This document shows, in pieces, positions 1 through 64,000 of a stretch of DNA of 64,000 bases. Origin of the DNA: Rhodothermales bacterium. GTDB taxonomy: Bacteria; Bacteroidota; Rhodothermia; Rhodothermales; JANQRZ01. The notes below the pieces were generated by a model. That model was given only the letters and a program-made list of their open reading frames with translations, made no database searches and was not told the origin of the DNA. The position numbers and the translations under genes are program-made. The DNA is taken from assembly GCA_038232935.1 (NCBI GenBank), contig JBBSMX010000003.1, positions 6,443-70,442 on the forward strand, given 5' to 3'. How positions within the stretch are numbered: the first letter of the stretch is position 1; each line of letters starts with the position of its first letter.

Positions 1-60
1 GGGCGGCGGGGCGGGGAGCGGGGCTGTTCCGGCGTACGTTCGGCCGGCCGGTCCGCGTAG

Positions 61-159
61 AGGTAGAGGAAGGGTAAAGGGCGAGGGGCGCGGCCTGCTC
101 TACACGACCGAAATCGCCTCTTTTACCCTTCATCCCTCACCCTGTACCCTTTGACCCCC
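61..159. repeat. Imperfect inverted repeat (stem-loop) built from short purine/pyrimidine-rich words
   Basis: Read directly: gaagggtaaagggcgagg (69-88) pairs with cctcttttacccttc (117-131), 10-bp perfect core gaagggtaaa/tttacccttc. Lies in the ~265-nt non-coding stretch upstream of nuoJ. Confidence 0.45.
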
Positions 160-324
160 TTTCTTCCATTCTTCCGCTCTTCGCAGGGCTGGCCGGTTGA
201 TGCTCTGGCGACGTTTCTCTAACTTCCGACGATCTGTGCAGGTGGCCTCACCCCCCGCTCTCCCGCCACCTTCGCCGCCTGTCTTCTGCGCGTCTCCACC
301 GGCGCGTGACCGACCCCTCACCCG

Positions 325-834
<510 letters not shown>

Positions 835-838
835 AAGA

Positions 839-910
839 GTTGTTGGTTTTTAGCTGTTGGCTTTTGGTTGATGACCAACTGCCAAGAGCCAAGAGCCAAG
901 AGCCAAAAGC
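839..910. repeat. Intercistronic long imperfect hairpin (word repeats ttggct / agccaaga)
   Basis: Left arm gttgttggtttttagctgttggcttttggt, loop tgatg, right arm accaactgccaagagccaagagccaagagccaaaagc. About 30 pairing positions, locally low GC. Fills the nuoJ-nuoK spacer. Confidence 0.6.
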
Positions 911-919
911 TCCCCACCG

Positions 920-1225
920 ATGGAACTCGCCCTCAACTGGTACCTCTCGCTCTCGGCCGTGCTGTTCGTGATCGGCGTGCTGGGGGTGCTGCTCCGGCGC
1001 AACGCCATCGTCATCTTCCTCTCGATCGAGCTGATGCTGAACGCGGTGAACCTCACGCTCGTCGCCTTCAGCCAGAGCTTCGGCGACGTGGACGGCCTCG
1101 TACTCGTGTTCTTCGTGATGAGCGTGGCCGCGGCCGAAGCCGCCGTCGGGCTCGCCATCGTCATCGCCCTCTTCCGCAACAAGACGACCGTCAACGTCAA
1201 CGAGATCAACCTGTTCAGGGGCTGA
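920..1225 (+). CDS. nuoK: NADH-quinone oxidoreductase subunit K (Nqo11)
   Basis: 101 aa, 3 [37 protein letters not shown] and [12 protein letters not shown] are typical NuoK/ND4L. Confidence 0.9.
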
Positions 1226-1232
1226 TGCCCCT

Positions 1233-1313
1233 GGCTTTTAGCTCTTGGCTGTTGGCTGTTAGCAGCCCCTCCGGCAGGAGAGCGCTAACAGCCAAGAGCT
1301 AACGGCCAACAGC
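1233..1313. repeat. Intercistronic long imperfect hairpin, same word family as 839-910
   Basis: ggcttttagctcttggctgttggctgttagc ... gctaacagccaagagctaacggccaacagc, with perfect terminal 10 bp ggctgttagc/gctaacagcc. Fills the nuoK-nuoL spacer. Confidence 0.6.
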
Positions 1314-1320
1314 TTTCCAC

Positions 1321-3399
1321 ATGGAAACTTCCGTCCGGCTCATCCTCCTCCTGCCGCTCCTCGGTGCGGCGCTCATCGGGCTGATGGGGCTCTTCGCTCC
1401 GGGCTTCCGGAAGCAGGAGAAGCTCATCGGGGTGATCGGGACGGCGGCCGTGGCGGTGCCGTTCGTACTCGCGGTGCTGCTGTTCCTCGGCCATCATCAC
1501 GGGGCCGAGATCGTGCGGACGTACACGTGGATGGCGGCGGGCGACCTATCGGTCGGGTTCGACTACCGGATCGACGCGCTCTCGCTGATCATGACGCTGA
1601 TCGTGACGGGGATCGGGGCGCTGATCCACCTGTACTCCATCGGGTACATGCATGGAGACGATGGATTCTGGCGCTTCTTCGCGTATTTGAACCTGTTCAT
1701 CTTCGCGATGCTCAACCTCGTGCTCGCGGAGAACCTCGTCGTGCTCTTCCTCGGGTGGGAGGGCGTCGGGCTGTGCTCCTACCTCCTCATCGGGTTCTGG
1801 TATACCGACCTCAAGAACTCGGCGGCGGCGAACAAGGCGTTCATCGTCAACCGCATCGGCGACTTCGCCTTCCTGCTCGGGATGTTCGTCCTGTACAAGG
1901 CGATGACGGCGGCGGGCGTGGCCCCCTTCGGGCTCGACTTCACGACGATCTTCGCCAACATCGATGTCCTCGCGGCGGGGACGGCGTCGATCATCGTGCT
2001 GCTGATGTTCATCGGTGCCACGGGCAAGAGCGCGCAGATCCCGCTCTTCGTGTGGCTCCCCGACGCCATGGCCGGCCCGACGCCGGTCTCCGCGCTGATC
2101 CACGCCGCGACGATGGTGACGAGCGGGCTCTACCTCCTCGCTCGCCTCTCGCCGGTCGTGCTCGAAGCACCGGGCGTGATGATCCTCATCGCCTTCGTCG
2201 GCGCGATCACGGCGATCATGGCGGCGACGATTGCGATCACGCAGAACGACATCAAAAAGGTACTCGCGTACTCGACCGTCTCGCAGCTTGGGTACATGTT
2301 CGTCGCGGCGGGCGTCGGCGCGTTCTTCGTCGCCATCTTCCACGTGCTCACGCACGCCTTTTTCAAGGCCTGCCTCTTCCTCGGCTCCGGCTCGGTGATC
2401 CACGCGATGCACCACGTCGAGCACGAGCTGGAGCACAAAGGCGTGATCGCCCCGCACCACGGCGACCACGACACGCCCCTCGACTCGGAGAAGCGGAAGG
2501 ACACGCTTCGCCATAACCCGCTGCCCTACGACGGGCCGTTCGATGCCCAAGACATGCGGACGATGGGCGGCCTCCGCAAGCACATGCCGATCACGGCGAT
2601 CACCTTTCTGATTTCGACGCTCTCGATCGCCGGGATTCCGCTCCTCGCCGGGTTCTTCTCGAAAGACGAGATCCTGTTCAAGGCGTTCGAACTGGGCTAC
2701 GACGGGCACGTCTGGGCCTACATCGTCTGGGGTATCGGGATCGTGACCGCGCTCCTGACAGCGGTCTACATGACGCGTGCGTACGTGCTCACCTTCGAAG
2801 GCCGCGAGCGCTGGCCCGACGCCGTCGGGACGAAGCCACACGAGAGCCCGTTGACGATGACGTTCCCGCTCATCGTGCTCGCGATCGGCGCGGCGCTGGG
2901 CGGGTTCCTCGGACTGCCCGAAGTGCTCGGTGAGAGCTGGATTCACCACTACCTCGGCGCGGAGTTCGGCGGGCCCGTAGCTGAGGCCGAAATGGTCCAC
3001 CACGTCTCGCACGGCATCGAGTGGGGGCTGCTCGCGCTCGGCGGGCTCATCGCGCTCGTTGGCGTAGGCGCGGCGTGGGCGAGTTACCGGACGAGCGGGT
3101 TGCAGACGGACAACACGATCCGCCGCAAGCTCGGCGCGGTCTACACCCTCCTCTCGAACAAGTACTACGTAGACGAAGCCTACGACGCGACGGTCGTCCG
3201 GCCCATCACGGAGGGCGCGCGCCGCGGACTCGCCCCGTTCGACGCGAAGGTGGTGGACGGTGCGGTGAACGGCACGGCGAAGCTCGTGCGCAGCCTCAGC
3301 AGTTGGGGACGCGGGATGCAGACCGGCATCGTGCAGAACTACGCCCTCGCCCTCGTGCTCGGCGTCGTCGTCGTCGTGGCCCTCATGATCTTCGTTTGA
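1321..3399 (+). CDS. nuoL: NADH-quinone oxidoreductase subunit L (Nqo12)
   Basis: 692 aa polytopic. GWEGVGLCSYLLIGFW and WLPDAMAGPTPVSALIHAATMVTSG are hallmark NuoL/ND5 motifs. Confidence 0.95.
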   Translation: METSVRLILLLPLLGAALIGLMGLFAPGFRKQEKLIGVIGTAAVAVPFVLAVLLFLGHHHGAEIVRTYTWMAAGDLSVGFDYRIDALSLIMTLIVTGIGALIHLYSIGYMHGDDGFWRFFAYLNLFIFAMLNLVLAENLVVLFLGWEGVGLCSYLLIGFWYTDLKNSAAANKAFIVNRIGDFAFLLGMFVLYKAMTAAGVAPFGLDFTTIFANIDVLAAGTASIIVLLMFIGATGKSAQIPLFVWLPDAMAGPTPVSALIHAATMVTSGLYLLARLSPVVLEAPGVMILIAFVGAITAIMAATIAITQNDIKKVLAYSTVSQLGYMFVAAGVGAFFVAIFHVLTHAFFKACLFLGSGSVIHAMHHVEHELEHKGVIAPHHGDHDTPLDSEKRKDTLRHNPLPYDGPFDAQDMRTMGGLRKHMPITAITFLISTLSIAGIPLLAGFFSKDEILFKAFELGYDGHVWAYIVWGIGIVTALLTAVYMTRAYVLTFEGRERWPDAVGTKPHESPLTMTFPLIVLAIGAALGGFLGLPEVLGESWIHHYLGAEFGGPVAEAEMVHHVSHGIEWGLLALGGLIALVGVGAAWASYRTSGLQTDNTIRRKLGAVYTLLSNKYYVDEAYDATVVRPITEGARRGLAPFDAKVVDGAVNGTAKLVRSLSSWGRGMQTGIVQNYALALVLGVVVVVALMIFV

Positions 3400-3427
3400 C
3401 GCAGGCATCACCCCGTACGGGCGCAGC

Positions 3428-5038
3428 ATGCTGTGCCCCTACCTATCGCCCGACATGGATTTTCTCGCTAGCCTTTCGCACCTCGTCTCGTGGGTGATCT
3501 TCCTGCCCGCGCTCGGCGCGCTCGTCACCCTGTTCATGCCGAGCGACGGGGCCGTACGGTGGGCCGCGCTCGGCACGACGGCGCTAACATTCCTCGTCTC
3601 GCTCGGCCTGTGGTTCGGGTTCGATCCGGCGGTCTCGACGACGGAAGGGCCGCAACTCGTCGAGCAGACACTGAACTGGTTTCCCGGCGTGGACATCACG
3701 TACTACGTCGGCGTGGACGGGCTGAACCTGCTGCTGATGCTGCTGACGACGCTCCTCGGGCCGATCGTCGTGCTCTCGTCGTGGACGTACATCGGCAAGC
3801 AGGTGAAGGGCTACTTCGCGCTGCTCCTGATCCTCGAGACCGGCGTGCTCGGCGTGTTCGCCTCGTTCGACCTGTTCCTGTTCTACGTCTTCTTCGAGCT
3901 CACGCTCATCCCGATGTACTTCATCATCGGCATCTGGGGCGGCGAGAATCGGGTCTACGCGGCGGTGAAGTTCGTGCTCTACACCCTCTTCGGCTCGCTG
4001 CTCATGCTCGTCGGCGTGCTGTGGCTCGGGTTCGCGGCGGGCGACGCCGTCAACGGCGGCGTGTTCACGACGAACTGGTACAAGCTGCTGGCCTTCGCCG
4101 TCCCGCTCGGCTCGCAGTGGTGGCTGTTCGTGCTCTTCGCACTCGCCTTCGCCATCAAGGTCCCGCTCTTCCCGTTCCACACGTGGCTCCCCGACGCCCA
4201 CGTGCAGGCCCCGACGGGCGGCTCGGTCGTCCTCGCCGGCGTCCTGCTGAAGATGGGGACGTACGGCCTCGTGCGGTTCTGCCTCCCGTTCTTCCCGAAC
4301 GCCGCGCAGCAGTTCGCCGTGCCGATTGCGATCCTCGCGCTCATCGGGATCGTCTACGGCGCGCTCGTGGCGTATGCGCAGGAAGACGCGAAGAAGCTGG
4401 TCGCGTACTCGTCGGTGGCGCACCTCGGCTTCGTCGTCCTCGGCATCTTCGCCTTCACGACAGAGGCATTGCAGGGCGCGATGATTCAGATGGTCAACCA
4501 CGGGATCTCGACCGGCGCGCTCTTCCTCATCATCGGGATGCTCTACGAGCGGCGGCACACGCGGCTGATGGCGGACTTCGGCGGGATCGCCAAGTCGGTG
4601 CCGATCCTGACGTTCTTCATGGTGTTCAGCGTGCTCGCCTCCGTCGGGCTGCCGGGCCTCAACGGGTTCGTCGGGGAGTTCCTCATCCTGCTCGGGACGT
4701 ACAAGAGCACGGTGCTCGGGGCATGGTGGATCACGGCGATTGCGACGAGCGGGGTGATCTTCGCGGCGGTCTACCTGCTGACGATGCTGTACAAGACGTT
4801 TTACGGCCCGCTCACCGGCGAGGCCAACAAGACGATGGCGGACCTGAACCTCCGCGAGATCGGGCTGCTGGTGCCGCTCGTAGTCCTTATGTTCTGGCTC
4901 GGATTCGGCCCGGCCCCGTTTCTGGAGAAGAGCGAGCCCGCGGTCCGCTCGCTGCTGGAAGTGATCGAAGGGAAACGGTTGGCCGCCCTCGAATCGCCCA
5001 GCGAGACGCTCGTCGCCCTGCCGCTGGAAACGCCGTAG
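3428..5038 (+). CDS. nuoM: NADH-quinone oxidoreductase subunit M (Nqo13)
   Basis: 536 aa. FFELTLIPMYFIIGIWGG and HTWLPDAHVQAPTGGSVVLAGVLLKMGTYG are NuoM/ND4 motifs. An alternative ATG at 3455 (MDFLASL) is possible. Confidence 0.9.
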   Translation: MLCPYLSPDMDFLASLSHLVSWVIFLPALGALVTLFMPSDGAVRWAALGTTALTFLVSLGLWFGFDPAVSTTEGPQLVEQTLNWFPGVDITYYVGVDGLNLLLMLLTTLLGPIVVLSSWTYIGKQVKGYFALLLILETGVLGVFASFDLFLFYVFFELTLIPMYFIIGIWGGENRVYAAVKFVLYTLFGSLLMLVGVLWLGFAAGDAVNGGVFTTNWYKLLAFAVPLGSQWWLFVLFALAFAIKVPLFPFHTWLPDAHVQAPTGGSVVLAGVLLKMGTYGLVRFCLPFFPNAAQQFAVPIAILALIGIVYGALVAYAQEDAKKLVAYSSVAHLGFVVLGIFAFTTEALQGAMIQMVNHGISTGALFLIIGMLYERRHTRLMADFGGIAKSVPILTFFMVFSVLASVGLPGLNGFVGEFLILLGTYKSTVLGAWWITAIATSGVIFAAVYLLTMLYKTFYGPLTGEANKTMADLNLREIGLLVPLVVLMFWLGFGPAPFLEKSEPAVRSLLEVIEGKRLAALESPSETLVALPLETP

Positions 5039-5062
5039 GGGCGACCGGCCGGTCGCCCCTAC
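5035..5062. repeat. REP-like perfect palindrome gtaggggcgaccgg|ccggtcgcccctac
   Basis: 28-nt perfect palindrome read directly. The nuoM TAG stop (5036-5038) lies inside it. Same GTAGGGG...CCCCTAC architecture as 24519, 30169 and 45307. Confidence 0.75.
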
Positions 5063-5086
5063 CACCACCCCCCAAGCCCCTCGCTC

Positions 5087-6691
5087 ATGCCCTCCGTCCT
5101 GCTCCGCGTCCTCCTCTTGACGTTGCTGCTCGGCGTGGCGGTGCCGCTCGCGCAGGCACAAGAGCCGGCGCCGGGCGATGGCATCGAGCAGACCGCGCCC
5201 GAGGCCGTGGATACGGCCCCCACGGACCCCCACGAGGTCTCCGTCGCGGGAGGGGAGGGTGCCCACGGTGAAGGCGAAGAGCACGGGCCGCCGCCGCCGC
5301 TCTTCCTCGTGCTCCCGTTCGTCGCGCTCTTGCTGATGATCGCCACGGGGCCGCTGTTCTACCCGCATCACTGGCACCACCACTACCCCAAATACGCCGT
5401 CGGCCTCGGCCTCGCCGTCATCGCCTACTACCTCGCCGTGCTCCACACGGGGACGCCGCTCATGCACGCAGCGGTGGAATACCTCTCGTTCATCGCGCTC
5501 CTCGCCTCGCTCTTCGTCGCCAGCGGCTGCATCCTCATCAAGACCGACTACGCAGGGACGCCCCGCGTCAACGCGACGCTGCTCTTCATCGGAGCCGTGA
5601 TCTCCAACTTCATCGGGACGACGGGGGCCTCGATGCTGCTGATCCGGCCGTACATGCGGATCAACGCTGGGCGGATCAAGGCGTACCACATCATCTTCTT
5701 CATCTTCTGCGTCTCGAACGTCGGTGGGGCGCTCACGCCGATCGGCGACCCCCCGCTGTTCCTCGGCTTCCTGCGCGGCGTGCCGTTCTTCTGGACCGTC
5801 GCCCACATCTGGTACATCTGGCTCCCGACGCTGCTGATCATCCTCGGCGTGTTCTGGGTGTTCGACGCGCGCAACAAGCTGGAGAGCAACCGCGAGCGGA
5901 TCGAGGAGACGGGCCACGACGTGGACCCCGGCGAGGGCGAGGGCTCCATCGCGCCGGTCCCTGCGACGCACACGCAGAAGCACCTCGTGATTGAGGGGAA
6001 GGCGGGGTTCGGCTGGCTCGCCGTCATCATCGCCTCGGTCTTCATCGACCCGAACGTCTTCGGGTGGGTGCCGGACCTCCACGGGGCGCTCCACGTCCCG
6101 TTCGGGATCCGCGAGATGATCATGTTCGCCGTCTGCTACCTCGCCTACAAAACGGCGAAGCCCGAGGTGCTGCGCGGGAACGACTTCAACTTCGAGCCGA
6201 TCCGCGAGGTGGCGTGGCTCTTCGTCGGCATCTTCGTCACGATGCAGCCGGCGCTCGAGCTCATCCGGCTCTTCGCGAGTGGAAACGCGGGCGCGCTCAA
6301 CGAGACGACGTTCTACTTCGGGACGGGGCTGCTCTCCGGCGTCCTCGACAACGCCCCGACCTACGTCTCCTTCCTCTCCGCCGCGATGGGCAAGTTCGGG
6401 ATGGACGTGAACGTCCCGGCCGAGGTGCTCGACTTCGCCGCCCACCCGGGCGCGGCGACGGGCTTCTACCTCCAGGCGATCTCGGTGGCGGCCGTGTTCT
6501 TCGGCGCGCTCACCTACATCGGCAACGGCCCGAACTTCATGGTCAAGGCCATCGCCGAGTCCAGCGGCGTCGACTGCCCGAGCTTCGGCGGCTACCTCAT
6601 CCGCTACTCCCTCCCGATCCTCCTCCCGATCTACGTCCTCGTCTGGCTCGTCTTCTTCAGCGGCTGGATCATCCCTATCCCCGTCGGCTGA
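5087..6691 (+). CDS. nhaD: NhaD/ArsB-superfamily ion transporter (putative Na+/H+ antiporter) with N-terminal signal peptide and acidic linker
   Basis: 534 aa polytopic. GALTPIGDPPLFLGFLRGVPFFWT and GVLDNAPTYVSF resemble NhaD/citrate-transporter-like permeases. Sits between nuoM and nuoN, as reported (from memory) for Rhodothermus marinus. Confidence 0.7.
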   Translation: MPSVLLRVLLLTLLLGVAVPLAQAQEPAPGDGIEQTAPEAVDTAPTDPHEVSVAGGEGAHGEGEEHGPPPPLFLVLPFVALLLMIATGPLFYPHHWHHHYPKYAVGLGLAVIAYYLAVLHTGTPLMHAAVEYLSFIALLASLFVASGCILIKTDYAGTPRVNATLLFIGAVISNFIGTTGASMLLIRPYMRINAGRIKAYHIIFFIFCVSNVGGALTPIGDPPLFLGFLRGVPFFWTVAHIWYIWLPTLLIILGVFWVFDARNKLESNRERIEETGHDVDPGEGEGSIAPVPATHTQKHLVIEGKAGFGWLAVIIASVFIDPNVFGWVPDLHGALHVPFGIREMIMFAVCYLAYKTAKPEVLRGNDFNFEPIREVAWLFVGIFVTMQPALELIRLFASGNAGALNETTFYFGTGLLSGVLDNAPTYVSFLSAAMGKFGMDVNVPAEVLDFAAHPGAATGFYLQAISVAAVFFGALTYIGNGPNFMVKAIAESSGVDCPSFGGYLIRYSLPILLPIYVLVWLVFFSGWIIPIPVG

Positions 6692-6695
6692 GCCC

Positions 6696-6989
6696 ATGAG
6701 AGAGCCTCTTTCTCCCGACGAAATCAGCGCTGCGCTCGATGCGCTGTCGGGCTGGACGTACGAGGACGACGCCCTCGCCAAAACCTTCACCTTCGGCGAC
6801 TTCCGCGAGGCCCTCGCGTTCATCGTCCGCCTCGGCTTCGAGGCCGAAGAGCGGGACCACCACCCGAACCTCACGAACGTTTACAACCGGGTCGAGCTCG
6901 CGCTCACGACCCACGACGCCGGCAACCGGGTCACGCAGATGGACGTGGACCTGGCGCGGGCGATAGAGCAATTAGTCCGGGGTCAGTAG
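6696..6989 (+). CDS. pcd: Pterin-4-alpha-carbinolamine dehydratase (PCD/DCoH)
   Basis: 97 aa. LSGWTYEDDALAKTFTFGDFREALAFIVRLGFEAEERDHHPNLTNVYNRVELALTTHDAG is the PCD signature (HHP...V...L.TH). Confidence 0.85.
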   Translation: MREPLSPDEISAALDALSGWTYEDDALAKTFTFGDFREALAFIVRLGFEAEERDHHPNLTNVYNRVELALTTHDAGNRVTQMDVDLARAIEQLVRGQ

Positions 6990-7042
6990 TCTGTGGTCTG
7001 TTGTGGAGAGAAAGCAACGGACCACGAACCCCGGACAACTAA
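6972..7042. repeat. Long imperfect hairpin spanning the pcd stop and the pcd-nuoN spacer
   Basis: ttagtccggggtcagtagtctgtggtctgttg / loop tggagagaaag / caacggaccacgaaccccggacaactaa. The left arm encodes the last pcd codons (..QLVRGQ*). Confidence 0.6.
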
Positions 7043-7051
7043 CCAACCCTC

Positions 7052-8539
7052 ATGTACGCCTCCCTTTTTAGCGACCTCGCCGCCGCCTTCCCGACCGTGC
7101 TCGTCGCCCTCCTCGGGATCGTGGTCGTGCTCTACGACTCGTTCCGGAACGACGCGCCGGAGATCCCCTGGATCGCGGGGGTCGGCGTCGCCGTCGCGCT
7201 CGGCGTCGAGCTGCTCCGGCTGGGGAGCCCCGGCGTCCCCATCTTCTCCGACCAGCTCTTCGCGGGCGGCTACGCGTCGTACGTCAACGCGGTGATTTTG
7301 CTCGGCACGCTCGGGAGCGTGATCCTCTCGGTGCCGTACCTCCGGCGGATCGGGCACAACTACGGCGAGGTCCACGCGCTCATCCTCTTCGCCACGACCG
7401 GGATGATGGTGCTCGCGGCATCGGCAAGCCTCGTCACGATCTTCGTCGGGCTCGAGACGATGTCGATCTGCCTGTACGTGCTCACCGGCCTGGTCCGCGA
7501 GGAAGCGCGCGCGAATGAGAGCGCGCTCAAATACTTCCTCCTCGGGGCATTCTCGACGGGGTTCTTCCTCTACGGCATCGCGCTGATCTACGGCGCGACA
7601 GGGACGATGGTGCTAGCCGAGATGCCCGCCGCGATTCTGCTCACCGGCCGCACGGGCTTCCTCTTCGCGGGCCTCGCGCTCCTGCTGATCGGGTTCTTCT
7701 TCAAGGTGTCGGCCGTGCCCTTCCACATGTGGACGCCCGACGTGTACCAGGGCGCGCCGACGACGATCACCGGGTTCATGTCTACGACCTCGAAGGCGGC
7801 GGCTTTCTCGGCGCTCATCCTCGTACTCTCGGTCGGGATGGCAGAGGCGAGCCTCGCGGCGCGGTGGAGCCTCGTGATTGCGGCGGTGGCGGCGGTGACG
7901 ATGGTGCTCGGCAACGTGCTCGCGCTCAGCCAGTCGAACGTGAAGCGGATGCTGGCGTATTCGTCGATCGCGCACGCGGGCTACGTCCTCACCGGCATCG
8001 CCGCCGGCAGCGTTGAGGGCTACAGCGGCGCGCTCTACTACCTCCTCGCGTACACGCTGATGAACCTTGGCGCCTTCGGCGTGATGGCCGCGCTCGAATG
8101 GGACGAGGAGCAGGGGGCCGGGCAGACGCTCGACTCGCTCTCCGGCGTCGGCTACCGCAAGCCGATCCTCGGCGTCACGATGGGCGTGTTCATGTTCGCC
8201 CTCACCGGCTTCCCGCCGCTGGCCGGGTTCATCGGGAAGTACAAAGTGTTCGCTGCTGCCGTCGAGGCCGACATGACGTGGCTCGCGCTCGTCGGCGTGA
8301 CCGCGAGCATCGTGTCGGCGTTTTACTACCTCCGGGTGATGGTGGCCTTTTGGATGACGCCGGAAGAGGAGGGGACGGCTACGGCCCGGCAAGCCGCCTT
8401 CCCCGTTTCGATGTTGACCGCGGCAGTCCTCGTCGGATGTGCGGTGGCGCTGCTCTTCTTCGGCGTGCTGCCCGGCGGCGTGCTGGAGACCACACGCACC
8501 TTCTTCGTGGATGCAGCGGCCTTCGCAGTCGGGGGGTGA
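7052..8539 (+). CDS. nuoN: NADH-quinone oxidoreductase subunit N (Nqo14)
   Basis: 495 aa. FFFKVSAVPFHMWTPDVYQGAPTTITGFMSTTSKAAAF is the NuoN/ND2 motif. Confidence 0.9.
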   Translation: MYASLFSDLAAAFPTVLVALLGIVVVLYDSFRNDAPEIPWIAGVGVAVALGVELLRLGSPGVPIFSDQLFAGGYASYVNAVILLGTLGSVILSVPYLRRIGHNYGEVHALILFATTGMMVLAASASLVTIFVGLETMSICLYVLTGLVREEARANESALKYFLLGAFSTGFFLYGIALIYGATGTMVLAEMPAAILLTGRTGFLFAGLALLLIGFFFKVSAVPFHMWTPDVYQGAPTTITGFMSTTSKAAAFSALILVLSVGMAEASLAARWSLVIAAVAAVTMVLGNVLALSQSNVKRMLAYSSIAHAGYVLTGIAAGSVEGYSGALYYLLAYTLMNLGAFGVMAALEWDEEQGAGQTLDSLSGVGYRKPILGVTMGVFMFALTGFPPLAGFIGKYKVFAAAVEADMTWLALVGVTASIVSAFYYLRVMVAFWMTPEEEGTATARQAAFPVSMLTAAVLVGCAVALLFFGVLPGGVLETTRTFFVDAAAFAVGG

Positions 8540-8540
8540 G

Positions 8541-8751
8541 GCGTGACGAGGGATACGGATTCAGCGTGACGATGTCAGGAGAGCACGGCGAGGGATCCGT
8601 GAAGCGGGATCCGTGAGGGTGCCGGCAGCGACGCCGGAAAGTGAACGCGCGCTTCACGGTCTCCGCTATACGGACATCGTCTACTTGAAACGGTATGATG
8701 CGTGAGGTCGAGCGCCACCGCCGACCTTGAGTTCACGTATCACGCATCACG
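8541..8751. repeat. Cluster of nested inverted/direct repeats downstream of nuoN
   Basis: Direct repeat gggatccgtga x2 (8581-8610). Palindrome gtgaacgcgcgcttcac (8641-8657). gacgatgtc (8567-8577 region) pairs with gacatcgtc (8671-8684 region). Perfect 10-bp IR tgatgcgtga (8696-8705) / tcacgcatca (8740-8749). Confidence 0.5.
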
Positions 8752-8795
8752 TTGCGGCCTCCTCCCGTCGGCAACGTGTAAGCCCTGACCCGCCC

Positions 8796-9392
8796 ATGCA
8801 ATCCCTCCTCCGCGACTACCTCCCGCAAGCCCCGCAGCACGGGCTTTACCGCGCGCCCGACATCCCGGCCGGCAAGCTCCACGCCGCCCTCCGCGACTAT
8901 GCGCCGGACATCGAGCCGGGCTCCGTCCTCGCGCTCTACGACGCGACCCGGCTCGGCTCGGCCAAAGACGGCGCGCTCTTCCTCGCCGACCGGCTCGTCT
9001 ACCAGAACAACGACCTCACGCCGGCCCAGACGGTTCGCTACGAAGACATCGTCCGCGTCGACGAGAAGCGGCTGTTCCTCGGGGGGCGGAAAGTCGAGAT
9101 CGACGTGAACCAGGGGCGGGCGACGACGACGCACGCCCTCGACTTCTCGGCTCGGGCGGACGCCGCCGAGTTCGTCGCCCGCTTTCTCCAGGAGGCCATG
9201 CTCGCCTCGGCCCGCGCCGACGCCGCCGAGTCACTTCGCCCGGAAGCTGCGCCGGAGTTGGGTGAGCGTGCCCGGACGACGGCCGGCTCGGACCTCCGCG
9301 CCGTCGAGCGCGCCCTCGCCGACCTCCGCGCCGCCGGCACCCTCGCCGACGCGGACCATCGCCGCCTGCTGGCCGCGCTGCGCGACGACTAG
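8796..9392 (+). CDS. Hypothetical protein (bacterial PH/GRAM-like N-terminal region)
   Basis: ORF-track frame 8727-9392. ATG at 8796 (MQSLLRDYL) chosen because 8727-8751 is hairpin repeat sequence. Internal duplicated SARADAAE motif. No confident family call. Confidence 0.55.
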   Translation: MQSLLRDYLPQAPQHGLYRAPDIPAGKLHAALRDYAPDIEPGSVLALYDATRLGSAKDGALFLADRLVYQNNDLTPAQTVRYEDIVRVDEKRLFLGGRKVEIDVNQGRATTTHALDFSARADAAEFVARFLQEAMLASARADAAESLRPEAAPELGERARTTAGSDLRAVERALADLRAAGTLADADHRRLLAALRDD

Positions 9393-9410
9393 CGTTGCGG
9401 TCGATGCGCG

Positions 9411-9570
9411 CCCCCTCTCTGCCCTGCCGGGCATCTCTCCCCCGAGGGGGCGAGAACGTGGTTTGGGAGCGCCGCGCCATCCGTCCCGCCGCGCTGTTTC
9501 GGATCACGTCCCCTCGCCCCTCCGGGGAGCGGGACAGGCCTGCCCTGAGCAGAGCCGAAGGGGTGAGGGG
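9411..9570. repeat. MITE/REP-like ~140-160-bp repeat, copy A
   Basis: The first ~50 nt (ccccctctctgccctgccgggcatctc.cccc.gagggggcgagaa) and the right end (gtcccctcgcccctc.gggga..gggacag...ggtgagggg) match 62576-62711. Copy A carries an extra ~20-nt block. Spurious ORFs over both copies translate to ...SPPRGRDARQGREGA... Confidence 0.75.
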
Positions 9571-9722
9571 CCTTCGCAGCACCACGTAGTCAAACGGAGC
9601 GCCGAGCGCGGCCCCTCCCGCGATTGATCGAAGACTCACGGCGGGGGCGGAAACGTCGGCCGGGCCGTTCCGTTAAACGAGATCCATTCGCAGAGCTACT
9701 CACCCAAGCCTCTCTTTCCGCC

Positions 9723-10337
9723 ATGGCTCAGTTCACCCTGCCCGACCTCCCCTACGACTACAACGCCCTCGAACCGCACATCGACGAGCAGACGATGCGG
9801 ATTCACCACGACAAGCACCACGCCGGCTACACCAACAAGCTCAACGCCGCCCTCGAAGGAACGCAGTGGGCGGATCGCCCCATCGAAGAAACCCTCGCCG
9901 ACCTCGACGCGCTCCCCGAGGACAAGCGCACGGCCGTCCGCAACAACGGCGGCGGCTACCTCAACCACGGCATCTTCTGGACCACGATGTCTCCCAGCGG
10001 CGGCGGCAAGCCGACCGGCGAACTCGCCGACGCCATCGACCGGGACTTCGGCTCGTTCGATGCCTTCAAAGAGAAGTTCGAGAGTGCGGCGACGGGGCAG
10101 TTCGGCTCTGGCTGGGCCTGGCTCGAAGTGGGCCAGGGCGGCAAGCTGCAAGTCCATGGGCACGCCAACCAGGACAACCCCGTGATGCACGGCGCGAAGC
10201 CGGTCCTCGGCATCGACGTGTGGGAGCACGCCTACTACCTCAAGTACCAGAACAAGCGGCCCGACTATGTCTCGGCGTGGTGGAACGTCGTCAACTGGGA
10301 GGAGGCGAACCGGCGCTACAAGCAGTACGCGTCGTAA
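9723..10337 (+). CDS. sodA: Superoxide dismutase (Fe/Mn family, Mn-type residues)
   Basis: [33 protein letters not shown]... and [18 protein letters not shown] signature. NNGGGYLNH plus NQDNP suggest Mn-type. ATG 9723 replaces the longer ORF-track start 9624. Confidence 0.93.
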
Positions 10338-10351
10338 GCGCGCGCTTTTTT
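10336..10351 (+). terminator. Weak terminator-like palindrome plus T-run after sodA
   Basis: aagcgcgcgctt followed by ttttcg directly after the sodA stop. A stronger hairpin (agcggggcgg/ccgccccgct) lies within 10361-10402 but has no U-tract. Confidence 0.3.
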
Positions 10352-10488
10352 CGCTGACGAAGAAGCGGGGCGGTGGGCCGAGAGTCTGCCGCCCCGCTCT
10401 CGTAAGTAGAGGCGGAATAAAAGGCGCGACGCAGGGGTGTCACCCCCCCCGCCGTAGTCTGGTCCATCACCCACCAACGCCTCGGCTC

Positions 10489-10773
10489 ATGAGCTACCTC
10501 GTTGTTACCACCCTCGACCTCGCCGACACCGACCGCATCTCTGTCGAACGCGGCCTCGCGACCCTCGGTCTGCTGAACTGCCTCGTGGACAGCCGCAATG
10601 TGTCGCACGTACTCCCGCAGAACGTCTATGCCGGAGTCTTCGAAGAAGCGACGGCGCACGCGCTCCACCGCCGCATCGCAGGCGAGGTCCGCGCCGTCGT
10701 CGGCCGTGCGCAGGCCGACGCGCGCGTGTTCGTCTCGGTCGGGGGCGATTGGAGCCTGCGGCACGCGGCGTAG
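10489..10773 (+). CDS. Small hypothetical protein (94 aa)
   Basis: ATG at 10489 within ORF 10267-10773 (MSYLVVTTLDLADTDR...). No recognisable family; coding status uncertain in a high-GC background. Confidence 0.35.
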   Translation: MSYLVVTTLDLADTDRISVERGLATLGLLNCLVDSRNVSHVLPQNVYAGVFEEATAHALHRRIAGEVRAVVGRAQADARVFVSVGGDWSLRHAA

Positions 10774-10800
10774 CGGCCCAGCGGGCGGTATACTGCCCGG

Positions 10801-11427
10801 ATGGATCTGCCCGCCGACATCGCGCTCCGCTTCGCCGCGTGGGAAGCAGGGGGCCCACTTCCAATCGCCGCGCTCTCGGCGCAGGAGCGCACGCGGCTCA
10901 GCGGATTCGGCAGCGAGAAGCGCCGCCGCGAGTTCGCGCTCGGCCGGGACACGGCGCGGCACCTGCTGGCCGAGCGCCTCGCGCTGGTACCGTCGGCGGT
11001 GCCACTGCGGGTGGCAGCGGACGGTGCCCCCGAGTTGGACGGCGAAGGGCTGCACGTGTCCATCGCGCACGCCGCCACGGCCGAACGCACGCTGGCCGTC
11101 GCCGCCGTCTCGTATCGGCCCATCGGCGTCGATATCGAAGTGATCCAGCCGCGTCGACCGGACCTTTATCGGTTCGTGCTCCACCCGGACGAATACGGGC
11201 TGCTGGACACTCTGCCGCACGATCACGACGCGGCGCAGGTGCTCGTGTGGACGTTGAAAGAGGCCGCGCTGAAAGCGATGCGGACGGGCTTTCGCACGTC
11301 ACCCAAGAAGCTCCGGCTCACCGTCGAGCCGGCGCAGCAACGGGCCGAGGTGCGGGTCGAGGAGGTCGGGACGTGGGCGCTCCGCTACGCCGAGCGCGAC
11401 GGCTGCTTCGTGGCCGTCGCGTTCTGA
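10801..11427 (+). CDS. 4'-phosphopantetheinyl transferase (Sfp-type)
   Basis: 208 aa. ...FALGRDTARHLLA..., GVDIEVI and WTLKEAALKA are the PPTase core motifs. Confidence 0.8.
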   Translation: MDLPADIALRFAAWEAGGPLPIAALSAQERTRLSGFGSEKRRREFALGRDTARHLLAERLALVPSAVPLRVAADGAPELDGEGLHVSIAHAATAERTLAVAAVSYRPIGVDIEVIQPRRPDLYRFVLHPDEYGLLDTLPHDHDAAQVLVWTLKEAALKAMRTGFRTSPKKLRLTVEPAQQRAEVRVEEVGTWALRYAERDGCFVAVAF

Positions 11428-11428
11428 G

Positions 11429-12317
11429 CTACATCTCGGACTGCACCGCAGCTCCCTCTGGCATTGCGAAGAGCGAATCCGGGGCATCCGGGACGAAGCG
11501 GACGGCGGTGAGGGTGCCGCTGGCCGACGGCTCGCCTACGCCGTCGTCGGTCCACGCGAACGAGCGGAAGCCCTGTTGCAGCGTGATGCTGTCCACGGTC
11601 TGCGCGCCGTCGTAGATCATCAGCTTCTCCTGCGTGTGTCCGCCCTCGGGGAAGAAGCCGGGGTACGAGACGACGTAGCGGACGCCGCCGATGCGGTTCG
11701 TCTCCGGGGCGATCAGCAGCAGGTAATAGTCGTCCGGTGCATCGCCCGTGCCCGCGTCGAAGGTGGCGCGGACGAGGTCGTAGTCCTGCCCCTCAAACGT
11801 CATCTGCCCATCGAGCGCGAGGTTCACGCCCGGATCGGCGAGGACGAACGGCATCGAGACGAAGTAGTACGGTGTGAGCGACCAGAAGCGCGCGTTCGTC
11901 GGAAGCTCCGCCGAGTCCGGCATCACCCACGCCTCTTCGCCCGTCCATCCGAACGCCGCCGCCGAGTCGGGCATGAGGACGTGCCGCGCCCGCGAAGACA
12001 CACGTGTCCACCGTCTGCTCGGTGTCGAGGGCGGGCTGGTCGCCGCCGCGCTCGTAGCGGTAGCGGAAGTGGATCGGTCCGTTGCCGTACCACCGTTCGA
12101 GGCCGCCGTGCGCCTCGATGGCGTCCCACACGCGCCGGCCGGCTTCGGTCGCTTGAAGCCGGGCGCGGGCATCCTCGACGCGGGCGGTGATGGCTTCGTC
12201 GGCAGGGCGGGCGAGATCGGTGAGGGTAGGCGTCGCGGGGATCGGTTCGGAAGCGGACTCCGGATCTGTCGCGCATGCGGCGAGGGCGAGGAGCAGGGCG
12301 AAGAGGAGCGTACGCAT
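11429..12317 (-). pseudogene. Lipoprotein gene interrupted by a +1/-2 frameshift (or assembly error)
   Basis: N-terminal half in the frame of ORF 11793-12317 (MRTLLFALLLALAACATDPE..., lipobox) up to ...ALDTEQTVDT. C-terminal half in the frame of ORF 11429-12727 from ...SSRARHVLMPDSAAAFGWTGEEAW... to the stop at 11429. Frames switch at the (AC)3/(GT)3 run 11998-12003. Confidence 0.6.
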
Positions 12318-12320
12318 GGG

Positions 12321-13424
12321 TCAGGCGGGTTCGAGTTCGGCCTCAGTAGCGTGCCAGAGGGGATAATCCGTGTAGCCCTCGGTGCTGCCGCCGTAGAACG
12401 TTGTTTTGTCCGGCTCGTTGAGCGGGGCGTCGGCGGCGAAGCGGATCGGGAGGTCGGGGTTGGCGAGGAACGGGCGGCCGTAGGCGATGAGGTCGGCGAG
12501 GCCGTCGTGCAGCGCCCGCTCGCCCTCGGCCCGGTCGTAGCCGCCGTTGGTGATGAGCGTGCCGTCGTAGTTCTCACGGACGAGGTGAAGCACGTCGGGT
12601 GCGTCTCCGCCCGCCGTGCCCATCTGCGCGTTCGGGCGGACGGCGTGGATGTAGACCAGCCCGGCTTCGCCCATCCGCTGTGCGGCGAGGCCGAACGTCT
12701 CCATTGGGTTCTCGTCGGTGACCCCATTCGTGCCCTGCCCGAACGAGAACCGGATGCCGACGCGGTCGGCGTCCCATACGCTGAGCACGGCGTCGGTCAC
12801 CTCCGTCAGGAAGCGGACGCGGTTCTCGGCCGAGCCGCCGTATTCGTCGTCACGCTGGTTGGACGAGGTCGAGAGGAATTGCTCGATCAGGTAGCCGTTC
12901 GCGCCGTGGATTTCGACGCCGTCGAACCCGGCCTGCTTCGCGTGCTGCGCGCCCCGCCGGAACTGCTCGACGACCTCGCCGATCTCGGCGACCGTGAGCG
13001 CGTGCGGCGTCTCGAAGGGGACGAGGCTGAAGTCCGGCCGCATCACTTTGCCCTCGGTCGGGGCAATCGCCGAGGGGGCAACGGGGAGCGCGCCGCCGTG
13101 GTAGTCCGGGTGCGAGACGCGCCCGACGTGCCAGAGCTGGAGGAAGATTCGTCCGCCGACGGCGTGGACGAGGTCCGTGACCTCGCGCCAGGCCTCGACC
13201 TGCGCGTCGGAATAGATGCCGGGCGTGTCCGGATAGCCTTGGCCGCGCGGATCCACTTGTGTCGCCTCACTGACGATGAGGCCGGCGGAGGCGCGTTGGG
13301 CGTAATACGTGGCCGTCAGCGAGTTCGGAACGGCTTCGGGGTGGCGGCTGCGCGTCAGCGGAGCCATCACCATGCGGTTCGGGAGCGAGAGCGGGCCGAG
13401 GGAGTAGGGAGAGAGGAGGTCCAT
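12321..13424 (-). CDS. NADH:flavin oxidoreductase / alkene reductase (Old Yellow Enzyme family)
   Basis: MDLLSPYSLGPLSLPNRMVMAPLTRSR..., HGANGYLIEQFL and GGYDRAEGE are OYE hallmarks. ATG 13424 chosen; the longer ORF-track N-terminus runs into a repeat element. Confidence 0.9.
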   Translation of the reverse strand: MDLLSPYSLGPLSLPNRMVMAPLTRSRHPEAVPNSLTATYYAQRASAGLIVSEATQVDPRGQGYPDTPGIYSDAQVEAWREVTDLVHAVGGRIFLQLWHVGRVSHPDYHGGALPVAPSAIAPTEGKVMRPDFSLVPFETPHALTVAEIGEVVEQFRRGAQHAKQAGFDGVEIHGANGYLIEQFLSTSSNQRDDEYGGSAENRVRFLTEVTDAVLSVWDADRVGIRFSFGQGTNGVTDENPMETFGLAAQRMGEAGLVYIHAVRPNAQMGTAGGDAPDVLHLVRENYDGTLITNGGYDRAEGERALHDGLADLIAYGRPFLANPDLPIRFAADAPLNEPDKTTFYGGSTEGYTDYPLWHATEAELEPA

Positions 13425-13523
13425 GCGGAGATCTTTTTCGTAGAGGAGAAGTGATGTGCTGCCGATAAACGTCTGTTGCAACAAATAAGTTCTGAGCAGA
13501 GGCCATCTCCAACAATCCCGCTG

Positions 13524-13659
13524 GTCATTGCGAGCCCTTCGGCTTCGCTCAGGACAGGCTCCGCAAAGCAATCCTCATCGGTCTGCTGGTGCAGGGAGAT
13601 GGCTTCGTCGCTATGGGACGTATCCCTGCGGGTCTTGACCCTTCGCTCCTCGCAACGAC
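13524..13659. repeat. MITE-like element with terminal inverted repeats gtcattgcgag / ctcgcaacgac
   Basis: Read directly. The internal segment gcccttcggcttcgctcaggacaggctccgcaaagcaatcc is the widespread 'cattgcgag...aagcaatc' type small repeat. Located in the divergent OYE/icmF intergenic region. Confidence 0.5.
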
Positions 13660-13806
13660 AGCCATGTTTGAGATGCGTTCCATCGGCGTTGCTACCTCGT
13701 GCGCGCGAGAAGCGACGGGGGCGAATCCCCTCCGCTCCCTGCGCGTTTGTTATTTTTCGCGTCTAACCCGGAAGCGCTTCCTGCCGTCACCCTCTGCGAG
13801 TCCCCG

Positions 13807-16800
13807 ATGGAACCCACTAGCTACACCCCGAAGCAGCCCATCCGCTTCGTCACCGCCGCCAGCCTGTTCGACGGCCACGACGCCTCGATCAACATCATGC
13901 GGCGGATCCTCCAGGCGTCGGGAGCCGAGGTCATCCACCTCGGCCACGACCGCTCCGTTCTCGAAGTCGTCAAGACGGCGGTCGAGGAGGACGTGCAGGG
14001 GATCGCGATCTCGTCGTACCAGGGCGGCCACGTCGAGTACTTCAAGTACATGGTGGACCTCCTGCGCGAGCACGACTGCGCGCACATCAAGATCTTCGGC
14101 GGCGGCGGCGGCGTCATCGTGCCCGAGGAGATCGCCGAGCTCGAAGCGTACGGCGTGGCGAAGATCTTCTCGCCCGAGGACGGGATGCGGCTCGGCCTCC
14201 AGGGGATGATCGACCACATGCTCCGCGAGACCGACTTTGCGACGGTGGTCGAGCTGGACGGGGAAGAGCAGGAGTTGTTGGACAACGACGAGTCGAGCCA
14301 CGCGCCGCGCGCGCTCGCCAGGCTGCTGACGGTCGTCGAGCGGGACATGCTGGAGGAGATCCCCGACGAGGTGTATGCCGGGATGGAGGGGGACGGCGCG
14401 GCGGAGACCTACGCCGAAGCGCCCGTCATCGGGATCACCGGCACCGGCGGGGCGGGCAAGAGCACGCTCACCGACGAGCTCGTCCGCCGCTTCCTCATCG
14501 ACTTCCCCGACGTCGAGATCGCCGTCCTCTCCGTCGATCCAACGCGGCGGCGGACGGGCGGCGCGCTCCTCGGCGACCGCATCCGCATGAACGCGATCTA
14601 CGGCGAGCACGCCGACCGCGTCTACATGCGCTCGTTCGCGACGCGCCAGGCGCACCGCGCCACGAGCCAGGCCCTCCGCGACTCCATCGACGTGTGCCGC
14701 GCCGCCGGGTTCGACCTCGTCGTCGTCGAGACGGCCGGGATCGGGCAATCGGACACCGAGGTGGCCGAGCTCGTGGACGTCTCGCTCTACGTGATGACCC
14801 ACGACTTCGGTGCGCCGACGCAGCTCGAAAAGATCGGCATGCTCGACGTGGCCGACTTCGTCGCGCTCAACAAGTTCGAGCGGCGCGGCTCCGAGGACGC
14901 CCTCCGCGACATCAAGAAGCAGGTCCAGCGCAACCGCGCCGTCTTCGACCGGAGTCCCGACGCGATGCCCGTCTACCCGACGATGGCCTCGCACTTCGAC
15001 GACCCCGGCGTCTCCCGCCTCTACCTCGCCCTGCTCGACCGGCTCAACCGCGACTTCCAGTTCGACCGCACGAGCCGGACGTACGACGCCGACACGCTGC
15101 CCGCCGTGGATCCGAGCGAGCAGGCTGTTATCCCGCCCAAGCGCCAACGCTACCTCGCTGAGATCACCGATACGTGCCGCGACTACCGCAGCTACGCCGA
15201 AGCCCAGGTCGCGCTCGCCCGGAAGTGGGGGCAGGCGGCCGGCGCGCGCGCGCAAGTGGAAGACTGGCAGCCGGAGGACCGGGAGGCGCTGGAGACCCGG
15301 CTCGGCGCGATGGCCGTGTACTGGCGGGACAAGCTCGATGGGCACAGCCGCAGCATCCTCGAAAACTGGGACGCCCTCGCTGCGCAGTACCGGCAGGACG
15401 AGCTCGTCTATACCGTGCGCGGCCGGGAGATTCGGCAGCCGCTCACGCTGGAGACCCTCAGCGGGACGAAGGTGCCGCGCGTCGCACTCCCGCGCACCGA
15501 GGACCCCGGCGAGCGCCTCCGCTTCGCCCTGCTCGAAAACCTCCCCGGCTACTTCCCCTTCACCGCCGGCGTCTTCCCGCTCAAGCGCACCGGCGAGGAC
15601 CCGACGCGGATGTTCGCGGGCGAGGGGACACCGGAGCGGACGAACAAGCGGTTCCACCTCGTCAGCCTCGGCCTGCCCGCCAAGCGCCTCTCGACCGCCT
15701 TCGACAGCGTGACGCTCTACGGGCGCGACCCCGCCGAGCGGCCTGACATTTATGGCAAAGTCGGCAACGCGGGCGTCTCGATCTGCACGCTCGACGACAT
15801 GAAAAAGCTCTACTCCGGGTTCGACCTCTGCGACCCGAAGACGAGCGTCTCGATGACCATCAACGGCCCGGCTCCGACGATCCTCGCCTTCTTTATGAAC
15901 ACGGCCGTCGATCAGCAGGTCGAGTTCTTTTTGAAAGAGGAGGGGCGGTGGGAGAAGGCAGACAAGGTGATCGCCTCAACCCTCGGCAAGCGGCGGCCGG
16001 TCTACACTCCGTATGAGAGTGTGGGGTCGGAGGTTGGGAGTTCGGGGTCCTCTTCCCCAACCTCCGACCCCCAACCCGCGCCCCCCAACCTGCCCGAAGG
16101 GCACGACGGCAGCGGGCTCGGCCTCCTCGGCTGCACCGGGCAAGACCTCGTCGATTGGGGCGTGCTCGAACAGAACGAGTACGATGAGATCGCAGCGCGC
16201 GCCCTTTCGACGGTGCGCGGGACCGTGCAGGCCGACATCCTCAAAGAGGACCAGGCCCAGAACACCTGCATCTTCTCGACGGAGTTCTCGCTCCGCTGCA
16301 TGGGCGACGTGCAGCAGTACTTCATCGACCACGACGTCCGCAACTACTACTCCGTCTCGATCTCCGGCTACCACATCGCCGAGGCCGGGGCGAACCCCAT
16401 CACCCAGCTCGCGCTCACGCTCTCGAACGGCTTCACCTACGTCGAGTACTACCTCAGCCGGGGCATGGACATCGACAAGTTTGCCCCGAACCTCTCGTTC
16501 TTCTTCTCGAACGGGATGGACGCCGAATACAGCGTGCTCGGCCGCGTGGCGCGGCGGATCTGGAGCGTGGCGATGCGCGACCTCTACGGCGCGAGCGCCC
16601 GTGCTCAGAAGCTGAAGTACCACATCCAGACCTCCGGCCGCAGCCTCCACGCGCAGGAGATCGCCTTCAACGACATCCGCACGACGTTGCAGGCGCTCAT
16701 GGCGATCTACGACAACTGCAACAGCCTCCACACCAACGCCTACGACGAGGCCATCACGACGCCGACCGAAGAGAGCGTCCGCCGCGCCATGGCGATCCAA

Positions 16801-17319
16801 CTCATTATCAACCGCGAACTCGGCCTCGCCAAGAACGAGAACCCGATTCAGGGCGCGTACATCATCGACGAGTTGACGGACCTCGTGGAAGCGGCCGTGC
16901 TCGCCGAGTTCGAGCGGATCAACGACCGCGGCGGTGTGCTCGGCGCGATGGAGACGATGTACCAGCGCGGCAAAATCCAGAGCGAGTCGCTCTACTACGA
17001 AGGCAAGAAGCACACGGGCGAGCTGCCCATCGTCGGCGTCAACACGTTCACCTCGGGCGACGGGGTGATGACGGAGACGAAGACGGTCCCGCTGATGCGC
17101 TCGACGGATGAGGAGAAGCAGCGCCAGATCGCCAACCTCCGCTCCTTCCAGCAACGCAATGCGAAGCGCTCGGGTGACGCCCTCGACCGGCTCAAAGCCG
17201 TCGCCCGCGAGGGCGGCAACGTCTTCGCTGAGCTGATGGGCACGGCGAAGGCGTGTTCGCTCGGGCAGATCACCAACGCGCTCTTCGAAGTCGGTGGCCA
17301 GTACCGCCGCAACATGTAG
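13807..17319 (+). CDS. icmF: Fused isobutyryl-CoA mutase (B12-binding domain + MeaB-like GTPase + mutase domain)
   Basis: N-terminal B12 domain ([22 protein letters not shown]), P-loop [13 protein letters not shown] with NKFE, and a C-terminal methylmalonyl-CoA-mutase-like barrel ([17 protein letters not shown]..., [14 protein letters not shown]). ATG 13807 (MEPTSY). Confidence 0.9.
16023..16071. repeat. Perfect 16-bp inverted repeat embedded in frame in icmF
   Basis: ggggtcggaggttggg (16023-16038) and cccaacctccgacccc (16056-16071) are exact reverse complements. The segment encodes the low-complexity [18 protein letters not shown]. Confidence 0.8.
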
Positions 17320-17516
17320 TGTGTGTAAACGAGCGTCCGAGAAATGAGCGTGTCTCACAACAGCAGAACGGTCGCTCCCAAGAGTGAATAGGGTGGGGGG
17401 CTGAAAAGTGAGCGTAACAAAGCGCCGGAAGCGCATGCGTGCGAATGGCGTCGCATGCAGTTTGCATGAGCGCTATCATACGCCTCTTCGCTGCCCCCTC
17501 TGGACCGTTGCTATCT

Positions 17517-17993
17517 ATGAATCCTCCTCGCCGGAAATCCTCCGCTTACATCGAAGCGATCGTCCGTGAAGCCGTAGCTCGGGTGCTACGCTCGGTGCGT
17601 CTCCCGCTGCGCGAGGCCGGGTACGAAGGGCCGCGCTCGACCCTCGACCTCTCGGACATCCAGCACGACTTCCTCGCTGGCTACCTCTATGGCGCACTGC
17701 AGCGCCTGCTCGAGCTCGGCGAGCTGAACGAGGAGGAGGACATCGGCAAGGCAACGCACCGGCTCTACTGCGGTCTGTTCGGGTTCGAAGACAACGAGTA
17801 CGGCCCGTGGCACGTCTGGGTCGTCCGCGAGGGGCTCCATCACCTCCAGCGGCCCCACGTCTTCCTCGGCTACTGCACGGGCCGCAACGACGTCCTCGCC
17901 CAGCTCCGCTTCGGCGGGGCCTGCTCCGCCCTCGCCGACGCACTCCGGCACCTCGGCACCGATGGCACCGAGCCGCTTTTCGGCGTAGGCTGA
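17517..17993 (+). CDS. Hypothetical protein
   Basis: ATG 17517 (MNPPRRKSSAYIEAIV...) inside ORF 17439-17993, preceded by a ~200-nt lower-GC non-coding region. No family recognised. Confidence 0.45.
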   Translation: MNPPRRKSSAYIEAIVREAVARVLRSVRLPLREAGYEGPRSTLDLSDIQHDFLAGYLYGALQRLLELGELNEEEDIGKATHRLYCGLFGFEDNEYGPWHVWVVREGLHHLQRPHVFLGYCTGRNDVLAQLRFGGACSALADALRHLGTDGTEPLFGVG

Positions 17994-18048
17994 ACGGATC
18001 ACGCGCGGCGGTCGGCGCGTAGCGGAGGCCCGCTTTGCCGCCGCCGCC

Positions 18049-19830
18049 GTGCCTCTTCCGCCCAACTCCGTCCTGCTCGATACCGTGTGGCCCGACGGCC
18101 TGGATCAGACGGTGGGACCGCGCCTCTTCACCCGGCCCGAGCATGTCCTCACAGCGCACACGCTCGCCGACGTGCTGCCGCTGCTCGCGGAGCTCGACCG
18201 ACTCACAGCCGAGGGTGCGTGGGCGGCTGGCTATCTCGCCTACGAGGCTGGCTACGCGTTCGAGCAGATCGCCCCGCTGACCACGCGGCCGGAGCCGCTC
18301 GCGTGGTTCGGAGTCTACCGCGCTCCCCAGCGACTGACGGGGGACGACGTGGAGGCGCTGCTGGCCGAGGGGGGGAGCTATGCCCTCACCGAGCCGCAGT
18401 TCGCCCTCGACCGGCCAGCGTACCAGGCGCGCATCGCTCGCATCAAACAGTATATCCGGGAAGGCGAGGTCTACCAGATAAACTTCACCGCCCCGTTCCG
18501 CTTCGGGTTCGAGGGCGATCCGGTGGGCTTCTACGCCACGCTCCGGCGAAAGCAGCGCGTCGGCTACGGAGCGCTAATCCGCGCGGGGGACGTGTGGGTG
18601 CTCTCCCGCTCACCGGAGCTGTTTTTCGCACGAGACGGTCGGCGAGTTACGGCGCGGCCGATGAAGGGGACGGTCCGGCGCGGTGCGACGGGGGAGGAGG
18701 ACGCGGCCCAGTCGCGCTGGCTGACGGCGGACGCGAAGAACCGGGCCGAGAACCTGATGATCGTGGACCTCTTGCGCAACGACCTCTCCATCGTGGCCAA
18801 ACCGGGGTCGGTGCAGGTGTCGGCGCTGTTCACGGCCGAGCGCTACGACACACTCTGGCAGATGACCTCGACGGTCGAGGCACTACTGAGACCAGGCGTC
18901 GGGACGGGCGAACTCATCCGCGCACTGTTTCCCTGTGGCTCGGTCACGGGGGCACCGAAGATCCGCGCGATGCAACTCATCGACGGGCTGGAGGACGGGC
19001 CGCGCGATGTCTACTGCGGGGCCATCGGGTTCATCGGTCCGGGCGGGCGCGCCGTGTTCAACGTGCCGATTCGCACCGTCGTCCTGCGCGATGGCGAGGG
19101 GCGTATGGGGAGTGGGAGCGGGGTGGTGTGGGACTCCGACGCCGACGCTGAGTACGACGAGTGCCTGTTGAAAGCCCGCTTCCTCACCGCTCCACCGCCA
19201 CCCGAATTCGCCCTGCTCGAAGCGATCCGGTGGGACGGAGGCTTCGACCTGCTCGATGCTCACCTCGACCGGCTGCGCAGTGCCGCCGCCTATTTCGACT
19301 TCCCCTACGACGAGGCCGCGCTGCGCGACCGGTTGTATGCCGCCGGGGCCGATCTTCAGCAGGGCGAGGCCCACCGAGTTCGGCTTTTGTGGGACCGGCA
19401 CGGCTACCTCGGCATTGACGCCGTGCCTCTCGCCGCGTCACCGTTTCCGCTCCGTCGCGCCGTGATCTATCCCGATCCGGTCGATTCCGCCGACCCCTTC
19501 CTCCGTCACAAAACGACGAACCGGCCCGTGTATGCTCGTGCCTTCGCGTGGGCGCAGCAGCGTGGGTTCGACGAGGCGATCCTGCTGAACGAGCGCGGCG
19601 AAGTGACGGAGGGGACGCGGACGAACGTGTTCGTGCGACGCGGTGACCGCCTGCTCACGCCGCCGCTCGCGTCCGGCGGGCTCGGCGGGGTATACCGGGC
19701 GCACATCCTAGCCACGAAGGCGGGGGCGTACGAGGAAGTGCTGAGCGTGCCGGACCTACTGAGGGCCGACGCCGTTTACCTGTGCAACGCGGTGCGCGGC
19801 CTGAACGAAGTGACCGTAGTCACAGAGTGA
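18049..19830 (+). CDS. pabB: Aminodeoxychorismate synthase component I fused to aminodeoxychorismate lyase (PabB-PabC)
   Basis: 593 aa, GTG start. Chorismate-binding core (EVYQINFT..., PMKGT..R, CGSVTGAPKIRAMQLI, RDVYCGAIG) followed by a class-IV aminotransferase/ADC-lyase-like C-terminus (FLRHKTTNR..., EVTEGTRTNVF). Confidence 0.85.
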   Translation: MPLPPNSVLLDTVWPDGLDQTVGPRLFTRPEHVLTAHTLADVLPLLAELDRLTAEGAWAAGYLAYEAGYAFEQIAPLTTRPEPLAWFGVYRAPQRLTGDDVEALLAEGGSYALTEPQFALDRPAYQARIARIKQYIREGEVYQINFTAPFRFGFEGDPVGFYATLRRKQRVGYGALIRAGDVWVLSRSPELFFARDGRRVTARPMKGTVRRGATGEEDAAQSRWLTADAKNRAENLMIVDLLRNDLSIVAKPGSVQVSALFTAERYDTLWQMTSTVEALLRPGVGTGELIRALFPCGSVTGAPKIRAMQLIDGLEDGPRDVYCGAIGFIGPGGRAVFNVPIRTVVLRDGEGRMGSGSGVVWDSDADAEYDECLLKARFLTAPPPPEFALLEAIRWDGGFDLLDAHLDRLRSAAAYFDFPYDEAALRDRLYAAGADLQQGEAHRVRLLWDRHGYLGIDAVPLAASPFPLRRAVIYPDPVDSADPFLRHKTTNRPVYARAFAWAQQRGFDEAILLNERGEVTEGTRTNVFVRRGDRLLTPPLASGGLGGVYRAHILATKAGAYEEVLSVPDLLRADAVYLCNAVRGLNEVTVVTE

Positions 19831-19886
19831 GGGTGGACGCTGCGCCCGCGCCGTGACTTCCCCCTCTCATTCAGCCCTCTCCGATC

Positions 19887-20519
19887 ATGGCAGGCATCCT
19901 CGACCTCCTCGGCCCCGCGCTCAGCGGCGGTACCCTTCAGAACCTCAGCCGCTCCGTCGGCGCGGACGAGCAGACGACGCAGCGCGCGATGATGGCGGCA
20001 CTACCGCTCATCCTCGGCGCGATGAACCGCAATACCAACGACCCGCGCGGCGCGCAGTCGCTCGCGCACGCCCTCGAAAAAGACCACGACGGGAGCCTGC
20101 TCGACAACCTCGGCGGATTCCTCGGCAACCTCACCGGGTCCGGGTCGGCGGCGAGCACGGCCGAGGTGAACCCGCGTGCCGTGGACGGAACCGGAATCCT
20201 CGGGCACATCTTCGGGAAGCAATTGCCGCAGGTGCAACAGGGCGTCGGGAAGGCGACGGGGCTCGACAGCGGGCAGGTCACGCGGATGCTCGTCACGCTC
20301 GCGCCGCTCGTGATGGCCTACCTCGGCCGAAAGAAGCGGCAGGAAAACCTCGACGCGGGCGGGCTTTCCGACCTCGTCAACCGCGAGGCCGCGAGCTCCC
20401 GCGAGGCCGCGCCCACCGACCTCCTCGGCAAGATCGGCAGCTTTCTCGACCGCGACGGCGACGGCAATCCCCTCGACGACGTAGCCGGGATGCTCGGCGG
20501 ATTCCTGGGCAAACGCTAG
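19887..20519 (+). CDS. DUF937-like protein
   Basis: MAGILDLLGPALSGGTLQNLSRSVGADEQTTQRAMMAALPLILGAM... matches the DUF937 N-terminal pattern from memory. Confidence 0.7.
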   Translation: MAGILDLLGPALSGGTLQNLSRSVGADEQTTQRAMMAALPLILGAMNRNTNDPRGAQSLAHALEKDHDGSLLDNLGGFLGNLTGSGSAASTAEVNPRAVDGTGILGHIFGKQLPQVQQGVGKATGLDSGQVTRMLVTLAPLVMAYLGRKKRQENLDAGGLSDLVNREAASSREAAPTDLLGKIGSFLDRDGDGNPLDDVAGMLGGFLGKR

Positions 20520-20533
20520 GTATATCAGAGGAC

Positions 20534-20595
20534 GGAGGGGCGGGGGGTTGGAGGAGTGTGCTGCGGTCCGTACGCTTCCGGCCTCCCGCCCCTCC
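20534..20595. repeat. Intergenic hairpin (11-bp perfect arms)
   Basis: ggaggggcggg (20534-20544) / cccgcccctcc (20585-20595), between DUF937 and ppk2. Confidence 0.55.
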
Positions 20596-20612
20596 CATTT
20601 GTCACCCTTCCG

Positions 20613-21443
20613 ATGACTATCGACCTCAGCCCGTACCGCATCGAACCCGGCGAGCCGCCTCGCCTCGCCGAGCGCGCCACGGCCGACACGCAGGGTCTCT
20701 CCGAAAAGCGCGACGAAGACCGCGTCGACGCACAGGTCAAGGAGAACCTCGACCGGCTCGACGATTTGCAGGAGCGGCTCTACGCCGAGCGAAAGCAATC
20801 GCTGCTCGTCATCCTGCAGGCGATGGACGGTGCGGGCAAGGACTCGACCATCGAGCACGTCTTCGGTGAACTGAACCCGCAGGGCGTGCGCGTGTGGAGT
20901 TTCGGCAAGCCGACCGAGAAGGAGCTCGCGCACGACTTCCTCTGGCGCGTCCACAAGCAGACGCCGGGTGCGGGTTACATCGGCGTGTTCAACCGCTCGC
21001 ACTACGAAGACGTGCTGATCGTCCGCGTCCACGGCTGGGCTCCGCCGGACATCATCGAGCGCCGCTACGAGCACATCAACCACTTCGAGCGGCTCCTCGC
21101 CGATGGCGGCACGCGCATCGTGAAGCTGATGCTCCACGTCTCGAAAGACTACCAACTCGAACGGATGCGGCGGCGGCTGCAGAAGCCGGACAAGCACTGG
21201 AAGTTCAACCCGGACGACCTCAAAGAGCGGAAGCTGTGGGATGACTACATGGAGGCGTTCGAGACCGCGCTCACGCGCTGTTCGACGGAGACTGCGCCGT
21301 GGTACGTCATCCCCGGCGAGGAGCGGTGGTTCCGCGACCTCGTCGTCAGCCAGCTCCTGCTGAAGACGATGGAGGCGATGAACCCGCAGTATCCCGAGCC
21401 CTCCTTCGACCCCGCCGACTACCCGCCGGAATCAATCTCCTGA
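20613..21443 (+). CDS. ppk2: Polyphosphate kinase 2 family protein
   Basis: LLVILQAMDGAGKDSTIEHVF (Walker A-like) and FNRSHYEDVLIVRVHG are typical PPK2. ATG 20613 (MTIDLSPY). Confidence 0.9.
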   Translation: MTIDLSPYRIEPGEPPRLAERATADTQGLSEKRDEDRVDAQVKENLDRLDDLQERLYAERKQSLLVILQAMDGAGKDSTIEHVFGELNPQGVRVWSFGKPTEKELAHDFLWRVHKQTPGAGYIGVFNRSHYEDVLIVRVHGWAPPDIIERRYEHINHFERLLADGGTRIVKLMLHVSKDYQLERMRRRLQKPDKHWKFNPDDLKERKLWDDYMEAFETALTRCSTETAPWYVIPGEERWFRDLVVSQLLLKTMEAMNPQYPEPSFDPADYPPESIS

Positions 21444-22361
21444 CGCTGCGGCGAGCGCGAACCGTTGGGCGCGGGCGAGGGCGCCCTGGACCGGGCGGCG
21501 CGACGGGCGGACGACGCTCCAGCGGGGGAGATGGCGCACGAGGGCCTCGGTGACGCACTCGCGGTAGTAGGCTTCTTCGGCTAGACCTCCCAGCAGGGCT
21601 ATGCGTGGAGCGATGGGTTGTTCTGCGGCGCGTGTCACCAGCCAGCCTGCGCGCTGCGCGAGCGCGTTCGCCTGCATCTTCAACACGCGCGTGCATGCCC
21701 AGTCGCCTGCCTCTGCTGTCGCCACGACGAGCGGGGCCATTTCCTGCACCTTCCAACCCTCGGCATATACTTTATGTATGAGATCGTCGGGCGTCGTGAT
21801 GCCGAACTGTTCGGCGAGGCGTTGGCGGAGTGCGGTGGGCTCGCCCCCGTCGAAGTCGGCGGCGACGGCACCGAGGGCCGCTGCGCCGATGGCGGTACCA
21901 CTGCCCTCGTCGCCGATGCGTGGTCCCCAGCCGCCGGCCCGCAGCAGCGTCCCTTCTTCCGTGCGAGCCAGCACTGCAGAGCCGGTCCCGACGATAACGA
22001 TCATCCCACTCTCGTGCTCGAACGCCGCATCCAGCGCGATGAGGGCGTCGTGCTCCACTGCGAGCGAGCAAGCGGCGAGGGAGGAGCCGAGGCGGTCGCG
22101 GAGGCGAGCCATGAGGTCGGCCTGTTCGGTCGCTCGGCCTGCTCCGGCCACGCCTGCACAGATGCTGCCTGTGCCGTCGTGCTCCAGCGACCCCGCGACG
22201 TCAGTGATGAGAGAGGCGAGGACGTCCGCGCTCTGCTCGACACCGTCACGCTGGAGGTTCACACCAGGGCCGATACGGGTCGCCGACGCTTTGCCTGCGA
22301 GGGCCAAAACATCGGTTTTAGAGCCTCCAGCGTCGATGCCGATGTAAAGGGGAGGGGGCAT
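21432..22361 (-). CDS. BadF/BadG/BcrA/BcrD-type ATPase (N-acetylglucosamine-kinase-like)
   Basis: MPPPLYIGIDAGGSKTDVLA..., GVAGAGR and GTGS motifs of the ASKHA/BadF kinase family. ATG 22361. Confidence 0.8.
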   Translation of the reverse strand: MPPPLYIGIDAGGSKTDVLALAGKASATRIGPGVNLQRDGVEQSADVLASLITDVAGSLEHDGTGSICAGVAGAGRATEQADLMARLRDRLGSSLAACSLAVEHDALIALDAAFEHESGMIVIVGTGSAVLARTEEGTLLRAGGWGPRIGDEGSGTAIGAAALGAVAADFDGGEPTALRQRLAEQFGITTPDDLIHKVYAEGWKVQEMAPLVVATAEAGDWACTRVLKMQANALAQRAGWLVTRAAEQPIAPRIALLGGLAEEAYYRECVTEALVRHLPRWSVVRPSRRPVQGALARAQRFALAAASGD

Positions 22362-22389
22362 AGAGGAAAGGTCTTGCGAGCAAGTGCGC

Positions 22390-24447
22390 TCAACCGTCGG
22401 CAGGAATGAGTCGAATGCTCCGCTCGGGCGTGACGGTGCGCCCGACGGCGTAGGGCTCGACAGGGTCGGTGAGGCGACGACCACGGAAGGCGCTGTCGTA
22501 GAGGTCACGGTGGCGAATCCAGACAGGTTCCCAGTCGGGAGCACGGCTCTTCGCTGCCCATGCGGCGGTGGAAGGGGTTTCGGGGAATAGACGGGACGGC
22601 CCCCACGCGAGCGTTGTCGGGTGGCCGCCATCGGGGCGGATCGCGGGGGCGAACCGGCGCCGGCCCGTCTCGGACGCGTCCCGCGTGAACAGGGGGAAGT
22701 AGCGTGTGGCACCCTGCACGTTCTGCCAGCGCCAGCGTGCTCCGACCTCGCCGTGCTCTTCCTCCAATTGCGCCAGCGCACGCTGGAGAGACGTCCGAAG
22801 GTCCGTGACGACCGGGGGCTCCGCGACCACGCCCGTGGAGTCCGGAGGCGGAAGGGGAGCGGTCACGACGGCCAAGTCGGGCAATGCGCCAGTGTTCTCT
22901 CGGTAGGCTTCCATCCACCGCTCGAATATAGAAGCTGCAATGGACGCGGGGTCGTAGCGGAAGTCCCAACTCCGGAGGTAGGCGGAGGCGTCACGAAGGT
23001 TCTCTTCTACATCATCCGGCCCGCCCAGCGTAGCGATGACGGGCGGGGCCAGTTCTGCCGCCCACGTGCTGTAAGCGTCGGTCAGAAGACCTGTAGCGCT
23101 GACGGCCGTACTGTCTCCGTTCAGCAGCGTGAGGCGGTCGGCCACGTACGTGCTCCAGGGGTGGCTGCCGGCGAAGGTGCCGCCTGGTAGATTGCGGACG
23201 ACCGCCGGACTCCCCAGCACCCGTGCCTGGCTACCGTCCACGATGAGGCCTCCGCCGGGGAACAGGGTAAACGTCGGTGCTTCCCCTTGGAGCAGCGCGC
23301 GCCATGCCGAGAGGTCGGTGCCCGTTTCGAAGCCGCGCCATCGGATCTGCCACGTAGCCGGCAGGGACGGAGGCGCAGCGAGCGTGTCCACGACGCGCCC
23401 TAGCGTATCACGCACGAGGGTGGGAGCCTGCGGCGGTGGTGGCGGAGTGGTGGGGTCGTAGAGCAGCAGCGCGCCCCCAGCACGGTAGAGTGTCACCAGA
23501 GACTCGTCGCCGCTGCGGGTGACGACGCGAGCAAAGGTTGGGTTCGGGGCAAGGGAATCGGTGGCGGGAGCAAGGGTGGTCGTTCCATTCAGGAAGATGC
23601 TCCACGCGGTGCTCCCGTAGCCGGACGGTACCATGAGGGTACCGGGGATTGAGGCGACGAGCGTGTTGCGGCCACCCTGACGGAGCATGACCCCGCGGAA
23701 GAGCGGGAGGGCCGAGCTTCCGTAGACCTGTCGCTGCACGAAGGTGGTTCCGGTCGAGTCGCTGAGGGTGAAGGCGAGGGCGTGTTCCAGCCCGCCGAGG
23801 TAGAGTGTGCTGCGGAAGACTGAGTCCGCAGTGGCGAACCGGCGCAGCGGCGTGCTCGCCCGGTACGCGGCCTGCACGGTCGAGTCCTCGGAAGCAGGTG
23901 GCACGGCGAGGTAAGCCATGAGCCTTTCGACGGCGAGGGCGTCCCACGGCCGCCACGGCTTGGCGTGTACGTCGAACAGCACGAACTCGTCGCCCTCGTC
24001 GAGCCGGGCGCGCTCGAAGGCGCGGTTGACGCCGCGGGCGTATGCCTGGAGCACGGCGCGGTCGTCGTCGGAGAGGGTGTCGTAGGTGGCACGGGCGAAC
24101 GCGCCGAAACCGAGCGTGAGGGCGTGGCGGTCGAGGGTGAGGGCCGTCGAGTCCTGGAACCACTCGCTGAGCGAGCCCGTGGCGGCCTGCCGCCAGAGCA
24201 CCATCGGCCATGCGCTTTGCAGGGCGTGGACGTATCCGAGCCCCGTGTACAGGTCGGTCTCGTTCTGCGCTTCGATGATCGGGATGTCGGACGCCGCGTA
24301 GGAGATGGTAACGGGGGCGGCGAGGCCGGGCACGCGGGCCTCGCCGCTGAAGCCGGGGCCGGTCCCGTACGCGAGGTACCAGAGGAGCACGCCCAGCCCG
24401 AGCGCGGCGAGCAGGAGGACGAGCAGGGCGGTGAAGAGGCGAACCAC
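22390..24447 (-). CDS. Penicillin acylase (S45, Ntn-hydrolase) family protein
   Basis: GLGYVHALQSAWPMVLWRQ and the overall alpha/beta subunit layout. Start uncertain: GTG 24447 (VRLFTALLVLLLAALG signal/TM) preferred, because 24448-24558 of the long ORF is REP-palindrome sequence (translates ..RARHALPL..). Confidence 0.8.
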   Translation of the reverse strand: MVRLFTALLVLLLAALGLGVLLWYLAYGTGPGFSGEARVPGLAAPVTISYAASDIPIIEAQNETDLYTGLGYVHALQSAWPMVLWRQAATGSLSEWFQDSTALTLDRHALTLGFGAFARATYDTLSDDDRAVLQAYARGVNRAFERARLDEGDEFVLFDVHAKPWRPWDALAVERLMAYLAVPPASEDSTVQAAYRASTPLRRFATADSVFRSTLYLGGLEHALAFTLSDSTGTTFVQRQVYGSSALPLFRGVMLRQGGRNTLVASIPGTLMVPSGYGSTAWSIFLNGTTTLAPATDSLAPNPTFARVVTRSGDESLVTLYRAGGALLLYDPTTPPPPPQAPTLVRDTLGRVVDTLAAPPSLPATWQIRWRGFETGTDLSAWRALLQGEAPTFTLFPGGGLIVDGSQARVLGSPAVVRNLPGGTFAGSHPWSTYVADRLTLLNGDSTAVSATGLLTDAYSTWAAELAPPVIATLGGPDDVEENLRDASAYLRSWDFRYDPASIAASIFERWMEAYRENTGALPDLAVVTAPLPPPDSTGVVAEPPVVTDLRTSLQRALAQLEEEHGEVGARWRWQNVQGATRYFPLFTRDASETGRRRFAPAIRPDGGHPTTLAWGPSRLFPETPSTAAWAAKSRAPDWEPVWIRHRDLYDSAFRGRRLTDPVEPYAVGRTVTPERSIRLIPADG

Positions 24448-24518
24448 GGAAGGATAGGGGGATCGGGGGCGAACAAGGAGACGGCAAAGGTACGGCAGAT
24501 GCTTTCCAACAGGCGACC

Positions 24519-24545
24519 GTAGGGGCAAGGCGTGCCTTGCCCGCG
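24519..24545. repeat. REP-like palindrome gtaggggcaaggcgtgccttgccc
   Basis: 9-bp stem gggcaaggc/gccttgccc read directly. Lies between the polX stop and the acylase start (same strand). Confidence 0.6.
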
Positions 24546-24588
24546 TCGGGGTTGGCACATGCGGTCGGCGATCCCTCTTGTGCTGCCG

Positions 24589-26286
24589 CTATCCCTCCAT
24601 CTTCAGCGCGGTGCGCGAGGCCAGCCACGCGGCGAATTCGTCGGCGGACTTCGCGTTCAGGCACTGCTCCGGCGTCAGCCAACCTTTCCGCGCAACGGCA
24701 ACGCCCCACTGCACGTCCTCCAGCCCGTCGACGGCATGGGCGTCCGGGTTGATCGCGATGAGCACGCCTTGCGCCGTGGCTTCCCGGACGTAGCGCCAGT
24801 CCATGTCCAGCCGGTACGGATTCGCGTTCACTTCGATAGCGACGCCGTGCGCCGCGCACGCGGTGATTACGCGGCTGTGGTCTACGGGATAGCCCTCGCG
24901 GGAGAGCAAGAGGCGGCCCGTGAGGTGTCCCATGATTGCCACGTGGGGATGCTCGGCAGCCCGGATTAGCCGCTCCGTCGCCTCGTCTTCCGTCATGTTG
25001 AAGTGCGAGTGGGTGCTGGCGACGACGAAGTCGAGTTCGGCGAGCACGTCGTCGGGGTAGTCGAGCGAGCCGTCGCGGAGGATGTCACACTCGGAGCCGT
25101 GGAAGATGCGGAACGGCGGGCCTCCATCAGCGGCGAACGCGGCGTTGAGGGCGCGGACCTCCTCGGACTGCTCGCGCAGCCGCTCCACGGAGAGGCCGTT
25201 CGCGATCTGGAGTGATCGGCTGTGGTCGCAAACGCCGAAGTATCCGAGCCCCATCGCGCGGGCGGCCTCGGCCATCTGCCGGAGCGTGTGTGCGCCGTCG
25301 CTGTAGGTCGAGTGGTTGTGGAGCGTGCCGCGCAGGTCGCCGGCGGCGATCAGCCGGGGCAAGTCGCCGTCCGAGGCGGCGGCGGCGAGTTCGCCACGAT
25401 CCTCGCGCAACTCAGGTGGAATCCACGTGAGTCCGTGGTTCTCGTAGATCGCAGCTTCGTCCGTCACCTCGCCCGGCTCGCCGTAGCGGTCGACGAATGC
25501 GGTGACGTGTTCGGCCGAGCCCGTGTGCTGCCACCACATACGCGGAAAGTCGTCGGACTCGGCGTGATAGACCCGCAGGTCGAGGCCGTCGGGGAGTGTA
25601 CCGGCGAAGAACACATCGTCGGCTGCGTCGCTAGGCGCGGCGTGGCGGGCGAGGAGGGAGCGGAGCGCGTCCGCATCGCCCGCCACGACGAGGTCAGCCT
25701 CGGCGACGGTTTCGAGCTTGCGCCGGAGGGCACCGGCGAGTTCGGCCCGTTCGATGCCCGCATGGGTACGAAGGGCTTGCATCAGCGGGGCGACGGCGTC
25801 AAGCGCTTCGAAATAGCGGCGGCGGGCGCGGTACCGCCTGAGCTGGTGAAGGTTGTCGAGAATCGTGTCCTGCGACTTCTTCCCGAACCCTTCGAGCTCG
25901 GCGATGCGGCCCGTCGCGGCCATCTCTTCGAGGTCGTCGAGCGTGGTCACGCCGAGCTGCGTCCAGAGGGCACGGACTTTCTTCGGCCCCAGCCCTTTGA
26001 TGCGGAGCACGTCGAGGAGACCGGGCGGCAGCGTTTCGATGAGTTCGTCGAGCGTCTCGAACGAGCCCGTCGTCACGAGCGATGCGATGTCGTCGGCGAT
26101 GCCTTTGCCGATGCCCTGCACCTCGGTCATCTCCCCGCGCTCGACGAGTTGGAGGACGGACTCGTCCATGCGGTCCACGGTCCGCGAAGCGCTGCCGTAG
26201 GCACGGGCACGGAACGCGTTGCCGCCGGTCAGTTCGATGAGGTCGGCCGTCTGCTTGAGATGCCGGGCGATGCTTTTGTTGGTCAT
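24589..26286 (-). CDS. polX: DNA polymerase X family protein with C-terminal PHP domain
   Basis: MTNKSIARHLKQTADLIELTGGNAFRARAYGSASRTV..., VQGIGKGIADDI (HhH), PHP motifs HNHSTYSDG and GSECD. Confidence 0.9.
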   Translation of the reverse strand: MTNKSIARHLKQTADLIELTGGNAFRARAYGSASRTVDRMDESVLQLVERGEMTEVQGIGKGIADDIASLVTTGSFETLDELIETLPPGLLDVLRIKGLGPKKVRALWTQLGVTTLDDLEEMAATGRIAELEGFGKKSQDTILDNLHQLRRYRARRRYFEALDAVAPLMQALRTHAGIERAELAGALRRKLETVAEADLVVAGDADALRSLLARHAAPSDAADDVFFAGTLPDGLDLRVYHAESDDFPRMWWQHTGSAEHVTAFVDRYGEPGEVTDEAAIYENHGLTWIPPELREDRGELAAAASDGDLPRLIAAGDLRGTLHNHSTYSDGAHTLRQMAEAARAMGLGYFGVCDHSRSLQIANGLSVERLREQSEEVRALNAAFAADGGPPFRIFHGSECDILRDGSLDYPDDVLAELDFVVASTHSHFNMTEDEATERLIRAAEHPHVAIMGHLTGRLLLSREGYPVDHSRVITACAAHGVAIEVNANPYRLDMDWRYVREATAQGVLIAINPDAHAVDGLEDVQWGVAVARKGWLTPEQCLNAKSADEFAAWLASRTALKMEG

Positions 26287-26360
26287 GGAGACGAGAGGGA
26301 AAGCGGGGATGGAGGCAGAAGCGGTTGCACAGACGTACCGGTGGTGCCGACCTTTGCGGG

Positions 26361-27170
26361 ATGCCGCGCACAGAAACCCATTCCGCCACCGCCGAGGTTC
26401 CGTCCGGCGCGTCTCATCCCGACGTGCCGCTTGCCCGTGTGAGTGTCATCATCCCGACGCTCAACGAGGTCAAGCGGCTCGGCTCGCTCCTAGAGACGTT
26501 CACCCCGGAGCGCCGCCGCCGCTTCGGGCTCGATGTCGTCGTCACCGACGGCGGCTCGACGGACGGCACCCTCGCCGTGGCCGAGCGCCTCGCCGACCGT
26601 ATCGTCGTCCACCGTGGCCCGGAGCGGCAGACGATCTCGGCCGGACGGAACGCCGGAGCTGCCGCCGCGACCGGCCGCGTCCTCCTCTTCTTCAACGCCG
26701 ATGTCCGCTTCCCCGACGACGCCGACGCGTTCCTCGCCGACCTCATCGAGGCGGCAGAGGCCGGGGCGGCCACCTGTCGCGTCGGCGTGCACCCGGCGGA
26801 GGCGACGTGGGCGGACCGCCTCGTGCTCGGCACGTGCAACGTGCTGTTCTGCGGGCTGAACCTCGTCGGCGGCGGGATGGGGCGCGGCGAGTGCCACGCT
26901 GTCCGCCGCGACGTGTTCGAGGCCGTCGGCGGCTACAACGAAACGTACGCGGCCGGTGAAGATTTCGACCTGTTCAACCGGATCGCGCAGCGGGCGCGGC
27001 GGTGCGGCGACGGCCGCATCCGGTTCCTGTGGCACTGGGTACTCTACGAGGACCCCCGCCGCTACCGGCAAGCGGGCTACGTGCGGACGATGTGGGACTG
27101 GCTTCGCAACTCGGCTTCCATCACGTTCCTCGGCCGTTCGTACTCCGACGCGTGGGAGCCGGTGCGGTAG
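26361..27170 (+). CDS. Glycosyltransferase family 2
   Basis: VSVIIPTLNE... VVVTDGGSTDGT... NADVRFP... GEDFDL: GT2 (DxD) pattern. ATG 26361. Confidence 0.8.
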   Translation: MPRTETHSATAEVPSGASHPDVPLARVSVIIPTLNEVKRLGSLLETFTPERRRRFGLDVVVTDGGSTDGTLAVAERLADRIVVHRGPERQTISAGRNAGAAAATGRVLLFFNADVRFPDDADAFLADLIEAAEAGAATCRVGVHPAEATWADRLVLGTCNVLFCGLNLVGGGMGRGECHAVRRDVFEAVGGYNETYAAGEDFDLFNRIAQRARRCGDGRIRFLWHWVLYEDPRRYRQAGYVRTMWDWLRNSASITFLGRSYSDAWEPVR

Positions 27171-27375
27171 CGGGACAGAGCAGCGACGTTTGGCCGGGCT
27201 CCGGGTACAATTCTCGGGTTGCTCACCCGTTCTACCTCCGTGTACCCCCGTCCGGTGTCATATTTGTGACGATCTGCATCGTCAGCCACGGCGGGCAGAA
27301 CTCCCACGCATCCCGTGCCTTAAAGAAGAACCTCGCGTTGCCGCCCGGCGCGCTCACACCCAATCTGACGACTCG

Positions 27376-29100
27376 ATGAAGCTCAGAAAATCTCTCCTTA
27401 TCGTTTTTGTAGGCGTGCTCGGTCTCGTGATCGGCATGCAGACGCGGGACGCCGCCTCCAGCGATCCCGGTACGGACAACCTCCGGAAGATCGAGGAGGC
27501 ATTCAGTTTCATCAGCGGGAACTACGTCGAGCGCGTGGACTCGGCGAAGCTTTCTGAGGACGCTATCGAGGGGATGCTCAAAGGGCTTGACCCGCACTCG
27601 GTCTACATCGACGCGGAGAGTATGCGGCGCGTCCGCGAGAACTTCGAGGCGTCGTTCGAGGGCATCGGCATCTACTACGAGTTCCTCGAAGGCCCCGACG
27701 AGCGGGACACGCTCGCCGTGCTGATGCCGATCGCGGGCGGGCCGAGCGAGGAAGCCGGGCTGCTGGCCGGCGACCGCATCGTCCGCGTCAGCGACACCAC
27801 GGCCATCGGGTGGGAAACGGCCGACGTGGAGAAGTACCTCAAGGGACCGAAGGGGACGAAGGTGGACGTGACCGTGCAGCGGCACGGGTACGAGCGCCCC
27901 CTCACCTTCACGATCACCCGCGACCAGATCCCGCTCAACACGGTGATCGCCGCGCACATGATCGACGACAAGACGGGCTACATCAAGCTCCAGCGCTTCG
28001 CCCGGACGAGCTACGAGGAGTTCATGACCTCGTTGCGGAGCCTCGAAGCGCAGGGCATGGAGCGGCTCGTCTTCGACCTCCGCGACAACGCGGGCGGCCT
28101 CATGGAGATGGCGATCCGCATCTCCGACGAGTTCCTCCCGGCCGACGGCATGATCGTCTACACCCGCAGCCGCCGCGGCGATTACAACCGCGAGTACCGT
28201 GCCCGGGCGGGCGGCTCGTTCGAGGACAAGCCGGTGATCGTGCTCGTCAACGAGAACTCCGCGAGCGCGAGCGAAATCGTGGCTGGCGCGCTGCAGGACC
28301 ACGACCGCGCGCTCGTCGTCGGGCGTCGGACCTTCGGCAAAGGGCTCGTCCAGCAGCAGTTTCAGCTCGACGACGGCAGCGTGCTCCAGATGACGATCTC
28401 GCGCTACTACACGCCGGCCGGACGCCTCATCCAGACGCCCTATGACCGCGGCGCGGACGAGGAGGACTACTACGCCTCGAAGGTCGAGCTAGCCAAGGCG
28501 GACCGCGACCTCGTCCAGCAGTTCATCGAGCATGCCCCGGGCGGCGGTGCGGTCGATGCGATGGAGCTGGCGGAGGACGTGCCGGATTCCCTCCGCTTTA
28601 AGACCGATGGCGGGCGCACCGTCTATGGCGGCGGCGGCATCCTCCCGGACTACCTCGTGCCCATGGACACGATCTCCGTCGCGCTGCGGACGGTGATCGC
28701 CCGGAGCCTCGACAGCGAGTTCTCCCGCGCGTACCTCGACGGGGCAGGCAGTGGACTTCGCGACGAGTGGCGGGGCCGGGAAAACGAGTTCATTCGCACC
28801 TACCAGCCCGACGACCAGCTCTTCCAGGCCTTTGTAGGCTACGCGAAGGAGCACGGCGTCAGCGTCGTAGACCAGATGCCGGATGACGACGGCGAGCGCG
28901 ACGACGTGATCGCACGGTCCAAGCTTCAGGAGGCCCGACCGCAGATCGAGGCGCGGGTCAAGGCGTATCTCGCGCGCCGCCTCTTCGGCATCGAAGCGTT
29001 CTATCCCGTGGTGCAGACCATCGACCCGACGTTCCAGGAGGCGATGGGTCTGTGGCCGCAGGCTTCGGGCCTGGCCGTTGCGATGGGTCGCAGCCGGTAG
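27376..29100 (+). CDS. S41 family C-terminal processing peptidase (tail-specific protease)
   Basis: MKLRKSLLIVFVGVLG signal, PDZ region (GGPSEEAGLLAGDRIVRV), catalytic region VLVNENSASASEIVAGALQDHDRALVVGRRTFGKG. Confidence 0.9.
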   Translation: MKLRKSLLIVFVGVLGLVIGMQTRDAASSDPGTDNLRKIEEAFSFISGNYVERVDSAKLSEDAIEGMLKGLDPHSVYIDAESMRRVRENFEASFEGIGIYYEFLEGPDERDTLAVLMPIAGGPSEEAGLLAGDRIVRVSDTTAIGWETADVEKYLKGPKGTKVDVTVQRHGYERPLTFTITRDQIPLNTVIAAHMIDDKTGYIKLQRFARTSYEEFMTSLRSLEAQGMERLVFDLRDNAGGLMEMAIRISDEFLPADGMIVYTRSRRGDYNREYRARAGGSFEDKPVIVLVNENSASASEIVAGALQDHDRALVVGRRTFGKGLVQQQFQLDDGSVLQMTISRYYTPAGRLIQTPYDRGADEEDYYASKVELAKADRDLVQQFIEHAPGGGAVDAMELAEDVPDSLRFKTDGGRTVYGGGGILPDYLVPMDTISVALRTVIARSLDSEFSRAYLDGAGSGLRDEWRGRENEFIRTYQPDDQLFQAFVGYAKEHGVSVVDQMPDDDGERDDVIARSKLQEARPQIEARVKAYLARRLFGIEAFYPVVQTIDPTFQEAMGLWPQASGLAVAMGRSR

Positions 29101-29129
29101 CGTGGGTGCCGACGCTATAATTTTTTATC

Positions 29130-29166
29130 GCGGGCGCGGCGGAGAGAGCAACTCCGCTGCGCCCGC
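29130..29166 (+). other. Strong GC-rich hairpin (15 bp, one G-U) preceded by the AT island tataatttttta
   Basis: gcgggcgcggcggag (29130-29144) / ctccgctgcgcccgc (29152-29166). No downstream U-tract, so not a canonical intrinsic terminator. Confidence 0.4.
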
Positions 29167-29387
29167 TGTGTCTGAAGGGCTGCTTCCCCCACCTTAATCG
29201 CCCTTCTCGGGTGTTTCGGAACTCGATACAGGGCTCCGTCTGTTGTGTTGCGTTGACAATCCCAGGTAGATTGGGGATATTGAGGACCGCTCTGCGCCGT
29301 CCCACCCCTTCTGCCGGTGTATCAGGCCTGCTCGCGGCTCGTCTCTTCCTTTTCGTTGTTCACCCGCATCGCCCCCGGAGGTAATCT

Positions 29388-30149
29388 ATGAAGCTCTACT
29401 CGCTGGTCCTGTTGCTCCAAGAAGCTGCGACGGAGACCTCGTTCACCAACGAGCTGGTCCAACGTTTTAACGAAGGCGGCGGGTTCATGTGGCCCGTGCT
29501 GATCTGTCTCGTCATCGGCCTCGCCATCGGCATCGAACGAATCATCACGCTCAACATGGCCGACACGAACACGCGCAAGTTCCTCGCCAGTGTGAAGACT
29601 GCCCTGGACGAAGGGGGCATCAGCCGCGCCCTCGAAGTCTGCGAAAACACGCGCGGCCCCGTCGCCAGCGTGTTCCACGCCGGCCTCCTGCGCGCCGACG
29701 AAGGCATCACTGCTGTGGAGAAGGCCGTCGTCTCGTACGGCTCGATCGAGATGAGCTTCCTCGAGCGCGGCCTCGTGTGGCTGAGCCTGTTCATCTCAGC
29801 CGCTCCTATGCTCGGGTTCCTCGGAACCGTGTGGGGCATGGTCCAGGCTTTCGATGCCATCGAGGAGGCCGGCGACATCTCGCCGAGCCTCGTCGCCGGC
29901 GGTATCAAAGTCGCGCTGCTGACGACGGTCGCGGGCCTCATCGTCGCGCTCGTCCTGCAGTTCTTCTACAACTACGCCGTCTCCAAGATCGACCGGATCG
30001 TGGTCGAGATGGAGGAGGCGTCGGTCGAGTTGATCGACTCGCTCGTGCTGATGGAGGGGGGCCGCCCGTTGGCTGAGCCCGTCGCCGTGAAGAGCATCCC
30101 GCGCCCGGCCTCGGACGCTGGCGACGACCTTACCGGCACGCGCATCTGA
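29388..30149 (+). CDS. exbB: MotA/TolQ/ExbB proton-channel family protein
   Basis: 253 aa. GGFMWPVLICLVIGLAIGIER and APMLGFLGTVWGMVQAF...GGIKVALLTTVAGL are ExbB/TolQ motifs. Confidence 0.85.
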   Translation: MKLYSLVLLLQEAATETSFTNELVQRFNEGGGFMWPVLICLVIGLAIGIERIITLNMADTNTRKFLASVKTALDEGGISRALEVCENTRGPVASVFHAGLLRADEGITAVEKAVVSYGSIEMSFLERGLVWLSLFISAAPMLGFLGTVWGMVQAFDAIEEAGDISPSLVAGGIKVALLTTVAGLIVALVLQFFYNYAVSKIDRIVVEMEEASVELIDSLVLMEGGRPLAEPVAVKSIPRPASDAGDDLTGTRI

Positions 30150-30168
30150 GGCCTCGCTGCTGTCCCGT

Positions 30169-30199
30169 GGTAGGGGTGCCGGCTCCGGTCGCCCCTACC
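30169..30199. repeat. REP-like palindrome ggtaggggtgccggctccggtcgcccctacc (plus half-copy cccctacc at 30206-30216)
   Basis: 9-bp perfect stem tggtagggg/cccctacca. Close relative of the 5035-5062 palindrome. Confidence 0.7.
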
Positions 30200-30240
30200 A
30201 TCACTGCGCCCCTACCTTCACTCTAGAACGGACTGACACT

Positions 30241-30528
30241 ATGGAAGGGCTCGTTCCCATCGCTATCTGGTTGTCGCTGGCGATGCTCGCCATCGGTTTC
30301 CTCGTCGTCATCGTCTTCGGGATCAAAAGCCTGGCCTCTGGGAAACACCGGCTCTGGTCGGTTGCAGCGATGTTGCTCCCGCTCGTGGTCTTCGGCATCT
30401 GCTACGTCATCAGCCTAGGAAACCCGGACCCGGCTACCGCCGCCGCGATCCTGACGGCGATCGTCCTGCTCGCCGCCGGAGTCATCGCCGTCCTCATTAC
30501 CGGCGTCAAAGGCATCATCGGCTTCTAG
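30241..30528 (+). CDS. Small membrane protein (95 aa, ~3 TM)
   Basis: Hydrophobic ORF between exbB and exbD. No family recognised. Confidence 0.5.
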   Translation: MEGLVPIAIWLSLAMLAIGFLVVIVFGIKSLASGKHRLWSVAAMLLPLVVFGICYVISLGNPDPATAAAILTAIVLLAAGVIAVLITGVKGIIGF

Positions 30529-30621
30529 AGGCGGGAGGCTGCCGGCGCACACGAAGCCCCCGGCGCGTCTCGTTCTACTCTTCCCTCGGAAGCCTTCCTC
30601 GTCCCTAATCCCTACCGCGTC

Positions 30622-31203
30622 ATGGGTCTGCTCAAGCGCCGCACCAGCCGCGAGGCCGAAATCCCTACCGCCTCGATGGCGGACATCGCGTTCCTCCTGC
30701 TGATCTTCTTCCTCGTCACGACTACCATCGACGTGGACACAGGGATCTACATGGAACTGCCGCCGCCGCTTGACGAGAACACCCCGCCGCCGGAGATCCC
30801 GGACCGTAACATCCTCACGGTCCTCGTAAACTCACAGGGCGACGTGCTCCTCGAAAAAGAGTTCGTCCAAATCAACGACATCCGTCCGAGCGTCAAGCGC
30901 TTCGTGGCGAACCGGGGCGCGGACCCGACGCTCTCGGACAGCCCGGGCAAGGCCATCGTTTCCTTCAAGACAGAGCGGCAGTCGAAGTACGAGCAGTACG
31001 TCAAGGTGCTCGACGAGATCAAGATGGGCTTCAACGAGCTTCGTAGCGAGGAGGCGCGGGCGCGCGGCTTCCGTGACTACGCCGACTACCGAGCCCGCCT
31101 CCCCGAAGGGGCCGAAGACGAAATCTCGGCGGAGTACCCCTACCGCATTTCAATCGCCGAGCCCGACGCCACGAACCCCTCCGCTGAGGGGACCGGGGCC
31201 TGA
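30622..31203 (+). CDS. exbD: ExbD/TolR biopolymer transport protein (long form)
   Basis: EIPTASMADIAFLLLIFFLVTTT is the ExbD N-terminal TM motif. Confidence 0.85.
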   Translation: MGLLKRRTSREAEIPTASMADIAFLLLIFFLVTTTIDVDTGIYMELPPPLDENTPPPEIPDRNILTVLVNSQGDVLLEKEFVQINDIRPSVKRFVANRGADPTLSDSPGKAIVSFKTERQSKYEQYVKVLDEIKMGFNELRSEEARARGFRDYADYRARLPEGAEDEISAEYPYRISIAEPDATNPSAEGTGA

Positions 31204-31242
31204 GTGCTCGCGCCGCCTCTCACCTGACTGCTAACGACGCCC

Positions 31243-31695
31243 ATGTCGGTTCACTTCAAAAAGAAAGCCCGCGCCAAGCAGGAGATCCCGACGGCCTCGC
31301 TGCCGGACATCATCTTCATGCTGCTCATCTTCTTCATGGTCACGACGGTGCTTCGTGAGGTGGACCTGAAGGTGCGCGTCCAACTTCCGGATGCCGAGGC
31401 GATCCAGAAGATCGAGCAGAAGCGGCTCGTCTCGTACGTCTACATCGGGCCGGAGAAGCTCGCCGGCAACCAGCTCGGCGAGAACCGCGTGCAGATCGAC
31501 GACGCGCTCATTCCAGTGATGACCGAGATCCGGCAAATCTTATTCCGCCGGCTCCAGGATGAGCCCCGCACCATCATCTCGCTCCGTGTGGACGAGGAGT
31601 CGGAAACGGGCATCCTCTACGACGTACAGCAGGAGCTGCGCGAGGCAGGGACGCTGCGTATCAATTATTCGACAAAGCGCCTGAGCCCGTCGTAG
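31243..31695 (+). CDS. exbD: ExbD/TolR biopolymer transport protein
   Basis: QEIPTASLPDIIFMLLIFFMVTT motif; 150 aa. Confidence 0.85.
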   Translation: MSVHFKKKARAKQEIPTASLPDIIFMLLIFFMVTTVLREVDLKVRVQLPDAEAIQKIEQKRLVSYVYIGPEKLAGNQLGENRVQIDDALIPVMTEIRQILFRRLQDEPRTIISLRVDEESETGILYDVQQELREAGTLRINYSTKRLSPS

Positions 31696-31731
31696 GGCGC
31701 CCGCCCCGATCCTATCTTTCTAGACGAAACG

Positions 31732-31760
31732 AGCCCTGCCGAGTGCAGGGCTTTTTCGTT
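31732..31760 (+). terminator. Rho-independent terminator after the exbB-exbD cluster
   Basis: agccctgc / loop cgagt / gcagggct followed by ttttcgtt. Confidence 0.7.
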
Positions 31761-31788
31761 ACGCACCGCCCGTCTATTCCCCTCTCCC

Positions 31789-32808
31789 ATGGCCTACTCC
31801 ATCACCCTGTTGCCTGGCGACGGCATCGGCCCCGAAGTCACGAACGCTACCCTCCGCGTCCTCGAAGCCACCGGCCTCGATTTCGATTGGGACGAGCAGG
31901 TGGCGGGGATGGCGGCGTATGAAACGGGCGGCGACCCGCTGCCCGAGGCCGTGGTGGATTCTATTCGGCGCAACGGGATCGCGCTGAAAGGGCCACTCAC
32001 TACGCCCGTCGGCACCGGCTTTCGGAGCGCGAACGTGAAGCTCCGGCAGGTGCTGGACCTCTACGCCAACGTCCGCCCGTGCGTCTCGCTGCCGAACACG
32101 CGGGCGCGCTACGAGAACATCGACCTGCTCATCTTCCGCGAGAACACGGAGGGCCTCTACGCCGGGATCGAGTACTTCGATGAGCGCAACCAGATTGCCG
32201 ACTCGATTGCCCGCGTGACCCGCAAGGGGTCGGAGAAGATCATTCGCTTCGCCTTCGAGCAGGCGACGAAGATGGACCGCAAGCGGATCACGCTCGTCCA
32301 CAAGGCGAACATCCTCAAGAAGACGGGCGGGATGTTTTTGGATATCGGCCGCGAGATTTCACGGGACTACCCGGAGATGGAGTTCGATGACCGGATCGTG
32401 GACAACATGGCGATGCAGCTCGTCGTCTATCCCGAGCGCTACGACTGCATCGTGACGACGAACCTGTTCGGGGACATCCTGAGCGACCTCGCGGCTGGGC
32501 TCGTCGGCGGCCTCGGCGTGACGGGCGGTGCCAACATCGGCGACGAGTACGCGGTCTTCGAGGCTGTGCACGGCTCGGCCCCGGACATCGCCGGGCAGGG
32601 CAAAGCGAACCCGACCGCGATGATCCGCTCGGGCGAGATGATGCTCCGCTACCTCGGCGAAAAGGCAGCGGCCAACGCCATCGGCGACGCGATCCATGAG
32701 GTGTACGCTGAGGGTACGCACCTCACCTCCGACCTCGGCGGCTCCGTCTCGACGGACGAGTTCGCTGCTCACCTCGGCGAGCGCGTCGCCTCGCACGTCG
32801 CAGCCTGA
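31789..32808 (+). CDS. Isocitrate/isopropylmalate dehydrogenase family protein (NAD-dependent IDH-like)
   Basis: ITLLPGDGIGPEV..., LKGPLTTP..G.GFRS.NV.LR, FRENTEGLY, NLFGDILSD. Confidence 0.85.
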   Translation: MAYSITLLPGDGIGPEVTNATLRVLEATGLDFDWDEQVAGMAAYETGGDPLPEAVVDSIRRNGIALKGPLTTPVGTGFRSANVKLRQVLDLYANVRPCVSLPNTRARYENIDLLIFRENTEGLYAGIEYFDERNQIADSIARVTRKGSEKIIRFAFEQATKMDRKRITLVHKANILKKTGGMFLDIGREISRDYPEMEFDDRIVDNMAMQLVVYPERYDCIVTTNLFGDILSDLAAGLVGGLGVTGGANIGDEYAVFEAVHGSAPDIAGQGKANPTAMIRSGEMMLRYLGEKAAANAIGDAIHEVYAEGTHLTSDLGGSVSTDEFAAHLGERVASHVAA

Positions 32809-32872
32809 CCTCTCTTCGTACTACTCTCCCGCAGGGGGACGACGGACCGAGTCCCCACTGCGCTTTGAACCG

Positions 32873-33298
32873 ATGATTCAACGCCTTCAGTCCCTCTACC
32901 TCCTGTTCGCCGCTGCCTTCCTCGCGCTCTTCCTCGTCGTCGGGGGGGTGTGGCGCACCGTGATCGCCGTAACCTATCCCTGGGTGACGCCGGTCTCGAT
33001 CACGCTGTGCGGGTTCGCGGCGCTCGCGGCGCTCGTGGCCGTGTTCCTGTACAAGGACCGCAAGACGCAGCGGAAGGTGGTGCTGGCCGCGCAGTGGCTG
33101 GACCTCGCGCTCGTGGTCGTCCTCGTGGGGTGCCTCGCCGCGCTCAACCTCCGCGCCGAGGTGGTCCTCGGAGTGGATGCTACGGCGGCCTATCTCACGC
33201 TCCTCCTGCCCATCGTGGCGTACGTCTTCCTCCGACTCGCCCGTGGCGGAGTGGAGAAAGACATCGCCCTCGTCCGCTCCATGGACCGGCTGCGATAG
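32873..33298 (+). CDS. DUF4293-like membrane protein
   Basis: MIQRLQSLYLLFAAAFLALFL start and 4 TM segments. ATG 32873. Confidence 0.6.
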   Translation: MIQRLQSLYLLFAAAFLALFLVVGGVWRTVIAVTYPWVTPVSITLCGFAALAALVAVFLYKDRKTQRKVVLAAQWLDLALVVVLVGCLAALNLRAEVVLGVDATAAYLTLLLPIVAYVFLRLARGGVEKDIALVRSMDRLR

Positions 33299-33309
33299 GG
33301 CGCTCCGTG

Positions 33310-33399
33310 CCGGTTGTTAGTTTCTGGCTTTTCGTTCCTGGTTAATGAAGACGATCGAGCGCGCCCAACCAGAAACGAGAGACGAGAAACCGGAAACTG
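33310..33399. repeat. Word-repeat hairpin overlapping the DMT transporter start
   Basis: ccggttgttagtttctggcttttcgttcctggtt / loop aatgaagacgatcgagcgcgccc / aaccagaaacgagagacgagaaaccggaaactg. The ATG 33345 lies in the loop, and the right arm encodes QPETRDEKPETE. Confidence 0.55.
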
Positions 33400-34277
33400 A
33401 AGTCCCGCCTCGGGTCTGGCTCATCCTCATCGTCGGGCTCGTCTCGCTCGGGATCAGCGCGATCCTCATCCGGTTCGCCAGCTCGGCACCCGGCCTTGCC
33501 ATCGCCGTCTGGCGAACGGTGTTCGCGACCGTGCTGCTGGCACCCTTCGCGCTGCCGAAGATCGGGCCGGAGGTGCGGCGGTTCACGGGGCGGGATTGGC
33601 GGCTGATCCTCACGGCTGGCGTTTTCCTCGGGCTCCATTTCATCGTGTGGATCGAGTCGCTATACCACACGAGTGTGGCGAGCGCCACGGTGCTGGTGAC
33701 GACGAGCCCGCTGTTCATCGCCGTCCTCGGCTTTCTCGTCCTGCGCGAGCGGCTGGCGCTGCGGACCGTCGTGGCGATTGTGGTGGCGGTAGTGGGGGCG
33801 GCGCTCATCGGGCTGGGCGATGCCTCCGACGCGGCCTTTCCGAATGCGGTGCTCGGCAACGGCCTCGCGCTCACGGCATCGTTGCTGGTGGCGGTCTACC
33901 TGCTGATCGGCCGCGCTGTGCGGCAGCACACCTCGTTTCTCGCGTACCTCTTCCCGCTGTACGCGACGGCGGCGGCGACGATCCTCGCCGTTGCGCTCGT
34001 GCGCGGCACGCCGCTCGTGCAGCCGTGGCCGATCCTCGCGCTCTGTCTGGCGATGGCGGTGCTGCCCCAACTCATCGGGCACGGCTCGTTCAACTACGCC
34101 GTGAAGTACTTCCCGGCGGCCCTGCTCGGCCTGCTGTCCCTCGCGGAGCCCATCGTGTCCTCGATCCTCGCGTCCGTGCTGTTCGGCGAGGTGCCGGGGC
34201 CGCTCGCCCTTCTGGGCATGGTGGTGGTGGTGGGGTCGATCGCCGTCGTGTTCGCCCCGCGCCTGCGCCGCTCGTAG
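33345..34277 (+). CDS. DMT superfamily (EamA-like) transporter
   Basis: 10-TM profile with two EamA-like halves. Start uncertain (see hairpin overlap). Confidence 0.8.
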   Translation: MKTIERAQPETRDEKPETEVPPRVWLILIVGLVSLGISAILIRFASSAPGLAIAVWRTVFATVLLAPFALPKIGPEVRRFTGRDWRLILTAGVFLGLHFIVWIESLYHTSVASATVLVTTSPLFIAVLGFLVLRERLALRTVVAIVVAVVGAALIGLGDASDAAFPNAVLGNGLALTASLLVAVYLLIGRAVRQHTSFLAYLFPLYATAAATILAVALVRGTPLVQPWPILALCLAMAVLPQLIGHGSFNYAVKYFPAALLGLLSLAEPIVSSILASVLFGEVPGPLALLGMVVVVGSIAVVFAPRLRRS

Positions 34278-34285
34278 GCGTGGCG

Positions 34286-35314
34286 TTACGGCAGCGGGCG
34301 GAAGTGTTCTGCCGGTAGATCGTCGAACGTTTTGTGGCCGCCGAGGAAATAATCACGGACGATGCTGGCGTCGTAGGGCGGGAGGACGAGGGGCTCGTCG
34401 TCCGATGGCGGCGTGTAGTGCTTCCGCAGTTTTCGGAAGTCGAAATGTGCCCGGCGGATGGCATCGACCTCGGCGAGGCGGCCGGCGGCGAGGGCGCGCG
34501 CGGCAGCGAGCGTGTCGAGGGCGTAGCGGCCGACGACGACGCGGCGGAAGTGACGGGGCGGGAGGTTCTTCCAGAGCAGCAGGAAGCTGTTGCGGAAATT
34601 GTAGTACGTCTTGCGCGGGTTGCCCTGGGGGAGCGAGCCGCCGCCGATGTGGTAGACCTCGCTCCGGGGCTCGACGCGGACGCGCCACCCCGCCCGCCAC
34701 AGCCGCCAGCACAGGTCGATCTCTTCCATGTGCATCACGAACCGCTCGTCCAGCAGCCCCACCTCGTCGAGGGCGGACCGCCGGAGGAGGAGCGCGGCCC
34801 CCGTCGCCCAAAACACGTCGCGCGCGTCGTCATACTGCCCCCCGTCTCGCTCCAGCGTGTCGAAGACCCGTCCGCGCGTGAAGGGATAGGCGTAGCGGTC
34901 GAGAAAGCCGCCGCTCGCGCCGGCGTACTCGAACCGCTCGCGGTCGTCGTACTGAAGCAGCTTGGGCTGCACGGCAGCGACGTCCGGTTGCGCCTCCATC
35001 GCCTCCACGAGCGGCGTCAGCCAGCCCGGCGGCACCTCGACGTCGTTGTTCAGCAGGCAGACGTACGCGCCCGTCGTGTGGGGGATCGCCTCGTTGTTGC
35101 CCCGGCAGAACAGCCAGTTCTCCGGATGCCGCACGACCTTCACGGACGGGAATTGCTCGGCCACCCACTCGGTCGATCCGTCTGTCGAAGCATTGTCTGC
35201 GAGGACGATTTCGAGGTCGGGATAGTCTGTGGCGACGGCGGATGGGAGGCACTGCCGGAGGAGCGGCAGCGCGTTCCAGCTCACGATGACGATGGAGACG
35301 CGGGGGAGAGGCAT
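34286..35314 (-). CDS. Glycosyltransferase family 2 (rhamnosyltransferase-like)
   Basis: MPLPRVSIVIVSWNALPLLRQCLPS..., LADNASTDGS, LLNNDVEV, MEEIDLCWR. Confidence 0.85.
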   Translation of the reverse strand: MPLPRVSIVIVSWNALPLLRQCLPSAVATDYPDLEIVLADNASTDGSTEWVAEQFPSVKVVRHPENWLFCRGNNEAIPHTTGAYVCLLNNDVEVPPGWLTPLVEAMEAQPDVAAVQPKLLQYDDRERFEYAGASGGFLDRYAYPFTRGRVFDTLERDGGQYDDARDVFWATGAALLLRRSALDEVGLLDERFVMHMEEIDLCWRLWRAGWRVRVEPRSEVYHIGGGSLPQGNPRKTYYNFRNSFLLLWKNLPPRHFRRVVVGRYALDTLAAARALAAGRLAEVDAIRRAHFDFRKLRKHYTPPSDDEPLVLPPYDASIVRDYFLGGHKTFDDLPAEHFRPLP

Positions 35315-35384
35315 GGGGCAGACGCAGCGAGGGCCGGGAATCTACGCGATCCCCGGCCCCGGTGCCTGCTGGTACGGACTGTGC

Positions 35385-35987
35385 CTACAGGTCGAGGTCG
35401 AAAGTGACGCGCTCGATGTCGAGCGTACCCTGACAGTCGCCGGGGTTGTCCACGACGAGGCCGGCATCGAAGTCGCCGCTGTTGAGGGCCGATTCTACGG
35501 CGCTCCGGATCTGGTCGGCGGTGAGAGACGCGCTGACGGGGCAGACCTCGGCGTCGATGGCTTCGCAGAGCCGCGCGCGGTCGTAGTCGGCGCTGGCGTA
35601 GCCCACGGACACGGCGCTGACCACGTCGTCCACGATATCGACGGTTCCCGTCACAGCAGGCGTGGCGTCGATGAGGAGGGTAGCGGCGAGGGTGCACGTC
35701 CCCGTGGTGCCCGCCGTGCCACGCGTGGCGACCGGCGTGAACGTGACGTCGTCCCGGCTGATGATGATGTCGTCTACGCCGGGCGAGCCGGGGATGTCCT
35801 GGCCGATGCTGACCGAACTGGTCTGGTACGCGACGGCGTTGGGGGCGACGGGGATCGCGTTGCCTGCGCTACCGAGAGGAACGTCGATGTCATCGAGCCC
35901 TGCGACGCTTTCGATGGCATCGCAGCCAGTGAGCACGCACGGAGCGAAGAGGAAGACGAGAGAGAGAAAACGGGTGGTAGTTCGCAT
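35385..35987 (-). CDS. Lipoprotein, hypothetical
   Basis: MRTTTRFLSLVFLFAPCVLTGC lipobox. ATG 35987. Confidence 0.55.
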   Translation of the reverse strand: MRTTTRFLSLVFLFAPCVLTGCDAIESVAGLDDIDVPLGSAGNAIPVAPNAVAYQTSSVSIGQDIPGSPGVDDIIISRDDVTFTPVATRGTAGTTGTCTLAATLLIDATPAVTGTVDIVDDVVSAVSVGYASADYDRARLCEAIDAEVCPVSASLTADQIRSAVESALNSGDFDAGLVVDNPGDCQGTLDIERVTFDLDL

Positions 35988-36090
35988 GGGGTACGGGAGG
36001 TCACGTAGGGAAGGAACTTTGAAAGCCGGCGGTCGGACGGATGACGACCGTGCACCCACTGCGTATCGGCACCTCGGGCTAATACATGAA

Positions 36091-36139
36091 GGCCGGCGCA
36101 TCGAGACGCCCCCCACCAGGAACGTCGGATGCGCCGGCC
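36091..36139. repeat. Hairpin in the divergent lipoprotein/recQ intergenic region
   Basis: ggccggcgcatcgagacg / cgtcggatgcgccggcc, with 12-bp perfect outer stem ggccggcgcatc/gatgcgccggcc. Confidence 0.55.
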
Positions 36140-36254
36140 GCCCCCTCCATTATCAGGGGGCCTCGATCATTATCCTGTAGCCCTAGACAAGAGCGTGCCG
36201 CCGATGTAACCTCTCGTCACTTTTTTTACCCTCGTGCTCTGAAGTCGCTCTTTT

Positions 36255-38228
<1,974 letters not shown>

Positions 38229-38248
38229 GGGCGAACGGATGCGGCCTG

Positions 38249-39739
38249 TCAGCGCACGAGCGTGACCGGCCGCGACGCCTCGAACGTTTCGCCCGTGGCG
38301 CGGACGACGTACGAGCCGCCCGGCAGCCCGGCTGCGTCGAACGTGAGCCGCCGCGTCTCGCCCGCCGCGAGGAGCCCGGTATAGAGTTCCGCCACGCGGC
38401 GGCCCAGCACGTCGAACACCGCCACCTCGACGGGCTGTGCGGTCGGGGCCGTCAGCTCCACCGTCGTGCGTGTGCCGAAGGGGTTCGGATAGGCCGTCAA
38501 CGTGACGCCTTCAGTCGGCGCGGCCGTAGGGCCGGTGCCCGTCGCCTGCCCGAGGCGGGGTTGCAGCACGAACAACCCCCGGCTCATGTCGGAGACGACG
38601 ACGATCCCGCTCTCGAAGAACGGATACACCCCAAACGCGCCGTCGAAGCCGGTCGCGTCGTTCTCCGGGTGCGTGTCGAAAAAGGCCGCTTCCGTGAGCG
38701 TCCCGGCGTCGATCCCGGCGAGGTCGAGGATGCGGAGGCCGGACGTGTAGTTGGCTTGAAACGCGAAGCCGTCGCGGACGAAGAGGTTGTGGTCGGTGGA
38801 GGAGGCCGGGCCGACGTACTCGAACGAGAACGCCGGCTCGTCCAAGTCCGACACGTCGAAGACGAGGGTGCGGGTGTTGGTCGAGAAGGTCGATTCGTCG
38901 AATTCGTCGTCGAGGAGGAAGTGGCGGCCGTCCTCGGTCAGCCACCCCTGGTGGGCGTAGGCCTCGTTCGGGTACGGGGAGTCGGCGATAAGGGTGGGGT
39001 TCTTCTTGTCCGTCACGTCCACAATCGCGAGCGTCCCGGTGCCCGGTGCCGAGCCGAAGCAGACCTCGGATCCCCGGTAGTCAGTGTCGGGGCCGTCATA
39101 GGTCACGCACTGGAGGTCGTGGAACTCGGAGCCGGGGTAGTGGAAGCAGCCGGCGAACGTCGGGCTCTGCGGCTGGCGGACGTCGACGATGTGGAGCCCG
39201 TCGTCGCACGTGCCCGAGCCGGTGAAGACGAGATAGGCGAAGCCCGAGGTTTCGTCGATTGCGATGTTGTGCGGGTCCGTCCCGTCGGTGTAGAGTGCGT
39301 CGGCGGTGAACACGGCAGGGGGACTCGTCACGTTGCGCAGCCGGGTGAGGTCGAACACCTGTACGGGCGCGAGGCCGCTATCGGTGCCGAGGAAGACGTG
39401 GTCCGCGTACACCTTCGCGTCGCGGGCGACGGCCTGCGACGGTGCGGCCAGGGTGCCGACGACGACGGGGGCCATCGGGTCGCTGAGGTCCACGAACGCG
39501 GTGTGGTCGTACTGGTTGATGATCGCGTACTCGACGCCCGTCTCGGGGTCCGTCCACCCCCAGATATCACTGGACGACTGGTTGAAGTCAGGCGTTGCGT
39601 TGAGCGGCAGCCGGGCGAGTAGGTCTACGTCCCGGCATGCATACTCCCCGGCCATCCCGTCCACGCACGGTACAGGCTGGGCCACGGCGAGCGAGGGCAG
39701 CAGGGCGAGGGCGAGCAGCGTGGGGCGCAGACGAGGCAT
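38249..39739 (-). CDS. Choice-of-anchor B / LVIVD-repeat beta-propeller protein with T9SS C-terminal sorting domain (paralog 1)
   Basis: Signal peptide, CVDGMAGEYACRDVDLL, DIWGWTDPETGVEYA, HQGWLTEDGRHF. C-terminus YPNPFGTRTTVEL...VFDVLGRRV...GSYVVR is a T9SS type-A CTD. Confidence 0.85.
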   Translation of the reverse strand: MPRLRPTLLALALLPSLAVAQPVPCVDGMAGEYACRDVDLLARLPLNATPDFNQSSSDIWGWTDPETGVEYAIINQYDHTAFVDLSDPMAPVVVGTLAAPSQAVARDAKVYADHVFLGTDSGLAPVQVFDLTRLRNVTSPPAVFTADALYTDGTDPHNIAIDETSGFAYLVFTGSGTCDDGLHIVDVRQPQSPTFAGCFHYPGSEFHDLQCVTYDGPDTDYRGSEVCFGSAPGTGTLAIVDVTDKKNPTLIADSPYPNEAYAHQGWLTEDGRHFLLDDEFDESTFSTNTRTLVFDVSDLDEPAFSFEYVGPASSTDHNLFVRDGFAFQANYTSGLRILDLAGIDAGTLTEAAFFDTHPENDATGFDGAFGVYPFFESGIVVVSDMSRGLFVLQPRLGQATGTGPTAAPTEGVTLTAYPNPFGTRTTVELTAPTAQPVEVAVFDVLGRRVAELYTGLLAAGETRRLTFDAAGLPGGSYVVRATGETFEASRPVTLVR

Positions 39740-39825
39740 GATGGTGCGGTCGGGTTTAAACGATACGCGGCGGCCCGGCATGGAAGGCCGAACCGCCGCG
39801 CAGTAATCGGGGGAGGGCGGGAGGC

Positions 39826-41343
39826 TTACTCGCCGGCCTCATCCATGGACTCCATCGGCTCGGCGGCCATCCCGAGCGAAGCCGTCACCGGCGCGCTGAA
39901 GGACGTGAGCCCGTCCATGTCGAGGGCGCGGACCCGGAAGGTATGGTTGCCCTCGGCGAGGCTACCGGCGCGGAAGCGGTACATCGTCCGGTCCGACGAG
40001 GCCTGGACCGTCCCGGCCGTCGCCCAGCTTCCGTTCTGCTCGCGCTCGACGACGAACTGCGAGGCCCCGAGCTCCGGCGCGACGGTCCAGCTCAGATCGA
40101 CGCCGCCGTTCCACGGGAACGCCGTGAAGGAGGCCAGCGCGAGGGGCTCGGCCCGCTCGGGGCGGACGATGAAGAGGCCGCTCTGCATGTCGCTGATGAG
40201 CACGGTCCCGCTCGCGAAGTACGGATACGTGCTCCACGCCCCGCCGAACTGGTTGGAGTTGTCGGCCGGGAACGTGTCGAAGAAGGCGATCTCCTTCATT
40301 TCGCCCTTCCCGATGTCCGAGGCGTCGAGGACGCGGAGGCCGATGCGGTAGTTCGCCTCGTAGACGGCGTTGCCGCGCACGTAGAGGTTGTGGTCGATGG
40401 ACGGGTACTCGCTCAGGTGAGGTGCCATGAACTCCGGCGAGTCGAGGTCGGACACATCGAAGATGAGCGTACGCGTGTTGTTTCCGTAGCGCTGCTCGTC
40501 GAGCTCGTCGTTGCCGATGAAGTAGCGCTGGTCTTCGGTCAGCCAGCCCTGGTGGGTGTAGGCCGTGTTCGGGTAGACCGCCTGCGAGAGCTCCACGGTG
40601 TTCTTACGATCCGTCACGTCGACGATGGTGACGGTGTCCTCGTTGGAGGCGAAGCAGATCTCGTGGCCGGTGTAGTCGGTGTCGGGGCCGGTGTAGACGA
40701 CGCACTGCACGTCGTGGGTGTAGCCGTCTGCATCGAAGCAGCCGGCGAAGGTCGGGTTCAGCGGGACCGTCACGTCTACGAGGTGGAGCCCACCGGCGCA
40801 CCCCTCGGACTCGCGGTTGCCGACGATGATGGCGAGGCCGGTCTCCTCGTTGATGGCGACGTTGTGCGACTGACCTACGCGGCCGTAATGCGCGTCCTCG
40901 GTGAAGTCGACCGGCCCCTGCGTCGGAGCGACGTCGCGGAGGCGGGCGAGGTCGAAGACCTGCATCCCGTGGCCGTCGGCCTCGCTCACGATGAAGGCGT
41001 AGCCGCCGTAGACCTTGATGTCCCGCCAGATCGTCGCGACGGTGTGCGTCGGCAGCTTGCCGAGGTAGACGGGGTTCACGGGGTCGCTGATGTCGACGAA
41101 GCCGGTGCCGTCGGCGAGGCCCATGAGGGCGTACTCCTTGCCGGTGACGGGATCGGTCCAGCCCCATACGTCGTTGCCTGCCTCGGCGTTCATCGTCGAG
41201 AGCTTGACGTGGGAGAGGAGGGTGACGTTGCCGCAGGGGTATTCCCCGGCGATCATGCCGGAGTCGTCGCAGGCGATGGACTGAGCCGTGGCAGGAAGCG
41301 CAGCCAGACAGAAGAAGGCGGAGAGGAACAGGAGCGAGCGCAT
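39826..41343 (-). CDS. Choice-of-anchor B / LVIVD-repeat protein, alternative C-terminal domain without T9SS CTD (paralog 2)
   Basis: MRSLLFLSAFFCLAALPATAQ, CDDSGMIAGEYPCGNVTLL, DVWGWTDPVTGKEYA, HQGWLTEDQRYF. The C-terminus is an Ig/Fn3-like segment ending in the acidic tail ...EPMESMDEAGE. Confidence 0.85.
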   Translation of the reverse strand: MRSLLFLSAFFCLAALPATAQSIACDDSGMIAGEYPCGNVTLLSHVKLSTMNAEAGNDVWGWTDPVTGKEYALMGLADGTGFVDISDPVNPVYLGKLPTHTVATIWRDIKVYGGYAFIVSEADGHGMQVFDLARLRDVAPTQGPVDFTEDAHYGRVGQSHNVAINEETGLAIIVGNRESEGCAGGLHLVDVTVPLNPTFAGCFDADGYTHDVQCVVYTGPDTDYTGHEICFASNEDTVTIVDVTDRKNTVELSQAVYPNTAYTHQGWLTEDQRYFIGNDELDEQRYGNNTRTLIFDVSDLDSPEFMAPHLSEYPSIDHNLYVRGNAVYEANYRIGLRVLDASDIGKGEMKEIAFFDTFPADNSNQFGGAWSTYPYFASGTVLISDMQSGLFIVRPERAEPLALASFTAFPWNGGVDLSWTVAPELGASQFVVEREQNGSWATAGTVQASSDRTMYRFRAGSLAEGNHTFRVRALDMDGLTSFSAPVTASLGMAAEPMESMDEAGE

Positions 41344-41492
41344 GGGCAGAGGCAAGTTGGAAGGCTGAGCGGGCGGGGCGCGTCCGCCGGGCAAGGGGAG
41401 AACGGGTGCGAAGCTACAAACGTATCGTCGCCGACCGAAGTTCGGCCGGCGACGATACACGAGGGACGGTCTGGCGTTGCAGGACGGCCGGG

Positions 41493-42998
41493 CTAGCGTG
41501 TGAGCGCTACCTGCCGGGTCTCGCTGAAGCCCTCGCCGGTGACGCGGACGAAGTAGAGCCCGGCCGGAAGCGCGCTCCCGTCGAAGACGAACGAGCGTTG
41601 CTGGCCGGCTCCGAGCGTACCGTGGAAGAGGTCCGCCACGCGGCGGCCGAGCACATCGAACACGGCGACATCGACGTCCTGCGTATCGCCGAGCGTAAGC
41701 TCGAACTGCGTGCGGTCGGTGAACGGGTTCGGGTACGCCTGCGTGAGCGCGAACGTGCCGGGCGCCGTCGTGTCGACCGCATCGGTGGGGTTGCCGGGGA
41801 GCTGCGGCTCGAGGACGAAGAGGCCACCGCCCTGATCGCTCACGATCACGATCCCGCTCTCGAAGTACGGGTAGTTGCTCCACGAGCCGCCCCCGAACCC
41901 ACTGGCATCGTTCGGCGGGTACGTGTCGAAGGACGCGATTTCCACTACCGGACCGCCACCGGAGATCAGACGCCCGAGGTCGACGATGCGGAGGCCGGAC
42001 GTGTAGTTGGACTGGTACGCGTAGCGCCCCTTGACGTAGAGGTTGTGGTCCGTGGAGGCGGTCGGGTGGAAGTACTCACGCAGGAACTCCGGCGAATCGA
42101 GGTCGCTCACGTCGAAGACGAGGGTGCGCGTGTTGAAGCCGAAGTTGAGCTCATCAATCTCGTCGTTGGCGATGAAGTAGCGCTGGTCTTCGGTCAGCCA
42201 GCCCTGGTGGGTGTAGGCGTCGTTGGGATAGGGAATTTGCGACACCTGAACGGGGTTTGATTTGTCCGTCACGTCGACAATCGTGACGACAGGATCGTTT
42301 GCTGCCATGCAGATCTCGCTCCCGGTGTAATCGGTGTCGGGGCCGTCATAGACGACGCACTGCACATCGTGGATGTAGCCGTCCTGGCTGAAGCAGCCCG
42401 CGAAGGTCGGGTTCTCCGGGTCTTGGATATCGACCATGTGGAGGCCGCCGGAGCACCCCGATTCTGACCCGCCCCCAGCACCGACGATGTAAGCGAATCC
42501 GGTTTCTTCGTTGATGGCGATGTTGTGCGAGGAGCCGATCCCGTCGTAGTGCGCCGTCTCCGAGAACGTCGTCGGGCTCGTCATCCCACGGAGCTGGGTC
42601 AAATCAAAGACCTGCACGCCGTGGTTGCTCGCCTCGCTCACGATGAAGGCGTGGTCGGCGTACACCTTGATGTCACGCCAGGTCGAGGTCTGGGTGTGGG
42701 TAGGGAGCGTGCCGAGGTAGACCGGGCTGGTCGGGATGGAGACGTCGACGAAGGCCGTGCCATTCCCGAGACCCACGAGGGCGTACTCGTTCCCCGTCGT
42801 GGGGTCCGTCCATCCCCAGATGTCGTTGGCGTAGGACGCGTTCATCTGGGGGAGCGTGACGCGGCCGAGCAGGTCGACGGAGGCACAGGGGAAGCTATCG
42901 GCGAAGCCGTTCACGCAGGCCACTTGCTGTGCGGTTGCATTCGGGACGAGGAGGAGGGCGAGCAGCAGGAGCGAGCAGGCCGAAGCAAAACGGTTCAT
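41493..42998 (-). CDS. Choice-of-anchor B / LVIVD-repeat protein with T9SS C-terminal sorting domain (paralog 3)
   Basis: MNRFASACSLLLLALLLVPNATAQ, CVNGFADSFPCASVDLL, DIWGWTDPTTGNEYA, HQGWLTEDQRYF. C-terminus YPNPFTDRTQFEL...VFDVLGRRV...GLYFVR. Confidence 0.85.
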   Translation of the reverse strand: MNRFASACSLLLLALLLVPNATAQQVACVNGFADSFPCASVDLLGRVTLPQMNASYANDIWGWTDPTTGNEYALVGLGNGTAFVDVSIPTSPVYLGTLPTHTQTSTWRDIKVYADHAFIVSEASNHGVQVFDLTQLRGMTSPTTFSETAHYDGIGSSHNIAINEETGFAYIVGAGGGSESGCSGGLHMVDIQDPENPTFAGCFSQDGYIHDVQCVVYDGPDTDYTGSEICMAANDPVVTIVDVTDKSNPVQVSQIPYPNDAYTHQGWLTEDQRYFIANDEIDELNFGFNTRTLVFDVSDLDSPEFLREYFHPTASTDHNLYVKGRYAYQSNYTSGLRIVDLGRLISGGGPVVEIASFDTYPPNDASGFGGGSWSNYPYFESGIVIVSDQGGGLFVLEPQLPGNPTDAVDTTAPGTFALTQAYPNPFTDRTQFELTLGDTQDVDVAVFDVLGRRVADLFHGTLGAGQQRSFVFDGSALPAGLYFVRVTGEGFSETRQVALTR

Positions 42999-43047
42999 CC
43001 GGGTAGGGGTCGAGTTTAGTTGGTGGATTTCGGGGCCGAGGGAGGGA

Positions 43048-43554
43048 CTACGGTGCAGCAAGACGCTGATACGGCGCACCCTCGAAGCGGTTCGCGGTGC
43101 GGTTTTTTCTGACATCGTCGGCACGGAACACGCGGCCGTTCATGGCGACGAAGATGCCCGGCGGGAGGAGCTGCACGGCGGCCACCGCGAACCCGATGTT
43201 GAACTCGGCGTCCGTTCCTTTGAACCGCGCCGGGCTGAGGGAGCCGACGAACACGACGGTCTTACCCCCCGTGTCGCCGAGTGCGCGGGCCGTCTCCACC
43301 ATCGTGTCGGTGCCGTGGGTGATGAGGATGCGGGGGCAAGACTCGGCGCGCACGTGCTCCGCGATGAGTGCGCGGTCGGCGTCGGTGAGGTCCAGGCTGT
43401 CCTTTCGCATCAGCGTCTCCACCTCGACCTCCACCGTCGCCCCCACGTCGCGGAGGATCTCGCGGACCTGCGGGTCGCCCACTTCGTAGTCGCTGCGGGC
43501 GTCGAAGTAGATTTTGTCAATCGTGCCGCCGGTGGTGAAGACCTTGATGCACAC
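43048..43554 (-). CDS. Short asparaginase-domain protein (168 aa)
   Basis: (GTG)CIKVFTTGGTIDK... carries the asparaginase N-terminal TGGTI nucleophile motif, plus ILITHGTDTMVETA. Start GTG 43554 inferred. Confidence 0.65.
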   Translation of the reverse strand: MCIKVFTTGGTIDKIYFDARSDYEVGDPQVREILRDVGATVEVEVETLMRKDSLDLTDADRALIAEHVRAESCPRILITHGTDTMVETARALGDTGGKTVVFVGSLSPARFKGTDAEFNIGFAVAAVQLLPPGIFVAMNGRVFRADDVRKNRTANRFEGAPYQRLAAP

Positions 43555-43651
43555 GCGGGTTCGGGTTCGGGAGTCGGATATCGGTAGGAGGCGGAAGCTA
43601 CGGCAGTGTCCGGCGATCTGCTGCACGATGATCGGCCCGTCCCGCGGTCGC

Positions 43652-43972
43652 TCAGTTGGTAGGCACGGTAGCACGCTGATCGCTGAGGAGCCGGTCGAGC
43701 GCGCGTTCGTAGAGCGGTTGGTAGGTGGCGGGGTGGCGGGCATAGTAGTCGAGCGCGCGGTGGAAGGCGACGGTGTCGGTGCCGACTTCGGCGAGGGCAG
43801 CGGCGCGGAGGCTGTCGCGCGGTTCGCCCGTCCGCGAAGCCCTCGCATCGGCGAGGTGGGTTCCGACGAGCACCTCGACCATGAGGCTGTCCGAGAGGCC
43901 GGGGGCGGACGGCCCCCGTGCATCGCAGCCGGCCCAGAGCAGGAGCCCGAGACACAGCGTGGGCCTACGCAT
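43652..43972 (-). CDS. DUF4296-like lipoprotein
   Basis: MRRPTLCLGLLLWAGC lipobox; 106 aa. The start overlaps the upstream stop by 8 nt. Confidence 0.6.
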   Translation of the reverse strand: MRRPTLCLGLLLWAGCDARGPSAPGLSDSLMVEVLVGTHLADARASRTGEPRDSLRAAALAEVGTDTVAFHRALDYYARHPATYQPLYERALDRLLSDQRATVPTN

Positions 43973-44306
43973 CCACCTGTGTCAGTACGTCCTCCGGTAC
44001 GTCTACCTCCATGCGGAGGAGGTGGGCGGCGTACGTCTTGCCCTGCGCGTCGAGCTTGAGCGAGACGGTGCCGCCGCCGCCGAGCGCTTCGTGCAGCAGG
44101 AAGTTCAGCGCACCCAGATTCTCTAACTCGAAGCGCTCCACCTCGCCTGCGCACATCGGGCCGAAGTGTGCCTTGACGCGCTCGGCGGTGACGTACTCGC
44201 GCAGGAACGGATAGACCTTCGGGTCGCGGGCGATCAGCCCGACGTTGACGGCGTCACCCTTGTCGCCGCTGCGGGCGTGGGCGATGTCCAGGAGTTTCGT
44301 TTTCAA
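43965..44306 (-). CDS. Small conserved protein resembling the AtuA/DUF1446-associated C-terminal (ferredoxin-fold) module
   Basis: (TTG)KTKLLDIAHARSGDKGDAVNVGLIARD... The motif AHARSGDKGD is recalled from AtuA-family proteins. Start TTG 44306 inferred; no ATG is available upstream of the motif. Confidence 0.5.
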   Translation of the reverse strand: MKTKLLDIAHARSGDKGDAVNVGLIARDPKVYPFLREYVTAERVKAHFGPMCAGEVERFELENLGALNFLLHEALGGGGTVSLKLDAQGKTYAAHLLRMEVDVPEDVLTQVDA

Positions 44307-44350
44307 CGGCTCGATGGGGTTGTAGGGGTGAGGCCCGAAGATAGCAGCGG

Positions 44351-45304
44351 CTACGGGATGATTTTGTCGATGGGGTACTCGAGAATCCCCTCGGCCCCGG
44401 CGCGTTTCAGTTCGGGGATGAGGCGGCGCACCTGCCGCTCTTCGATCACCGTCTCCACGGCCAGCCACCCGTCTGAGAACAGGGGCGAGACGGTCGGGGT
44501 GCGGAGCGCGGGGAGCAGCTCGACGATCCGATTCACATTCTCCTTTCGAACGTTCATCTTGAGCCCGACGCGACCCTCGGCGCGGATGGCCCCGTCCATC
44601 AGGAGCGCGATGTTCTCGATTTTCTCCCGCTTCCACGGGTCCGCCCACGCTGCTTTGTTGGCGATGAGCTGCGTGTTTGATTCGAGCAGGACTTCGACGA
44701 TGCGGAGGTTGTTGGCCCGGAGCGAGTTGCCCGTCTCCGTCACCTCGACGATGGCGTCCACGAGGTCCGGCGCTTTCACCTCCGTCGCGCCCCATGAGAA
44801 CTCCACGTCGGCCTCGACGCCGTTGTCGGCCAGCCAGCGCTTCGTGAGGTTCACGACTTCGGTGGCGATCCGCTTGCCCGCGAGGTCGTGGACGCTGTGG
44901 ATGTCCGAGTCGGCGGGCACGGCGAGCACCCAGCGGACCGGCCGCATCGACGCCTTCGAGTAGATGAGGTCGGCGACGACGTGGACATCGGCGTCCGTCT
45001 CGGCGATCCAGTCGAGTCCAGTGATGCCGGCGTCGAACACGCCGTCCTCGACGTAGCGCGCCATCTCCTGCGCGCGGACGAGCATGGCCGTCAGCTCGTC
45101 GTCGTCGATGGAGGGGAAGTAGGAGCGGCTGGCGACGGAGAAGTGGAAGCCCGCTTTTGCGAGGAGGTCGAACGTGGACGCCTGGAGGCTGCCTTTGGGC
45201 AGGCCGAGGCGGAGCACCTGTGTTTCGGCGGTACCATTCGTGGAGGTCGAGGCGGGAGCGGTTTTGACAGGCATGCGAGAAGGGATAAGGGAGTGACGTG
45301 ACAT
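44351..45304 (-). CDS. hisG: ATP phosphoribosyltransferase (long form)
   Basis: [11 protein letters not shown]...[38 protein letters not shown]. Alternative ATG at 45274. Confidence 0.9.
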
Positions 45305-45306
45305 GG

Positions 45307-45332
45307 GTAGCGGGTTTCAAACCCGCCCCTAC
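45307..45332. repeat. REP-like palindrome gtagcgggtttcaaacccgcccctac
   Basis: Stem gcgggtt/aacccgc. Lies in the 33-nt DUF4837-hisG spacer. Confidence 0.6.
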
Positions 45333-45337
45333 GGAGG

Positions 45338-46507
45338 TTATTCGGAAGGCGGAGGATCGGAGCCGGCGACGACTTCGGCTCCGTTCGTGCCCGAGGTGCG
45401 GAAGGTGTACGCGATGGCTTCCATCTGGCGGAGGAACTCGCGCTTCTCGGCACTGGTGTAGCGTGGGGCGTAGATCATCCCGTCGATGAGGTAAAAGCGG
45501 CCGGTGTCCTCGTCGAAAAAGGCGTAGCTCACGAACGGGCCGCCCATGAAATCGCCGGTCATCCGCCACGTCCCGCGCGTCTCGATCGCGAAGCGCCCGG
45601 CGAGGTTGACGGTGTCCGTCTCTATGGGCCGCCGCACGAGGTCCCGGTCCTCGATGGCGATGTAGCTCTCGGGGAAGCTCCCGCGCACGAACCGCTCGGT
45701 GAGCCGGTTGCGGAGGGCGCGGACGGAGTCGGGCTGGAGCCGCTCCAGGCGGGGGTCCTCCTCGAAGTAGACGAACATGTCGCGCCACGAGTCCTGCCCG
45801 GCCAGCCGGCGGAGGCGGACGAACGTGCCGCGCTCGCCGCTGGCGGTGAGGAACGTGGTGTCCTGCGCGAGGACGTAGTCGTGCTGGACGTTGACGGCGA
45901 ACCCGTACTCATCCAAGAGCCGCTGCTCAGCCCCGACCCGCTCGCCCTTCTCGAACATGTCTTCGGTGAGGCGTCGCCGCGCGAGGCGGTCGAACGAGGC
46001 GCGGAGTTCGTCGCCTCCCGCACGGATCTGCTGCGCGAGTGCGCTGTCACTCGGGGCGGTGGCGTAGACAATGAGTTGGTCGCGCATCCAGAGGTCGTCT
46101 CGCTCGATGAGGCCGCGCCCGCCACGTTCGAGCGCGGCGACGCCCGCCGAGTCCAGCCGGGCGCGGATGAACCGGGCCGTCGCCGTAGTGTCCGTGAACG
46201 GCGCGGCGAAGACGACGCTGTGCTGGCGGCGGATGCCGTCGAGGGCGTAGTCGCTCAGCGACTGCCGCGTGAGGGTGAAGGCGGGGGTCGGCTGCGGTAG
46301 GGTGAGGGCCTCGCGGCCGAGCGTCGCACGGAGGGCCTCGCCGACCGGCCCGTTCCACGTCGCCGAGTCCGTGACGACCACCACCTCACCCGTCTTGCCG
46401 ACGGCGAGCGGCTTGTAGTTGGAGAGTTCGTTACACCCGGCGAGCAGGAGCACCACGAGGGCAGCCGGGGCGAGAAGAACGGCGAGAAGGGAGCGTCGTC
46501 GGTTCAT
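45338..46507 (-). CDS. DUF4837-like lipoprotein
   Basis: [25 protein letters not shown] lipobox; 389 aa. The start overlaps the trpA stop (ATGA). Confidence 0.7.
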
Positions 46508-47331
46508 GCGTGGGGGACGGTCGGTCCGAATTTTAGTTCGTGCGCGAAGGCGCGGACGCGCTCCAGCCGCTCCGGCTCGGTCAGCGCCGGGTCGTTCCAG
46601 AGCGCTTCGACCGTGCGGATGAGCGCGCTGCCGACGATGAAGCCGTCGGTGTGCGCGCTGAGGCGGAGGGCGTCCGCGTGCGTCCTAATGCCAAACCCGA
46701 CGAGGAGCGGATTGTTGTGGACGAAGCGGCAGGTGCGGGCCAAATACGCGGAGATTCCATCTAAAGCGCTGATGTTGCTTCCCGTAAGCCCCGTTGTCGA
46801 GACGGCGTAGACGAACGCCGAGGCGCGCTCGTCCACGAGCCGCACACGCGCTTCCGAAGTGTTGGGGGCGACGAGAAACACGAGACCGAGTCCGGCTTCG
46901 GTTGCCGCGTCTTGGATGAGATCGGCCTCTTCGGGGGGGAGATCGGGGAGGATGAGTCCATCCACCCCAGAAGACCACGCGTCGCGGCAGAAGTTGCCCA
47001 CGCCGTAGCGGAGCACCGGGTTGACGTAGCCCATCAGCAGGAGCGGCGTCTCGCTCTCGGCGCGGAACTGCTCTGCCGTGCGGAACGCGTCGGCCATCGT
47101 CACGCCGTGACGGAGGGCGCGCTCGGATGCGTACTGGATCGGGAGCCCTTCGGCGAGCGGGTCGGAGAACGGCATCCCGAGCTCGATGAAGTCGGCCCCG
47201 GCCTCGTCCACGGCGCGGAGGATGGGGAGCGTGGCGTCCGGGTGCGGGAAGCCGTTTGTGAGGAACAGGCCCATCGCCATCTCGCCTCGGGCGCGGCACG
47301 CGTCGAGGGCAATGCGGAGTCGGTCGGTCAT
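46504..47331 (-). CDS. trpA: Tryptophan synthase alpha chain
   Basis: [40 protein letters not shown]..., LLMGYVNP, and GFGI near the C-terminus. ATG 47331. Confidence 0.95.
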
Positions 47332-47770
47332 CGCTGGTAGAGAGTCGGACGGTCGATGACCATGAAGCGTTCGGGGAACGGTGCGCGAACGAAGCCGACC
47401 TTTTCGTACAGCCCATGCGCGTCCTGCGTGGTGAGCAGAAACCGCCGGAGTCTCTGCAAGTCGGGGTGTTCGAGGACGCATGCCATCAGCCACACGCCGA
47501 GGCCGTGTCCTCGGTAGGCTTCCAGCACGTACACGTCGCAGAGGTACGCGAACGTCGCCCGGTCGGTGATGACGCGGGCGAAGCCGATCTGCTCGGTCTC
47601 GGCATACAGCCCGAAGCAGAGCGAGCCCCGGATCGAGCGCTCGACCGTCTCGAACGGAATCCCCTTCGCCCAGTACGAGCGCGTGAGATAGGCGTGGATT
47701 GCCCCGGGGTCGAGCCGAGCCGGATCGCCGGAGATGGTGAAGCCGCCGCGGGTACGGGTGAAGAAGTCCG

Positions 47771-47774
<4 letters not shown>
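47328..47774 (-). CDS. GNAT family N-acetyltransferase
   Basis: 148 aa. [17 protein letters not shown]...HGLYEKVGF is the acetyl-CoA-binding motif A/B. GTG start overlaps the trpB stop (GTGA); the stop overlaps the trpA start (ATGA). Confidence 0.85.
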
Positions 47775-48978
<1,204 letters not shown>

Positions 48979-48979
<1 letters not shown>

Positions 48980-49623
48980 CACTCGGCCTCCACGGCGTTG
49001 CGGTACGCTTCGAAGAAGTCGTAGAGCTTGTCGAAGTCCTTCACGCCGGGCTCGGACTCGACCGACGACGAGAGGTCCACGGCGTAGGGCCGCATCGTGT
49101 CGATGGCTTCCTGCACGTTCCCCGCGTCGATGCCGCCGGCGAGGAAGAGGGGGAACTCCCCGGCGAGGTCGCGCGCGAGCCGCCAGTTGAAGCTCTCGCC
49201 GGTCCCGCCCCACAGGCTCGTCTTGTGCGTGTCGAGCAGGAAGAAGTCGGCGATGTCTTTGTACGGCAGCATGAGCGCGCGGAGTTGTTCGGACGAGGCG
49301 TCGTGCTGGACGCGGAAGGACTTGATTGTTGGCACCTCAATAGCCTCGACGACTTCGGGCGGCTCGTGCCCGTGCAGCTGCGCGAGCGTGAACCCGACCT
49401 CGGCGCACCGCGTGTTGATGGTCGCCGCATCCTCGTTCACGAACACGCCGACCGCCTCGATGCCATCGACCCATCCGATGATCTCTTTCGCCGCTTTCGG
49501 TTCGAGGTAGCGCGGGCTGTCGGGGTACTGGATGAAGCCGAGGTAGTCCGCGCCGGCGCCGGCGCAGTAGCGGGCGTCGGCGAGGCGGGTGATGCCGCAG
49601 ATTTTGACTTTCGTGGGGGGCAT
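48979..49623 (-). CDS. trpF: Phosphoribosylanthranilate isomerase
   Basis: [26 protein letters not shown]..., LAGGI. The stop overlaps the trpB ATG by 1 nt (TGATG). Confidence 0.9.
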
Positions 49624-49626
49624 GCG

Positions 49627-50445
49627 TCAGCTGGCGAGGCGGAGCGAAGAGGAGAGCAGGGCGGCGGTCTCGCGCCGAAGCTGGCGGAGGGCGTCGCCAG
49701 GGTGACGCGCCCGCATAAACGTCTCGCCGATGAGGACGGCGTCGATCCCCTGACGGTAGAGCATGGCGAGGTCGGTGGCATTGCGCAGGCCGCTTTCGGC
49801 TACCCGGACGATTCGTTCTGGTACATCGGCAAGCACGCGTGGGGCGCGCTCCACGTCCACCTCGAACGTCTTCAAGTCGCGGTTGTTGACGCCGAGGATG
49901 TTCACCCGGTCGAGGTCCACGGTTGCCAGTTCGGACTCGTCGTGAAGTTCCACGAGGCACTCCATCCCGAGGTCGGTCGCCGCGTCGTGGAGGTCGCAGA
50001 GCTGCACGGGGTCGAGTGCGGCGGCGATGAGGAGGACGGCGTCCGCGCCGTACGCCCGCGCTTCGACGAGCTGATACGGGTCGACGATGAAGTCCTTCCG
50101 CAGCAGCGGCAGATCGGTCCCGAGACGGACTTTCGCGAGGGTGTCGAGCGATCCCTGGAAGTGGGTCGGCTCGGTGAGGACGGAGACGGCGGCGGCACCG
50201 GCCTGCTTGTAGGCCCGCGCCGTATCGACGGGGTGAAAGTCGGACGCGATGACGCCCTGCGACGGCGACGCCTTTTTGATCTCGGCGATCACGGCGAGTT
50301 CGCCGTCGCGGCGGAGCGCGCAGGCGAGCGAGAGCGTCGGGGCGCGGAACGCCGGGCGCGCTTCGAGCGCGGCGAGGGGGACCTCCGATTTTCGGCGGAG
50401 GACGAGGGCGCGGGTGTCGGTGAGAATCTGGTCGAGGATAGTCAT
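49627..50445 (-). CDS. trpC: Indole-3-glycerol phosphate synthase
   Basis: VIAEIKKASPSQG, LRKDFIVDPYQL, VNNRDLKTFEVD, ESG. Confidence 0.95.
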   Translation of the reverse strand: MTILDQILTDTRALVLRRKSEVPLAALEARPAFRAPTLSLACALRRDGELAVIAEIKKASPSQGVIASDFHPVDTARAYKQAGAAAVSVLTEPTHFQGSLDTLAKVRLGTDLPLLRKDFIVDPYQLVEARAYGADAVLLIAAALDPVQLCDLHDAATDLGMECLVELHDESELATVDLDRVNILGVNNRDLKTFEVDVERAPRVLADVPERIVRVAESGLRNATDLAMLYRQGIDAVLIGETFMRARHPGDALRQLRRETAALLSSSLRLAS

Positions 50446-50460
50446 GGCTGGAGCAGCATA

Positions 50461-50535
50461 AGCGAGCGGAGGGAAGGAGCGGACGGGTCAGGCGGGGCGC
50501 CCGTGGCGCCATCGCCCGCTCGTAAATCGCTCGCT
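50461..50535. repeat. Word-repeat hairpin in the trpD-trpC spacer
   Basis: agcgagcgg...gagcggacggg / cccgctcg...cgctcgct, with a central GGCGCC-containing palindrome. The 115-nt spacer is the only large gap inside the trp operon. Confidence 0.5.
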
Positions 50536-50560
50536 GTGAATCTGCTCTCGGGACATGGGA

Positions 50561-51604
50561 TCAGGCCGCAGTCGCGGCGTACGCGTTGGAGGCGTCGACG
50601 AGGGCGTCGAGCTTGGCGAGGGCCGCACCGGAGTCGATGCTTTGGCGGGCGGCGTCGAGGCAGGCGCCGAGCCAGCCGTGCTGGCCGCTGGCGAGGAGGG
50701 CGTAGGCCGCGTTCAGAAGCACGATGTCGCGCTGCGGCCCGGCTTCACCCTTTAGAATGAGGCGGACGATCTCGGCGTTCTCTTGCGCCGTCCCGCCCGA
50801 CAGTTCGGAGGCACGGACGCGGCTGAGCCCGTAGTGCTCCGGCGTGACGACCTGCTGCATGAGCGTCTGCGCGCCGAACGGGTCGAGCTCGCTGCCCGTC
50901 TGGTAGACCGTCGTCGGGCTCGTCGTGCTGAGTTCGTCGAGCCCGTCGTGGGCGTAGATGCAGACGACGTGCTCACTCCCGAGGCGGACGAGGATCTGCG
51001 CCATCAGCTTGGCCGTGGCATCGCTGAAGGCGCCGACGAGCTGGCGCTTCACGCCGGCCGGGTTGCAGAGCGGGCCGAGGATGTTGAAGAACGTCCGCAC
51101 GCCGAGCGTCCGCCGGATCGGCATGACGTGTTTGAGCGCCGGGTGGTAGAGCGGGGCGAAGAGAAACGCGATCCCCGCCTCGCGCAGGCACGCCTCCACG
51201 CCCTCCTTCCCGAGCGACGTGTCCACGCCGAGCGCGGCGAGCACGTCCGCCGAGCCCGCGTTCGACGAGACGGCGCGGTTGCCGTGCTTGGCGACGATGA
51301 CGCCCGCGCCCGCCGCGACGAACGAGGCAGCCGTCGAGATGTTGAACGAGCCGGCGTGGTCGCCGCCCGTCCCGCACAGGTCGATGGCGCCCTCCGGCGC
51401 TTCGACCGAAACGGCGTACTCCCGCATGACGCGCGTGAAGCCGGTCAGCTCGTCGAGCGTCTCGCCCCGGCTGCGGAGGCCGAGCAGGAGCGCGGCGATC
51501 TCCTCGGAGGAGACCTCGCCCTTCAGCAGCAGGTGCATCACGGCCTCGGCCTGCGGCTGGGTGAGGGTGTCGCCTTCGGCGATGATCTGGAGGTACTCGC
51601 GCAA
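50561..51604 (-). CDS. trpD: Anthranilate phosphoribosyltransferase
   Basis: DLCGTGGDHAGSFNISTAASFVAAGAGVIVAKHGNRAVSS, FNILGPLCNP. Start TTG 51604 (MREYLQII...) inferred; no ATG is available after the trpG stop. Confidence 0.88.
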   Translation of the reverse strand: MREYLQIIAEGDTLTQPQAEAVMHLLLKGEVSSEEIAALLLGLRSRGETLDELTGFTRVMREYAVSVEAPEGAIDLCGTGGDHAGSFNISTAASFVAAGAGVIVAKHGNRAVSSNAGSADVLAALGVDTSLGKEGVEACLREAGIAFLFAPLYHPALKHVMPIRRTLGVRTFFNILGPLCNPAGVKRQLVGAFSDATAKLMAQILVRLGSEHVVCIYAHDGLDELSTTSPTTVYQTGSELDPFGAQTLMQQVVTPEHYGLSRVRASELSGGTAQENAEIVRLILKGEAGPQRDIVLLNAAYALLASGQHGWLGACLDAARQSIDSGAALAKLDALVDASNAYAATAA

Positions 51605-51627
51605 AACAGGGAGGGCTGGAGGAAGAG

Positions 51628-52215
51628 TTAAGAGATGGGAGCGAAGGCGTCGACGCGTTGGAGCCAGTTGGCGATGAGTTTCGGCCCCTCGACGGTCAGC
51701 ACGCTTTCCGGGTGAAACTGGATGCCCTCGATGGGGAGGTCGCGGTGGCGGAGGCCCATGATGACGCCGTCGTTGGTCTCGGCTGAGACCTCGAGTTCGT
51801 CGGGCAGCGTCTCGCGCTCGACGGCGAGCGAGTGGTAGCGCGTGGCGATGAAGTCTTGCGACATACCCTCGAAGACCGTCTGCCCGTCGTGATGGATGGG
51901 ACTCGTCTTTCCGTGCATCAGCGTCGGCGCGTGGACGACACGCCCGCCGAAGACCTCGCCGATGGCCTGGTGCCCGAGGCACACGCCGAGGATGGGCGTC
52001 GTCTCGCCGAACGTGCGGATCAAGTCCTCAGAGATCCCGGCGTCGGCGGGTCGGCCGGGGCCGGGCGAGATGAGGACCGCGCGCGGGGCGAGTTCGCGCA
52101 CCTCGTCTACGGTCATCACGTCATTGCGGACGACGCGGTATTCGTCCGTGTGCGCGCCCACGAGGTGGACGAGGTTGTACGTGAACGAGTCGTAGTTGTC
52201 GACGATGAGGATCAT
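51628..52215 (-). CDS. trpG: Anthranilate synthase component II (glutamine amidotransferase)
   Basis: MILIVDNYDSFTYNLV, ISPGPG, GVCLGHQ, QFHPES. ATG 52215. Confidence 0.92.
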   Translation of the reverse strand: MILIVDNYDSFTYNLVHLVGAHTDEYRVVRNDVMTVDEVRELAPRAVLISPGPGRPADAGISEDLIRTFGETTPILGVCLGHQAIGEVFGGRVVHAPTLMHGKTSPIHHDGQTVFEGMSQDFIATRYHSLAVERETLPDELEVSAETNDGVIMGLRHRDLPIEGIQFHPESVLTVEGPKLIANWLQRVDAFAPIS

Positions 52216-52216
52216 G

Positions 52217-53539
52217 CTAGCGCTTGTCCATTTCTTTGTTGGGGCGCTGTGCATCTGCCGTACGTAACGAAGTGCTGCGGGCACTAGTCTTCTTGGCTAA
52301 CCGAGCCTTCAGTTTTTGATTCTCGACGTTCTGCTTCTGGATCATAACGTTCTGCTTCTTGATCACGCGCAGTAAAGCGTCTCGATTCATCTGTTGTGCG
52401 GCTTCTTCTTCCTCATACCGATCTGCAATCTGCTGAGCCTTCTCGAGACCGGCCAACCTCTTTTGCATTTGAGCTTTGAGTAGATCTAGTTCGAGGAGAT
52501 CCTTCTCAAGCTTGCGCTCTAACTCAATACCTGGATAAAACTCTTTGCGTAGTCCCACGTGCTCGCGGACGCGCTCCATGATCGGGGCGGCGGCTTCGTG
52601 GGCTTTGCGGGCGCCGTCGCGGAGTACGTCGCGGACGTAGTCGGGCCGCTCGGCGAGTTCTTTCCGGCGCTCGCGGGCTTCGGCAAACTCGTCGGTGATG
52701 AGGCCGAGTAGCTCTTTTTTGGCGTGGCCGTAGCCATAGCCGCCGGCGCGGTACGCCGCCGCGATTTCCTCGCGCTTCGCGTCGTCGGCGAACAGCTTGA
52801 TGAGGGCGAACACGTTGTCGCGCTCCGGGTCCTTCGGCTCTTCGAGCGGCGTCGAATCGGTGACGATGGACATCACCTTCTTCTTCAGCTCCTTGCCCTC
52901 GTCGAAGATGCCGATCGTGTTGCCGTACGACTTCGACATCTTCCGCCCGTCGAGGCCCGGCACGACGGCGACGTCCTCCAGGATCAGCGGTTCGGGGACC
53001 GGGAAGAGCGGCGCGTCCTCGGGGCAGAAGGTGGCGTTGAACTTCTGCGCGAGGTCGCGGCTGATCTCGATGTTCTGCTTCTGATCGGCCCCGACCGGCA
53101 CGAGGGTCCCGCCGTAGATCAGGATGTCGGCCGCCTGCAGGACAGGGTACGTGAAGAGCCCGCCGTTGGCCGTGACCCCCTGCGCGACTTTCTCCTTGTA
53201 CGCCACGCCCTTTTCGATCTGGCTCACGGGCGTCAGGCAGAGGAAGATCCACGCGAGCTCGGTCACCTGCGGCACGTCGCTCTGGAGGAAGAGCGCGGCC
53301 TCGTCGGGGTCGAACCCGAGCGCGAGGTAGTCGAGCGCGACGTCGCGGCTGTACTGCTCCAGCGCCTCGCGGTCCCGCAGCGACGTGAGGGCGTGGTAGT
53401 TGACGATGAAGTAGTACGCCTCGTGCTGCTTGTGCAGCGCGATGTGCTGGCGGAGCGCGCCGAAGTAGTTGCCGAGGTGGAGCGTCCCCGACGGCTGGAT
53501 GCCGGAGACGACCACGTCGGTGGGGGAGGGCGCGGACAT
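52217..53539 (-). CDS. trpS: Tryptophan--tRNA ligase with ~108-aa low-GC coiled-coil C-terminal extension
   Basis: GIQPSGTLHLGNYFGA (HIGH-type) and GRKMSKSYGN (KMSKS). The core ends near ...VREHVGL (~52545). Positions 52217-52545 encode KLEKDLLELDLLKAQMQKRLAGLEKAQQ...KKQNVMIQKQNVENQKLKARL at visibly lower GC. Confidence 0.9.
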   Translation of the reverse strand: MSAPSPTDVVVSGIQPSGTLHLGNYFGALRQHIALHKQHEAYYFIVNYHALTSLRDREALEQYSRDVALDYLALGFDPDEAALFLQSDVPQVTELAWIFLCLTPVSQIEKGVAYKEKVAQGVTANGGLFTYPVLQAADILIYGGTLVPVGADQKQNIEISRDLAQKFNATFCPEDAPLFPVPEPLILEDVAVVPGLDGRKMSKSYGNTIGIFDEGKELKKKVMSIVTDSTPLEEPKDPERDNVFALIKLFADDAKREEIAAAYRAGGYGYGHAKKELLGLITDEFAEARERRKELAERPDYVRDVLRDGARKAHEAAAPIMERVREHVGLRKEFYPGIELERKLEKDLLELDLLKAQMQKRLAGLEKAQQIADRYEEEEAAQQMNRDALLRVIKKQNVMIQKQNVENQKLKARLAKKTSARSTSLRTADAQRPNKEMDKR

Positions 53540-54120
53540 CAGCGGGGCTCCGTGTGGATGGCGGGCTGCTCCATCGCGCCGGCGTGGTGCTCGTCGGGAT
53601 GGATGTGCACGGGCGTCGCGGTGGTCTCGTCGACGGGCACGGGTCGGGCGGGCCGGCGCATCCGGGTCACGATCGGGTGGAGCACGTTGATGCGGGCGTC
53701 GCTGCCGGTGACGTTGTTTTCCAGAATCGCCGTCGTGCGAAGCTGCTGGTGCGCCATGCCGAGCGTGTCGTTGAGCGCGTCGCGGTAGGCCCGCTCGGCG
53801 TCGTCGAGGGCGTACATGATCTCGGCATCGGTGTCACCGAGGTGGACATCGGGGTCGAGGTCCGTGCCGTTGGGCGGGTCGCCGGCGAGCGAGAACACGG
53901 TCTCCTTCAGCTTCGCAAGCTCGGTCCGCGCCCGGTTCATGCCGTCGTTGAGCTGCGCGGCGAGGTCGCGGTCGCCGAGGTCACGGATGGCGGCATCGTA
54001 GGCGTGGAGGAGGGCGTGGTGTCGCCGGATGAGCGGGTTGAGCGCGTCAACGCTCTCGGCGCGCGTCATCGAGCGGCCGGCGCCGCCCCGGTTCATGACG
54101 GACTGGATGAGGGGATACAT
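53539..54120 (-). CDS. Hypothetical helical protein (193 aa) between trpE and trpS
   Basis: ATG 54120 (MYPLIQSVMNRG...). The stop overlaps the trpS ATG by 1 nt (TGATG). Helical repeats are vaguely reminiscent of four-helix-bundle (DUF2383-like) proteins. His/Pro-rich tail. Confidence 0.55.
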   Translation of the reverse strand: MYPLIQSVMNRGGAGRSMTRAESVDALNPLIRRHHALLHAYDAAIRDLGDRDLAAQLNDGMNRARTELAKLKETVFSLAGDPPNGTDLDPDVHLGDTDAEIMYALDDAERAYRDALNDTLGMAHQQLRTTAILENNVTGSDARINVLHPIVTRMRRPARPVPVDETTATPVHIHPDEHHAGAMEQPAIHTEPR

Positions 54121-54146
54121 GGCGTGTGGGGGAGGGTGGAGGAGGA

Positions 54147-55673
54147 TTAGAGGAGCCCGTCGGCGGCGACGCGCATGGCGTCGAGGAGGGCGCGGGCTTT
54201 GGTGCGGGTTTCTTCGTATTCGAGGCCGGGGTCGCTGTCGGCGACGATACCGGCCCCGGCCTGGATGAACGCGGTCTCGCCACGGATCAGCATCGTGCGA
54301 ATCGCGATGCACGTGTCCATGTTTCCTGAGAAATCGGCGTAGCCGACGGCCCCGGCGTAGACGCCGCGCTTGACGGGCTCTAGCTCGTCGATCAGTTCCA
54401 TCGCGCGGACCTTCGGCGCGCCGGAGACGGTGCCGGCCGGGAAGCACGCCGCGAGCACGTCCATCGCCCGCTGCCCGTCGGCGACCTCGCCGGAGACGGA
54501 CGAGACGAGGTGCATCACGCGGGCGTAGCGCTCGACCGTCGCGTAGCGCTCCACCTCGACCGTGCCCACGCGGCAGGCGCGCCCGAGGTCGTTCCGCCCG
54601 AGGTCCACGAGCATCAAGTGCTCGGCCCGCTCCTTCGGGTCGGTGACGAGCTCCCGTTCGAGCGCGGCGTCTTCCTCGGGCGTTTCGCCGCGCCGCCGCG
54701 TCCCGGCGATGGGCAGCACCTCGGCCCGCCGGGTGCCGCCCGCCGTGCCTTCGACGCGGACGAGCACTTCGGGCGACGAGCCCGCGAGCTGGAAGCCGTC
54801 GAAATCGAGGAAGAAGAGGTACGGCGAGGGGTTCACCTGTCGGAGCGCGCGGTAGAGGTTGAACGGGTCGCCCTCGAACGGGAGCGCGAACCGCTGCGAG
54901 AGGACGACCTGGAAGATGTCGCCCTCGACGATGTGCGTCTTCGCTCGTCGCACCGACGCTTCGAAGTCCTCGCGTGTGACATTCGACTGCGGATCGCGGT
55001 CGCGGAGGGTGACGGGCTCGGGGAGGGTGATCGGTCCCGTCGTCAGCTCGGCTTCCAGCACGTCGAGCCGGGTGCGGGCGTCGTCCCACGCCGCATGGAG
55101 GTCGGTAGCGTCGTCCACGAACACGGTCGCCATCAGCACGAGCCGGCGGGCGACGTGGTCGAAGGCGGCGACGGTGTCGTAGAACGCCCACAGCGCGTCG
55201 GGCAGGCTGAGGTCGTCGGGTGGCGGGTCGGGGAGGCGTTCGAGCAGGCGCACGGCGTCGTAGCCCATGAACCCGACGGCCCCGCCGGTGAAGCGCGGCA
55301 GCTCGGGCAGCACGATCTCTTCGTAGGCATCGAGCAACTGCGCCATCACCTCGAACACGGTGCCCGCGGCGGTCTGCGGCGGGGCGCCATCACCCATCGC
55401 CAAGTCGCCGCCGTGTCGCACCCACACGTTCTCGCCGCACGCCTCGACGATCCGGTACGGTCGCGTACCGAGGAACGAGTACCGCCCGAGCCGCTCGCCG
55501 CCTTCGACGCTTTCGAGCAGGAAGCTGAATCGGCCCGGCTCGCGGAGGGCGAGGAAAGCCGCGACCGGCGTCAGCAGGTCGGCGCTGCGTCGGCGGTAGA
55601 CGGGGACAGCCAGCCGCCGCGCGCCGGCACGGCGTCGGTCCTCGACGAGGGAGTGGAAGGTCGGAAAGTCCAT
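54147..55673 (-). CDS. trpE: Anthranilate synthase component I
   Basis: LLTPVAAFLAL, FLLESVEGGERLGRYSFLG, GAPKVRAMELIDELE, RGVYAGAVGY. ATG 55673 (MDFPTF). Confidence 0.95.
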   Translation of the reverse strand: MDFPTFHSLVEDRRRAGARRLAVPVYRRRSADLLTPVAAFLALREPGRFSFLLESVEGGERLGRYSFLGTRPYRIVEACGENVWVRHGGDLAMGDGAPPQTAAGTVFEVMAQLLDAYEEIVLPELPRFTGGAVGFMGYDAVRLLERLPDPPPDDLSLPDALWAFYDTVAAFDHVARRLVLMATVFVDDATDLHAAWDDARTRLDVLEAELTTGPITLPEPVTLRDRDPQSNVTREDFEASVRRAKTHIVEGDIFQVVLSQRFALPFEGDPFNLYRALRQVNPSPYLFFLDFDGFQLAGSSPEVLVRVEGTAGGTRRAEVLPIAGTRRRGETPEEDAALERELVTDPKERAEHLMLVDLGRNDLGRACRVGTVEVERYATVERYARVMHLVSSVSGEVADGQRAMDVLAACFPAGTVSGAPKVRAMELIDELEPVKRGVYAGAVGYADFSGNMDTCIAIRTMLIRGETAFIQAGAGIVADSDPGLEYEETRTKARALLDAMRVAADGLL

Positions 55674-55706
55674 AAAAAAAGCCCGCTGCTCGGGAGAACA
55701 GCGGGC
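55674..55706 (-). terminator. Attenuator terminator (segments 3:4) abutting the trpE start codon
   Basis: Minus strand: gcccgctgttc-tccc-gagcagcgggc (11-bp stem incl. one G-U, 55706-55681), then UUUUUUU (55680-55674), then ATG (55673). Confidence 0.85.
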
Positions 55707-55729
55707 GGCGACATCGTCGTGCTCGAAGG

Positions 55730-55861
55730 TTACGCGACGGCGCACGAGCAGCCCACTGTTCGGGGGGAGGTCCACCAGAACCAGACAGCGTGGGCGGTAT
55801 GGGCGTGCGCGTGCGTCACAGCCCCCATGATACGCAGAAGGTCTCTCCGGCGCAACCGCAT
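55730..55861 (-). CDS. trpL: Trp operon leader peptide (43 aa; or 32 aa from internal ATG 55828)
   Basis: Own translation of the minus strand: MRLRRRDLLRIMGAVTHAHAHTAHAVWFWWTSPRTVGCSCAVA*. Trp codons at 55783-55781, 55777-55775 and 55774-55772. Too short for the ORF track. Confidence 0.7.
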   Translation of the reverse strand: MRLRRRDLLRIMGAVTHAHAHTAHAVWFWWTSPRTVGCSCAVA

Positions 55862-55916
55862 CTTTTCGGGAGCGGCTTCGAAAGAGGGGGCACCGAATCA
55901 CCCTATCTCATCCTCG

Positions 55917-57176
55917 ATGAACCGCCTGCTCCACGCCGGCCTGCTGCTCCTGCTCGCCGCTCCCGCCTTCGCTCAAACGTCCGACGGCTACGTCCGCATC
56001 CCGTTTAATGTCTCGATCTGGCGCGGCATCAGCATCGGCGATGCCGTGGCGGGGGACACGAGCCGGACCGTGCTGCACCACGTCTCACTGAACCTCCCGT
56101 ACGGCCAGGCGGACCGACTGGAAGGCGTCGCCGTCGGCGTGTTCGCGACGGTGTACGAGGAGTCGGCGTACGGTGTGCAGGTGGCCGGGCTGGCGAACGT
56201 GGTAGGGGAGGAGGCCGAAGCGATTCAACTTGCCGGGCTGGCGAATGTGGTCGGTGAGCGGATGCGCGGCGTGCAGGCGGCGGGGCTCGCGAACGTCATC
56301 GGAGAGGAGGGTGGGTTCGTACAGGTGGCCGGGTTGGCGAACGTCGCCGGGGAGGGGTTCGGCGGGGTGCAATCGGCGGGTCTCACCAACATCGCCGGGG
56401 AAGACTTTCTCGGGGTGCAGGCTTCCGGACTGGCGAACATCGCGGGCGAGCGGACTGCGGGCGGGCAGTTCGCCGGGCTGGCGAACATCGCCGGGGAAGC
56501 GATGGTCGGGATCCAATCGGCGGGGCTAGCCAACATCACGGGAGAAGACCTGGTGGGTCTGCAAAGCGCGCCGTTCAACATCGTCGGCGGCACGCTGCGC
56601 GGCGTGCAGGCGGGCGTCATCAACGTGGCGGACGAGTCGGCGGGGCTGCAACTGGGTATCGTGAACGTGGCCGGTGAGCAGCGGGGAATTCCCGTTGGGC
56701 TGTACTCGCGGACGGGCGGCGTGCCGGTGCGGCTGGACGTGTGGACAGACGAGACGGCGGCGCTCCACGTCGGTGTCCGGTCCGGGAGCGTGACGGTCTC
56801 TAACTACGCAGGCATCAGCACGCGGCCCTTCGCCGACGCGGCGTTGCGGTGGGGTGTGTTCGCCGGACTGGGCGTAGAGGGCACGCTCGTGCCGCGCGTG
56901 GCGTGGGGCCTGGACGCCTTCGTCCACGGGCTGTTCGCCGAGGACTTTGGAGAGTACGGGGGCACGCTCGTCCGCCTCCGCTTCATCGCGACGCGCGTCG
57001 TCAGTCGGCGGGCCGCCGTCTTCGCCGGTCCCGCCGTGAGCCTGTTCGTCTCCGACGAGAACGATGGCGGCGATCTCGCCCCGTTCTCGCTCTACGAAGA
57101 CGCCATGGACGACGGCTTCGTCCGCATCTGGCCCGGCCTCGAAGCCGGCCTCCGCATCCGCATCACCGACGATTGA
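55917..57176 (+). CDS. Secreted repeat protein (16-aa AGLANxxGExxxGxQ repeats + C-terminal beta-rich domain)
   Basis: MNRLLHAGLLLLLAAPAFAQ signal. Eight near-identical 16-aa repeats (VAGLANVVGEEAEAIQ / LAGLANVVGERMRGVQ ...) plus about 3 degenerate ones. ATG 55917 within the long ORF 54510-57176. Confidence 0.8.
   Translation: MNRLLHAGLLLLLAAPAFAQTSDGYVRIPFNVSIWRGISIGDAVAGDTSRTVLHHVSLNLPYGQADRLEGVAVGVFATVYEESAYGVQVAGLANVVGEEAEAIQLAGLANVVGERMRGVQAAGLANVIGEEGGFVQVAGLANVAGEGFGGVQSAGLTNIAGEDFLGVQASGLANIAGERTAGGQFAGLANIAGEAMVGIQSAGLANITGEDLVGLQSAPFNIVGGTLRGVQAGVINVADESAGLQLGIVNVAGEQRGIPVGLYSRTGGVPVRLDVWTDETAALHVGVRSGSVTVSNYAGISTRPFADAALRWGVFAGLGVEGTLVPRVAWGLDAFVHGLFAEDFGEYGGTLVRLRFIATRVVSRRAAVFAGPAVSLFVSDENDGGDLAPFSLYEDAMDDGFVRIWPGLEAGLRIRITDD
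56181..56564 (+). repeat. Coding tandem repeat, 8 x 48 bp
   Basis: Period derived from the protein repeats. Antisense ORFs over the region also show periodic PGDVRQPG-type translations. Confidence 0.8.
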
Positions 57177-57222
57177 CCAAACCAGTGAAACGGTTTGTGT
57201 TTGTGAACGGACCTTCAGACAA

Positions 57223-57292
57223 GTCATCCCCGCGCAGGCGGGGACCCAGAGTCGAAGCTAGCCGGTGGGTTCCTGCCTTGATCGGGGATGAC
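57223..57292. repeat. 70-bp MITE/REP-like element with perfect 10-bp terminal inverted repeats
   Basis: gtcatccccg (57223-57232) ... cggggatgac (57283-57292). The inner arms caggcggggaccc / gggttcctgcc also pair. Confidence 0.7.
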
Positions 57293-57317
57293 TCTCTTGT
57301 GAAGGATATCCGCATCT

Positions 57318-57815
57318 TTATAGCGTAGTCCACCCCTCTGAGAAAGCTGTTGCCACACCGGGGTTTTGCTCGACAAACGCTCGAAGCGCATCTGAAGCTT
57401 CACCACACTGACACTGGCGCATCGTGCGGAAGTCGTTCGCCAGCGCTTGAGTCGTTCGAATTGGTCCCCATGGAATGGCCCACCATCCGAGCACGGCTGT
57501 CACCAGAGCCGCACGCTTCGCCTGCGCCGCTAGGCAATCCGGGCACGCGATGACGGTGTGCTTGTCGAATGTAGTCAGTATCACGAAGCTCTTCGCATCT
57601 GCGATCACACCGCCGTTGAGTGGATGGTCATTCCTGCCGCACGCCGGACATGGTTGCTTCCGCACGGTTTCTACTAAGAGATCTAAATCGCGCCGTGAGA
57701 GCGAGTGGATTTGCGCCTCTACTGCGCGCCCAACAGCGGAATTGATTCCGCGAGCGGCGAGTTCGCTGTTAAGGACCCTCAGTGCCTCAGGTGTGAGGCC
57801 GGCAGCCTCATGCAA
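57318..57815 (-). CDS. Hypothetical Cys-rich (CPACG...CPDC) protein, possibly 5'-truncated by an in-frame TAA
   Basis: The ORF-track start is TTG 57815. An in-frame upstream segment ...VSEQLAEHYRRMPDERLL is separated only by TAA (57824-57822). Lower-GC region. Confidence 0.4.
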   Translation of the reverse strand: MHEAAGLTPEALRVLNSELAARGINSAVGRAVEAQIHSLSRRDLDLLVETVRKQPCPACGRNDHPLNGGVIADAKSFVILTTFDKHTVIACPDCLAAQAKRAALVTAVLGWWAIPWGPIRTTQALANDFRTMRQCQCGEASDALRAFVEQNPGVATAFSEGWTTL

Positions 57816-57940
57816 CGAAATTTAAAGTAGCCGCTCGTCTGGCATTCTGCGGTAGTGCTCGGCGAGTTGCTCAGACACGGCTACTTGCAGATCAAGACAG
57901 CGGGAAGTGAGGTAGAGCTTGTACTTCTAAGCGCTCGGCC

Positions 57941-58873
57941 TCACGAATCTCCCTTCGCCTCTTCGATGAGGGCTTCGAACGCTTCCAGCGGCTGTGCGCC
58001 GTTGACGAAGCGGCCGTTGACGAAGAAGCCCGGCGTGCCCGTCACGCCCAGCTCTTCGCCGAGTGCCATGTTCGCGTCGAGCGTGGCGACGGCCTCCTGG
58101 TGCGCGTCGGACGAGGCATCCTCGGTGCAGGTCGCCCATGTAGCCACGTCCACGTCGGCCGTGGTGAGGAAGTCGCGGCTCTTTGCGGTGACGTTGCCGG
58201 GGTTGATTTCGCTCTGATTCCTGAAGTAGCCGTCGTGGAGCGTCCAGAACGCGTCGGGGTCCTGCTGCGCGGCACAGAGCGCGGCGATGGAGGCGGGCCG
58301 CGCCCACGGGTGGTTGTTGAGCGGGAACTGCGCGTAGACGAGGCGCACGTCTTCGGGATACTTCGCCAGCACCTGCTCGACCGTCGCGAACGCGCGCGAG
58401 CAGTACGGACACTGGAAGTCGGAGAACTCGACGATCGTGACGGGGGCGTTGGGGTTGCCGCGCACGGGGAGGTCGGCGAGGGCTTCGTTGAGCTGCTCCC
58501 TCCGCTCGCTGACTTCGGCGGCGGCGGCCTGCTCGCGCTCGGCGCGGGCGGCGGCGAGGCCGTCGGCGGAGCGGCTCACGTCCACGGGGTCGGCGGAGAC
58601 CATGAAGAGCTGTGTGTCGTCGTCAGTGACGAGGAAGAGCTGCGTCTGCTGGCCGTTGATGGTGAACGTCCCCTGGCTCAGCCCCTCGATGTCGGTGGGC
58701 TCGATGTCGCCGATCTCGACGCGGTACTGCTCGAGCTGGGGAAACTCGAAGACGAGGTTGGAGAGAATACGGGCCTTGCGTTCGGCGGGCGAGAGGTCGC
58801 TCGCGGTCTGGCCGCATGCCGTGGTGTTGAGGGCGAGCGTGACGAGCGTGAACAGAACGAGCAGACGTTTCAT
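57941..58873 (-). CDS. DsbA-family thiol:disulfide oxidoreductase (lipoprotein/secreted)
   Basis: MKRLLVLFTLVTLALNTTAC, thioredoxin motif FSDFQCPYCSRAF, TPGFFVNG. ATG 58873. Confidence 0.85.
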   Translation of the reverse strand: MKRLLVLFTLVTLALNTTACGQTASDLSPAERKARILSNLVFEFPQLEQYRVEIGDIEPTDIEGLSQGTFTINGQQTQLFLVTDDDTQLFMVSADPVDVSRSADGLAAARAEREQAAAAEVSERREQLNEALADLPVRGNPNAPVTIVEFSDFQCPYCSRAFATVEQVLAKYPEDVRLVYAQFPLNNHPWARPASIAALCAAQQDPDAFWTLHDGYFRNQSEINPGNVTAKSRDFLTTADVDVATWATCTEDASSDAHQEAVATLDANMALGEELGVTGTPGFFVNGRFVNGAQPLEAFEALIEEAKGDS

Positions 58874-58952
58874 CGGGTCGGGCACGAGGGTAGGGGGACT
58901 GGGGTGGGGGCTAAACGGGTGTGGACCGGCGCGCATTGCCCACGGGGCTCCG

Positions 58953-59471
58953 TCAGAGAGAAGGTACGTCCAACACGTCGCCGGGTAGAAGCTGGGCGAG
59001 GTGGTGCCGGAGATGGTCTCCGTAGTCGCGCATGAGATCGTCGAGCGTGGTGGGTTCGTCGGGCAGTACGGGCTGCCACGCGATCTCGTGGAGGTTGTGC
59101 CGGTAGTGCGGCTGGAAGCGGATGTCGAGGGGCACCGCCTCCATCACCCGGACGAGGTGCGTGTTGTACATCCACCAGAGGGTGACGAGCGCCGGCCAAT
59201 CTGCCTCCCGGTAGCGCTGCGCTTGCACCCAGTCGCCCTGCTCGTAGCCAGGGAACACGAGGTCGTCCTGCGCCTGCGCGCGGACGAACCGCTGGTGGTT
59301 GTTCGACGCCGAGTCGACGAGGTGGCCGAGGATCTCTTTCCGCGACCACCGGTCCGGGCTCGGGGGCTGCGTGACGTCGTCGTCCGAGAGGCGGAGGAGG
59401 GCCGTGGCGGCGTGCTCGACGAGCGCGCGGAGCTCGGCGATGTAGTCGTCGTGGGCGAGTTCTTCTCGCAT
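58953..59471 (-). CDS. DinB-family protein
   Basis: 172 aa. ...RWSRKEILGHLVDSASNNHQRF... and ...DYGDHLRHHLAQL form the DinB four-helix His triad pattern. ATG 59471. Confidence 0.8.
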   Translation of the reverse strand: MREELAHDDYIAELRALVEHAATALLRLSDDDVTQPPSPDRWSRKEILGHLVDSASNNHQRFVRAQAQDDLVFPGYEQGDWVQAQRYREADWPALVTLWWMYNTHLVRVMEAVPLDIRFQPHYRHNLHEIAWQPVLPDEPTTLDDLMRDYGDHLRHHLAQLLPGDVLDVPSL

Positions 59472-59472
59472 C

Positions 59473-61068
59473 TCAATCGGCGGGGTCGAGTCCCAGCGCC
59501 GCAGCGAGGGGGCTGTCGAGGTCGTAGATATCTTCATAAAAGGCAAGTCCGGTGTCGGCGTCCGCCGAAGCGGTGAAATAGACGAGGTGGACGGGGAGCG
59601 GCGCGGGGAGGGCGACCTGCTGCGTCGCGTGGGCGTCGAGCGCCGCATCCACTTTCTCCGGTGCCCAGCCGTGCTGGCCGAGGACGTAGCGGGCGAGCTC
59701 GCGGGGCTCGGCCGCGCGGATGCAGCCGTGCGAGAACGCCCGGCTCGACCGCGCGAACAGCCGCTTCTGGTTCGTGTCGTGGATGTAGATGTCATTCTCG
59801 TTCGGGAAGGCGAACTTGACTTCGCCGAGCGGGTTGGCCGGGCCGGCAGACTGGATGAAGTAATACGTTCCTGCGCTCGCCTGCGTCCAGTCCACGGTGC
59901 TCGGGTCCACACGGGCGCCGCCGCGGTACACGTTGTAGCCCCTGCTCGAGAGGTACTCGGCCCCGTTTTTCCGCGCGAGCGGGATCGTCTCGACCGAGGC
60001 GATGGACGGCGGGACGCCCCACGTCGGGTTGAAGATGACGGCCGTCATCGTGTCGCTGAAGACAGGCGTCTGCCAGCTCTTGAGGCCGACCACCACGTTC
60101 ATCGCCAGCACTTCTGTATCGCCTTCGACGACCTGGAGATGGAAGGCGGGGAGGTTCACGAGGACGTGCCGCGCGCCGAGGTCGTCGGGCAGCCAGCGCC
60201 AGCGCTCCATGTTGAGCGCGAGTGCCCGCGCCCAGTGCTCGGGCGAGCGGTTGAGTGCATGTCGCGTCGTCGGATCGAGGTCGCCCGTAGTGTCGAGACC
60301 GTTCTGCTGCTGGAAGCGGCGGACGGCGTCGGCGACGTCGGCGGTGTACACCAGTTGGAGGCTATCCGGCGTCTCGGGCGCGCCGGACACGCTGAAGAGG
60401 GCGAGGCGCCGGCGGACGAGCGGGACGCGCACGCTCTCGTCGCCGAGCGTGAGTGTGCTGGCGGGGAGGATGATGGGGAGGTCGGTCTGGGCGGCAGCGC
60501 GGGTGCGAGCGAGGGCGGCGCGGAGCTGGCGGTAGGCCGGATGCGGAGGCCGCAGCCCGTCGAGCGCTCCGCCGAGATCACCTGTCCGCAGGGCGTCGGC
60601 GAGGACGGCGGCGAGGTCGCGCTCGCGCCGCGTTGGGTACCACTTCTCGTAGAGCGTCGTCGGGTCTACGCGCCCGCGCAGGAGGTGCTCGCCGAGGCGG
60701 AGGAAGGCGTCGGTGAGGAGGAGGTCGCGGTCGGTCGCGGCATCGGGCGATTCGTTCCCGGCGGCGAAGGCGGCGCGGAGTTGGGCGAGGTGGTACGCGG
60801 CGGGGTCGAGTCCGTCATTCGCGCTGTCCTCGATGAGCGCGACGAGGGCCTCGCCCTGTCCTTCCCACGCGGCGGCGTGGCCGCGCCCGGCGTAAAACCG
60901 GAACAGGTCCGGGTGCGCCGCGACGCGTTCGCCCGCGATGCGAACGGTGCCGCCCGCTTCGTCGAGTCGGCTGCGAAGGATCTCGCTGGTGGCATCGGAC
61001 GGGAATGCTTCGGCCGAGGCGGCGGCGAGCAGGACGAGTACGGCGAGCGAGCGGAAGGCGAAACGCAT
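59473..61068 (-). CDS. L,D-transpeptidase (YcbB-like, with peptidoglycan-binding domain)
   Basis: VIFNPTWGVPPSI, IYIHDTN and SHGCIR (catalytic Cys) are YkuD-domain motifs. N-terminal signal peptide. Confidence 0.88.
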   Translation of the reverse strand: MRFAFRSLAVLVLLAAASAEAFPSDATSEILRSRLDEAGGTVRIAGERVAAHPDLFRFYAGRGHAAAWEGQGEALVALIEDSANDGLDPAAYHLAQLRAAFAAGNESPDAATDRDLLLTDAFLRLGEHLLRGRVDPTTLYEKWYPTRRERDLAAVLADALRTGDLGGALDGLRPPHPAYRQLRAALARTRAAAQTDLPIILPASTLTLGDESVRVPLVRRRLALFSVSGAPETPDSLQLVYTADVADAVRRFQQQNGLDTTGDLDPTTRHALNRSPEHWARALALNMERWRWLPDDLGARHVLVNLPAFHLQVVEGDTEVLAMNVVVGLKSWQTPVFSDTMTAVIFNPTWGVPPSIASVETIPLARKNGAEYLSSRGYNVYRGGARVDPSTVDWTQASAGTYYFIQSAGPANPLGEVKFAFPNENDIYIHDTNQKRLFARSSRAFSHGCIRAAEPRELARYVLGQHGWAPEKVDAALDAHATQQVALPAPLPVHLVYFTASADADTGLAFYEDIYDLDSPLAAALGLDPAD

Positions 61069-61141
61069 GGCGGGCGGTTTGCGTGGGGGGGTGGTGCGGA
61101 AGCTAGAACGAACCGGGCTTCGGCGCCACCGCCCTGCGTAC

Positions 61142-61657
61142 CTATTCCTGAAGGAGGTCGCTGTACGAAACGGAGACGAGGTCGGCCGCGCGGACGCGGA
61201 AGGCGGCGAGCAGGCGCTCGCACTGCGCGCGCAGCACGGCCTCGGTCCGGTGAGTATCGTCGGCTATGGCTTCAACTTCAACGAATGCGCCCAGGCCCTC
61301 CACCCGGTCGAGGTGGACTTTCACGTTGCCGACGAAATAGATCTCGCGCGTCTTGTCCACGACGACGCGCACGCCGAGGGCGGCGGCGAGCGCCGCTTTG
61401 AGCGCTGCCGCGTCCGGGCCGGTGGGGTAGAGGGTCACGTCGGAGCGCTTCGGGCCGGCGGTGTCGGGCCGGTCGTAGTGGATGAGCGCGTGCTCGACCG
61501 TGCCCTCGCGGAGCTTCAGGCGGCCGTGCGGAACGCGGAAGTACGTGTCGATCTGCCGGTCCACGTCGGGGCCGGTGGCATGCTCGGCGTGGAGCACCGT
61601 GCGGACGAAGTCGGGGTCCGCACAGCGCGCTTTGAACTCGACGTTGAGGTGCTGCAT
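61142..61657 (-). CDS. CYTH-domain protein (class IV adenylate cyclase-like)
   Basis: MQHLNVEFKARC (ExExK-type start), RLKLREG, VHLDRVEGLGAFVEVE. Confidence 0.8.
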   Translation of the reverse strand: MQHLNVEFKARCADPDFVRTVLHAEHATGPDVDRQIDTYFRVPHGRLKLREGTVEHALIHYDRPDTAGPKRSDVTLYPTGPDAAALKAALAAALGVRVVVDKTREIYFVGNVKVHLDRVEGLGAFVEVEAIADDTHRTEAVLRAQCERLLAAFRVRAADLVSVSYSDLLQE

Positions 61658-61742
61658 CGGGGAGGGAAGATTGTCGGTGGAAGGGGGAACGCGAGCGCGT
61701 CGGGAGTATAGACGCTCCTCGTCTTTTCTATTCGCCCCGCCG

Positions 61743-62534
61743 ATGCCCTTCTCCCAAACCCGCCTCGACTTCGATCCCGCCCGCGACGGCTTCTCCTTCC
61801 CGAACTCGTTCCGCTGGACCGAGACGGACTTCGTTTACCTGAACCAGATGATTCGATCCATCGCCGAGCCGGTCGCGGCTGCGCTGCCTGCAGCGGCGGG
61901 TGCCGTCGCGGGGGGCTGGCGCGGTCTCGTCGGCGGGGCGGCGGTGGGCGCGGGACTCGCGCGGGCCGGACTCGGCGCGGGGCTCGTGCGGGCGAGTGCG
62001 CGGCGGTGGCCGTCGTTCGGGCTGTGCGGTGGGATGGCCCTCGCCGCTGCCGAACGCTGGCCGCACCGCGTGGGCCTTTCGACGGCCGAGCTTGAGTCGA
62101 GGTTCGTCCGCCCGTTGCTCTGGCGCACGCAGGCTCGCACGCTCCAGGCCGGCGGTCCGACGTTCCTCCGCTACTGGCTCGCCGCCCGCCTAGGCCGTCC
62201 CACCCGCGCCGATGTGCTGCTCCACGAATGGGCCGGCATCCGAGCGCAGATCGACGCGGGCCGCCCCGTCGTGCTCGGGCTCGTCGGCGATGCGCCGGAC
62301 CCGTTCGGGCAGCATCAGGTTCTCGCCTTCGGCTACGCCGGGACCGACGACCGGGGCACGCTCTTCGTCTACGACCCCAACAGCCCCGGCATCGAGCGCA
62401 CGATCGCGTTCACGGTCGCGGGACGGCACGCCCGCATCACCACGGACCTGCCCATCGGCCCGACGACCGGTGGCCACCACATCGGCACCCGCCCCGGCCG
62501 GCTCGACATGGTCTTCCGAGTGCCGCTCGACTAG
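61743..62534 (+). CDS. Hypothetical protein with papain-like Cys/His motifs (putative cysteine peptidase)
   Basis: ATG 61743 (MPFSQTRLDF...). Gly/Ala-rich segment, then FGLCGGMALAAAE (candidate nucleophile Cys), later GQHQVLAFGY and YDPN (candidate His, Asp/Asn). Confidence 0.5.
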   Translation: MPFSQTRLDFDPARDGFSFPNSFRWTETDFVYLNQMIRSIAEPVAAALPAAAGAVAGGWRGLVGGAAVGAGLARAGLGAGLVRASARRWPSFGLCGGMALAAAERWPHRVGLSTAELESRFVRPLLWRTQARTLQAGGPTFLRYWLAARLGRPTRADVLLHEWAGIRAQIDAGRPVVLGLVGDAPDPFGQHQVLAFGYAGTDDRGTLFVYDPNSPGIERTIAFTVAGRHARITTDLPIGPTTGGHHIGTRPGRLDMVFRVPLD

Positions 62535-62575
62535 CGGGGCGAACGGGTTGTCGTACGCCGGTGTCTGCTCCGCGG

Positions 62576-62711
62576 CCCCCTCTCTGCCCTGCCGGGCATC
62601 TCGCCCCCTCGGGGGCGAGAATGGGGATTTCGGGCGCACTGCTCATCGAATGCCACCGCGTTTCAGCTCATGTCCCCTCGCCCCTCTGGGGATAGGGACA
62701 GGGTGAGGGGG
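62576..62711. repeat. MITE/REP-like repeat, copy B
   Basis: See copy A (9411-9570). Contains the perfect internal palindrome tctcgccccc|tc|gggggcgaga. Confidence 0.75.
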
Positions 62712-62745
62712 AGCCCACGAAGGTGGACCGTCATCCAGCGCGAGC

Positions 62746-63195
62746 TCAGGAGGGATGCCGTGTGTCCCGTTCCTTCCTGACGAGTTCGTCGACCTTCTTC
62801 CGCAGGGTGATGTTCTCGAACACGATTCCCACGCAGCGAGCCGGCATCGGAAACGCCTTTACGGCGAAGTAGCTCTGCTCGATGCGCTCGTCCCCCTTGT
62901 ACTCGAAAGCCCCGAAGTTGACCGAGGGCTTACCGGTGCTGACTTCGGCGTACGCCTCGGGCAGGTCCGTGTCCTTGAGAGCAGGGAACGCCTCATCAAT
63001 GGTTTTCCCGACGAGCCTGCTGACGTCGGTACCGGTGCATCGCGACGCCATGGTGTTCGCGTAGACGAGGGTAAGGCTGTGGGGCTCCCCGGGGTCTACG
63101 AGGTAGTAGATGAGCAGGCCGGTGTTCAACTCGGCGAAGAGGGAGGAGACGGCGTTTACCACCGTCTGGACGCTAGGCGGAGGGGAGTAGTCCAT
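62746..63195 (-). CDS. PAS-domain protein
   Basis: ...LLIYYLVDPGEPHSLTLVYANTMASRCTG...GKTIDEAFP...YFAVKAFPMPARCVGIVFENIT is a PAS fold pattern. ATG 63195 (a GTG at 63237 is also possible). Confidence 0.65.
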   Translation of the reverse strand: MDYSPPPSVQTVVNAVSSLFAELNTGLLIYYLVDPGEPHSLTLVYANTMASRCTGTDVSRLVGKTIDEAFPALKDTDLPEAYAEVSTGKPSVNFGAFEYKGDERIEQSYFAVKAFPMPARCVGIVFENITLRKKVDELVRKERDTRHPS

Positions 63196-63358
63196 AGCAG
63201 GCAGCGTTAAGGAGGGCTCGGACTGTGCCGCGATCACAACGCGGTGCGCTCACGCCCGCCGTAACCCGGTCCAGCCTTTACCTGTGTGTAGACGTAGGTA
63301 CCAGCCGTGATGTTGCTGTATGCGAGGTCTAAACGCAACGTCTTAAGGCGCGTACGGA

Positions 63359-63865
63359 TCAGCCAGAAGCGAGATCAATATCCTGGAAGTAGTACAGGCA
63401 GTACTTCAGCTTCATCGCCTTGAGCGGGCCGAAGCCGGGCAGCTTCTTGACGCGCTTCTCGACCGTCGCGAGATCGACGCCGTCGTTCCATAGGTTCGCC
63501 GCGTCGCCGCCATAGTCGTCAGTTAGGATGCGGGCGACGGACTGAGTCCGGTCGGCCATCGTGTTGACGAAGCGGTGTACGGCCGGGGTCTCGGCGAACA
63601 CCTCTTTGAAGGCTTCGGGGTCGTGGTCGGCGAGCCGCTGCATCTCGAAGTGGCCGAGCCGCTGCTTCAGCTTGAGCGGGCCGCAGAACGCCGTCTCGGC
63701 GAGGACGCGCTGGTCGAAGAGGAGGCCGAGGAGGATGGCGTTCGCGTCATCGCGCAGGAGCTGGTCGGCGTCGGGGTCTTTGGTGGCGGTGCCTTCCTGC
63801 TGGAGCCGGTCCAGCATGCGGACGAGCCCGCCGTCGAGTTCGGAGTAATCGGCTGCGATGGACAT
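63359..63865 (-). CDS. HhH-GPD-type base-excision DNA repair family protein
   Basis: 168 aa. LLGLLFDQRV..., KKLPGFGPLKAMKL (helix-hairpin-helix/GPD-like). Confidence 0.7.
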   Translation of the reverse strand: MSIAADYSELDGGLVRMLDRLQQEGTATKDPDADQLLRDDANAILLGLLFDQRVLAETAFCGPLKLKQRLGHFEMQRLADHDPEAFKEVFAETPAVHRFVNTMADRTQSVARILTDDYGGDAANLWNDGVDLATVEKRVKKLPGFGPLKAMKLKYCLYYFQDIDLASG

Positions 63866-63877
63866 GGGGTTGGGGAG

Positions 63878-64000
63878 TTAGCCCTCGCGGAGCCAGCCGG
63901 CAAGGTCTTTGGCGAAGTAGGTCAGGATGAGGTCGGCCCCGGCGCGGCGGATCGCGGTCGTGGTTTCGAGCGCGGCGGTGCGGAGGTCCAGCCAGCCGCG
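63878..64000 (-). CDS. hemB: Porphobilinogen synthase, 3' end (partial, continues beyond the window)
   Basis: Own translation of the minus strand: RGWLDLRTAALETTTAIRRAGADLILTYFAKDLAGWLREG*. ...IKRAGAD.I.TYFA is the conserved HemB C-terminus. Confidence 0.8.
   Translation of the reverse strand, partial: RGWLDLRTAALETTTAIRRAGADLILTYFAKDLAGWLREG

Follow-up and report, generated by a model that had tools for sequence, protein, structure and literature searches.

In Xanthomonas, heptameric G-rich repeats have been described as convergent inverted pairs: (GGGAATC)n forms 70-75 such pairs per genome, and 7-11% of the heptameric repeats are intragenic (Rehm et al. 2015, PMC4692102). Nostoc has a heptameric repeat, GGGGAYT (Rehm et al. 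2015, PMC4692102), and passages of the same paper cite an excess of heptanucleotide repeats in bacteria (Mrazek et al. 2007) as well as cyanobacterial heptanucleotide repeats. Among long simple-sequence repeats, heptanucleotide repeats are reported as the most abundant class in the majority of bacterial genomes; according to the literature their origin, spread and function are unexplained and no mechanism is evident. A full-text literature search returned no description of such heptamer repeats for Rhodothermales/Bacteroidota. Palindromic DNA inside coding regions is known from Rickettsia palindromic elements (RPEs), which measure about 150 bp, belong to defined sequence families, number tens of copies in a genome and each encode a conserved peptide (PMC10969869). 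REPs and REPINs are, in the defining passage of PMC3733652, GTAG- or CGTC-tagged extragenic palindromes.

Here we describe a hairpin lying in frame within icmF, in a 64-kb stretch of DNA that we call the window. Its left arm, GGGGTCGGAGGTTGGG (16023-16038, + strand), and its right arm, CCCAACCTCCGACCCC (16056-16071, + strand), are exact reverse complements with 100% complementarity. They enclose a 17-nt loop, AGTTCGGGGTCCTCTTC (16039..16055, + strand), of which the part AGTTCGGGG is common to L082, L083 and L085, three of the related loci discussed below. The original prediction had named these arms, loop and positions, all of which proved exact. The hairpin (49 nt, perfect 16-bp stem) encodes residues 740-756 of IcmF in the open reading frame 13699-17319 (+), which stays open through the block with conserved mutase sequence on both sides. 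From the ATG at 13804 the coding sequence (13804..17319, + strand) yields 1171 aa plus stop; the identical database protein (P0121) is given as 1170 aa. As judged by sequence, the gene product is IcmF, the fused isobutyryl-CoA mutase with a B12-binding domain, a MeaB GTPase and a mutase barrel. Pfam places PF02310 (B12-binding), PF03308 (MeaB) and PF01642 (MM_CoA_mutase) in this order on one chain, and Cupriavidus IcmF (PDB 4xc6) matches the window protein over its full length (E=0, 1390 bits).

The window contains two perfect stems of at least 16 bp with short loops, this one and another at 1238-1302, where first-order Markov shuffles lead to an expectation of about 0.07 per window. The hairpin folds with z = -3.4 as RNA and -3.1 as DNA. 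When its G-rich and C-rich halves were shuffled separately, which preserves the skew, the minimum free energy gave a z of only -1.4; much of the hairpin's stability in energy terms is G-rich/C-rich skew. Because the energy is unexceptional against these half-wise shuffles, we took the longest perfect stem as the statistic. A stem of 16 bp was reached in 0 of 5000 half-wise shuffles, the maximum being 13, and base composition fails to account for it.

The hairpin is the best-paired core of a larger in-frame block of approximately 63-72 nt that is built from 7-nt words. Its 5' half (16019..16053, + strand) is made up of the G-rich words GTGTGGG, GTCGGAG, GTTGGGA, GTTCGGG and GTCCTCT, with a period-7 identity of 0.61. 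The 3' side carries a C-rich array (16055..16091, + strand) that TRF reports with period 14 and 2.6 copies and that consists of two alternating 7-nt words (CCCCAAC, CTCCGAC, CCCCAAC, CCGCGCC, CCCCAAC). The 5' words thus follow a GTNNGGG-like pattern and the 3' words, their reverse complements, a CCRACCY-like one, and the skew (G-C)/length changes from +0.36 in the 5' half to -0.57 in the 3' half. Among the arrays that pass a strict threshold, the only periods not divisible by three are 7 and 14. The encoded peptide is of low complexity, G/S/E/V-rich at first and then P/T/S/D/Q-rich, and the two arms of the hairpin are read in different frames, as GSEVG on the left and PTSDP on the right. A tryptic peptide across the insert would be very long, at about 58 aa.

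The position of the block within the protein differs from the one first proposed, a linker just upstream of the mutase domain, as it is located inside that domain. The Pfam match to MM_CoA_mutase is split in two stretches, the listed one starting from profile position 152. In the alignment to 4xc6, query residues 8-721 correspond to chain residues 42-735 and query residues 792-1171 to chain residues 735-1113, so that chain residue 735 pairs with both query 721 and query 792. This single insertion point within the mutase domain accommodates an extra segment of about 70 aa (722-791; 15967..16176, + strand) that is absent from 4xc6. Most of it, including an RPxYxPY motif, is kept across a large subfamily. 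Of these some 70 extra residues, about 45-50 form a subfamily-wide conserved insert and just 21-25 or so are lineage-specific. The latter make up a hypervariable segment, S739-N762 (16018..16089, + strand), lying between Y737 and L763-P764, which are conserved. Compared with the 4-residue form of the nearest short relatives, this segment has 21 aa more (63 nt, 9 heptamers). AlphaFold2 assigns pLDDT values of 26-33 to residues 741-760 and below 50 to 739-761, with coil from 731 to 778 and confident helices on either side. The block thus sits at a hypervariable site in a surface loop inside the mutase barrel that the model leaves unstructured.

We compared the site across relatives, the closest of which shares 86% identity in the protein comparison; a scan of genome contigs gave a Rhodothermales MAG with 75% identity as best match. 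Many Rubricoccaceae-like Rhodothermales bear such a block at the orthologous IcmF site, with differing sequences, and other orthologues lack the segment or have another form of it, in accordance with the lineage-specific insertion that had been proposed. Ten long-form loops were fetched (the window, L082-L085, L088-L091 and L093). All ten combine a G-rich 5' half with a C-rich 3' half, and the word layout is visible in every lineage. Relative to whole-sequence shuffles, folding reached z -2.9 or lower in 7 of the 10; with half-wise shuffles, z was -3 or lower in 5, while L084, L090 and L091 showed no significant pairing in this test. The register and position of the best stem vary from lineage to lineage. 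Within lineages the arms co-vary: left arms scored 13.0 against the reverse complement of the right arm of their own lineage and 9.3 across lineages (permutation p=0.0002), and between L082 and L083 the 3-nt deletions and substitutions in one arm are matched in the other. Such co-variation is equally expected under selection on base pairing. The loop peptides differ completely even between orthologous copies.

Presence of the block varies among relatives of 82-86% identity. Many close relatives lack it and have an intact IcmF (P0125-P0128, P0130), and empty sites were found at L086 and L087. Long forms most often exceed the short one by 21 aa (63 nt), as in the window, L082, L085, P0143, P0159, P0160 and P0196. 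The two forms are intermixed in a bootstrapped NJ tree, and the long forms have words and flanks in common. This patchy distribution would fit repeated loss of the block in the sequences compared. Each of the independent short forms has exactly four residues here, which means that either selection on loop length or precise excision is needed. The word families at the site diverge sharply, from the GGGGTTC type to the GGTACGG type (L089) and the GGCGGGG type (L091). Slippage with point mutation explains such replacement poorly, which hints at re-seeding or copying from elsewhere. A simple inverted duplication was also considered, as in comparison with L001/P0001 the left arm fits pre-existing G-x-E-x-G codons followed by a 51-nt insertion. 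We dropped this idea because the nearest relatives in a full-length search have either the 4-residue form or homologous long forms.

Blocks of similar design occur elsewhere in the window. The nuoJ-nuoK spacer contains a heptamer hairpin (836..918, + strand) of GYTNTTG words followed by three copies of GCCAAGA (DNA fold z -4.1), with words that differ from those of the icmF block in an architecture that is alike. The nuoK-nuoL spacer contains another (1228..1318, + strand) with a perfect 16-bp stem at 1238-1253/1287-1302 and z -5.7, one arm of which matches an array in the rpsG-fusA spacer of L082 (15462-15486) at 24 of 25 positions. The shared architecture that had been claimed for the icmF hairpin and intergenic hairpins of the window is borne out for these two: all consist of tandem 7-nt words and their reverse complements. 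Two further convergent arrays pair weakly. One (33308..33402, + strand) runs from GTTTCTN into AACGAGA/AACCGGA words with z -0.7, and the other (58..160, + strand) is G-rich, then C-rich and heptamer-like (AAGGGTA/AAGGGCG to TACCCTT/CACCCTG), a weak hairpin with z -1.9. Two related loci also have spacer hairpins of like architecture, L082 between rplW and rplB and L087 between ftsX and rpiA. A tblastx search of window 33308-33402 against the L087 hairpin gave no match, so the GTTTCT/AGAAAC words common to both sit at non-orthologous loci.

In the 245 kb of clade sequence, heptamer arrays reach a density of 10.6 per 100 kb, about five times the 2.0 per 100 kb of the other loci (1.22 Mb), and other repeat periods amount to at most 2.9 per 100 kb. 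Words vary by locus (GCTNTTR, AACGAGA, CCCCAAC/CTCCGAC, GACGAAC, GGTACGG) and some families recur. By blastn-short, window 16055-16075 matches an L089 array at a different IcmF site, the linker, in 20 of 21 positions and in a different frame, a C-rich match that could partly be composition. The L090 loop is 100% identical over 20 nt to the IcmF linker of L090 itself, and the linker array of L088 is related to L093 22903-22935. IcmF can bear heptamer arrays at two separate sites.

Taken with the observed architecture, orthologous site, sequence turnover, arm co-variation, peptide non-conservation, predicted disorder and lineage enrichment, the icmF block is probably an in-frame convergent heptamer-repeat array that evolves at the DNA level and carries a passenger peptide. 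As part of this reading it would probably be a coding-region member of the class of heptamer arrays and hairpins that abounds in the intergenic spacers of the clade. Copies resemble each other at the DNA level and not at the peptide level, the L089 array being read in another frame. The ribosome would read through the block and translate it as a low-complexity passenger, and the segment would be neutral for the enzyme. The patterns at the site suggest that units of 7 or 14 nt are gained and lost by slippage and that one arm may be copied onto the other by template switching. Such quasipalindrome correction, or template-switch mutagenesis, has been studied in E. coli and is a mutational mechanism, not an element family. 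If it acts here, perfect arms could have arisen in a single step, and matched changes in two arms as in L082/L083 would be accounted for; copying between arms would keep complementarity or periodically restore it, giving the present perfect 16-bp stem. The block would also be deleted frequently, and within the gene only net length changes divisible by three would survive, the commonest being 63 nt, or 9 words and 21 aa.

Of the described systems, the arrays of Rehm et al. 2015 share with the icmF block the 7-nt unit and heterogeneous repeats, and a G-rich array followed by its complement on the same strand with the potential for a stem-loop or cruciform. Also alike are the large number of loci in a genome, most of them in spacers that separate co-oriented genes, the extensive variation in length and sequence between related genomes and the intragenic minority. 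Unlike them, the icmF copy is embedded in frame midway through a conserved enzyme domain and persists at one orthologous site across a family-level clade, and there is no single genome-wide heptamer such as GGGAATC in Xanthomonas, the words here being locus-specific.

Alternatively, the stem-loop itself could be under selection with the peptide as a by-product, either as an mRNA hairpin (pausing translation, or stabilizing or processing the transcript, between the barrel halves) or as a DNA cruciform or G-quadruplex. We consider this unlikely. The hairpin potential does persist at the site in lineages with no peptide and often little sequence in common, and the co-varying arms are consistent with it. 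Read directly from the sequence, the minus strand of the window at 16066-16097 is a canonical G4 motif, and the heptamer repeats of Xanthomonas and Nostoc form G4s in vitro (PMC4692102). However, the close relatives that keep an intact IcmF without the block, the three long forms without significant pairing and the shifting register of the best stem all speak against a maintained structure. Strand asymmetry of folding across nine loops gave no support for selection on the sense RNA: in 7 of them it is the minus strand that folds better, and a G-U signature of such selection is missing. A search of Rfam at permissive thresholds matched no family; only GC-rich miRNA hairpin models appeared, below threshold, and we took these as generic.

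About as doubtful, in our view, is an uncharacterized DNA-level process in Rhodothermales/Bacteroidota that would seed, copy and homogenize convergent heptamer hairpins, in spacers and in those coding disordered loops that tolerate multiples of 21 nt. At a fixed site it would replace the word family over time, in some cases, such as L090, by words that are found in other arrays of the same genome. The related word arrays at non-orthologous places make a copying or spreading process possible. If it is real, it would amount to a new, templated form of repeat spread that needs no transposase, or to structural 'punctuation' with a function in RNA or DNA.

The original prediction had favored a palindromic selfish element of the RPE kind, and a non-autonomous mobile element (RPE-, MITE- or REP-like) transposed into icmF and tolerated in a surface loop would account for several features. 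As with RPEs (PMC10969869), the hairpin sits in frame in a conserved enzyme whose loop there is unstructured, at a position compatible with the fold of a housekeeping protein, and the likeness between copies is at the DNA level. It is present or absent among the 82-86% identity relatives, the empty sites are equal in length, and related arrays lie at non-orthologous places and frames (L089, L090, L088-L093 and the nuoK-nuoL arm with L082). The prediction is partly supported, and the block is best read as RPE-like in outcome but not as a member of an RPE family. Size and peptide conservation do not agree: a 49-nt hairpin in a block of 7-nt words contrasts with the ~150 bp of RPEs, and peptides differ between copies. 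No second copy of the exact hairpin or arm occurs in the 64-kb window, where the count at up to 3 mismatches is at chance level, or in the fetched loci (about 1.3-1.45 Mb). The full hairpin pattern had 0 matches in JGI metagenome contigs, and a second pattern aimed at further long-form IcmF loci there recovered one unrelated contig only (L092). The exact palindrome is therefore single-copy in the data searched.

Comparison with the empty sites L086 and L087, which a MITE would also leave, revealed no evident target-site duplication or recognizable ends, the whole block being one hairpin of 7-nt words. Like REP, BIME and REPIN sequences mobilized by RAYT transposases, the icmF hairpin is short, GC-rich and of similar overall size, with sister hairpins in operon spacers. 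Unlike them, it is intragenic, has an internal 7-nt periodicity and belongs to no high-copy identical family that we saw; its arms begin with GGGG and finish with CCCC, and a GTAG/CGTC head is absent. Moreover, the inserts at the orthologous site have flanks and words in common, which argues for mutual descent and not repeated insertion. A discrete mobile element is thus distinctly improbable, as the block keeps to a single orthologous site, where its sequence turns over. Least credible, and already disfavored, is a selected flexible linker, Gly/Ser-rich and then Pro-rich, whose DNA palindrome reflects a coincidence of codon choice: flexible linkers typically have such a low-complexity composition (G/S and P/T/Q), GGN and CCN codons are naturally complementary at high GC and the folding energy is modest once skew is preserved, but no half-wise shuffle reached the 16-bp stem, the periodicity is 7/14 nt and not 3 or 6, the reading frame differs between the two arms and again in the related L089 array, the peptides are not conserved, and four residues suffice in many orthologues.

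Under the preferred reading of a DNA-level array with a passenger peptide, the locus offers a natural experiment: a single frame-constrained orthologous site in a highly conserved enzyme, followable across dozens of lineages, at which a heptamer-word hairpin is kept, reshaped, re-worded or lost. It separates forces acting on DNA, seen in the 7-nt units, the co-varying arms and the reading of the same words in more than one frame, from selection on the protein, and it illustrates how new disordered segments of proteins can arise from selfish or mutational DNA structures. It also provides a concrete target for testing the effects of hairpins on transcription, translation and genome stability.

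The open reading frame that holds the palindrome (13699-17319, plus strand) encodes, from the ATG at 13804, a 1171-aa product that is IcmF. It matches the Pfam families B12-binding, MeaB and MM_CoA_mutase, gives a full-length match to the Cupriavidus metallidurans IcmF structure (4xc6, E=0) and is identical to a protein in a public collection (P0121, 1170 aa). The hairpin codes for aa 740-756. The Pfam mutase match consists of two stretches, the listed one covering query 801-1164 (profile positions 152-511), and the 4xc6 alignment is split as well, with query 8-721 on chain residues 42-735 and query 792-1171 on 735-1113. This split locates about 70 extra residues within the barrel domain at a single position, so the original placement, in a linker immediately before the mutase domain, was wrong.

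Homologue alignment revealed that most of these residues (K-I-x...RPxYxGx-LPxGNDGLGLxLLGxTGDxVL) are conserved in a large subfamily of Bacteroidota, Rhodothermales, some Gammaproteobacteria and others, which does not include the Cupriavidus type. Length variation is confined to the stretch between RPxYxPY and LPEGHDG, which is the palindrome site. An AlphaFold2 model (89-sequence alignment, mean pLDDT 71) has no secondary structure at aa 731-778; the block at aa 741-760 has pLDDT 26-33 and lies between confident helices at 716-730 and 779-784. The prediction fits a disordered surface loop.

The arms GGGGTCGGAGGTTGGG (16023-16038, plus strand) and CCCAACCTCCGACCCC (16056-16071, plus strand) are exact reverse complements with 17 nt between them, and the frame reads through, as originally described; the palindrome is real. 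Only two perfect short-loop stems of at least 16 bp occur in the 64-kb window, this one and one at 1238-1302, compared with about 0.07 per window expected from Markov shuffles. Since one half of the segment is strongly enriched in G and the other in C, each was also shuffled separately, and a 16-bp stem was reached in none of 5000 such skew-preserving shuffles (maximum 13). Free energy is less telling against the same shuffles (z = -1.4 only), because reasonable pairing is to be expected between any G-rich and any C-rich sequence; against dinucleotide shuffles z is -3.4 for RNA and -3.1 for DNA. Elsewhere in the window the arm does not occur above chance, even at 3 mismatches.

Full-length protein searches returned relatives at 70-86% identity, all Rhodothermales, the named ones including Rubrivirga, Rubricoccaceae and Salisaeta. 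Their loops fall into four length classes: 14 residues (YVPYGPxGxxxxLP, in most Rhodothermales), 10 residues (YTPYExxxLP), an intermediate form of 18-19 residues and a long form of 28-48. The last three are restricted to one clade, within which they are interleaved in an NJ tree. In the window's subclade, whose key groupings have bootstrap values of 0.84-1.0, database proteins P0121 (the window), P0122, P0123, P0124 and P0129 are long and P0125-P0128 and P0130 short. Most often the loop exceeds the short form by 21 aa (63 nt, nine 7-nt words). Whole words preserve the frame only in runs of 21 nt or multiples of it, and 63 nt is one such multiple.

Besides the window, we compared the loop DNA of nine further long and two short forms from fetched loci of relatives (L-numbers). 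Set out in sevens, the blocks visibly consist of 7-nt words and their complements: GTGTGGG GTCGGAG GTTGGGA GTTCGGG GTCCTCT / TCCCCAA CCTCCGA CCCCCAA CCCGCGC CCCCCAA in the window, GAGTTCG GAGTTGG GAGTTCA GGGTTCA ... GAACCCC GAACCCC GAACTCC GAACCCC GAACTCC in L088, GGTACGG GGTACGA GGCCCGG GGTACGG ... TGTACCG AGTACCG AGTACCC CGTACCC in L089 and a run of eight CAACYCG words in L090. TRF reports period 14 at 16055-16091; among periods not divisible by three, strict autocorrelation scanning of the window yielded arrays at 7 and 14. Of the ten long forms, seven give a better hairpin than mononucleotide shuffles do (z -2.9 to -5.3), L083, L085, L088, L089 and L093 also being significant against skew-preserving shuffles (z -3.0 to -5.8); significant pairing is absent in L084, L090 and L091. 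Common flanks and pieces (AGTTCGGGG; CCTCCAAC-TGCCC) indicate that the near-clade inserts are homologous, and the register of the best stem differs in each. Between L082 and L083, 3-nt deletions and substitutions are matched on both arms. Across nine lineages, left arms match the reverse complement of their own right arm (mean local score 13.0) better than that of other lineages (9.3; permutation p = 0.0002), so the arms evolve in concert.

We favour, with some reserve, a coding-region convergent heptamer-repeat array, i.e. a G-rich array followed by a complementary C-rich one: DNA-level processes would generate it and keep it palindromic, and its product would be tolerated as a passenger peptide in the disordered loop. 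Selection for an RNA or DNA structure is a less convincing explanation, to which we give a small share of the probability. In seven of the nine loops compared, folding is better for the minus than for the sense strand, which leaves no G-U signature of mRNA selection, and Rfam gives only sub-threshold generic hairpin matches. On the icmF template strand, the minus strand of 16066-16097 also carries a canonical G-quadruplex motif (GGG-CAGGTT-GGGGGG-CGC-GGG-TT-GGGGG).

The likeness described earlier to the window's intergenic word hairpins was borne out. The nuoJ-nuoK (836-918, DNA-fold z -4.1) and nuoK-nuoL spacers (1228-1318, z -5.7), genes identified by Pfam, hold hairpins of GCTNTTR-type words and complements; further convergent arrays, weaker than these, occur at 58-160 and 33308-33402. 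Among relatives, L082 has such a hairpin between rplW and rplB (21635-21689, built of GACGAAC words) and L087 one between ftsX and rpiA (2237-2307). Period-7 arrays number 10.6 per 100 kb in the window's clade (245 kb) and 2.0 in the other loci (1.22 Mb), there mostly in Bacteroidota; other non-codon periods reach at most 2.9. In L093, (GGGCCGT)n (16175-16220) and (CCCAGAG)x5 (16685-16737) share one intergenic gap of ~600 nt and are not mutually complementary.

The closest described system is the heptameric G-rich repeats of Xanthomonas and Nostoc (Rehm et al. 2015, PMC4692102). Each Xanthomonas genome has about 185 (GGGANTN)n arrays, of which 89-93% lie between genes and 7-11% within them; related species differ greatly in these arrays, and in 70-75 cases two nearby sites converge with stem-loop or cruciform potential (PMC4692102). 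Unlike these, the icmF copy is in frame deep in a conserved enzyme domain, persists at one orthologous site in a family-level clade and has locus-specific rather than genome-wide words. Mrazek et al. (2007), as cited in PMC4692102 and PMC4679880, ranked heptanucleotide repeats first in abundance among long SSRs in most bacterial genomes and suggested that polymerase slippage causes them; for the TAACTGA repeats of that study, MacGregor (2015, PMC4679880) saw no evident mechanism of spread. Our full-text literature search, of incomplete coverage, turned up no account of arrays of this type from coding sequence of Rhodothermales or Bacteroidota. In L089 (17831-17851), a direct heptamer array (CCGACTC CCAACTC CCGACTC) sits right against the ATG with which a DUF937 gene starts, reminiscent of the TAACTGA repeats close to start codons in Beggiatoaceae.

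More distant Rubricoccaceae-like lineages have a second in-frame convergent pair in the IcmF B12-GTPase linker (L088 2439-2474 and 2593-2629; L089 10430-10461 and 10583-10622; L090 1088-1136; L091 10597-10633; L093 10570-10608; L006 8664-8707), which the window's clade lacks. A conserved ~40-aa segment (..ARALTAVEQR..) is flanked upstream by a G-rich array, e.g. (GGGGATG)x4, and downstream by a C-rich one, e.g. CGCCCCC CAACCCC CGACCCC CAACACC; these arrays can pair with each other over a distance of about 120-135 nt.

A true mobile palindromic element appears improbable, although word-family arrays do recur at non-orthologous places. The C-rich linker array of L089 is 20/21 identical to window 16055-16075 in another reading frame, GCAACCC words serve both linker and loop of L090, and the L088 (GGGGATG)n array recurs at L093 22903-22935 (27/29 matches). 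Likewise, the nuoK-L hairpin arm (1238-1262) is 24/25 identical to an array in the rpsG-fusA spacer of L082 (15462-15486), and window 33367-33399 matches L087 2279-2322 at 17/18 positions. One tblastx check found no flank orthology for a pair of word-sharing loci. Against mobility, neither the window nor ~1.3 Mb of fetched loci holds a second copy of the exact hairpin or near-clade inserts, JGI metagenome contigs gave no match to the full hairpin pattern, and comparison with the empty sites L086 and L087 revealed no conserved end or recognisable target-site duplication; a GTAG/CGTC head is likewise absent. The hairpin differs from Rickettsia palindromic elements in their defining size and conserved peptide and, within the DNA searched, in copy number (PMC10969869), and shares with them only the in-frame, fold-compatible outcome. 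The original interpretation is partly supported. The recurring word families hint that arrays spread or that they arise convergently from favoured words. Part of the recurrence could reflect convergence driven by a strong bias in composition, above all in the C-rich arrays; it also leaves room for a copying process, and a lineage-wide templated process that spreads or homogenises heptamer hairpins and also colonises coding loops is conceivable at rather low probability.

The long-form peptides are mutually unrelated (e.g. ESSGSEVVGPGASAPHLEPQTSNLQ, EGSRVEVESSGPQVRAPNPEPQTLN, EAEGTGYEARGTGEGVPSTEYPVPD), all with a G/S/E/V-rich first and a P/T/N/Q-rich second part. That the segment is a linker under selection as protein, with the palindrome arising by chance, is very improbable.

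Separately, palindromes with a GTAG head (GTAGGGGCG...CGCCCCTAC) lie downstream of nuoL at 3415-3442 and 5035-5062, one directly following the nuoL stop codon, with further sites at 30190-30215, 38225 and 45324. Their 9-mer occurs 37 times (at most 1 mismatch; 24.7 expected), and they possibly form a REP-like family of their own, separate from the heptamer hairpins. In several relatives a Uma2-family (PF05685) gene immediately follows icmF (L082 13525-14248; L083 13565-14161; L090 4073-4648); the window ORF at that place (17439-17993) has no Pfam match. A 144-nt tandem repeat (two copies, 73% matches, internal 48-nt period) lies at 56267-56549. Finally, in Chitinophagaceae IcmF genes the P-loop is closely preceded by an in-frame heptamer array rich in C (icmF-associated arrays: L061 1544-1589, CCAAACT-type words coding for QPTPNSKLQTPNSN; L067 6459-6491; L038 115-234), and in one Chitinophaga locus a (GAATTAC)5...(GTAATTC)5 hairpin directly precedes the start codon of icmF.

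Follow-up and report, generated by a model that had tools for sequence, protein, structure and literature searches.

Why does one tryptophanyl-tRNA synthetase (TrpRS), encoded within the tryptophan operon of a Rhodothermales bacterium, end in 110 AT-rich codons that its relatives lack? The locus was analyzed within a 64,000-nucleotide stretch of DNA (the window). The answer that we favor, with a probability of roughly 0.6, is that a standard attenuated Rhodothermales trp operon underwent a recent foreign replacement or insertion at the 3' end of trpS, which produced a tolerated orphan extension in a single assembly. The gene consists of the following parts.

53539..52217, minus strand: trpS ORF, 440 aa.
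52550..53539, minus strand: canonical trpS core, residues 1–330, bacterial-type TrpRS (Pfam, TIGR00233, and homologue alignment).
52217..52549, minus strand: low-GC orphan 3' extension of trpS (the tail), 110 codons plus TAG (composition, alignment break, and lack of homologues).
52326..52365, minus strand: 21-bp (7-codon) tandem duplication in the tail, encoding IKKQNVM / IQKQNVE (repeat search).

Judged by family profile and motifs, the trpS product is an ordinary class I bacterial TrpRS, as the original prediction had it. It matches Pfam tRNA-synt_1b (PF00579, E 9e-58) and TIGR00233 (279.8 bits, cutoff 176.75), the latter over residues 9–330 and profile positions 4–328 of 328. Compared with these families, the core is matched end to end and the 110 C-terminal residues are extra. 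Both signature motifs, TLHLGN (HIGH-type, residues 19–24) and KMSKS (residues 200–204), are present in invariant alignment columns, and residues 1–330 share 76%–86% identity with Rhodothermales TrpRS. GC3 dips to 0.80–0.88 across the last 75 core codons. Similarity to all relatives breaks off after ...HVGL (residue 330, base 52550), where a core end near 52545 and a tail of ~108 codons had been proposed. A mosaic or recombinant trpS 3' end was rejected, as the core keeps a roughly even level of nucleotide identity to relatives from end to end.

The operon runs on the minus strand in the order Trp-rich leader, terminator, trpE-orfX-trpS-trpG-trpD-trpC-trpF-trpB-trpA. Its elements other than trpS are listed here.

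55730..55828, minus strand: trp leader peptide ORF, MGAVTHAHAHTAHAVWFWWTSPRTVGCSCAVA followed by a stop, 32 codons, with another ATG upstream at 55861.
55751..55761, minus strand: antiterminator segment GAACAGUGGGC, complementary to the terminator 5' arm (constrained folds).
55674..55706, minus strand: intrinsic terminator, hairpin GCCCGCTGTTCTCCCGAGCAGCGGGC of 11 pairs (8 G-C), then TTTTTTT (terminator scan).
54147..55673, minus strand: trpE, anthranilate synthase component I (Pfam Chorismate_bind 1e-93, Anth_synt_I_N 3e-32).
53539..54120, minus strand: orfX, 193 aa, conserved, ferritin-like four-helix bundle (ORF, homologues, AlphaFold, and Foldseek).
51628..52215, minus strand: trpG, glutamine amidotransferase (Pfam GATase 2.5e-56).
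46504..51604, minus strand: rest of the operon, trpD to trpA (translations and synteny with annotated relatives), as in the next five lines, each by translation and synteny.
About 51604..50561, minus strand: trpD, probable TTG start.
50445..49627, minus strand: trpC.
49623..48979, minus strand: trpF.
48979..47771, minus strand: trpB.
47331..46504, minus strand: trpA.

Of the placement of trpS between trpE and trpG in the original prediction, the adjacency to trpG stands and the adjacency to trpE does not, because orfX (54120..53539) intervenes; it had been overlooked, and the earlier gene order was therefore wrong. The 1-nt start/stop overlap is where it was described (TGATG, 53541–53537), with the overlapping stop belonging to orfX, and the trpS stop indeed lies 1 nt from the trpG ATG (TAG-C-ATG, 52219–52213). 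Co-transcription of trpS with the operon is plausible given this stop/start overlap, the abutting trpG, and the lack of an internal terminator-like site on the coding strand. The terminator, which ends 1 nt upstream of the trpE ATG, is the only such site on the coding strand in 51500–56200. A scan of the operon's coding strand for a Bacteroidetes-type TAnnTTTG promoter motif gave nothing, and an Rfam search of 47000–58000 (E <= 1) yielded no T-box and, apart from an sRNA match in the leader that is put down to chance, nothing else.

Three Trp codons of the leader lie at 55783..55772 in the motif WFWW. In constrained in silico folds, masking the leader up to the Trp codons leaves GAACAGUGGGC paired with the 5' arm of the terminator, and masking it up to the leader stop yields the terminator. 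The leader peptide, the G+C-rich 11-bp hairpin with its T7 run, and the antiterminator pairing bear out the Trp-codon attenuator that had been proposed, and on these predicted elements it is a classical attenuator that precedes the operon. Leader ORFs with WWW or WxWW occur before trpE in 50 of 59 related loci. We infer the response from sequence only: a shortage of charged tRNA-Trp would stall the ribosome at the WFWW codons, the stalled ribosome would let the antiterminator form, and the biosynthetic genes and TrpRS would be transcribed together.

This control resembles the E. coli trp and synthetase attenuators in its clustered Trp codons, alternative hairpins, U-run, and a synthetase under the same signal. 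The regulatory route had been set apart from the T-box and TRAP routes of Firmicutes, and it is not new in kind: classical attenuators are known ahead of Streptomyces trpS and leuS and of gamma-proteobacterial pheST (PMC1262725). Unlike those synthetase genes, the one here is embedded between trpE and trpG of one operon. In Bacillus, trpS is controlled by a T-box and the trp genes by TRAP/anti-TRAP (PMC10327191). TrpRS and Trp biosynthesis would both answer tRNA-Trp charging there and here, but the sensors differ: a tRNA-binding riboswitch or an RNA-binding protein there and, by prediction, a ribosome stalled in a leader ORF here. In the literature, which was incompletely covered, no account of a trp operon containing trpS came up.

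Nor is the arrangement special to this genome. A synteny check found the order trpE-(orfX)-trpS-trpG-trpD in L001–L003 and across 83 related loci; it recurs throughout Rhodothermales and likewise in Balneolales, there without orfX. The shared gene order indicates that the trpS-in-trp-operon arrangement is ancestral to Rhodothermales and Balneolales, and trpS would have been within the operon since before the two split. This is the more general point of the locus: both orders appear to keep a trpS inside a leader-peptide-attenuated trp operon, where the charging of tRNA-Trp would govern how much synthetase is made, through a mechanism of known type. The arrangement is apparently little described, and it is not surprising.

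The tail codons span 52549..52220 and stand in place of the native last 0–13 codons and stop. The AT-richness originally noted is evident in a GC content of ~49%, or 0.475–0.50 in sliding windows of 150–200 nt, compared with a 64-kb mean of 0.671 (sd 0.042), and the tail is the spot of lowest GC in the window. GC3 is 0.564 in the tail versus 0.936 in the core, an abrupt compositional break. The direct repeat reported in the tail is also real, as a tandem duplication at 52326–52365 with a period of 21, 1.9 copies, and 94% matches. Two candidate identities were rejected: a minisatellite origin, because the 21-nt periodicity is absent beyond the one duplication, and a structured RNA (fold z-score +0.87, no Rfam match).

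Such a block could be an assembly artefact, either a chimeric low-GC segment from metagenome assembly or a 1-nt indel that hides a true stop near the junction. In the indel variant, the real TrpRS would have about 337–339 aa, with a 300-bp spacer or a small independent gene behind it. Stops lie 7–9 codons past the junction in both other forward frames, so one indel would restore a protein of normal length. The single observation of the tail, its abrupt change in composition, and the long spacers, non-coding or with genes, that relatives often have here also fit an artefact. However, the tail has no internal stop in the trpS frame and 4–7 in each of the other five, and an open frame of 110 codons is improbable in non-coding DNA of 49% GC (Poisson estimate from stop counts, ~0.005). 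Both flanks resume the operon exactly as in relatives (trpS codon 330, trpG codon 1), so a chimera would need two precise false joins. An independent Logan contig (L084), which is 99.44% identical over 54615–52647 and supports the lineage, reproduces the trpS core near the tail without gaps, homopolymer runs included. It ends 98 nt short of the core/tail junction, and the junctions therefore have no second witness. On balance, we regard an artefact as unlikely.

The distribution of the tail bears on its age. The 119 nearest TrpRS homologues (325–360 aa) each cover 73%–76% of the query and none has the tail. Proteins from 81 related loci read to the stop codon end 0–13 aa beyond VGL. The tail is unique to this genome among these homologues and loci, and the tail-bearing TrpRS is known from one assembly, its protein cluster consisting of one member on one contig. 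Orthologues that commonly carry the tail, which would have made it an old feature of the family, were thus not encountered, and its absence from every relative examined agrees with the recent or foreign 3' module originally envisaged. An ancestral C-terminal domain of the TrpRS lineage is refuted within the sampled relatives by this absence from all 119 homologues and all 81 loci and by the foreign composition; no point in its favor was found, and we give it practically no weight. Another bacterial TrpRS that is extended at the C-terminus, by ~100 residues, is the long form NF008923 / PRK12284 (431-aa model). It is matched by the core with E 5e-92, at model positions 5–333 of 431 only and with 308.9 bits versus a cutoff of 597; the C-terminal ~100 model positions are unmatched, and that extension is unrelated to the tail.

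The core fell within the TrpRS family, and the tail had no homologue in the databases searched. Pfam and NCBIfam gave no domain match to the tail. A word-indexed search of 5.8 billion proteins also gave none, a weak negative because the search missed the self-match too. Full HMMER against 1.84 billion representatives returned one match (1.6e-4), a 1251-aa repeat protein that was rejected because the score came from additive short matches and pairwise BLASTP gave E 0.13. The tail was not found by back-translated pattern scans and tblastn in GTDB genomes, JGI metagenomes, and IMG/VR, nor by blastn and tblastn in phage and plasmid collections. Neither the 440-aa protein nor either of the two possible TrpG products had an exact match when looked up. 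As no donor was found, a foreign coding fragment is suggested by composition and the open frame only.

The trpS|trpG junction was surveyed in 75 relatives having both genes. The genes overlap by ATGA in 18, are separated by 2–30 nt in 21 and by 43–336 nt in 24, and have gaps of 417–631 nt in the remaining 12. Long gaps contain PF05635-family genes (23S rRNA-intervening sequence protein / bAvd-like, four-helix-bundle) or their remnants. At least 12 relatives have these genes at the junction, in one orientation or the other or as decayed pieces, with GC below that of the flanks, and the junction is a recurrent insertion site among relatives. The tail occupies the same junction and also has lower GC than its flanks. 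Given what the junction holds in relatives, the tail might be what is left of a mobile element or a PF05635 gene, read through in the trpS frame. Unlike the PF05635 copies, which are separate genes, the tail is a fusion without sequence similarity to them. A PF05635 profile built from nine junction-resident copies found nothing at the tail in the six-frame translation of the window (best E elsewhere, 0.16). No second copy of the tail occurs in the window or in the 83 related loci, save short word matches, and terminal repeats (including inverted ones) and a target-site duplication were sought at its borders and not found. A remnant of this kind is accordingly very improbable. A transposable element or MITE was rejected: the borders of the tail lack such repeats, and further copies are absent from the window, the 83 loci, and the genome, metagenome, and viral collections.

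Under the preferred reading of a recent foreign replacement or insertion, ~333 bp of roughly 49% GC would have taken the place of the last few trpS codons and the stop, in this genome alone and at the precise border of trpS and trpG. Its most likely source is a coding-sequence fragment from a lower-GC donor. In relatives, the native TrpRS C-terminus varies and is dispensable, and trpS and trpG remain closely spaced here. With the trpS frame open through the insert and a stop 1 nt ahead of trpG, the product would be TrpRS with a short Pro-Gly hinge, a helix of ~90 residues, and ~15 disordered residues. The tail is now probably a tolerated passenger rather than an evolved functional domain.

The long helix is the main structural feature of the tail. 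AlphaFold, suggested as a check in the original prediction, places a hinge at 328–335 and then one helix of ~90 residues at 336–426, with pLDDT 73–86 over 341–410; as no alignment depth backs the tail, the prediction amounts to one made from a single sequence. The heptad-like coiled coil that had been proposed has no statistical support. In a crude test, hydrophobic residues filled 6 of the 8 a/d positions of the best 28-residue window, a score equaled by 392 of 2000 composition-preserving shuffles, and there is no spectral peak at period 3.5. A coiled coil in the tail is not demonstrated, as the heptad regularity is not significant. The C-terminal half of the tail is strongly basic (16 K+R vs 5 D+E) and sits on an otherwise acidic enzyme (37 K+R vs 50 D+E). 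Such a basic half on an acidic enzyme could have a functional role, and the neutrality of the tail is an assumption.

A functional appended domain would stabilize or reorganize the dimer as a coiled coil, or would lend non-specific tRNA affinity through its basic half. The helix, predicted with moderate confidence, the charge of the C-terminal half, the Pro-Gly hinge between core and tail, and the 110 codons kept open to within 1 nt of trpG all speak for this. Eukaryotic aminoacyl-tRNA synthetases carry Lys-rich helical appended domains that give non-specific tRNA affinity. The tail would resemble them as a basic, helical, low-complexity extension joined to the core by a flexible linker; it differs in having no sequence relationship to them, in being C-terminal, and in being a single bacterial instance. 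Against a function, the tail is a singleton with no conserved counterpart. Domain homology is lacking in Pfam and NCBIfam and in the unmatched C-terminal part of NF008923, heptad order is not above chance, and the unadapted codon usage (GC3 0.56) argues for a very recent arrival, which together make an evolved function improbable. Still more doubtful is a snapshot of domain accretion in an aminoacyl-tRNA synthetase, in which TrpRS would just have gained an orphan appendage, basic and helical, that the cell translates and from which it already benefits. The appendage might add non-specific tRNA affinity or alter the oligomerization of a halophile's acidic enzyme, and the frame would be retained so that trpG stays translationally coupled.

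At present, the tail is one unreplicated observation with no sign of function. If it is real and translated, it would be a clean and datable case of a housekeeping enzyme gaining a terminal segment from foreign or orphan DNA. Its ancestral state would be visible in dozens of relatives, making it useful for the origin of synthetase appended domains.

The gene upstream of trpS, orfX, accompanies it even outside the trp operon. AlphaFold models the orfX product with a mean pLDDT of 83.8 and four helices over residues 20–153, and Foldseek matches it to Dps/bacterioferritin structures (E about 1e-4, TM 0.6–0.75). On the doubtful reading of domain accretion, the orfX-trpS association also hints at an undescribed TrpRS partner.

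The trp operon is ordered as leader, terminator, trpE, orfX, trpS, trpG, trpD, trpC, trpF, trpB, and trpA. The tryptophanyl-tRNA synthetase (TrpRS) gene had originally been placed directly after trpE; this was incorrect, as the TGA overlapping its ATG belongs to orfX, a gene overlooked at that stage. Features of the operon discussed here are as follows:

55828-55730, minus strand: leader ORF encoding MGAVTHAHAHTAHAVWFWWTSPRTVGCSCAVA
55761-55751, minus strand: antiterminator segment GAACAGUGGGC
55706-55674, minus strand: terminator (11-pair hairpin followed by T7), ending just before the trpE ATG
54120-53539, minus strand: orfX (193 aa), directly upstream of trpS
53539-52217, minus strand: trpS ORF (440 codons)
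52549-52220, minus strand: trpS tail (110 codons), following ...HVGL (residue 330, base 52550)
52326-52365: tandem duplication of 21 bp (seven codons) within the tail

Apart from this hairpin, the operon's coding strand has no terminator-like site. In constrained folding, GAACAGUGGGC pairs with the 5' arm of the terminator when a ribosome is placed on the Trp codons, and the terminator hairpin forms when it is placed at the leader stop. The leader region has the anatomy of a classical attenuator and, judged by sequence, would be expected to act as one. No second trpS occurs within the 64-kb window. A second chorismate-binding enzyme homologue (18391-19230, plus strand) is 38% identical to TrpE residues 227-501 and is probably an isochorismate or aminodeoxychorismate synthase. 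Divergently upstream of the leader, a large ORF (55911-57176, plus strand) has a signal-peptide-like start, MNRLLHAGLLLLLAAPAFA, and many repeats of the type GLANV(A/V/I)GE...GVQ(A/S)AGLANI.

Residues 1-330 of the trpS product form a bacterial TrpRS of the ordinary type (Pfam tRNA-synt_1b, E 9e-58). The match to the NCBIfam equivalog TIGR00233 (279.8 bits; cutoff 176.75) extends over residues 9-330 and the whole 328-position profile, and the TLHLGN and KMSKS motifs fall in invariant columns of the alignment with relatives. The gene starts at an ATG overlapping the upstream TGA (TGATG, 53541-53537) and stops at TAG (52219-52217), 1 nt from the trpG ATG. All originally reported coordinates were confirmed, and the description of trpS was in essence right, its two faults being the missed gene and an unsupported label for the tail, "coiled coil".

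The orfX protein is conserved, with 150-200 aa and no assigned Pfam family. The AlphaFold model is a confident four-helix bundle of the ferritin/Dps type (pLDDT ~96 over residues 20-153), with conserved E/H/Q residues that could form a metal site. In ~55 Rhodothermales loci the gene is placed between trpE and trpS, in most cases directly against the start of trpS; it is not found in Balneolales. It remains a neighbour of trpS even in loci L006 and L010, whose trpS is not part of the trp operon, and in L033, whose operon is split, which hints at a function linked to TrpRS and not to Trp synthesis. Positions of orfX in relatives are:

L001: 5447-5998
L002: 2844-3395
L006: 4516-4998
L010: 4442-4921
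L033: 2875-3345

The order trpE-orfX-trpS-trpG(-trpD) is present in the three nearest metagenomic contigs and recurs across Rhodothermales loci from a GTDB scan; in Balneolales loci orfX is missing and the order is trpE-trpS-trpG-trpD. Of the 59 loci for which the region upstream of trpE is available, 50 have a leader ORF with WWW or WxWW there. An embedded trpS is a trait of the whole clade. Classical attenuators upstream of synthetase genes are described in PMC1262725, in Streptomyces for trpS and leuS and in gamma-proteobacteria for pheST; here, trpS is embedded in the trp operon. The regulatory logic is therefore of a familiar type, set in a different arrangement of genes, and while the attenuated operon and foreign tail of the original prediction stand, its claim of regulatory novelty was overstated. 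No description of trpS embedded in a trp operon was found in the limited set of papers searched.

Homology to every relative stops past ...HVGL. Nowhere in the 64 kb is GC lower than in the tail (47.5-50%, against a window mean of 67.1%, sd 4.2%, in 200-nt windows), and GC3 is 0.564 there compared with 0.936 in the core. The trpS frame has no internal stops across this block, and each of the other five frames has 4-7. The chance of an open trpS frame, estimated from these counts, is ~0.005, so the block behaves as coding sequence and not as spacer. No RNA family matched the tail, and its RNA folding was not better than shuffles (z = +0.87). AlphaFold places a short hinge (GLRKEFYPG) past the final core helix, then a single helix over 336-426 (pLDDT 73-86 over 341-410) that gives way to a disordered end. 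A crude heptad score was reached by 392 of 2000 shuffles, and a coiled coil is therefore not established. Charge changes along the tail, from slightly acidic in its first half to strongly basic in its second (16 K+R vs 5 D+E); the core is acidic. The second copy of the duplicated unit, ATCCAGAAGCAGAACGTCGAG (IQKQNVE; 52343-52323, minus strand), is nearly identical to the conserved core segment GATCAGAAGCAGAACATCGAG (DQKQNIE; 53083-53065, minus strand), matching 18/19 nt in the window (E 0.018) and 20/20 nt against trpS of L010. The likeness is confined to these seven codons and could be chance or microhomology in rearrangement.

The exact 440-aa protein has a single occurrence, on a 73-kb NCBI contig. 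The 119 next-best homologues (74-86% identity, 325-360 aa) cover only 73-76% of the query, and in 81 related genomic loci followed to their stop codons TrpRS ends 0-13 residues past VGL. None of these orthologues carries the tail, so its reading as a recent or foreign 3' module is upheld, even though searches turned up no donor. The tail alone had no credible match in a word-indexed protein search (a weak negative, as the self-hit was also missed), in HMMER over 1.84 billion representatives, in GTDB genomes, JGI metagenomes, or IMG/VR, in phages and plasmids at the DNA and protein level, or in Pfam and NCBIfam. One marginal HMMER match was a repeat protein and was rejected. The long-form TrpRS model NF008923 (431 aa) has a C-terminal part that the tail does not match.

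The trpS-trpG junction is highly variable among the 75 related loci with both genes: 18 have an ATGA stop/start overlap, and gaps measure 2-30 nt in 21, 43-336 nt in 24, and 417-631 nt in 12. Where the gap is long, its GC is below that of trpS and it contains a small gene for a four-helix bundle, oriented either way, or decayed fragments of such a gene. The three of these genes that were checked belong to PF05635 (23S rRNA-intervening sequence protein/bAvd-like; E 2e-32, 1.5e-14, and 2e-42). Lower-GC inserts of ~500 bp with this gene, seen in many relatives, are:

L008: 2171-2702
L009: 5999-6507
L018: 1441-1960
L019: 1649-2211
L025: 2444-2956
L026: 5978-6517
L029: 1461-2015
L036: 5981-6613
L071: 3928-4437
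L082: 5972-6493

Remnants occur in L016, L017, and L030, and the genes are at various stages of decay. The junction resembles a hot spot into which a small and possibly mobile gene has inserted repeatedly. The tail is not related to these genes, and it has neither border repeats nor extra copies in the window and related loci.

From these comparisons we conclude that the junction is probably a place where foreign DNA has landed repeatedly. An insertion or replacement would have removed the native stop and last trpS codons, with the incoming piece open in the trpS frame by chance or by selection and ending beside the trpG start, keeping the close spacing of relatives. Unadapted codon usage argues that the tail arrived recently. 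It is a single, unreplicated instance of a synthetase with an appended segment, and all evidence for it comes from one assembly. A single indel artefact near the junction would give the same picture by hiding the stop of a normal-length TrpRS, since the other forward frames stop 7-9 codons past the junction and one indel restores normal length; however, the operon continues on either side of the tail precisely where it should, and a 110-codon open frame is unlikely in non-coding DNA. A Logan contig from SRR13704952 (L084, 1969 bp) corresponds to window 54615-52647 with 99.44% identity (11 mismatches, 0 gaps), confirming the lineage and adjacent trpS core, and ends 98 nt short of the tail junction. 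Approaching the insert, core GC3 falls from ~1.0 to 0.80-0.88 across the last 75 codons (52550-52775, minus strand) owing to Lys, Glu, and Leu codons that end in A, and in the nearest relatives, L001 and L002, it remains 1.0 over this stretch. No clear mosaic was seen in nucleotide identity of the core to relatives, and the A-ending codons are also present in the independent contig L084.

Follow-up and report, generated by a model that had tools for sequence, protein, structure and literature searches.

A probable leader-peptide attenuator sensing charged tRNA-Trp upstream of trpE in a Rhodothermales bacterium and its relatives

The tryptophan biosynthesis genes of a Rhodothermales bacterium are very probably controlled by a ribosome-mediated leader-peptide transcription attenuator, which would sense charged tRNA-Trp and govern an operon reaching from trpE to hisG. 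The element lies on the minus strand of the window (the whole stretch of DNA analysed, 64 kb with a G+C content of 67%), with the full trp pathway immediately 3' of it. The attenuator class is recognisable in its parts. A short ORF with cognate codons (the ORF is read from the sequence, its translation is predicted) precedes a biosynthetic operon, an intrinsic terminator separates this ORF from the first structural gene, and an antiterminator is mutually exclusive with the terminator. The attenuator reading is based on the conservation of the ORF, the constant geometry of the leader, antiterminator complementarity above that of shuffled sequences, and covariation. Comparative evidence thus supports the core of an earlier note on this DNA, which had proposed a Trp attenuator upstream of trpE that switches among 1:2, 2:3 and 3:4 pairings. 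This is a well-known kind of amino-acid sensor, and the understanding of attenuation itself is unchanged. Its interest lies in extending classical Trp attenuation to the Rhodothermales and Balneolales, where no Rfam model detects the leader and where the literature yielded no published description of a Trp attenuator. The features, all on the minus strand, are as follows.

55850..55855, minus strand: putative −35-like hexamer TTGCGC (TTGCAT in relatives); the TTGC block is kept in 9 aligned leaders
55827..55832, minus strand: putative −10-like hexamer TATCAT, ending 7 nt before the leader start codon
55730..55819, minus strand: leader ORF of 29 codons, (M)THAHAHTAHAVWFWWTSPRTVGCSCAVA, GTG 55819 to TAA 55732-55730; start kept in all close relatives
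55790..55804, minus strand: segment 1 (anti-antiterminator), two GCCCAY copies, 1a at 55804-55799 and 1b at 55795-55790 (RNAalifold and minimum free energy (MFE) folding)
55772..55783, minus strand: regulatory codons TGG TTC TGG TGG (W-F-W-W)
55751..55761, minus strand: segment 2, antiterminator 5' strand GAACAGTGGGC, an 11-bp complement of segment 3
55731..55744, minus strand: small hairpin UGCGC-CGUC-GCGUA, overlapping the leader stop codon (RNAalifold consensus of 9 sequences)
55696..55706, minus strand: segment 3, terminator 5' arm GCCCGCTGTTC (hairpin prediction and covariation)
55681..55691, minus strand: segment 4, terminator 3' arm GAGCAGCGGGC (hairpin prediction and covariation)
55674..55680, minus strand: U7 tract, directly abutting the trpE start codon
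54147..55673, minus strand: trpE, anthranilate synthase component I (Pfam Chorismate_bind and Anth_synt_I_N), first gene of the operon
44351..54120, minus strand: hypothetical protein of 193 aa, trpS, trpG, trpD, trpC, trpF, trpB, trpA, DUF4837 and hisG (Pfam)

The leader lies directly upstream of the trpE start codon (ATG at 55673), and the N-terminus encoded there, MDFPTF, is common to TrpE homologues. The gene on the other side of the leader is divergent, and the terminator is therefore not part of it. Downstream, trpE-hyp-trpS-trpGDCFBA-DUF4837-hisG appear to be co-transcribed as an operon: a terminator scan over 15 kb found no strong intrinsic terminator inside the string from trpE to hisG, and the gene order is identical in two relatives (L172 and L173). 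Placing trpS and hisG under a switch that senses tRNA-Trp would amount to a small but conserved piece of regulatory wiring.

Nineteen leaders were compared, namely that of the window, those of eight Rhodothermales relatives, two of Salinibacter type (L090, L092) and eight of Balneolales type (L001-L006, L093, L094); together they provide a ready set for building a curated family. Close relatives were gathered by searching for TrpE protein homologues and then retrieving the contigs that encode them. TrpE scans of genome and metagenome contigs yielded matches largely from distant phyla, the best identities among the matches listed being 60% and 65%; the TrpE of Rhodothermus profundi (P0054) has no contig on record. 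The eight relatives, whose TrpE proteins are 67-88% identical to that of the window, carry the same ORF, in which the Trp run reads W-[FL]-W-W or WWW and the start column is conserved. Aligning the regions upstream of trpE, as the earlier note had suggested, revealed tandem Trp codons in all 19 leaders (as WFWW, WLWW, WWW, WWRWW or WWLW) and compensatory changes in both the terminator and the antiterminator helix. The leader ORF is 22-30 codons long throughout, the Trp run lies 61-74 nt from the terminator, and the distance from start codon to the end of the U-tract is 138-153 nt. The Salinibacter- and Balneolales-type leaders have this same layout despite very different base composition. A covariance model built from the eight Balneolales-type leaders had no match in the window and, among GC-rich relatives, picked up the terminators alone (E 1.4-4.8); the Balneolales-type and GC-rich groups would therefore seem to have architecture alone in common, with statistical homology unsupported by this model.

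The three Trp codons within four positions are read at 55783-55772 just as first described. The pattern TGGNNNTGGTGG is expected 0.3 times by chance in the window; its other occurrences, three mutually overlapping matches, come from a TGG run at 34213-34233 in another frame of a membrane-protein gene and are irrelevant here. The extent of the ORF needed revision. A 43-codon frame from ATG 55861 to TAA 55732-55730 had been proposed, and this frame does exist, but the conserved start is GTG 55819, which leaves 29 codons. The column of GTG 55819 holds the only start common to all close relatives (GTG in seven and ATG in two of the nine GC-rich leaders, L081 having ATG). The extension 5' of it is closed or absent in L083, L084, L087 and L089, with stops closing the longer frame in L084 and L087. 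Moreover, ATG 55861 sits upstream of the conserved −35-like box, and the 14 additional codons overlap the promoter-like element. In view of the relatives' stops, the conserved GTG/ATG column and the position of the box, ATG 55861 was rejected as the leader start; the first 14 codons are probably untranslated.

The terminator, GCCCGCTGTTC-TCCC-GAGCAGCGGGC at 55706-55681, is an 11-bp hairpin with 8 G-C pairs and one G-U pair, and has a predicted energy of −21.3 kcal/mol. The 11-bp stem with its 4-nt loop, the U7 tract and the spacerless junction to the trpE ATG are all found where the earlier note had placed them. T7 runs occur only twice in the whole 64 kb, one of them being this U-tract, and within the 15 kb scanned no other terminator-like site is as strong as the leader terminator. 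Over the 19 sequences, 95% of alignment cells in the helix are paired and 7 of the 11 pairs show compensatory changes, a covariation score reached by none of 500 shuffles.

Segment 2 can indeed form 11 bp, one of them G-U, with the terminator 5' arm. In the window the 2:3 duplex scores −24.1 kcal/mol, against a shuffle mean of −13.9, and only 1 of 500 dinucleotide shuffles does as well. In 18 of the 19 leaders, the best duplex between the region after the Trp run and the terminator 5' arm is equalled by 0-8 of 500 dinucleotide shuffles; the exception is L081 (59/500). Across the 19 sequences, 81% of antiterminator cells are paired, compared with 33-57% in slid controls; five pairs have both-sided changes, and again none of 500 shuffles reaches the covariation score. 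The three strands also vary consistently: a T-to-C change in segment 3 is matched by A to G in segment 2, and a 3:4 pair that changes from G-C to A-U leaves the segment 2 U paired.

The 1:2 pairing is conserved but hardly varies. Either GCCCAY copy, read in frame as Ala-His, can pair with GUGGGC of segment 2, and the resulting helix encloses the Trp codons; the RNAalifold consensus uses 1b, the single-sequence MFE structure 1a. Of the pairing originally drawn (gcccacgctgt), GCCCAC at 55795-55790 with GTGGGC stands, while the remainder requires a 2-nt bulge and its CTGT/ACAG extension is not conserved. The conserved 1:2 helix consists mainly of GCCCAY with GUGGGC, plus GUUC with GAAC. Its pairs show little covariation: in the original register, nine sequences have six conserved pairs and no both-sided change, and in the RNAalifold register there is one both-sided compensatory pair, probably a single event. 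The Balneolales-type leaders, as we read them, have a different segment 1.

Folding permits both alternatives. A window transcript ending before segment 4 folds into 2:3, this region scoring −34.3 kcal/mol; the small hairpin overlapping the stop codon falls within the multibranch 2:3 structure. The full-length transcript folds into 1:2 plus 3:4 (−66.5 kcal/mol), with the 1:2 region at −18.2 kcal/mol. The whole-leader MFE has a z-score of just −1.89. When ribosome footprints are masked at equilibrium, the terminator persists in the full-length RNA every time, so the switch must be kinetic; masked equilibrium folding was set aside as a test of switching, as folding calculations cannot show kinetics.

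The proposed mode of action is as follows. When Trp is scarce, the ribosome would stall on W-F-W-W (55783-55772). Its estimated footprint would cover 1b (GCCCAC), the strand of the Trp codons and the whole 5' half of the 1:2 hairpin; copy 1a would lie just outside, where pairing around the ribosome is implausible. Segment 2 (55761-55751) could then pair with segment 3 (55706-55696) once the latter emerges, no terminator would form, and RNA polymerase would read into trpE. When Trp is plentiful, the ribosome would pass segment 2 to the stop codon (55732-55730) and sit between segments 2 and 3; 1:2 would re-pair behind it, the 11-bp 3:4 hairpin would form, and transcription would end in the U7 tract. 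The estimated footprint of a ribosome at the stop codon stops 4 nt before reaching segment 2, so the Trp-replete path would depend on steric separation and re-formation of 1:2, unlike E. coli with its direct masking. Without translation, 1:2 and 3:4 would form and likewise lead to termination. A second layer may exist: as the U7 tract abuts the trpE AUG, the terminator hairpin might hinder trpE initiation in refolded read-through RNA, whereas in the 2:3 form the U-rich stretch before this AUG would stay single-stranded. The promoter, the start of transcription, stalling of the ribosome and the response to Trp are all inferred; literature searches returned no published mapping of transcription starts or 3' ends and no data on a Trp response in this or related organisms, nothing on Trp attenuation in Salinibacter, and nothing on transcription starts or promoters in Rhodothermus.

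The promoter-like element of the window reads TTGCGC-N17-TATCAT, with a spacer of 17-18 nt among nine aligned leaders. The pattern TTGnnn-N16-18-TAnnnT matches in 16 of the 19 leaders, and L090 can be added by eye, giving 17 (for L093, the stretch fetched holds just 5 nt upstream of the leader ATG). In these 17 leaders the box ends 6-10 nt before the leader start codon; the nine GC-rich Rhodothermales-type leaders have 6-7 nt, those of Salinibacter type 8 nt, and Balneolales-type leaders span the full 6-10 nt. This spacing suggests a 5' UTR of about 0-3 nt. In the window, the transcript would probably start about 7 nt after TATCAT (55832-55827), at or just before GTG 55819. As the element ends 7 nt before this codon, the leader ORF probably has little or no 5' UTR. 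More generally, the conserved geometry (box 6-10 nt before the start, about 140-150 nt from start to U-tract) predicts a leaderless or near-leaderless sensing ORF, and a terminating ribosome that acts by sitting between the antiterminator strands.

The alternative that survives best, though it is unlikely, is that the leader senses His as well as Trp. The His codons upstream of the Trp run would also stall ribosomes in His starvation, and a His-stalled ribosome would mask segment 1 and bring about read-through of an operon ending in hisG. In the window the pattern just upstream of the Trp run is H-x-H-x-H-T-A-H. H-T-A-H is kept in eight of nine GC-rich leaders, including L091 at 67% TrpE identity, and hisG follows DUF4837 by 14-33 nt at the distal end of the same string in the window, L172 and L173. 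Furthermore, the last His codon (55792-55790) is part of segment 1b, and a stall at this codon would therefore release segment 2. Against this, no two His codons are adjacent, and conservation extends to just two of them. GCC-CAY is at the same time the GCCCAY motif, the partner of GUGGGC, so selection on the RNA accounts for the His codons; whether the third position is C or U makes no difference to pairing with G. His codons are absent from the Salinibacter-type leaders and number 0-2 in those of Balneolales type, and the Rfam His_leader model has no match in the window. The earlier view of the His codons as probable coincidence may thus not hold entirely, H-T-A-H and the link between the trp genes and hisG both persisting down to 67% TrpE identity; GCC-CAY, on the other hand, doubles as an RNA motif of segment 1. 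A more far-reaching combination is similarly doubtful: a truly leaderless transcript with GUG/AUG at its 5' end, conserved across Rhodothermia and perhaps all Bacteroidota Trp leaders, plus integration of His status through the His codons for an operon joining PRPP-consuming trpD and hisG with trpS. If true, the leaderless design would load the first ribosome directly behind RNA polymerase in lineages without Shine-Dalgarno-led initiation.

Purely translational control, in which the 3:4 hairpin blocks the trpE AUG and leader translation opens it without significant premature termination, is very improbable. The trpE AUG does directly follow the U7 tract in the window and four close relatives, no Shine-Dalgarno sequence precedes trpE, and an unpaired U-rich stretch would favour SD-independent initiation in Bacteroidota-type bacteria. 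However, the hairpin and U7 form a textbook intrinsic terminator, T7 runs are very rare in this GC-rich window, and elsewhere the terminator lies 14-263 nt from trpE, where it cannot occlude the start and the architecture is still kept. Antitermination by a protein or tRNA (TRAP-like, T-box-like or through another RNA-binding factor), with an incidental small ORF, is hardly credible: such systems also use terminator/antiterminator pairs and the genome annotation holds nothing that excludes an RNA-binding factor, but no T-box or other Rfam family matched, the leader has two GAG triplets only and no TRAP-type (G/U)AG repeat array, and the in-frame Trp run, start codon and 22-30 codon length are kept over 19 compositionally diverse leaders, ORF features that an untranslated RNA would not show.

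Attenuation by a translated leader peptide, the preferred reading, is best compared with known systems. Rfam scans (the leader at E<=10, the whole window at gathering thresholds, relatives at gathering thresholds and E<=5) gave no family-level match; sub-threshold matches to anti-hemB, sX13, His_leader and Trp_leader align to the terminator only. RF00513 (Trp_leader) has no match in the window at E<=10 or gathering, and its 25.8 bits for L002, against a cut-off of 41 bits, come mostly from the terminator. RF01692 (Bacteroid-trp) matched neither the window nor six related loci, even at permissive thresholds; the loci scanned include no Bacteroidia member. The earlier note knew of no curated leader model for this lineage; Bacteroid-trp was defined for Bacteroidetes (PMC2864571), yet neither model detects this leader.

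Like E. coli trpL (RF00513), the window leader combines a tandem-Trp peptide, mutually exclusive 1:2, 2:3 and 3:4 pairings and an intrinsic terminator before trpE, and would sense charged tRNA-Trp via ribosome position. In contrast to the 14-codon E. coli peptide, that of the window has 29 codons and runs through segment 2, so its stop codon lies between segments 2 and 3 rather than 1 and 2. The Trp codons are found in the 5' strand of the 1:2 hairpin, downstream of GCCCAY; the leader is probably leaderless, unlike E. coli trpL with its SD-led 5' UTR; the U-tract runs straight into the trpE AUG; and the operon additionally holds trpS and hisG.

Bacteroid-trp comes from a sister lineage, Rhodothermia grouping with Bacteroidota. 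It occurs upstream of trpE or trpB with at least two conserved UGG codons in a short ORF, and its authors propose a peptide-leader attenuator (Weinberg et al. 2010, PMC2864571); the model includes no terminator, its consensus structure being a single 'loosely conserved hairpin'. The window element fits this description, lying upstream of trpE with at least two UGG in a short ORF. In many seed members the leader AUG follows a TAnnTTTG promoter box at a distance of 5-6 nt, which in our reading suggests that they are near-leaderless too. The RF01692 seed, however, contains only Bacteroidales, Flavobacteriales and Cytophagales-type sequences, and the 20-codon peptide of its B. thetaiotaomicron member ends before the putative antiterminator, whereas the window peptide reads through.

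Lopatovskaya et al. (2010) reportedly treated attenuation beyond the Proteobacteria. The trpE leader peptides of Streptomyces venezuelae and Corynebacterium glutamicum likewise combine high G+C content with a Trp run upstream of trpE, and a passage of PMC4833913 cites experimental support for Trp-dependent attenuation at actinobacterial trpE leaders. The lineage is unrelated and the likeness is one of layout; the Streptomyces trpE loci of the examined set went undetected in the leader pattern scan. Leaderless short ORFs act as Cys-responsive attenuators in mycobacteria. There, as may be the case here judging by promoter spacing, an upstream ORF with ATG/GTG at the 5' end controls downstream biosynthetic genes, although amino acid and phylum differ and the mechanism is other than the classical switch between terminator and antiterminator. 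Leaderless short ORFs in mycobacteria are reported by Shell et al. (2015, PMC4633059).

A minor pairing may finally be mentioned. The second mimic proposed in the earlier note is present, GCTGCTCG (55752-55745) being a perfect 8-bp complement of CGAGCAGC (55692-55685); it is perfect in the window only and, with no compensation in relatives, was rejected as a conserved element.

The 243-nt intergenic region between trpE and the divergent gene contains the features listed here. Every one that the earlier note had placed was found at its position when the minus strand was re-read.

55861 to 55732-55730, minus strand: open reading frame of the earlier note, ATG to TAA, 43 aa
55855-55850, minus strand: −35-like TTGCGC (from the alignment)
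55832-55827, minus strand: −10-like TATCAT (from the alignment)
55819, minus strand: conserved start codon GTG (from the alignment)
55804-55799 and 55795-55790, minus strand: two GCCCAY copies, segment 1 (anti-antiterminator)
55783-55772, minus strand: Trp codons TGG TTC TGG TGG, inside the 43-aa frame
55761-55751, minus strand: GAACAGTGGGC, segment 2 (antiterminator 5' strand)
55706-55681, minus strand: terminator hairpin GCCCGCTGTTC-TCCC-GAGCAGCGGGC, 11 bp with one G-U and 8 G-C pairs (5' arm, segment 3; 3' arm, segment 4)
55680-55674, minus strand: T7 tract
55673, minus strand: trpE ATG

A chance origin of these features is unlikely, since only 0.3 occurrences of TGGNNNTGGTGG would be expected over the whole window, T7 runs are rare (2 per 64 kb, in DNA of 67% G+C) and the terminator is the top-scoring terminator-like site of the 15 kb scanned. 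Three further matches to TGGNNNTGGTGG overlap one another in a membrane-protein gene, in another frame.

The closest source-named TrpE homologues carry the labels Rhodothermales, Rhodothermaceae, Rhodothermus or Salinibacter. By alignment, the same leader is kept in all eight Rhodothermales relatives, which are distinct contigs with TrpE 67-88% identical to that of the window (L081-L084, L086, L087, L089 and L091, the last carrying the TrpE of Rhodothermaceae bacterium RA). A distant set comprises leaders of Salinibacter type (L090, L092) and Balneolales type (L001-L006, L093, L094; TrpE 53-60% identical); their sequence and base composition are very different, with an unchanged layout. Aligning the trpE upstream regions, as the earlier note had proposed, gave a leader ORF of 22-30 codons with a Trp run (WFWW, WLWW, WWW, WWRWW or WWLW) in 19/19 leaders. 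The end of this run lies 61-74 nt ahead of the terminator, and 138-153 nt are spanned from the start codon to the end of the U-tract. AT-rich and GC-rich versions share this geometry and a CAGUGG/CCCRCUG core. Their common descent is only suggested, since a covariance model from Balneolales-type leaders, tried as a common model for both groups, misses the window leader. Outside Rhodothermia, a rough scan covering 160 trpE loci of many phyla gave four candidates with a short W-rich ORF and a terminator-like hairpin upstream of trpE (L010, a Spirochaetales MAG, and L028, L099 and L107), with peptides including MNRNILCSIWVWWSGPHGPPG and MNKMLNNWCWWRVMAGS.

The terminator hairpin (3:4) has −21.3 kcal/mol. 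On the alignment of 19 related sequences, against column shuffles that ignore phylogeny, 95% of its cells are paired and 7 of its 11 pairs show changes on both sides; 0/500 shuffles reach these values, and slid pairing gives 36-51%. Segments 2 and 3 are complementary over 11 bp in the window, where the best duplex between the post-W stretch and the terminator 5' arm has −24.1 kcal/mol vs −13.9 ± 2.7 for dinucleotide shuffles (1/500 reach it). In 18 of the 19 leaders 0-8/500 shuffles reach the observed duplex; that of L081 is not above its shuffles (59/500). By the same alignment statistics 81% of antiterminator cells are paired, vs 33-57% when slid, five pairs have changes on both sides, and the covariation score is reached by 0/500 shuffles. 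These results support the antiterminator role of segment 2 proposed in the earlier note. The three strands also change consistently: a T to C change in segment 3 is accompanied by A to G in segment 2, and where a 3:4 pair changes from G-C to A-U the segment 2 U stays paired.

For the 1:2 pairing, the core of GCCCAY with GUGGGC occurs in all close relatives, but the CTGT/ACAG extension included in the earlier proposal is not conserved. RNAalifold extends the helix by GUUC, which comes from the W-F codons, paired with GAAC; one of these pairs changes from C-G to U-A in L084 and L087. The single-sequence minimum free energy fold uses the GCCCAY copy at 55804-55799, the consensus fold that at 55795-55790. 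A second proposed mimic, GCUGCUCG/CGAGCAGC, is perfect in the window only, uncompensated in relatives, and was dropped. In folding calculations, a transcript ending before segment 4 adopts a multibranch 2:3 fold (region −34.3 kcal/mol), and the full-length leader folds to 1:2 plus 3:4 (−66.5 kcal/mol; 1:2 region by itself, −18.2 kcal/mol). Constrained equilibrium folding keeps the terminator in full-length RNA when 28 nt at the W codons are masked as a ribosome footprint; in such a model the switch decision must be kinetic, as in E. coli.

The leader start differs from that first assigned. The aligned order is TTGC(A/G)(T/C), a 17-18 nt spacer, TAT(C/G)(A/C/T)T, 6-7 nt and GTG (ATG in L081 and L091); the spacer sequence is free to vary, and its length differs by one base. 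The −35-like box is preceded by ATG 55861, which is not conserved: it has no counterpart in L083 and L089, an insertion occupies the position in L081, and in L084 and L087 a stop closes the frame ahead of GTG. This leaves (M)THAHAHTAHAVWFWWTSPRTVGCSCAVA*, of 29 codons, as the conserved peptide. The same promoter-like arrangement recurs in 17 of the 19 leaders (16 by pattern, L090 by eye), its end 6-10 nt ahead of the leader start codon; the fetched stretch of L093 has just 5 nt upstream of its ATG. The aligned leaders have no conserved Shine-Dalgarno motif in front of the start, and a literature search found no published transcription start or promoter data for Rhodothermus. Judged by promoter-to-start spacing, the 5' UTR would be ~0-3 nt and the sensing ORF leaderless or nearly so. 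Directly upstream of the −35-like box, the block CCCTCTTTCGAAGCCGCTCCCGAAAAGATGCGG (55856-55890, minus strand) is conserved in relatives sharing the divergent gene and absent from L083 and L089, where an upstream DsbA-like gene has the same orientation; it may serve as an operator or belong to the promoter of the divergent gene.

From the sequence we infer a promoter, a transcription start, ribosome stalling and a Trp response. At low Trp, the ribosome would stall with a W codon in its A site; its footprint, roughly 55798-55762 across the three W positions, would hold the 5' half of the 1:2 hairpin, leaving segment 2 free to form 2:3, and RNA polymerase would read through. At high Trp, the ribosome would move over segment 2 as far as the stop codon at 55732 and come to lie between segments 2 and 3 (estimated footprint 55747-55720); 1:2 would re-form behind it, 3:4 would form and transcription would end in U7. 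The stop codon is nearer segment 2 in L091 and the Balneolales type; there, a terminating ribosome would mask that segment directly, as in E. coli. Since U7 adjoins the trpE AUG, the hairpin could also limit trpE translation, an accessory effect at most, because the terminator lies 14-263 nt from trpE in other members.

The E. coli trp attenuator follows this logic; the E. coli-type reading of the earlier note is supported by the conserved ORF and geometry, 2:3 pairing above shuffles and covariation. The window leader is classified as a further member of an already known attenuator type. The whole window has no above-threshold match to any Rfam model, and in its leader region neither Trp_leader (RF00513) nor Bacteroid-trp (RF01692) gives a match at E<=10; the best relative scores 25.8 bits to Trp_leader (cut-off 41). 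The earlier note knew of no curated leader model for this lineage, which agrees with the lack of a match, but Bacteroid-trp exists for Bacteroidetes. Weinberg et al. 2010 (PMC2864571) presume it to be a peptide leader; it precedes trpB and trpE, has at least two UGG codons and shows no more than 'a loosely conserved hairpin'. Its consensus structure omits the terminator, and its seed is of Bacteroidales, Flavobacteriales and Cytophagales type, without Salinibacter or Rhodothermus (PMC2864571). In many seed members (PMC2864571, supplementary file 136) only 5-6 nt separate a TAnnTTTG promoter box from the leader AUG downstream, so that a near-leaderless Trp leader ORF may be general in Bacteroidota. 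Leader-peptide attenuation in Bacteroidetes was previously inferred from transcriptomes (PMC9723704).

By Pfam, the genes on the same strand from trpE on are trpE, a 193-aa hypothetical, trpS (Trp-tRNA synthetase), trpG, trpD, trpC, trpF, trpB, trpA, DUF4837 and hisG. The His codons of the leader, in an operon ending in hisG, had been put down to probable coincidence. Both the motif and the linkage are conserved, H-T-A-H in 8 of the 9 GC-rich leaders and the full string to DUF4837-hisG in L172 and L173 (TrpE 81% and 67% identical), as co-sensing of His would have it. Such co-sensing is nevertheless improbable: GCC-CAY is the segment-1 RNA motif itself, its third-position C/U variation is neutral for pairing with G, and Salinibacter-type leaders have no His codons. 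DUF4837 and hisG form the distal end of the string (window 44351-46507, minus strand; L172 19139-21300; L173 18896-21037), with gaps of 14-33 nt, in relatives down to 67% TrpE identity. PRPP is a substrate common to TrpD and HisG.

Within the operon that the attenuator would control, trpS (52217-53539, minus strand) lies between trpE and trpG, in the window and in the Rhodothermales relatives with long enough contigs. Its ORF has 440 aa, compared with 343-358 aa in full-length relatives, and its C-terminal extension of ~100 aa is rich in Lys, Glu and Gln, without a Pfam match. The conserved hypothetical gene between trpE and trpS (53539-54120, minus strand) encodes 193 aa (167-202 aa in Rhodothermales relatives, 131 aa in Salinibacter-type L090) and has only a weak sub-threshold Pfam match, DUF2383 (23.4 bits; cut-off 30.8). 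In L172 a GNAT acetyltransferase gene (17854-18318) separates trpB from trpA. The TrpA-domain ORF of the window (46504-47841, minus strand) has 445 aa, of which residues 1-180 have no Pfam match at E<=1e-5; either trpA really begins inside this ORF, or fusion or overlap with a diverged gene accounts for these residues.

Upstream of the leader, the divergent gene (55917-57176, plus strand; ATG at 55917) encodes a 419-aa protein without a Pfam match, with a signal-peptide-like N-terminus, MNRLLHAGLLLLLAAPAFAQ, and numerous degenerate repeats (V/I)Q(L/A/S)AGLAN(V/I)xGE. The other T7 run of the window (36221-36227), in the region 36090-36254 (plus strand) 5' of a RecQ-like helicase gene (36255-38228), has no G+C hairpin in front; ~80 nt upstream of it lies a 12-bp inverted repeat, GGCCGGCGCATC...GATGCGCCGGCC (roughly 36092-36140).
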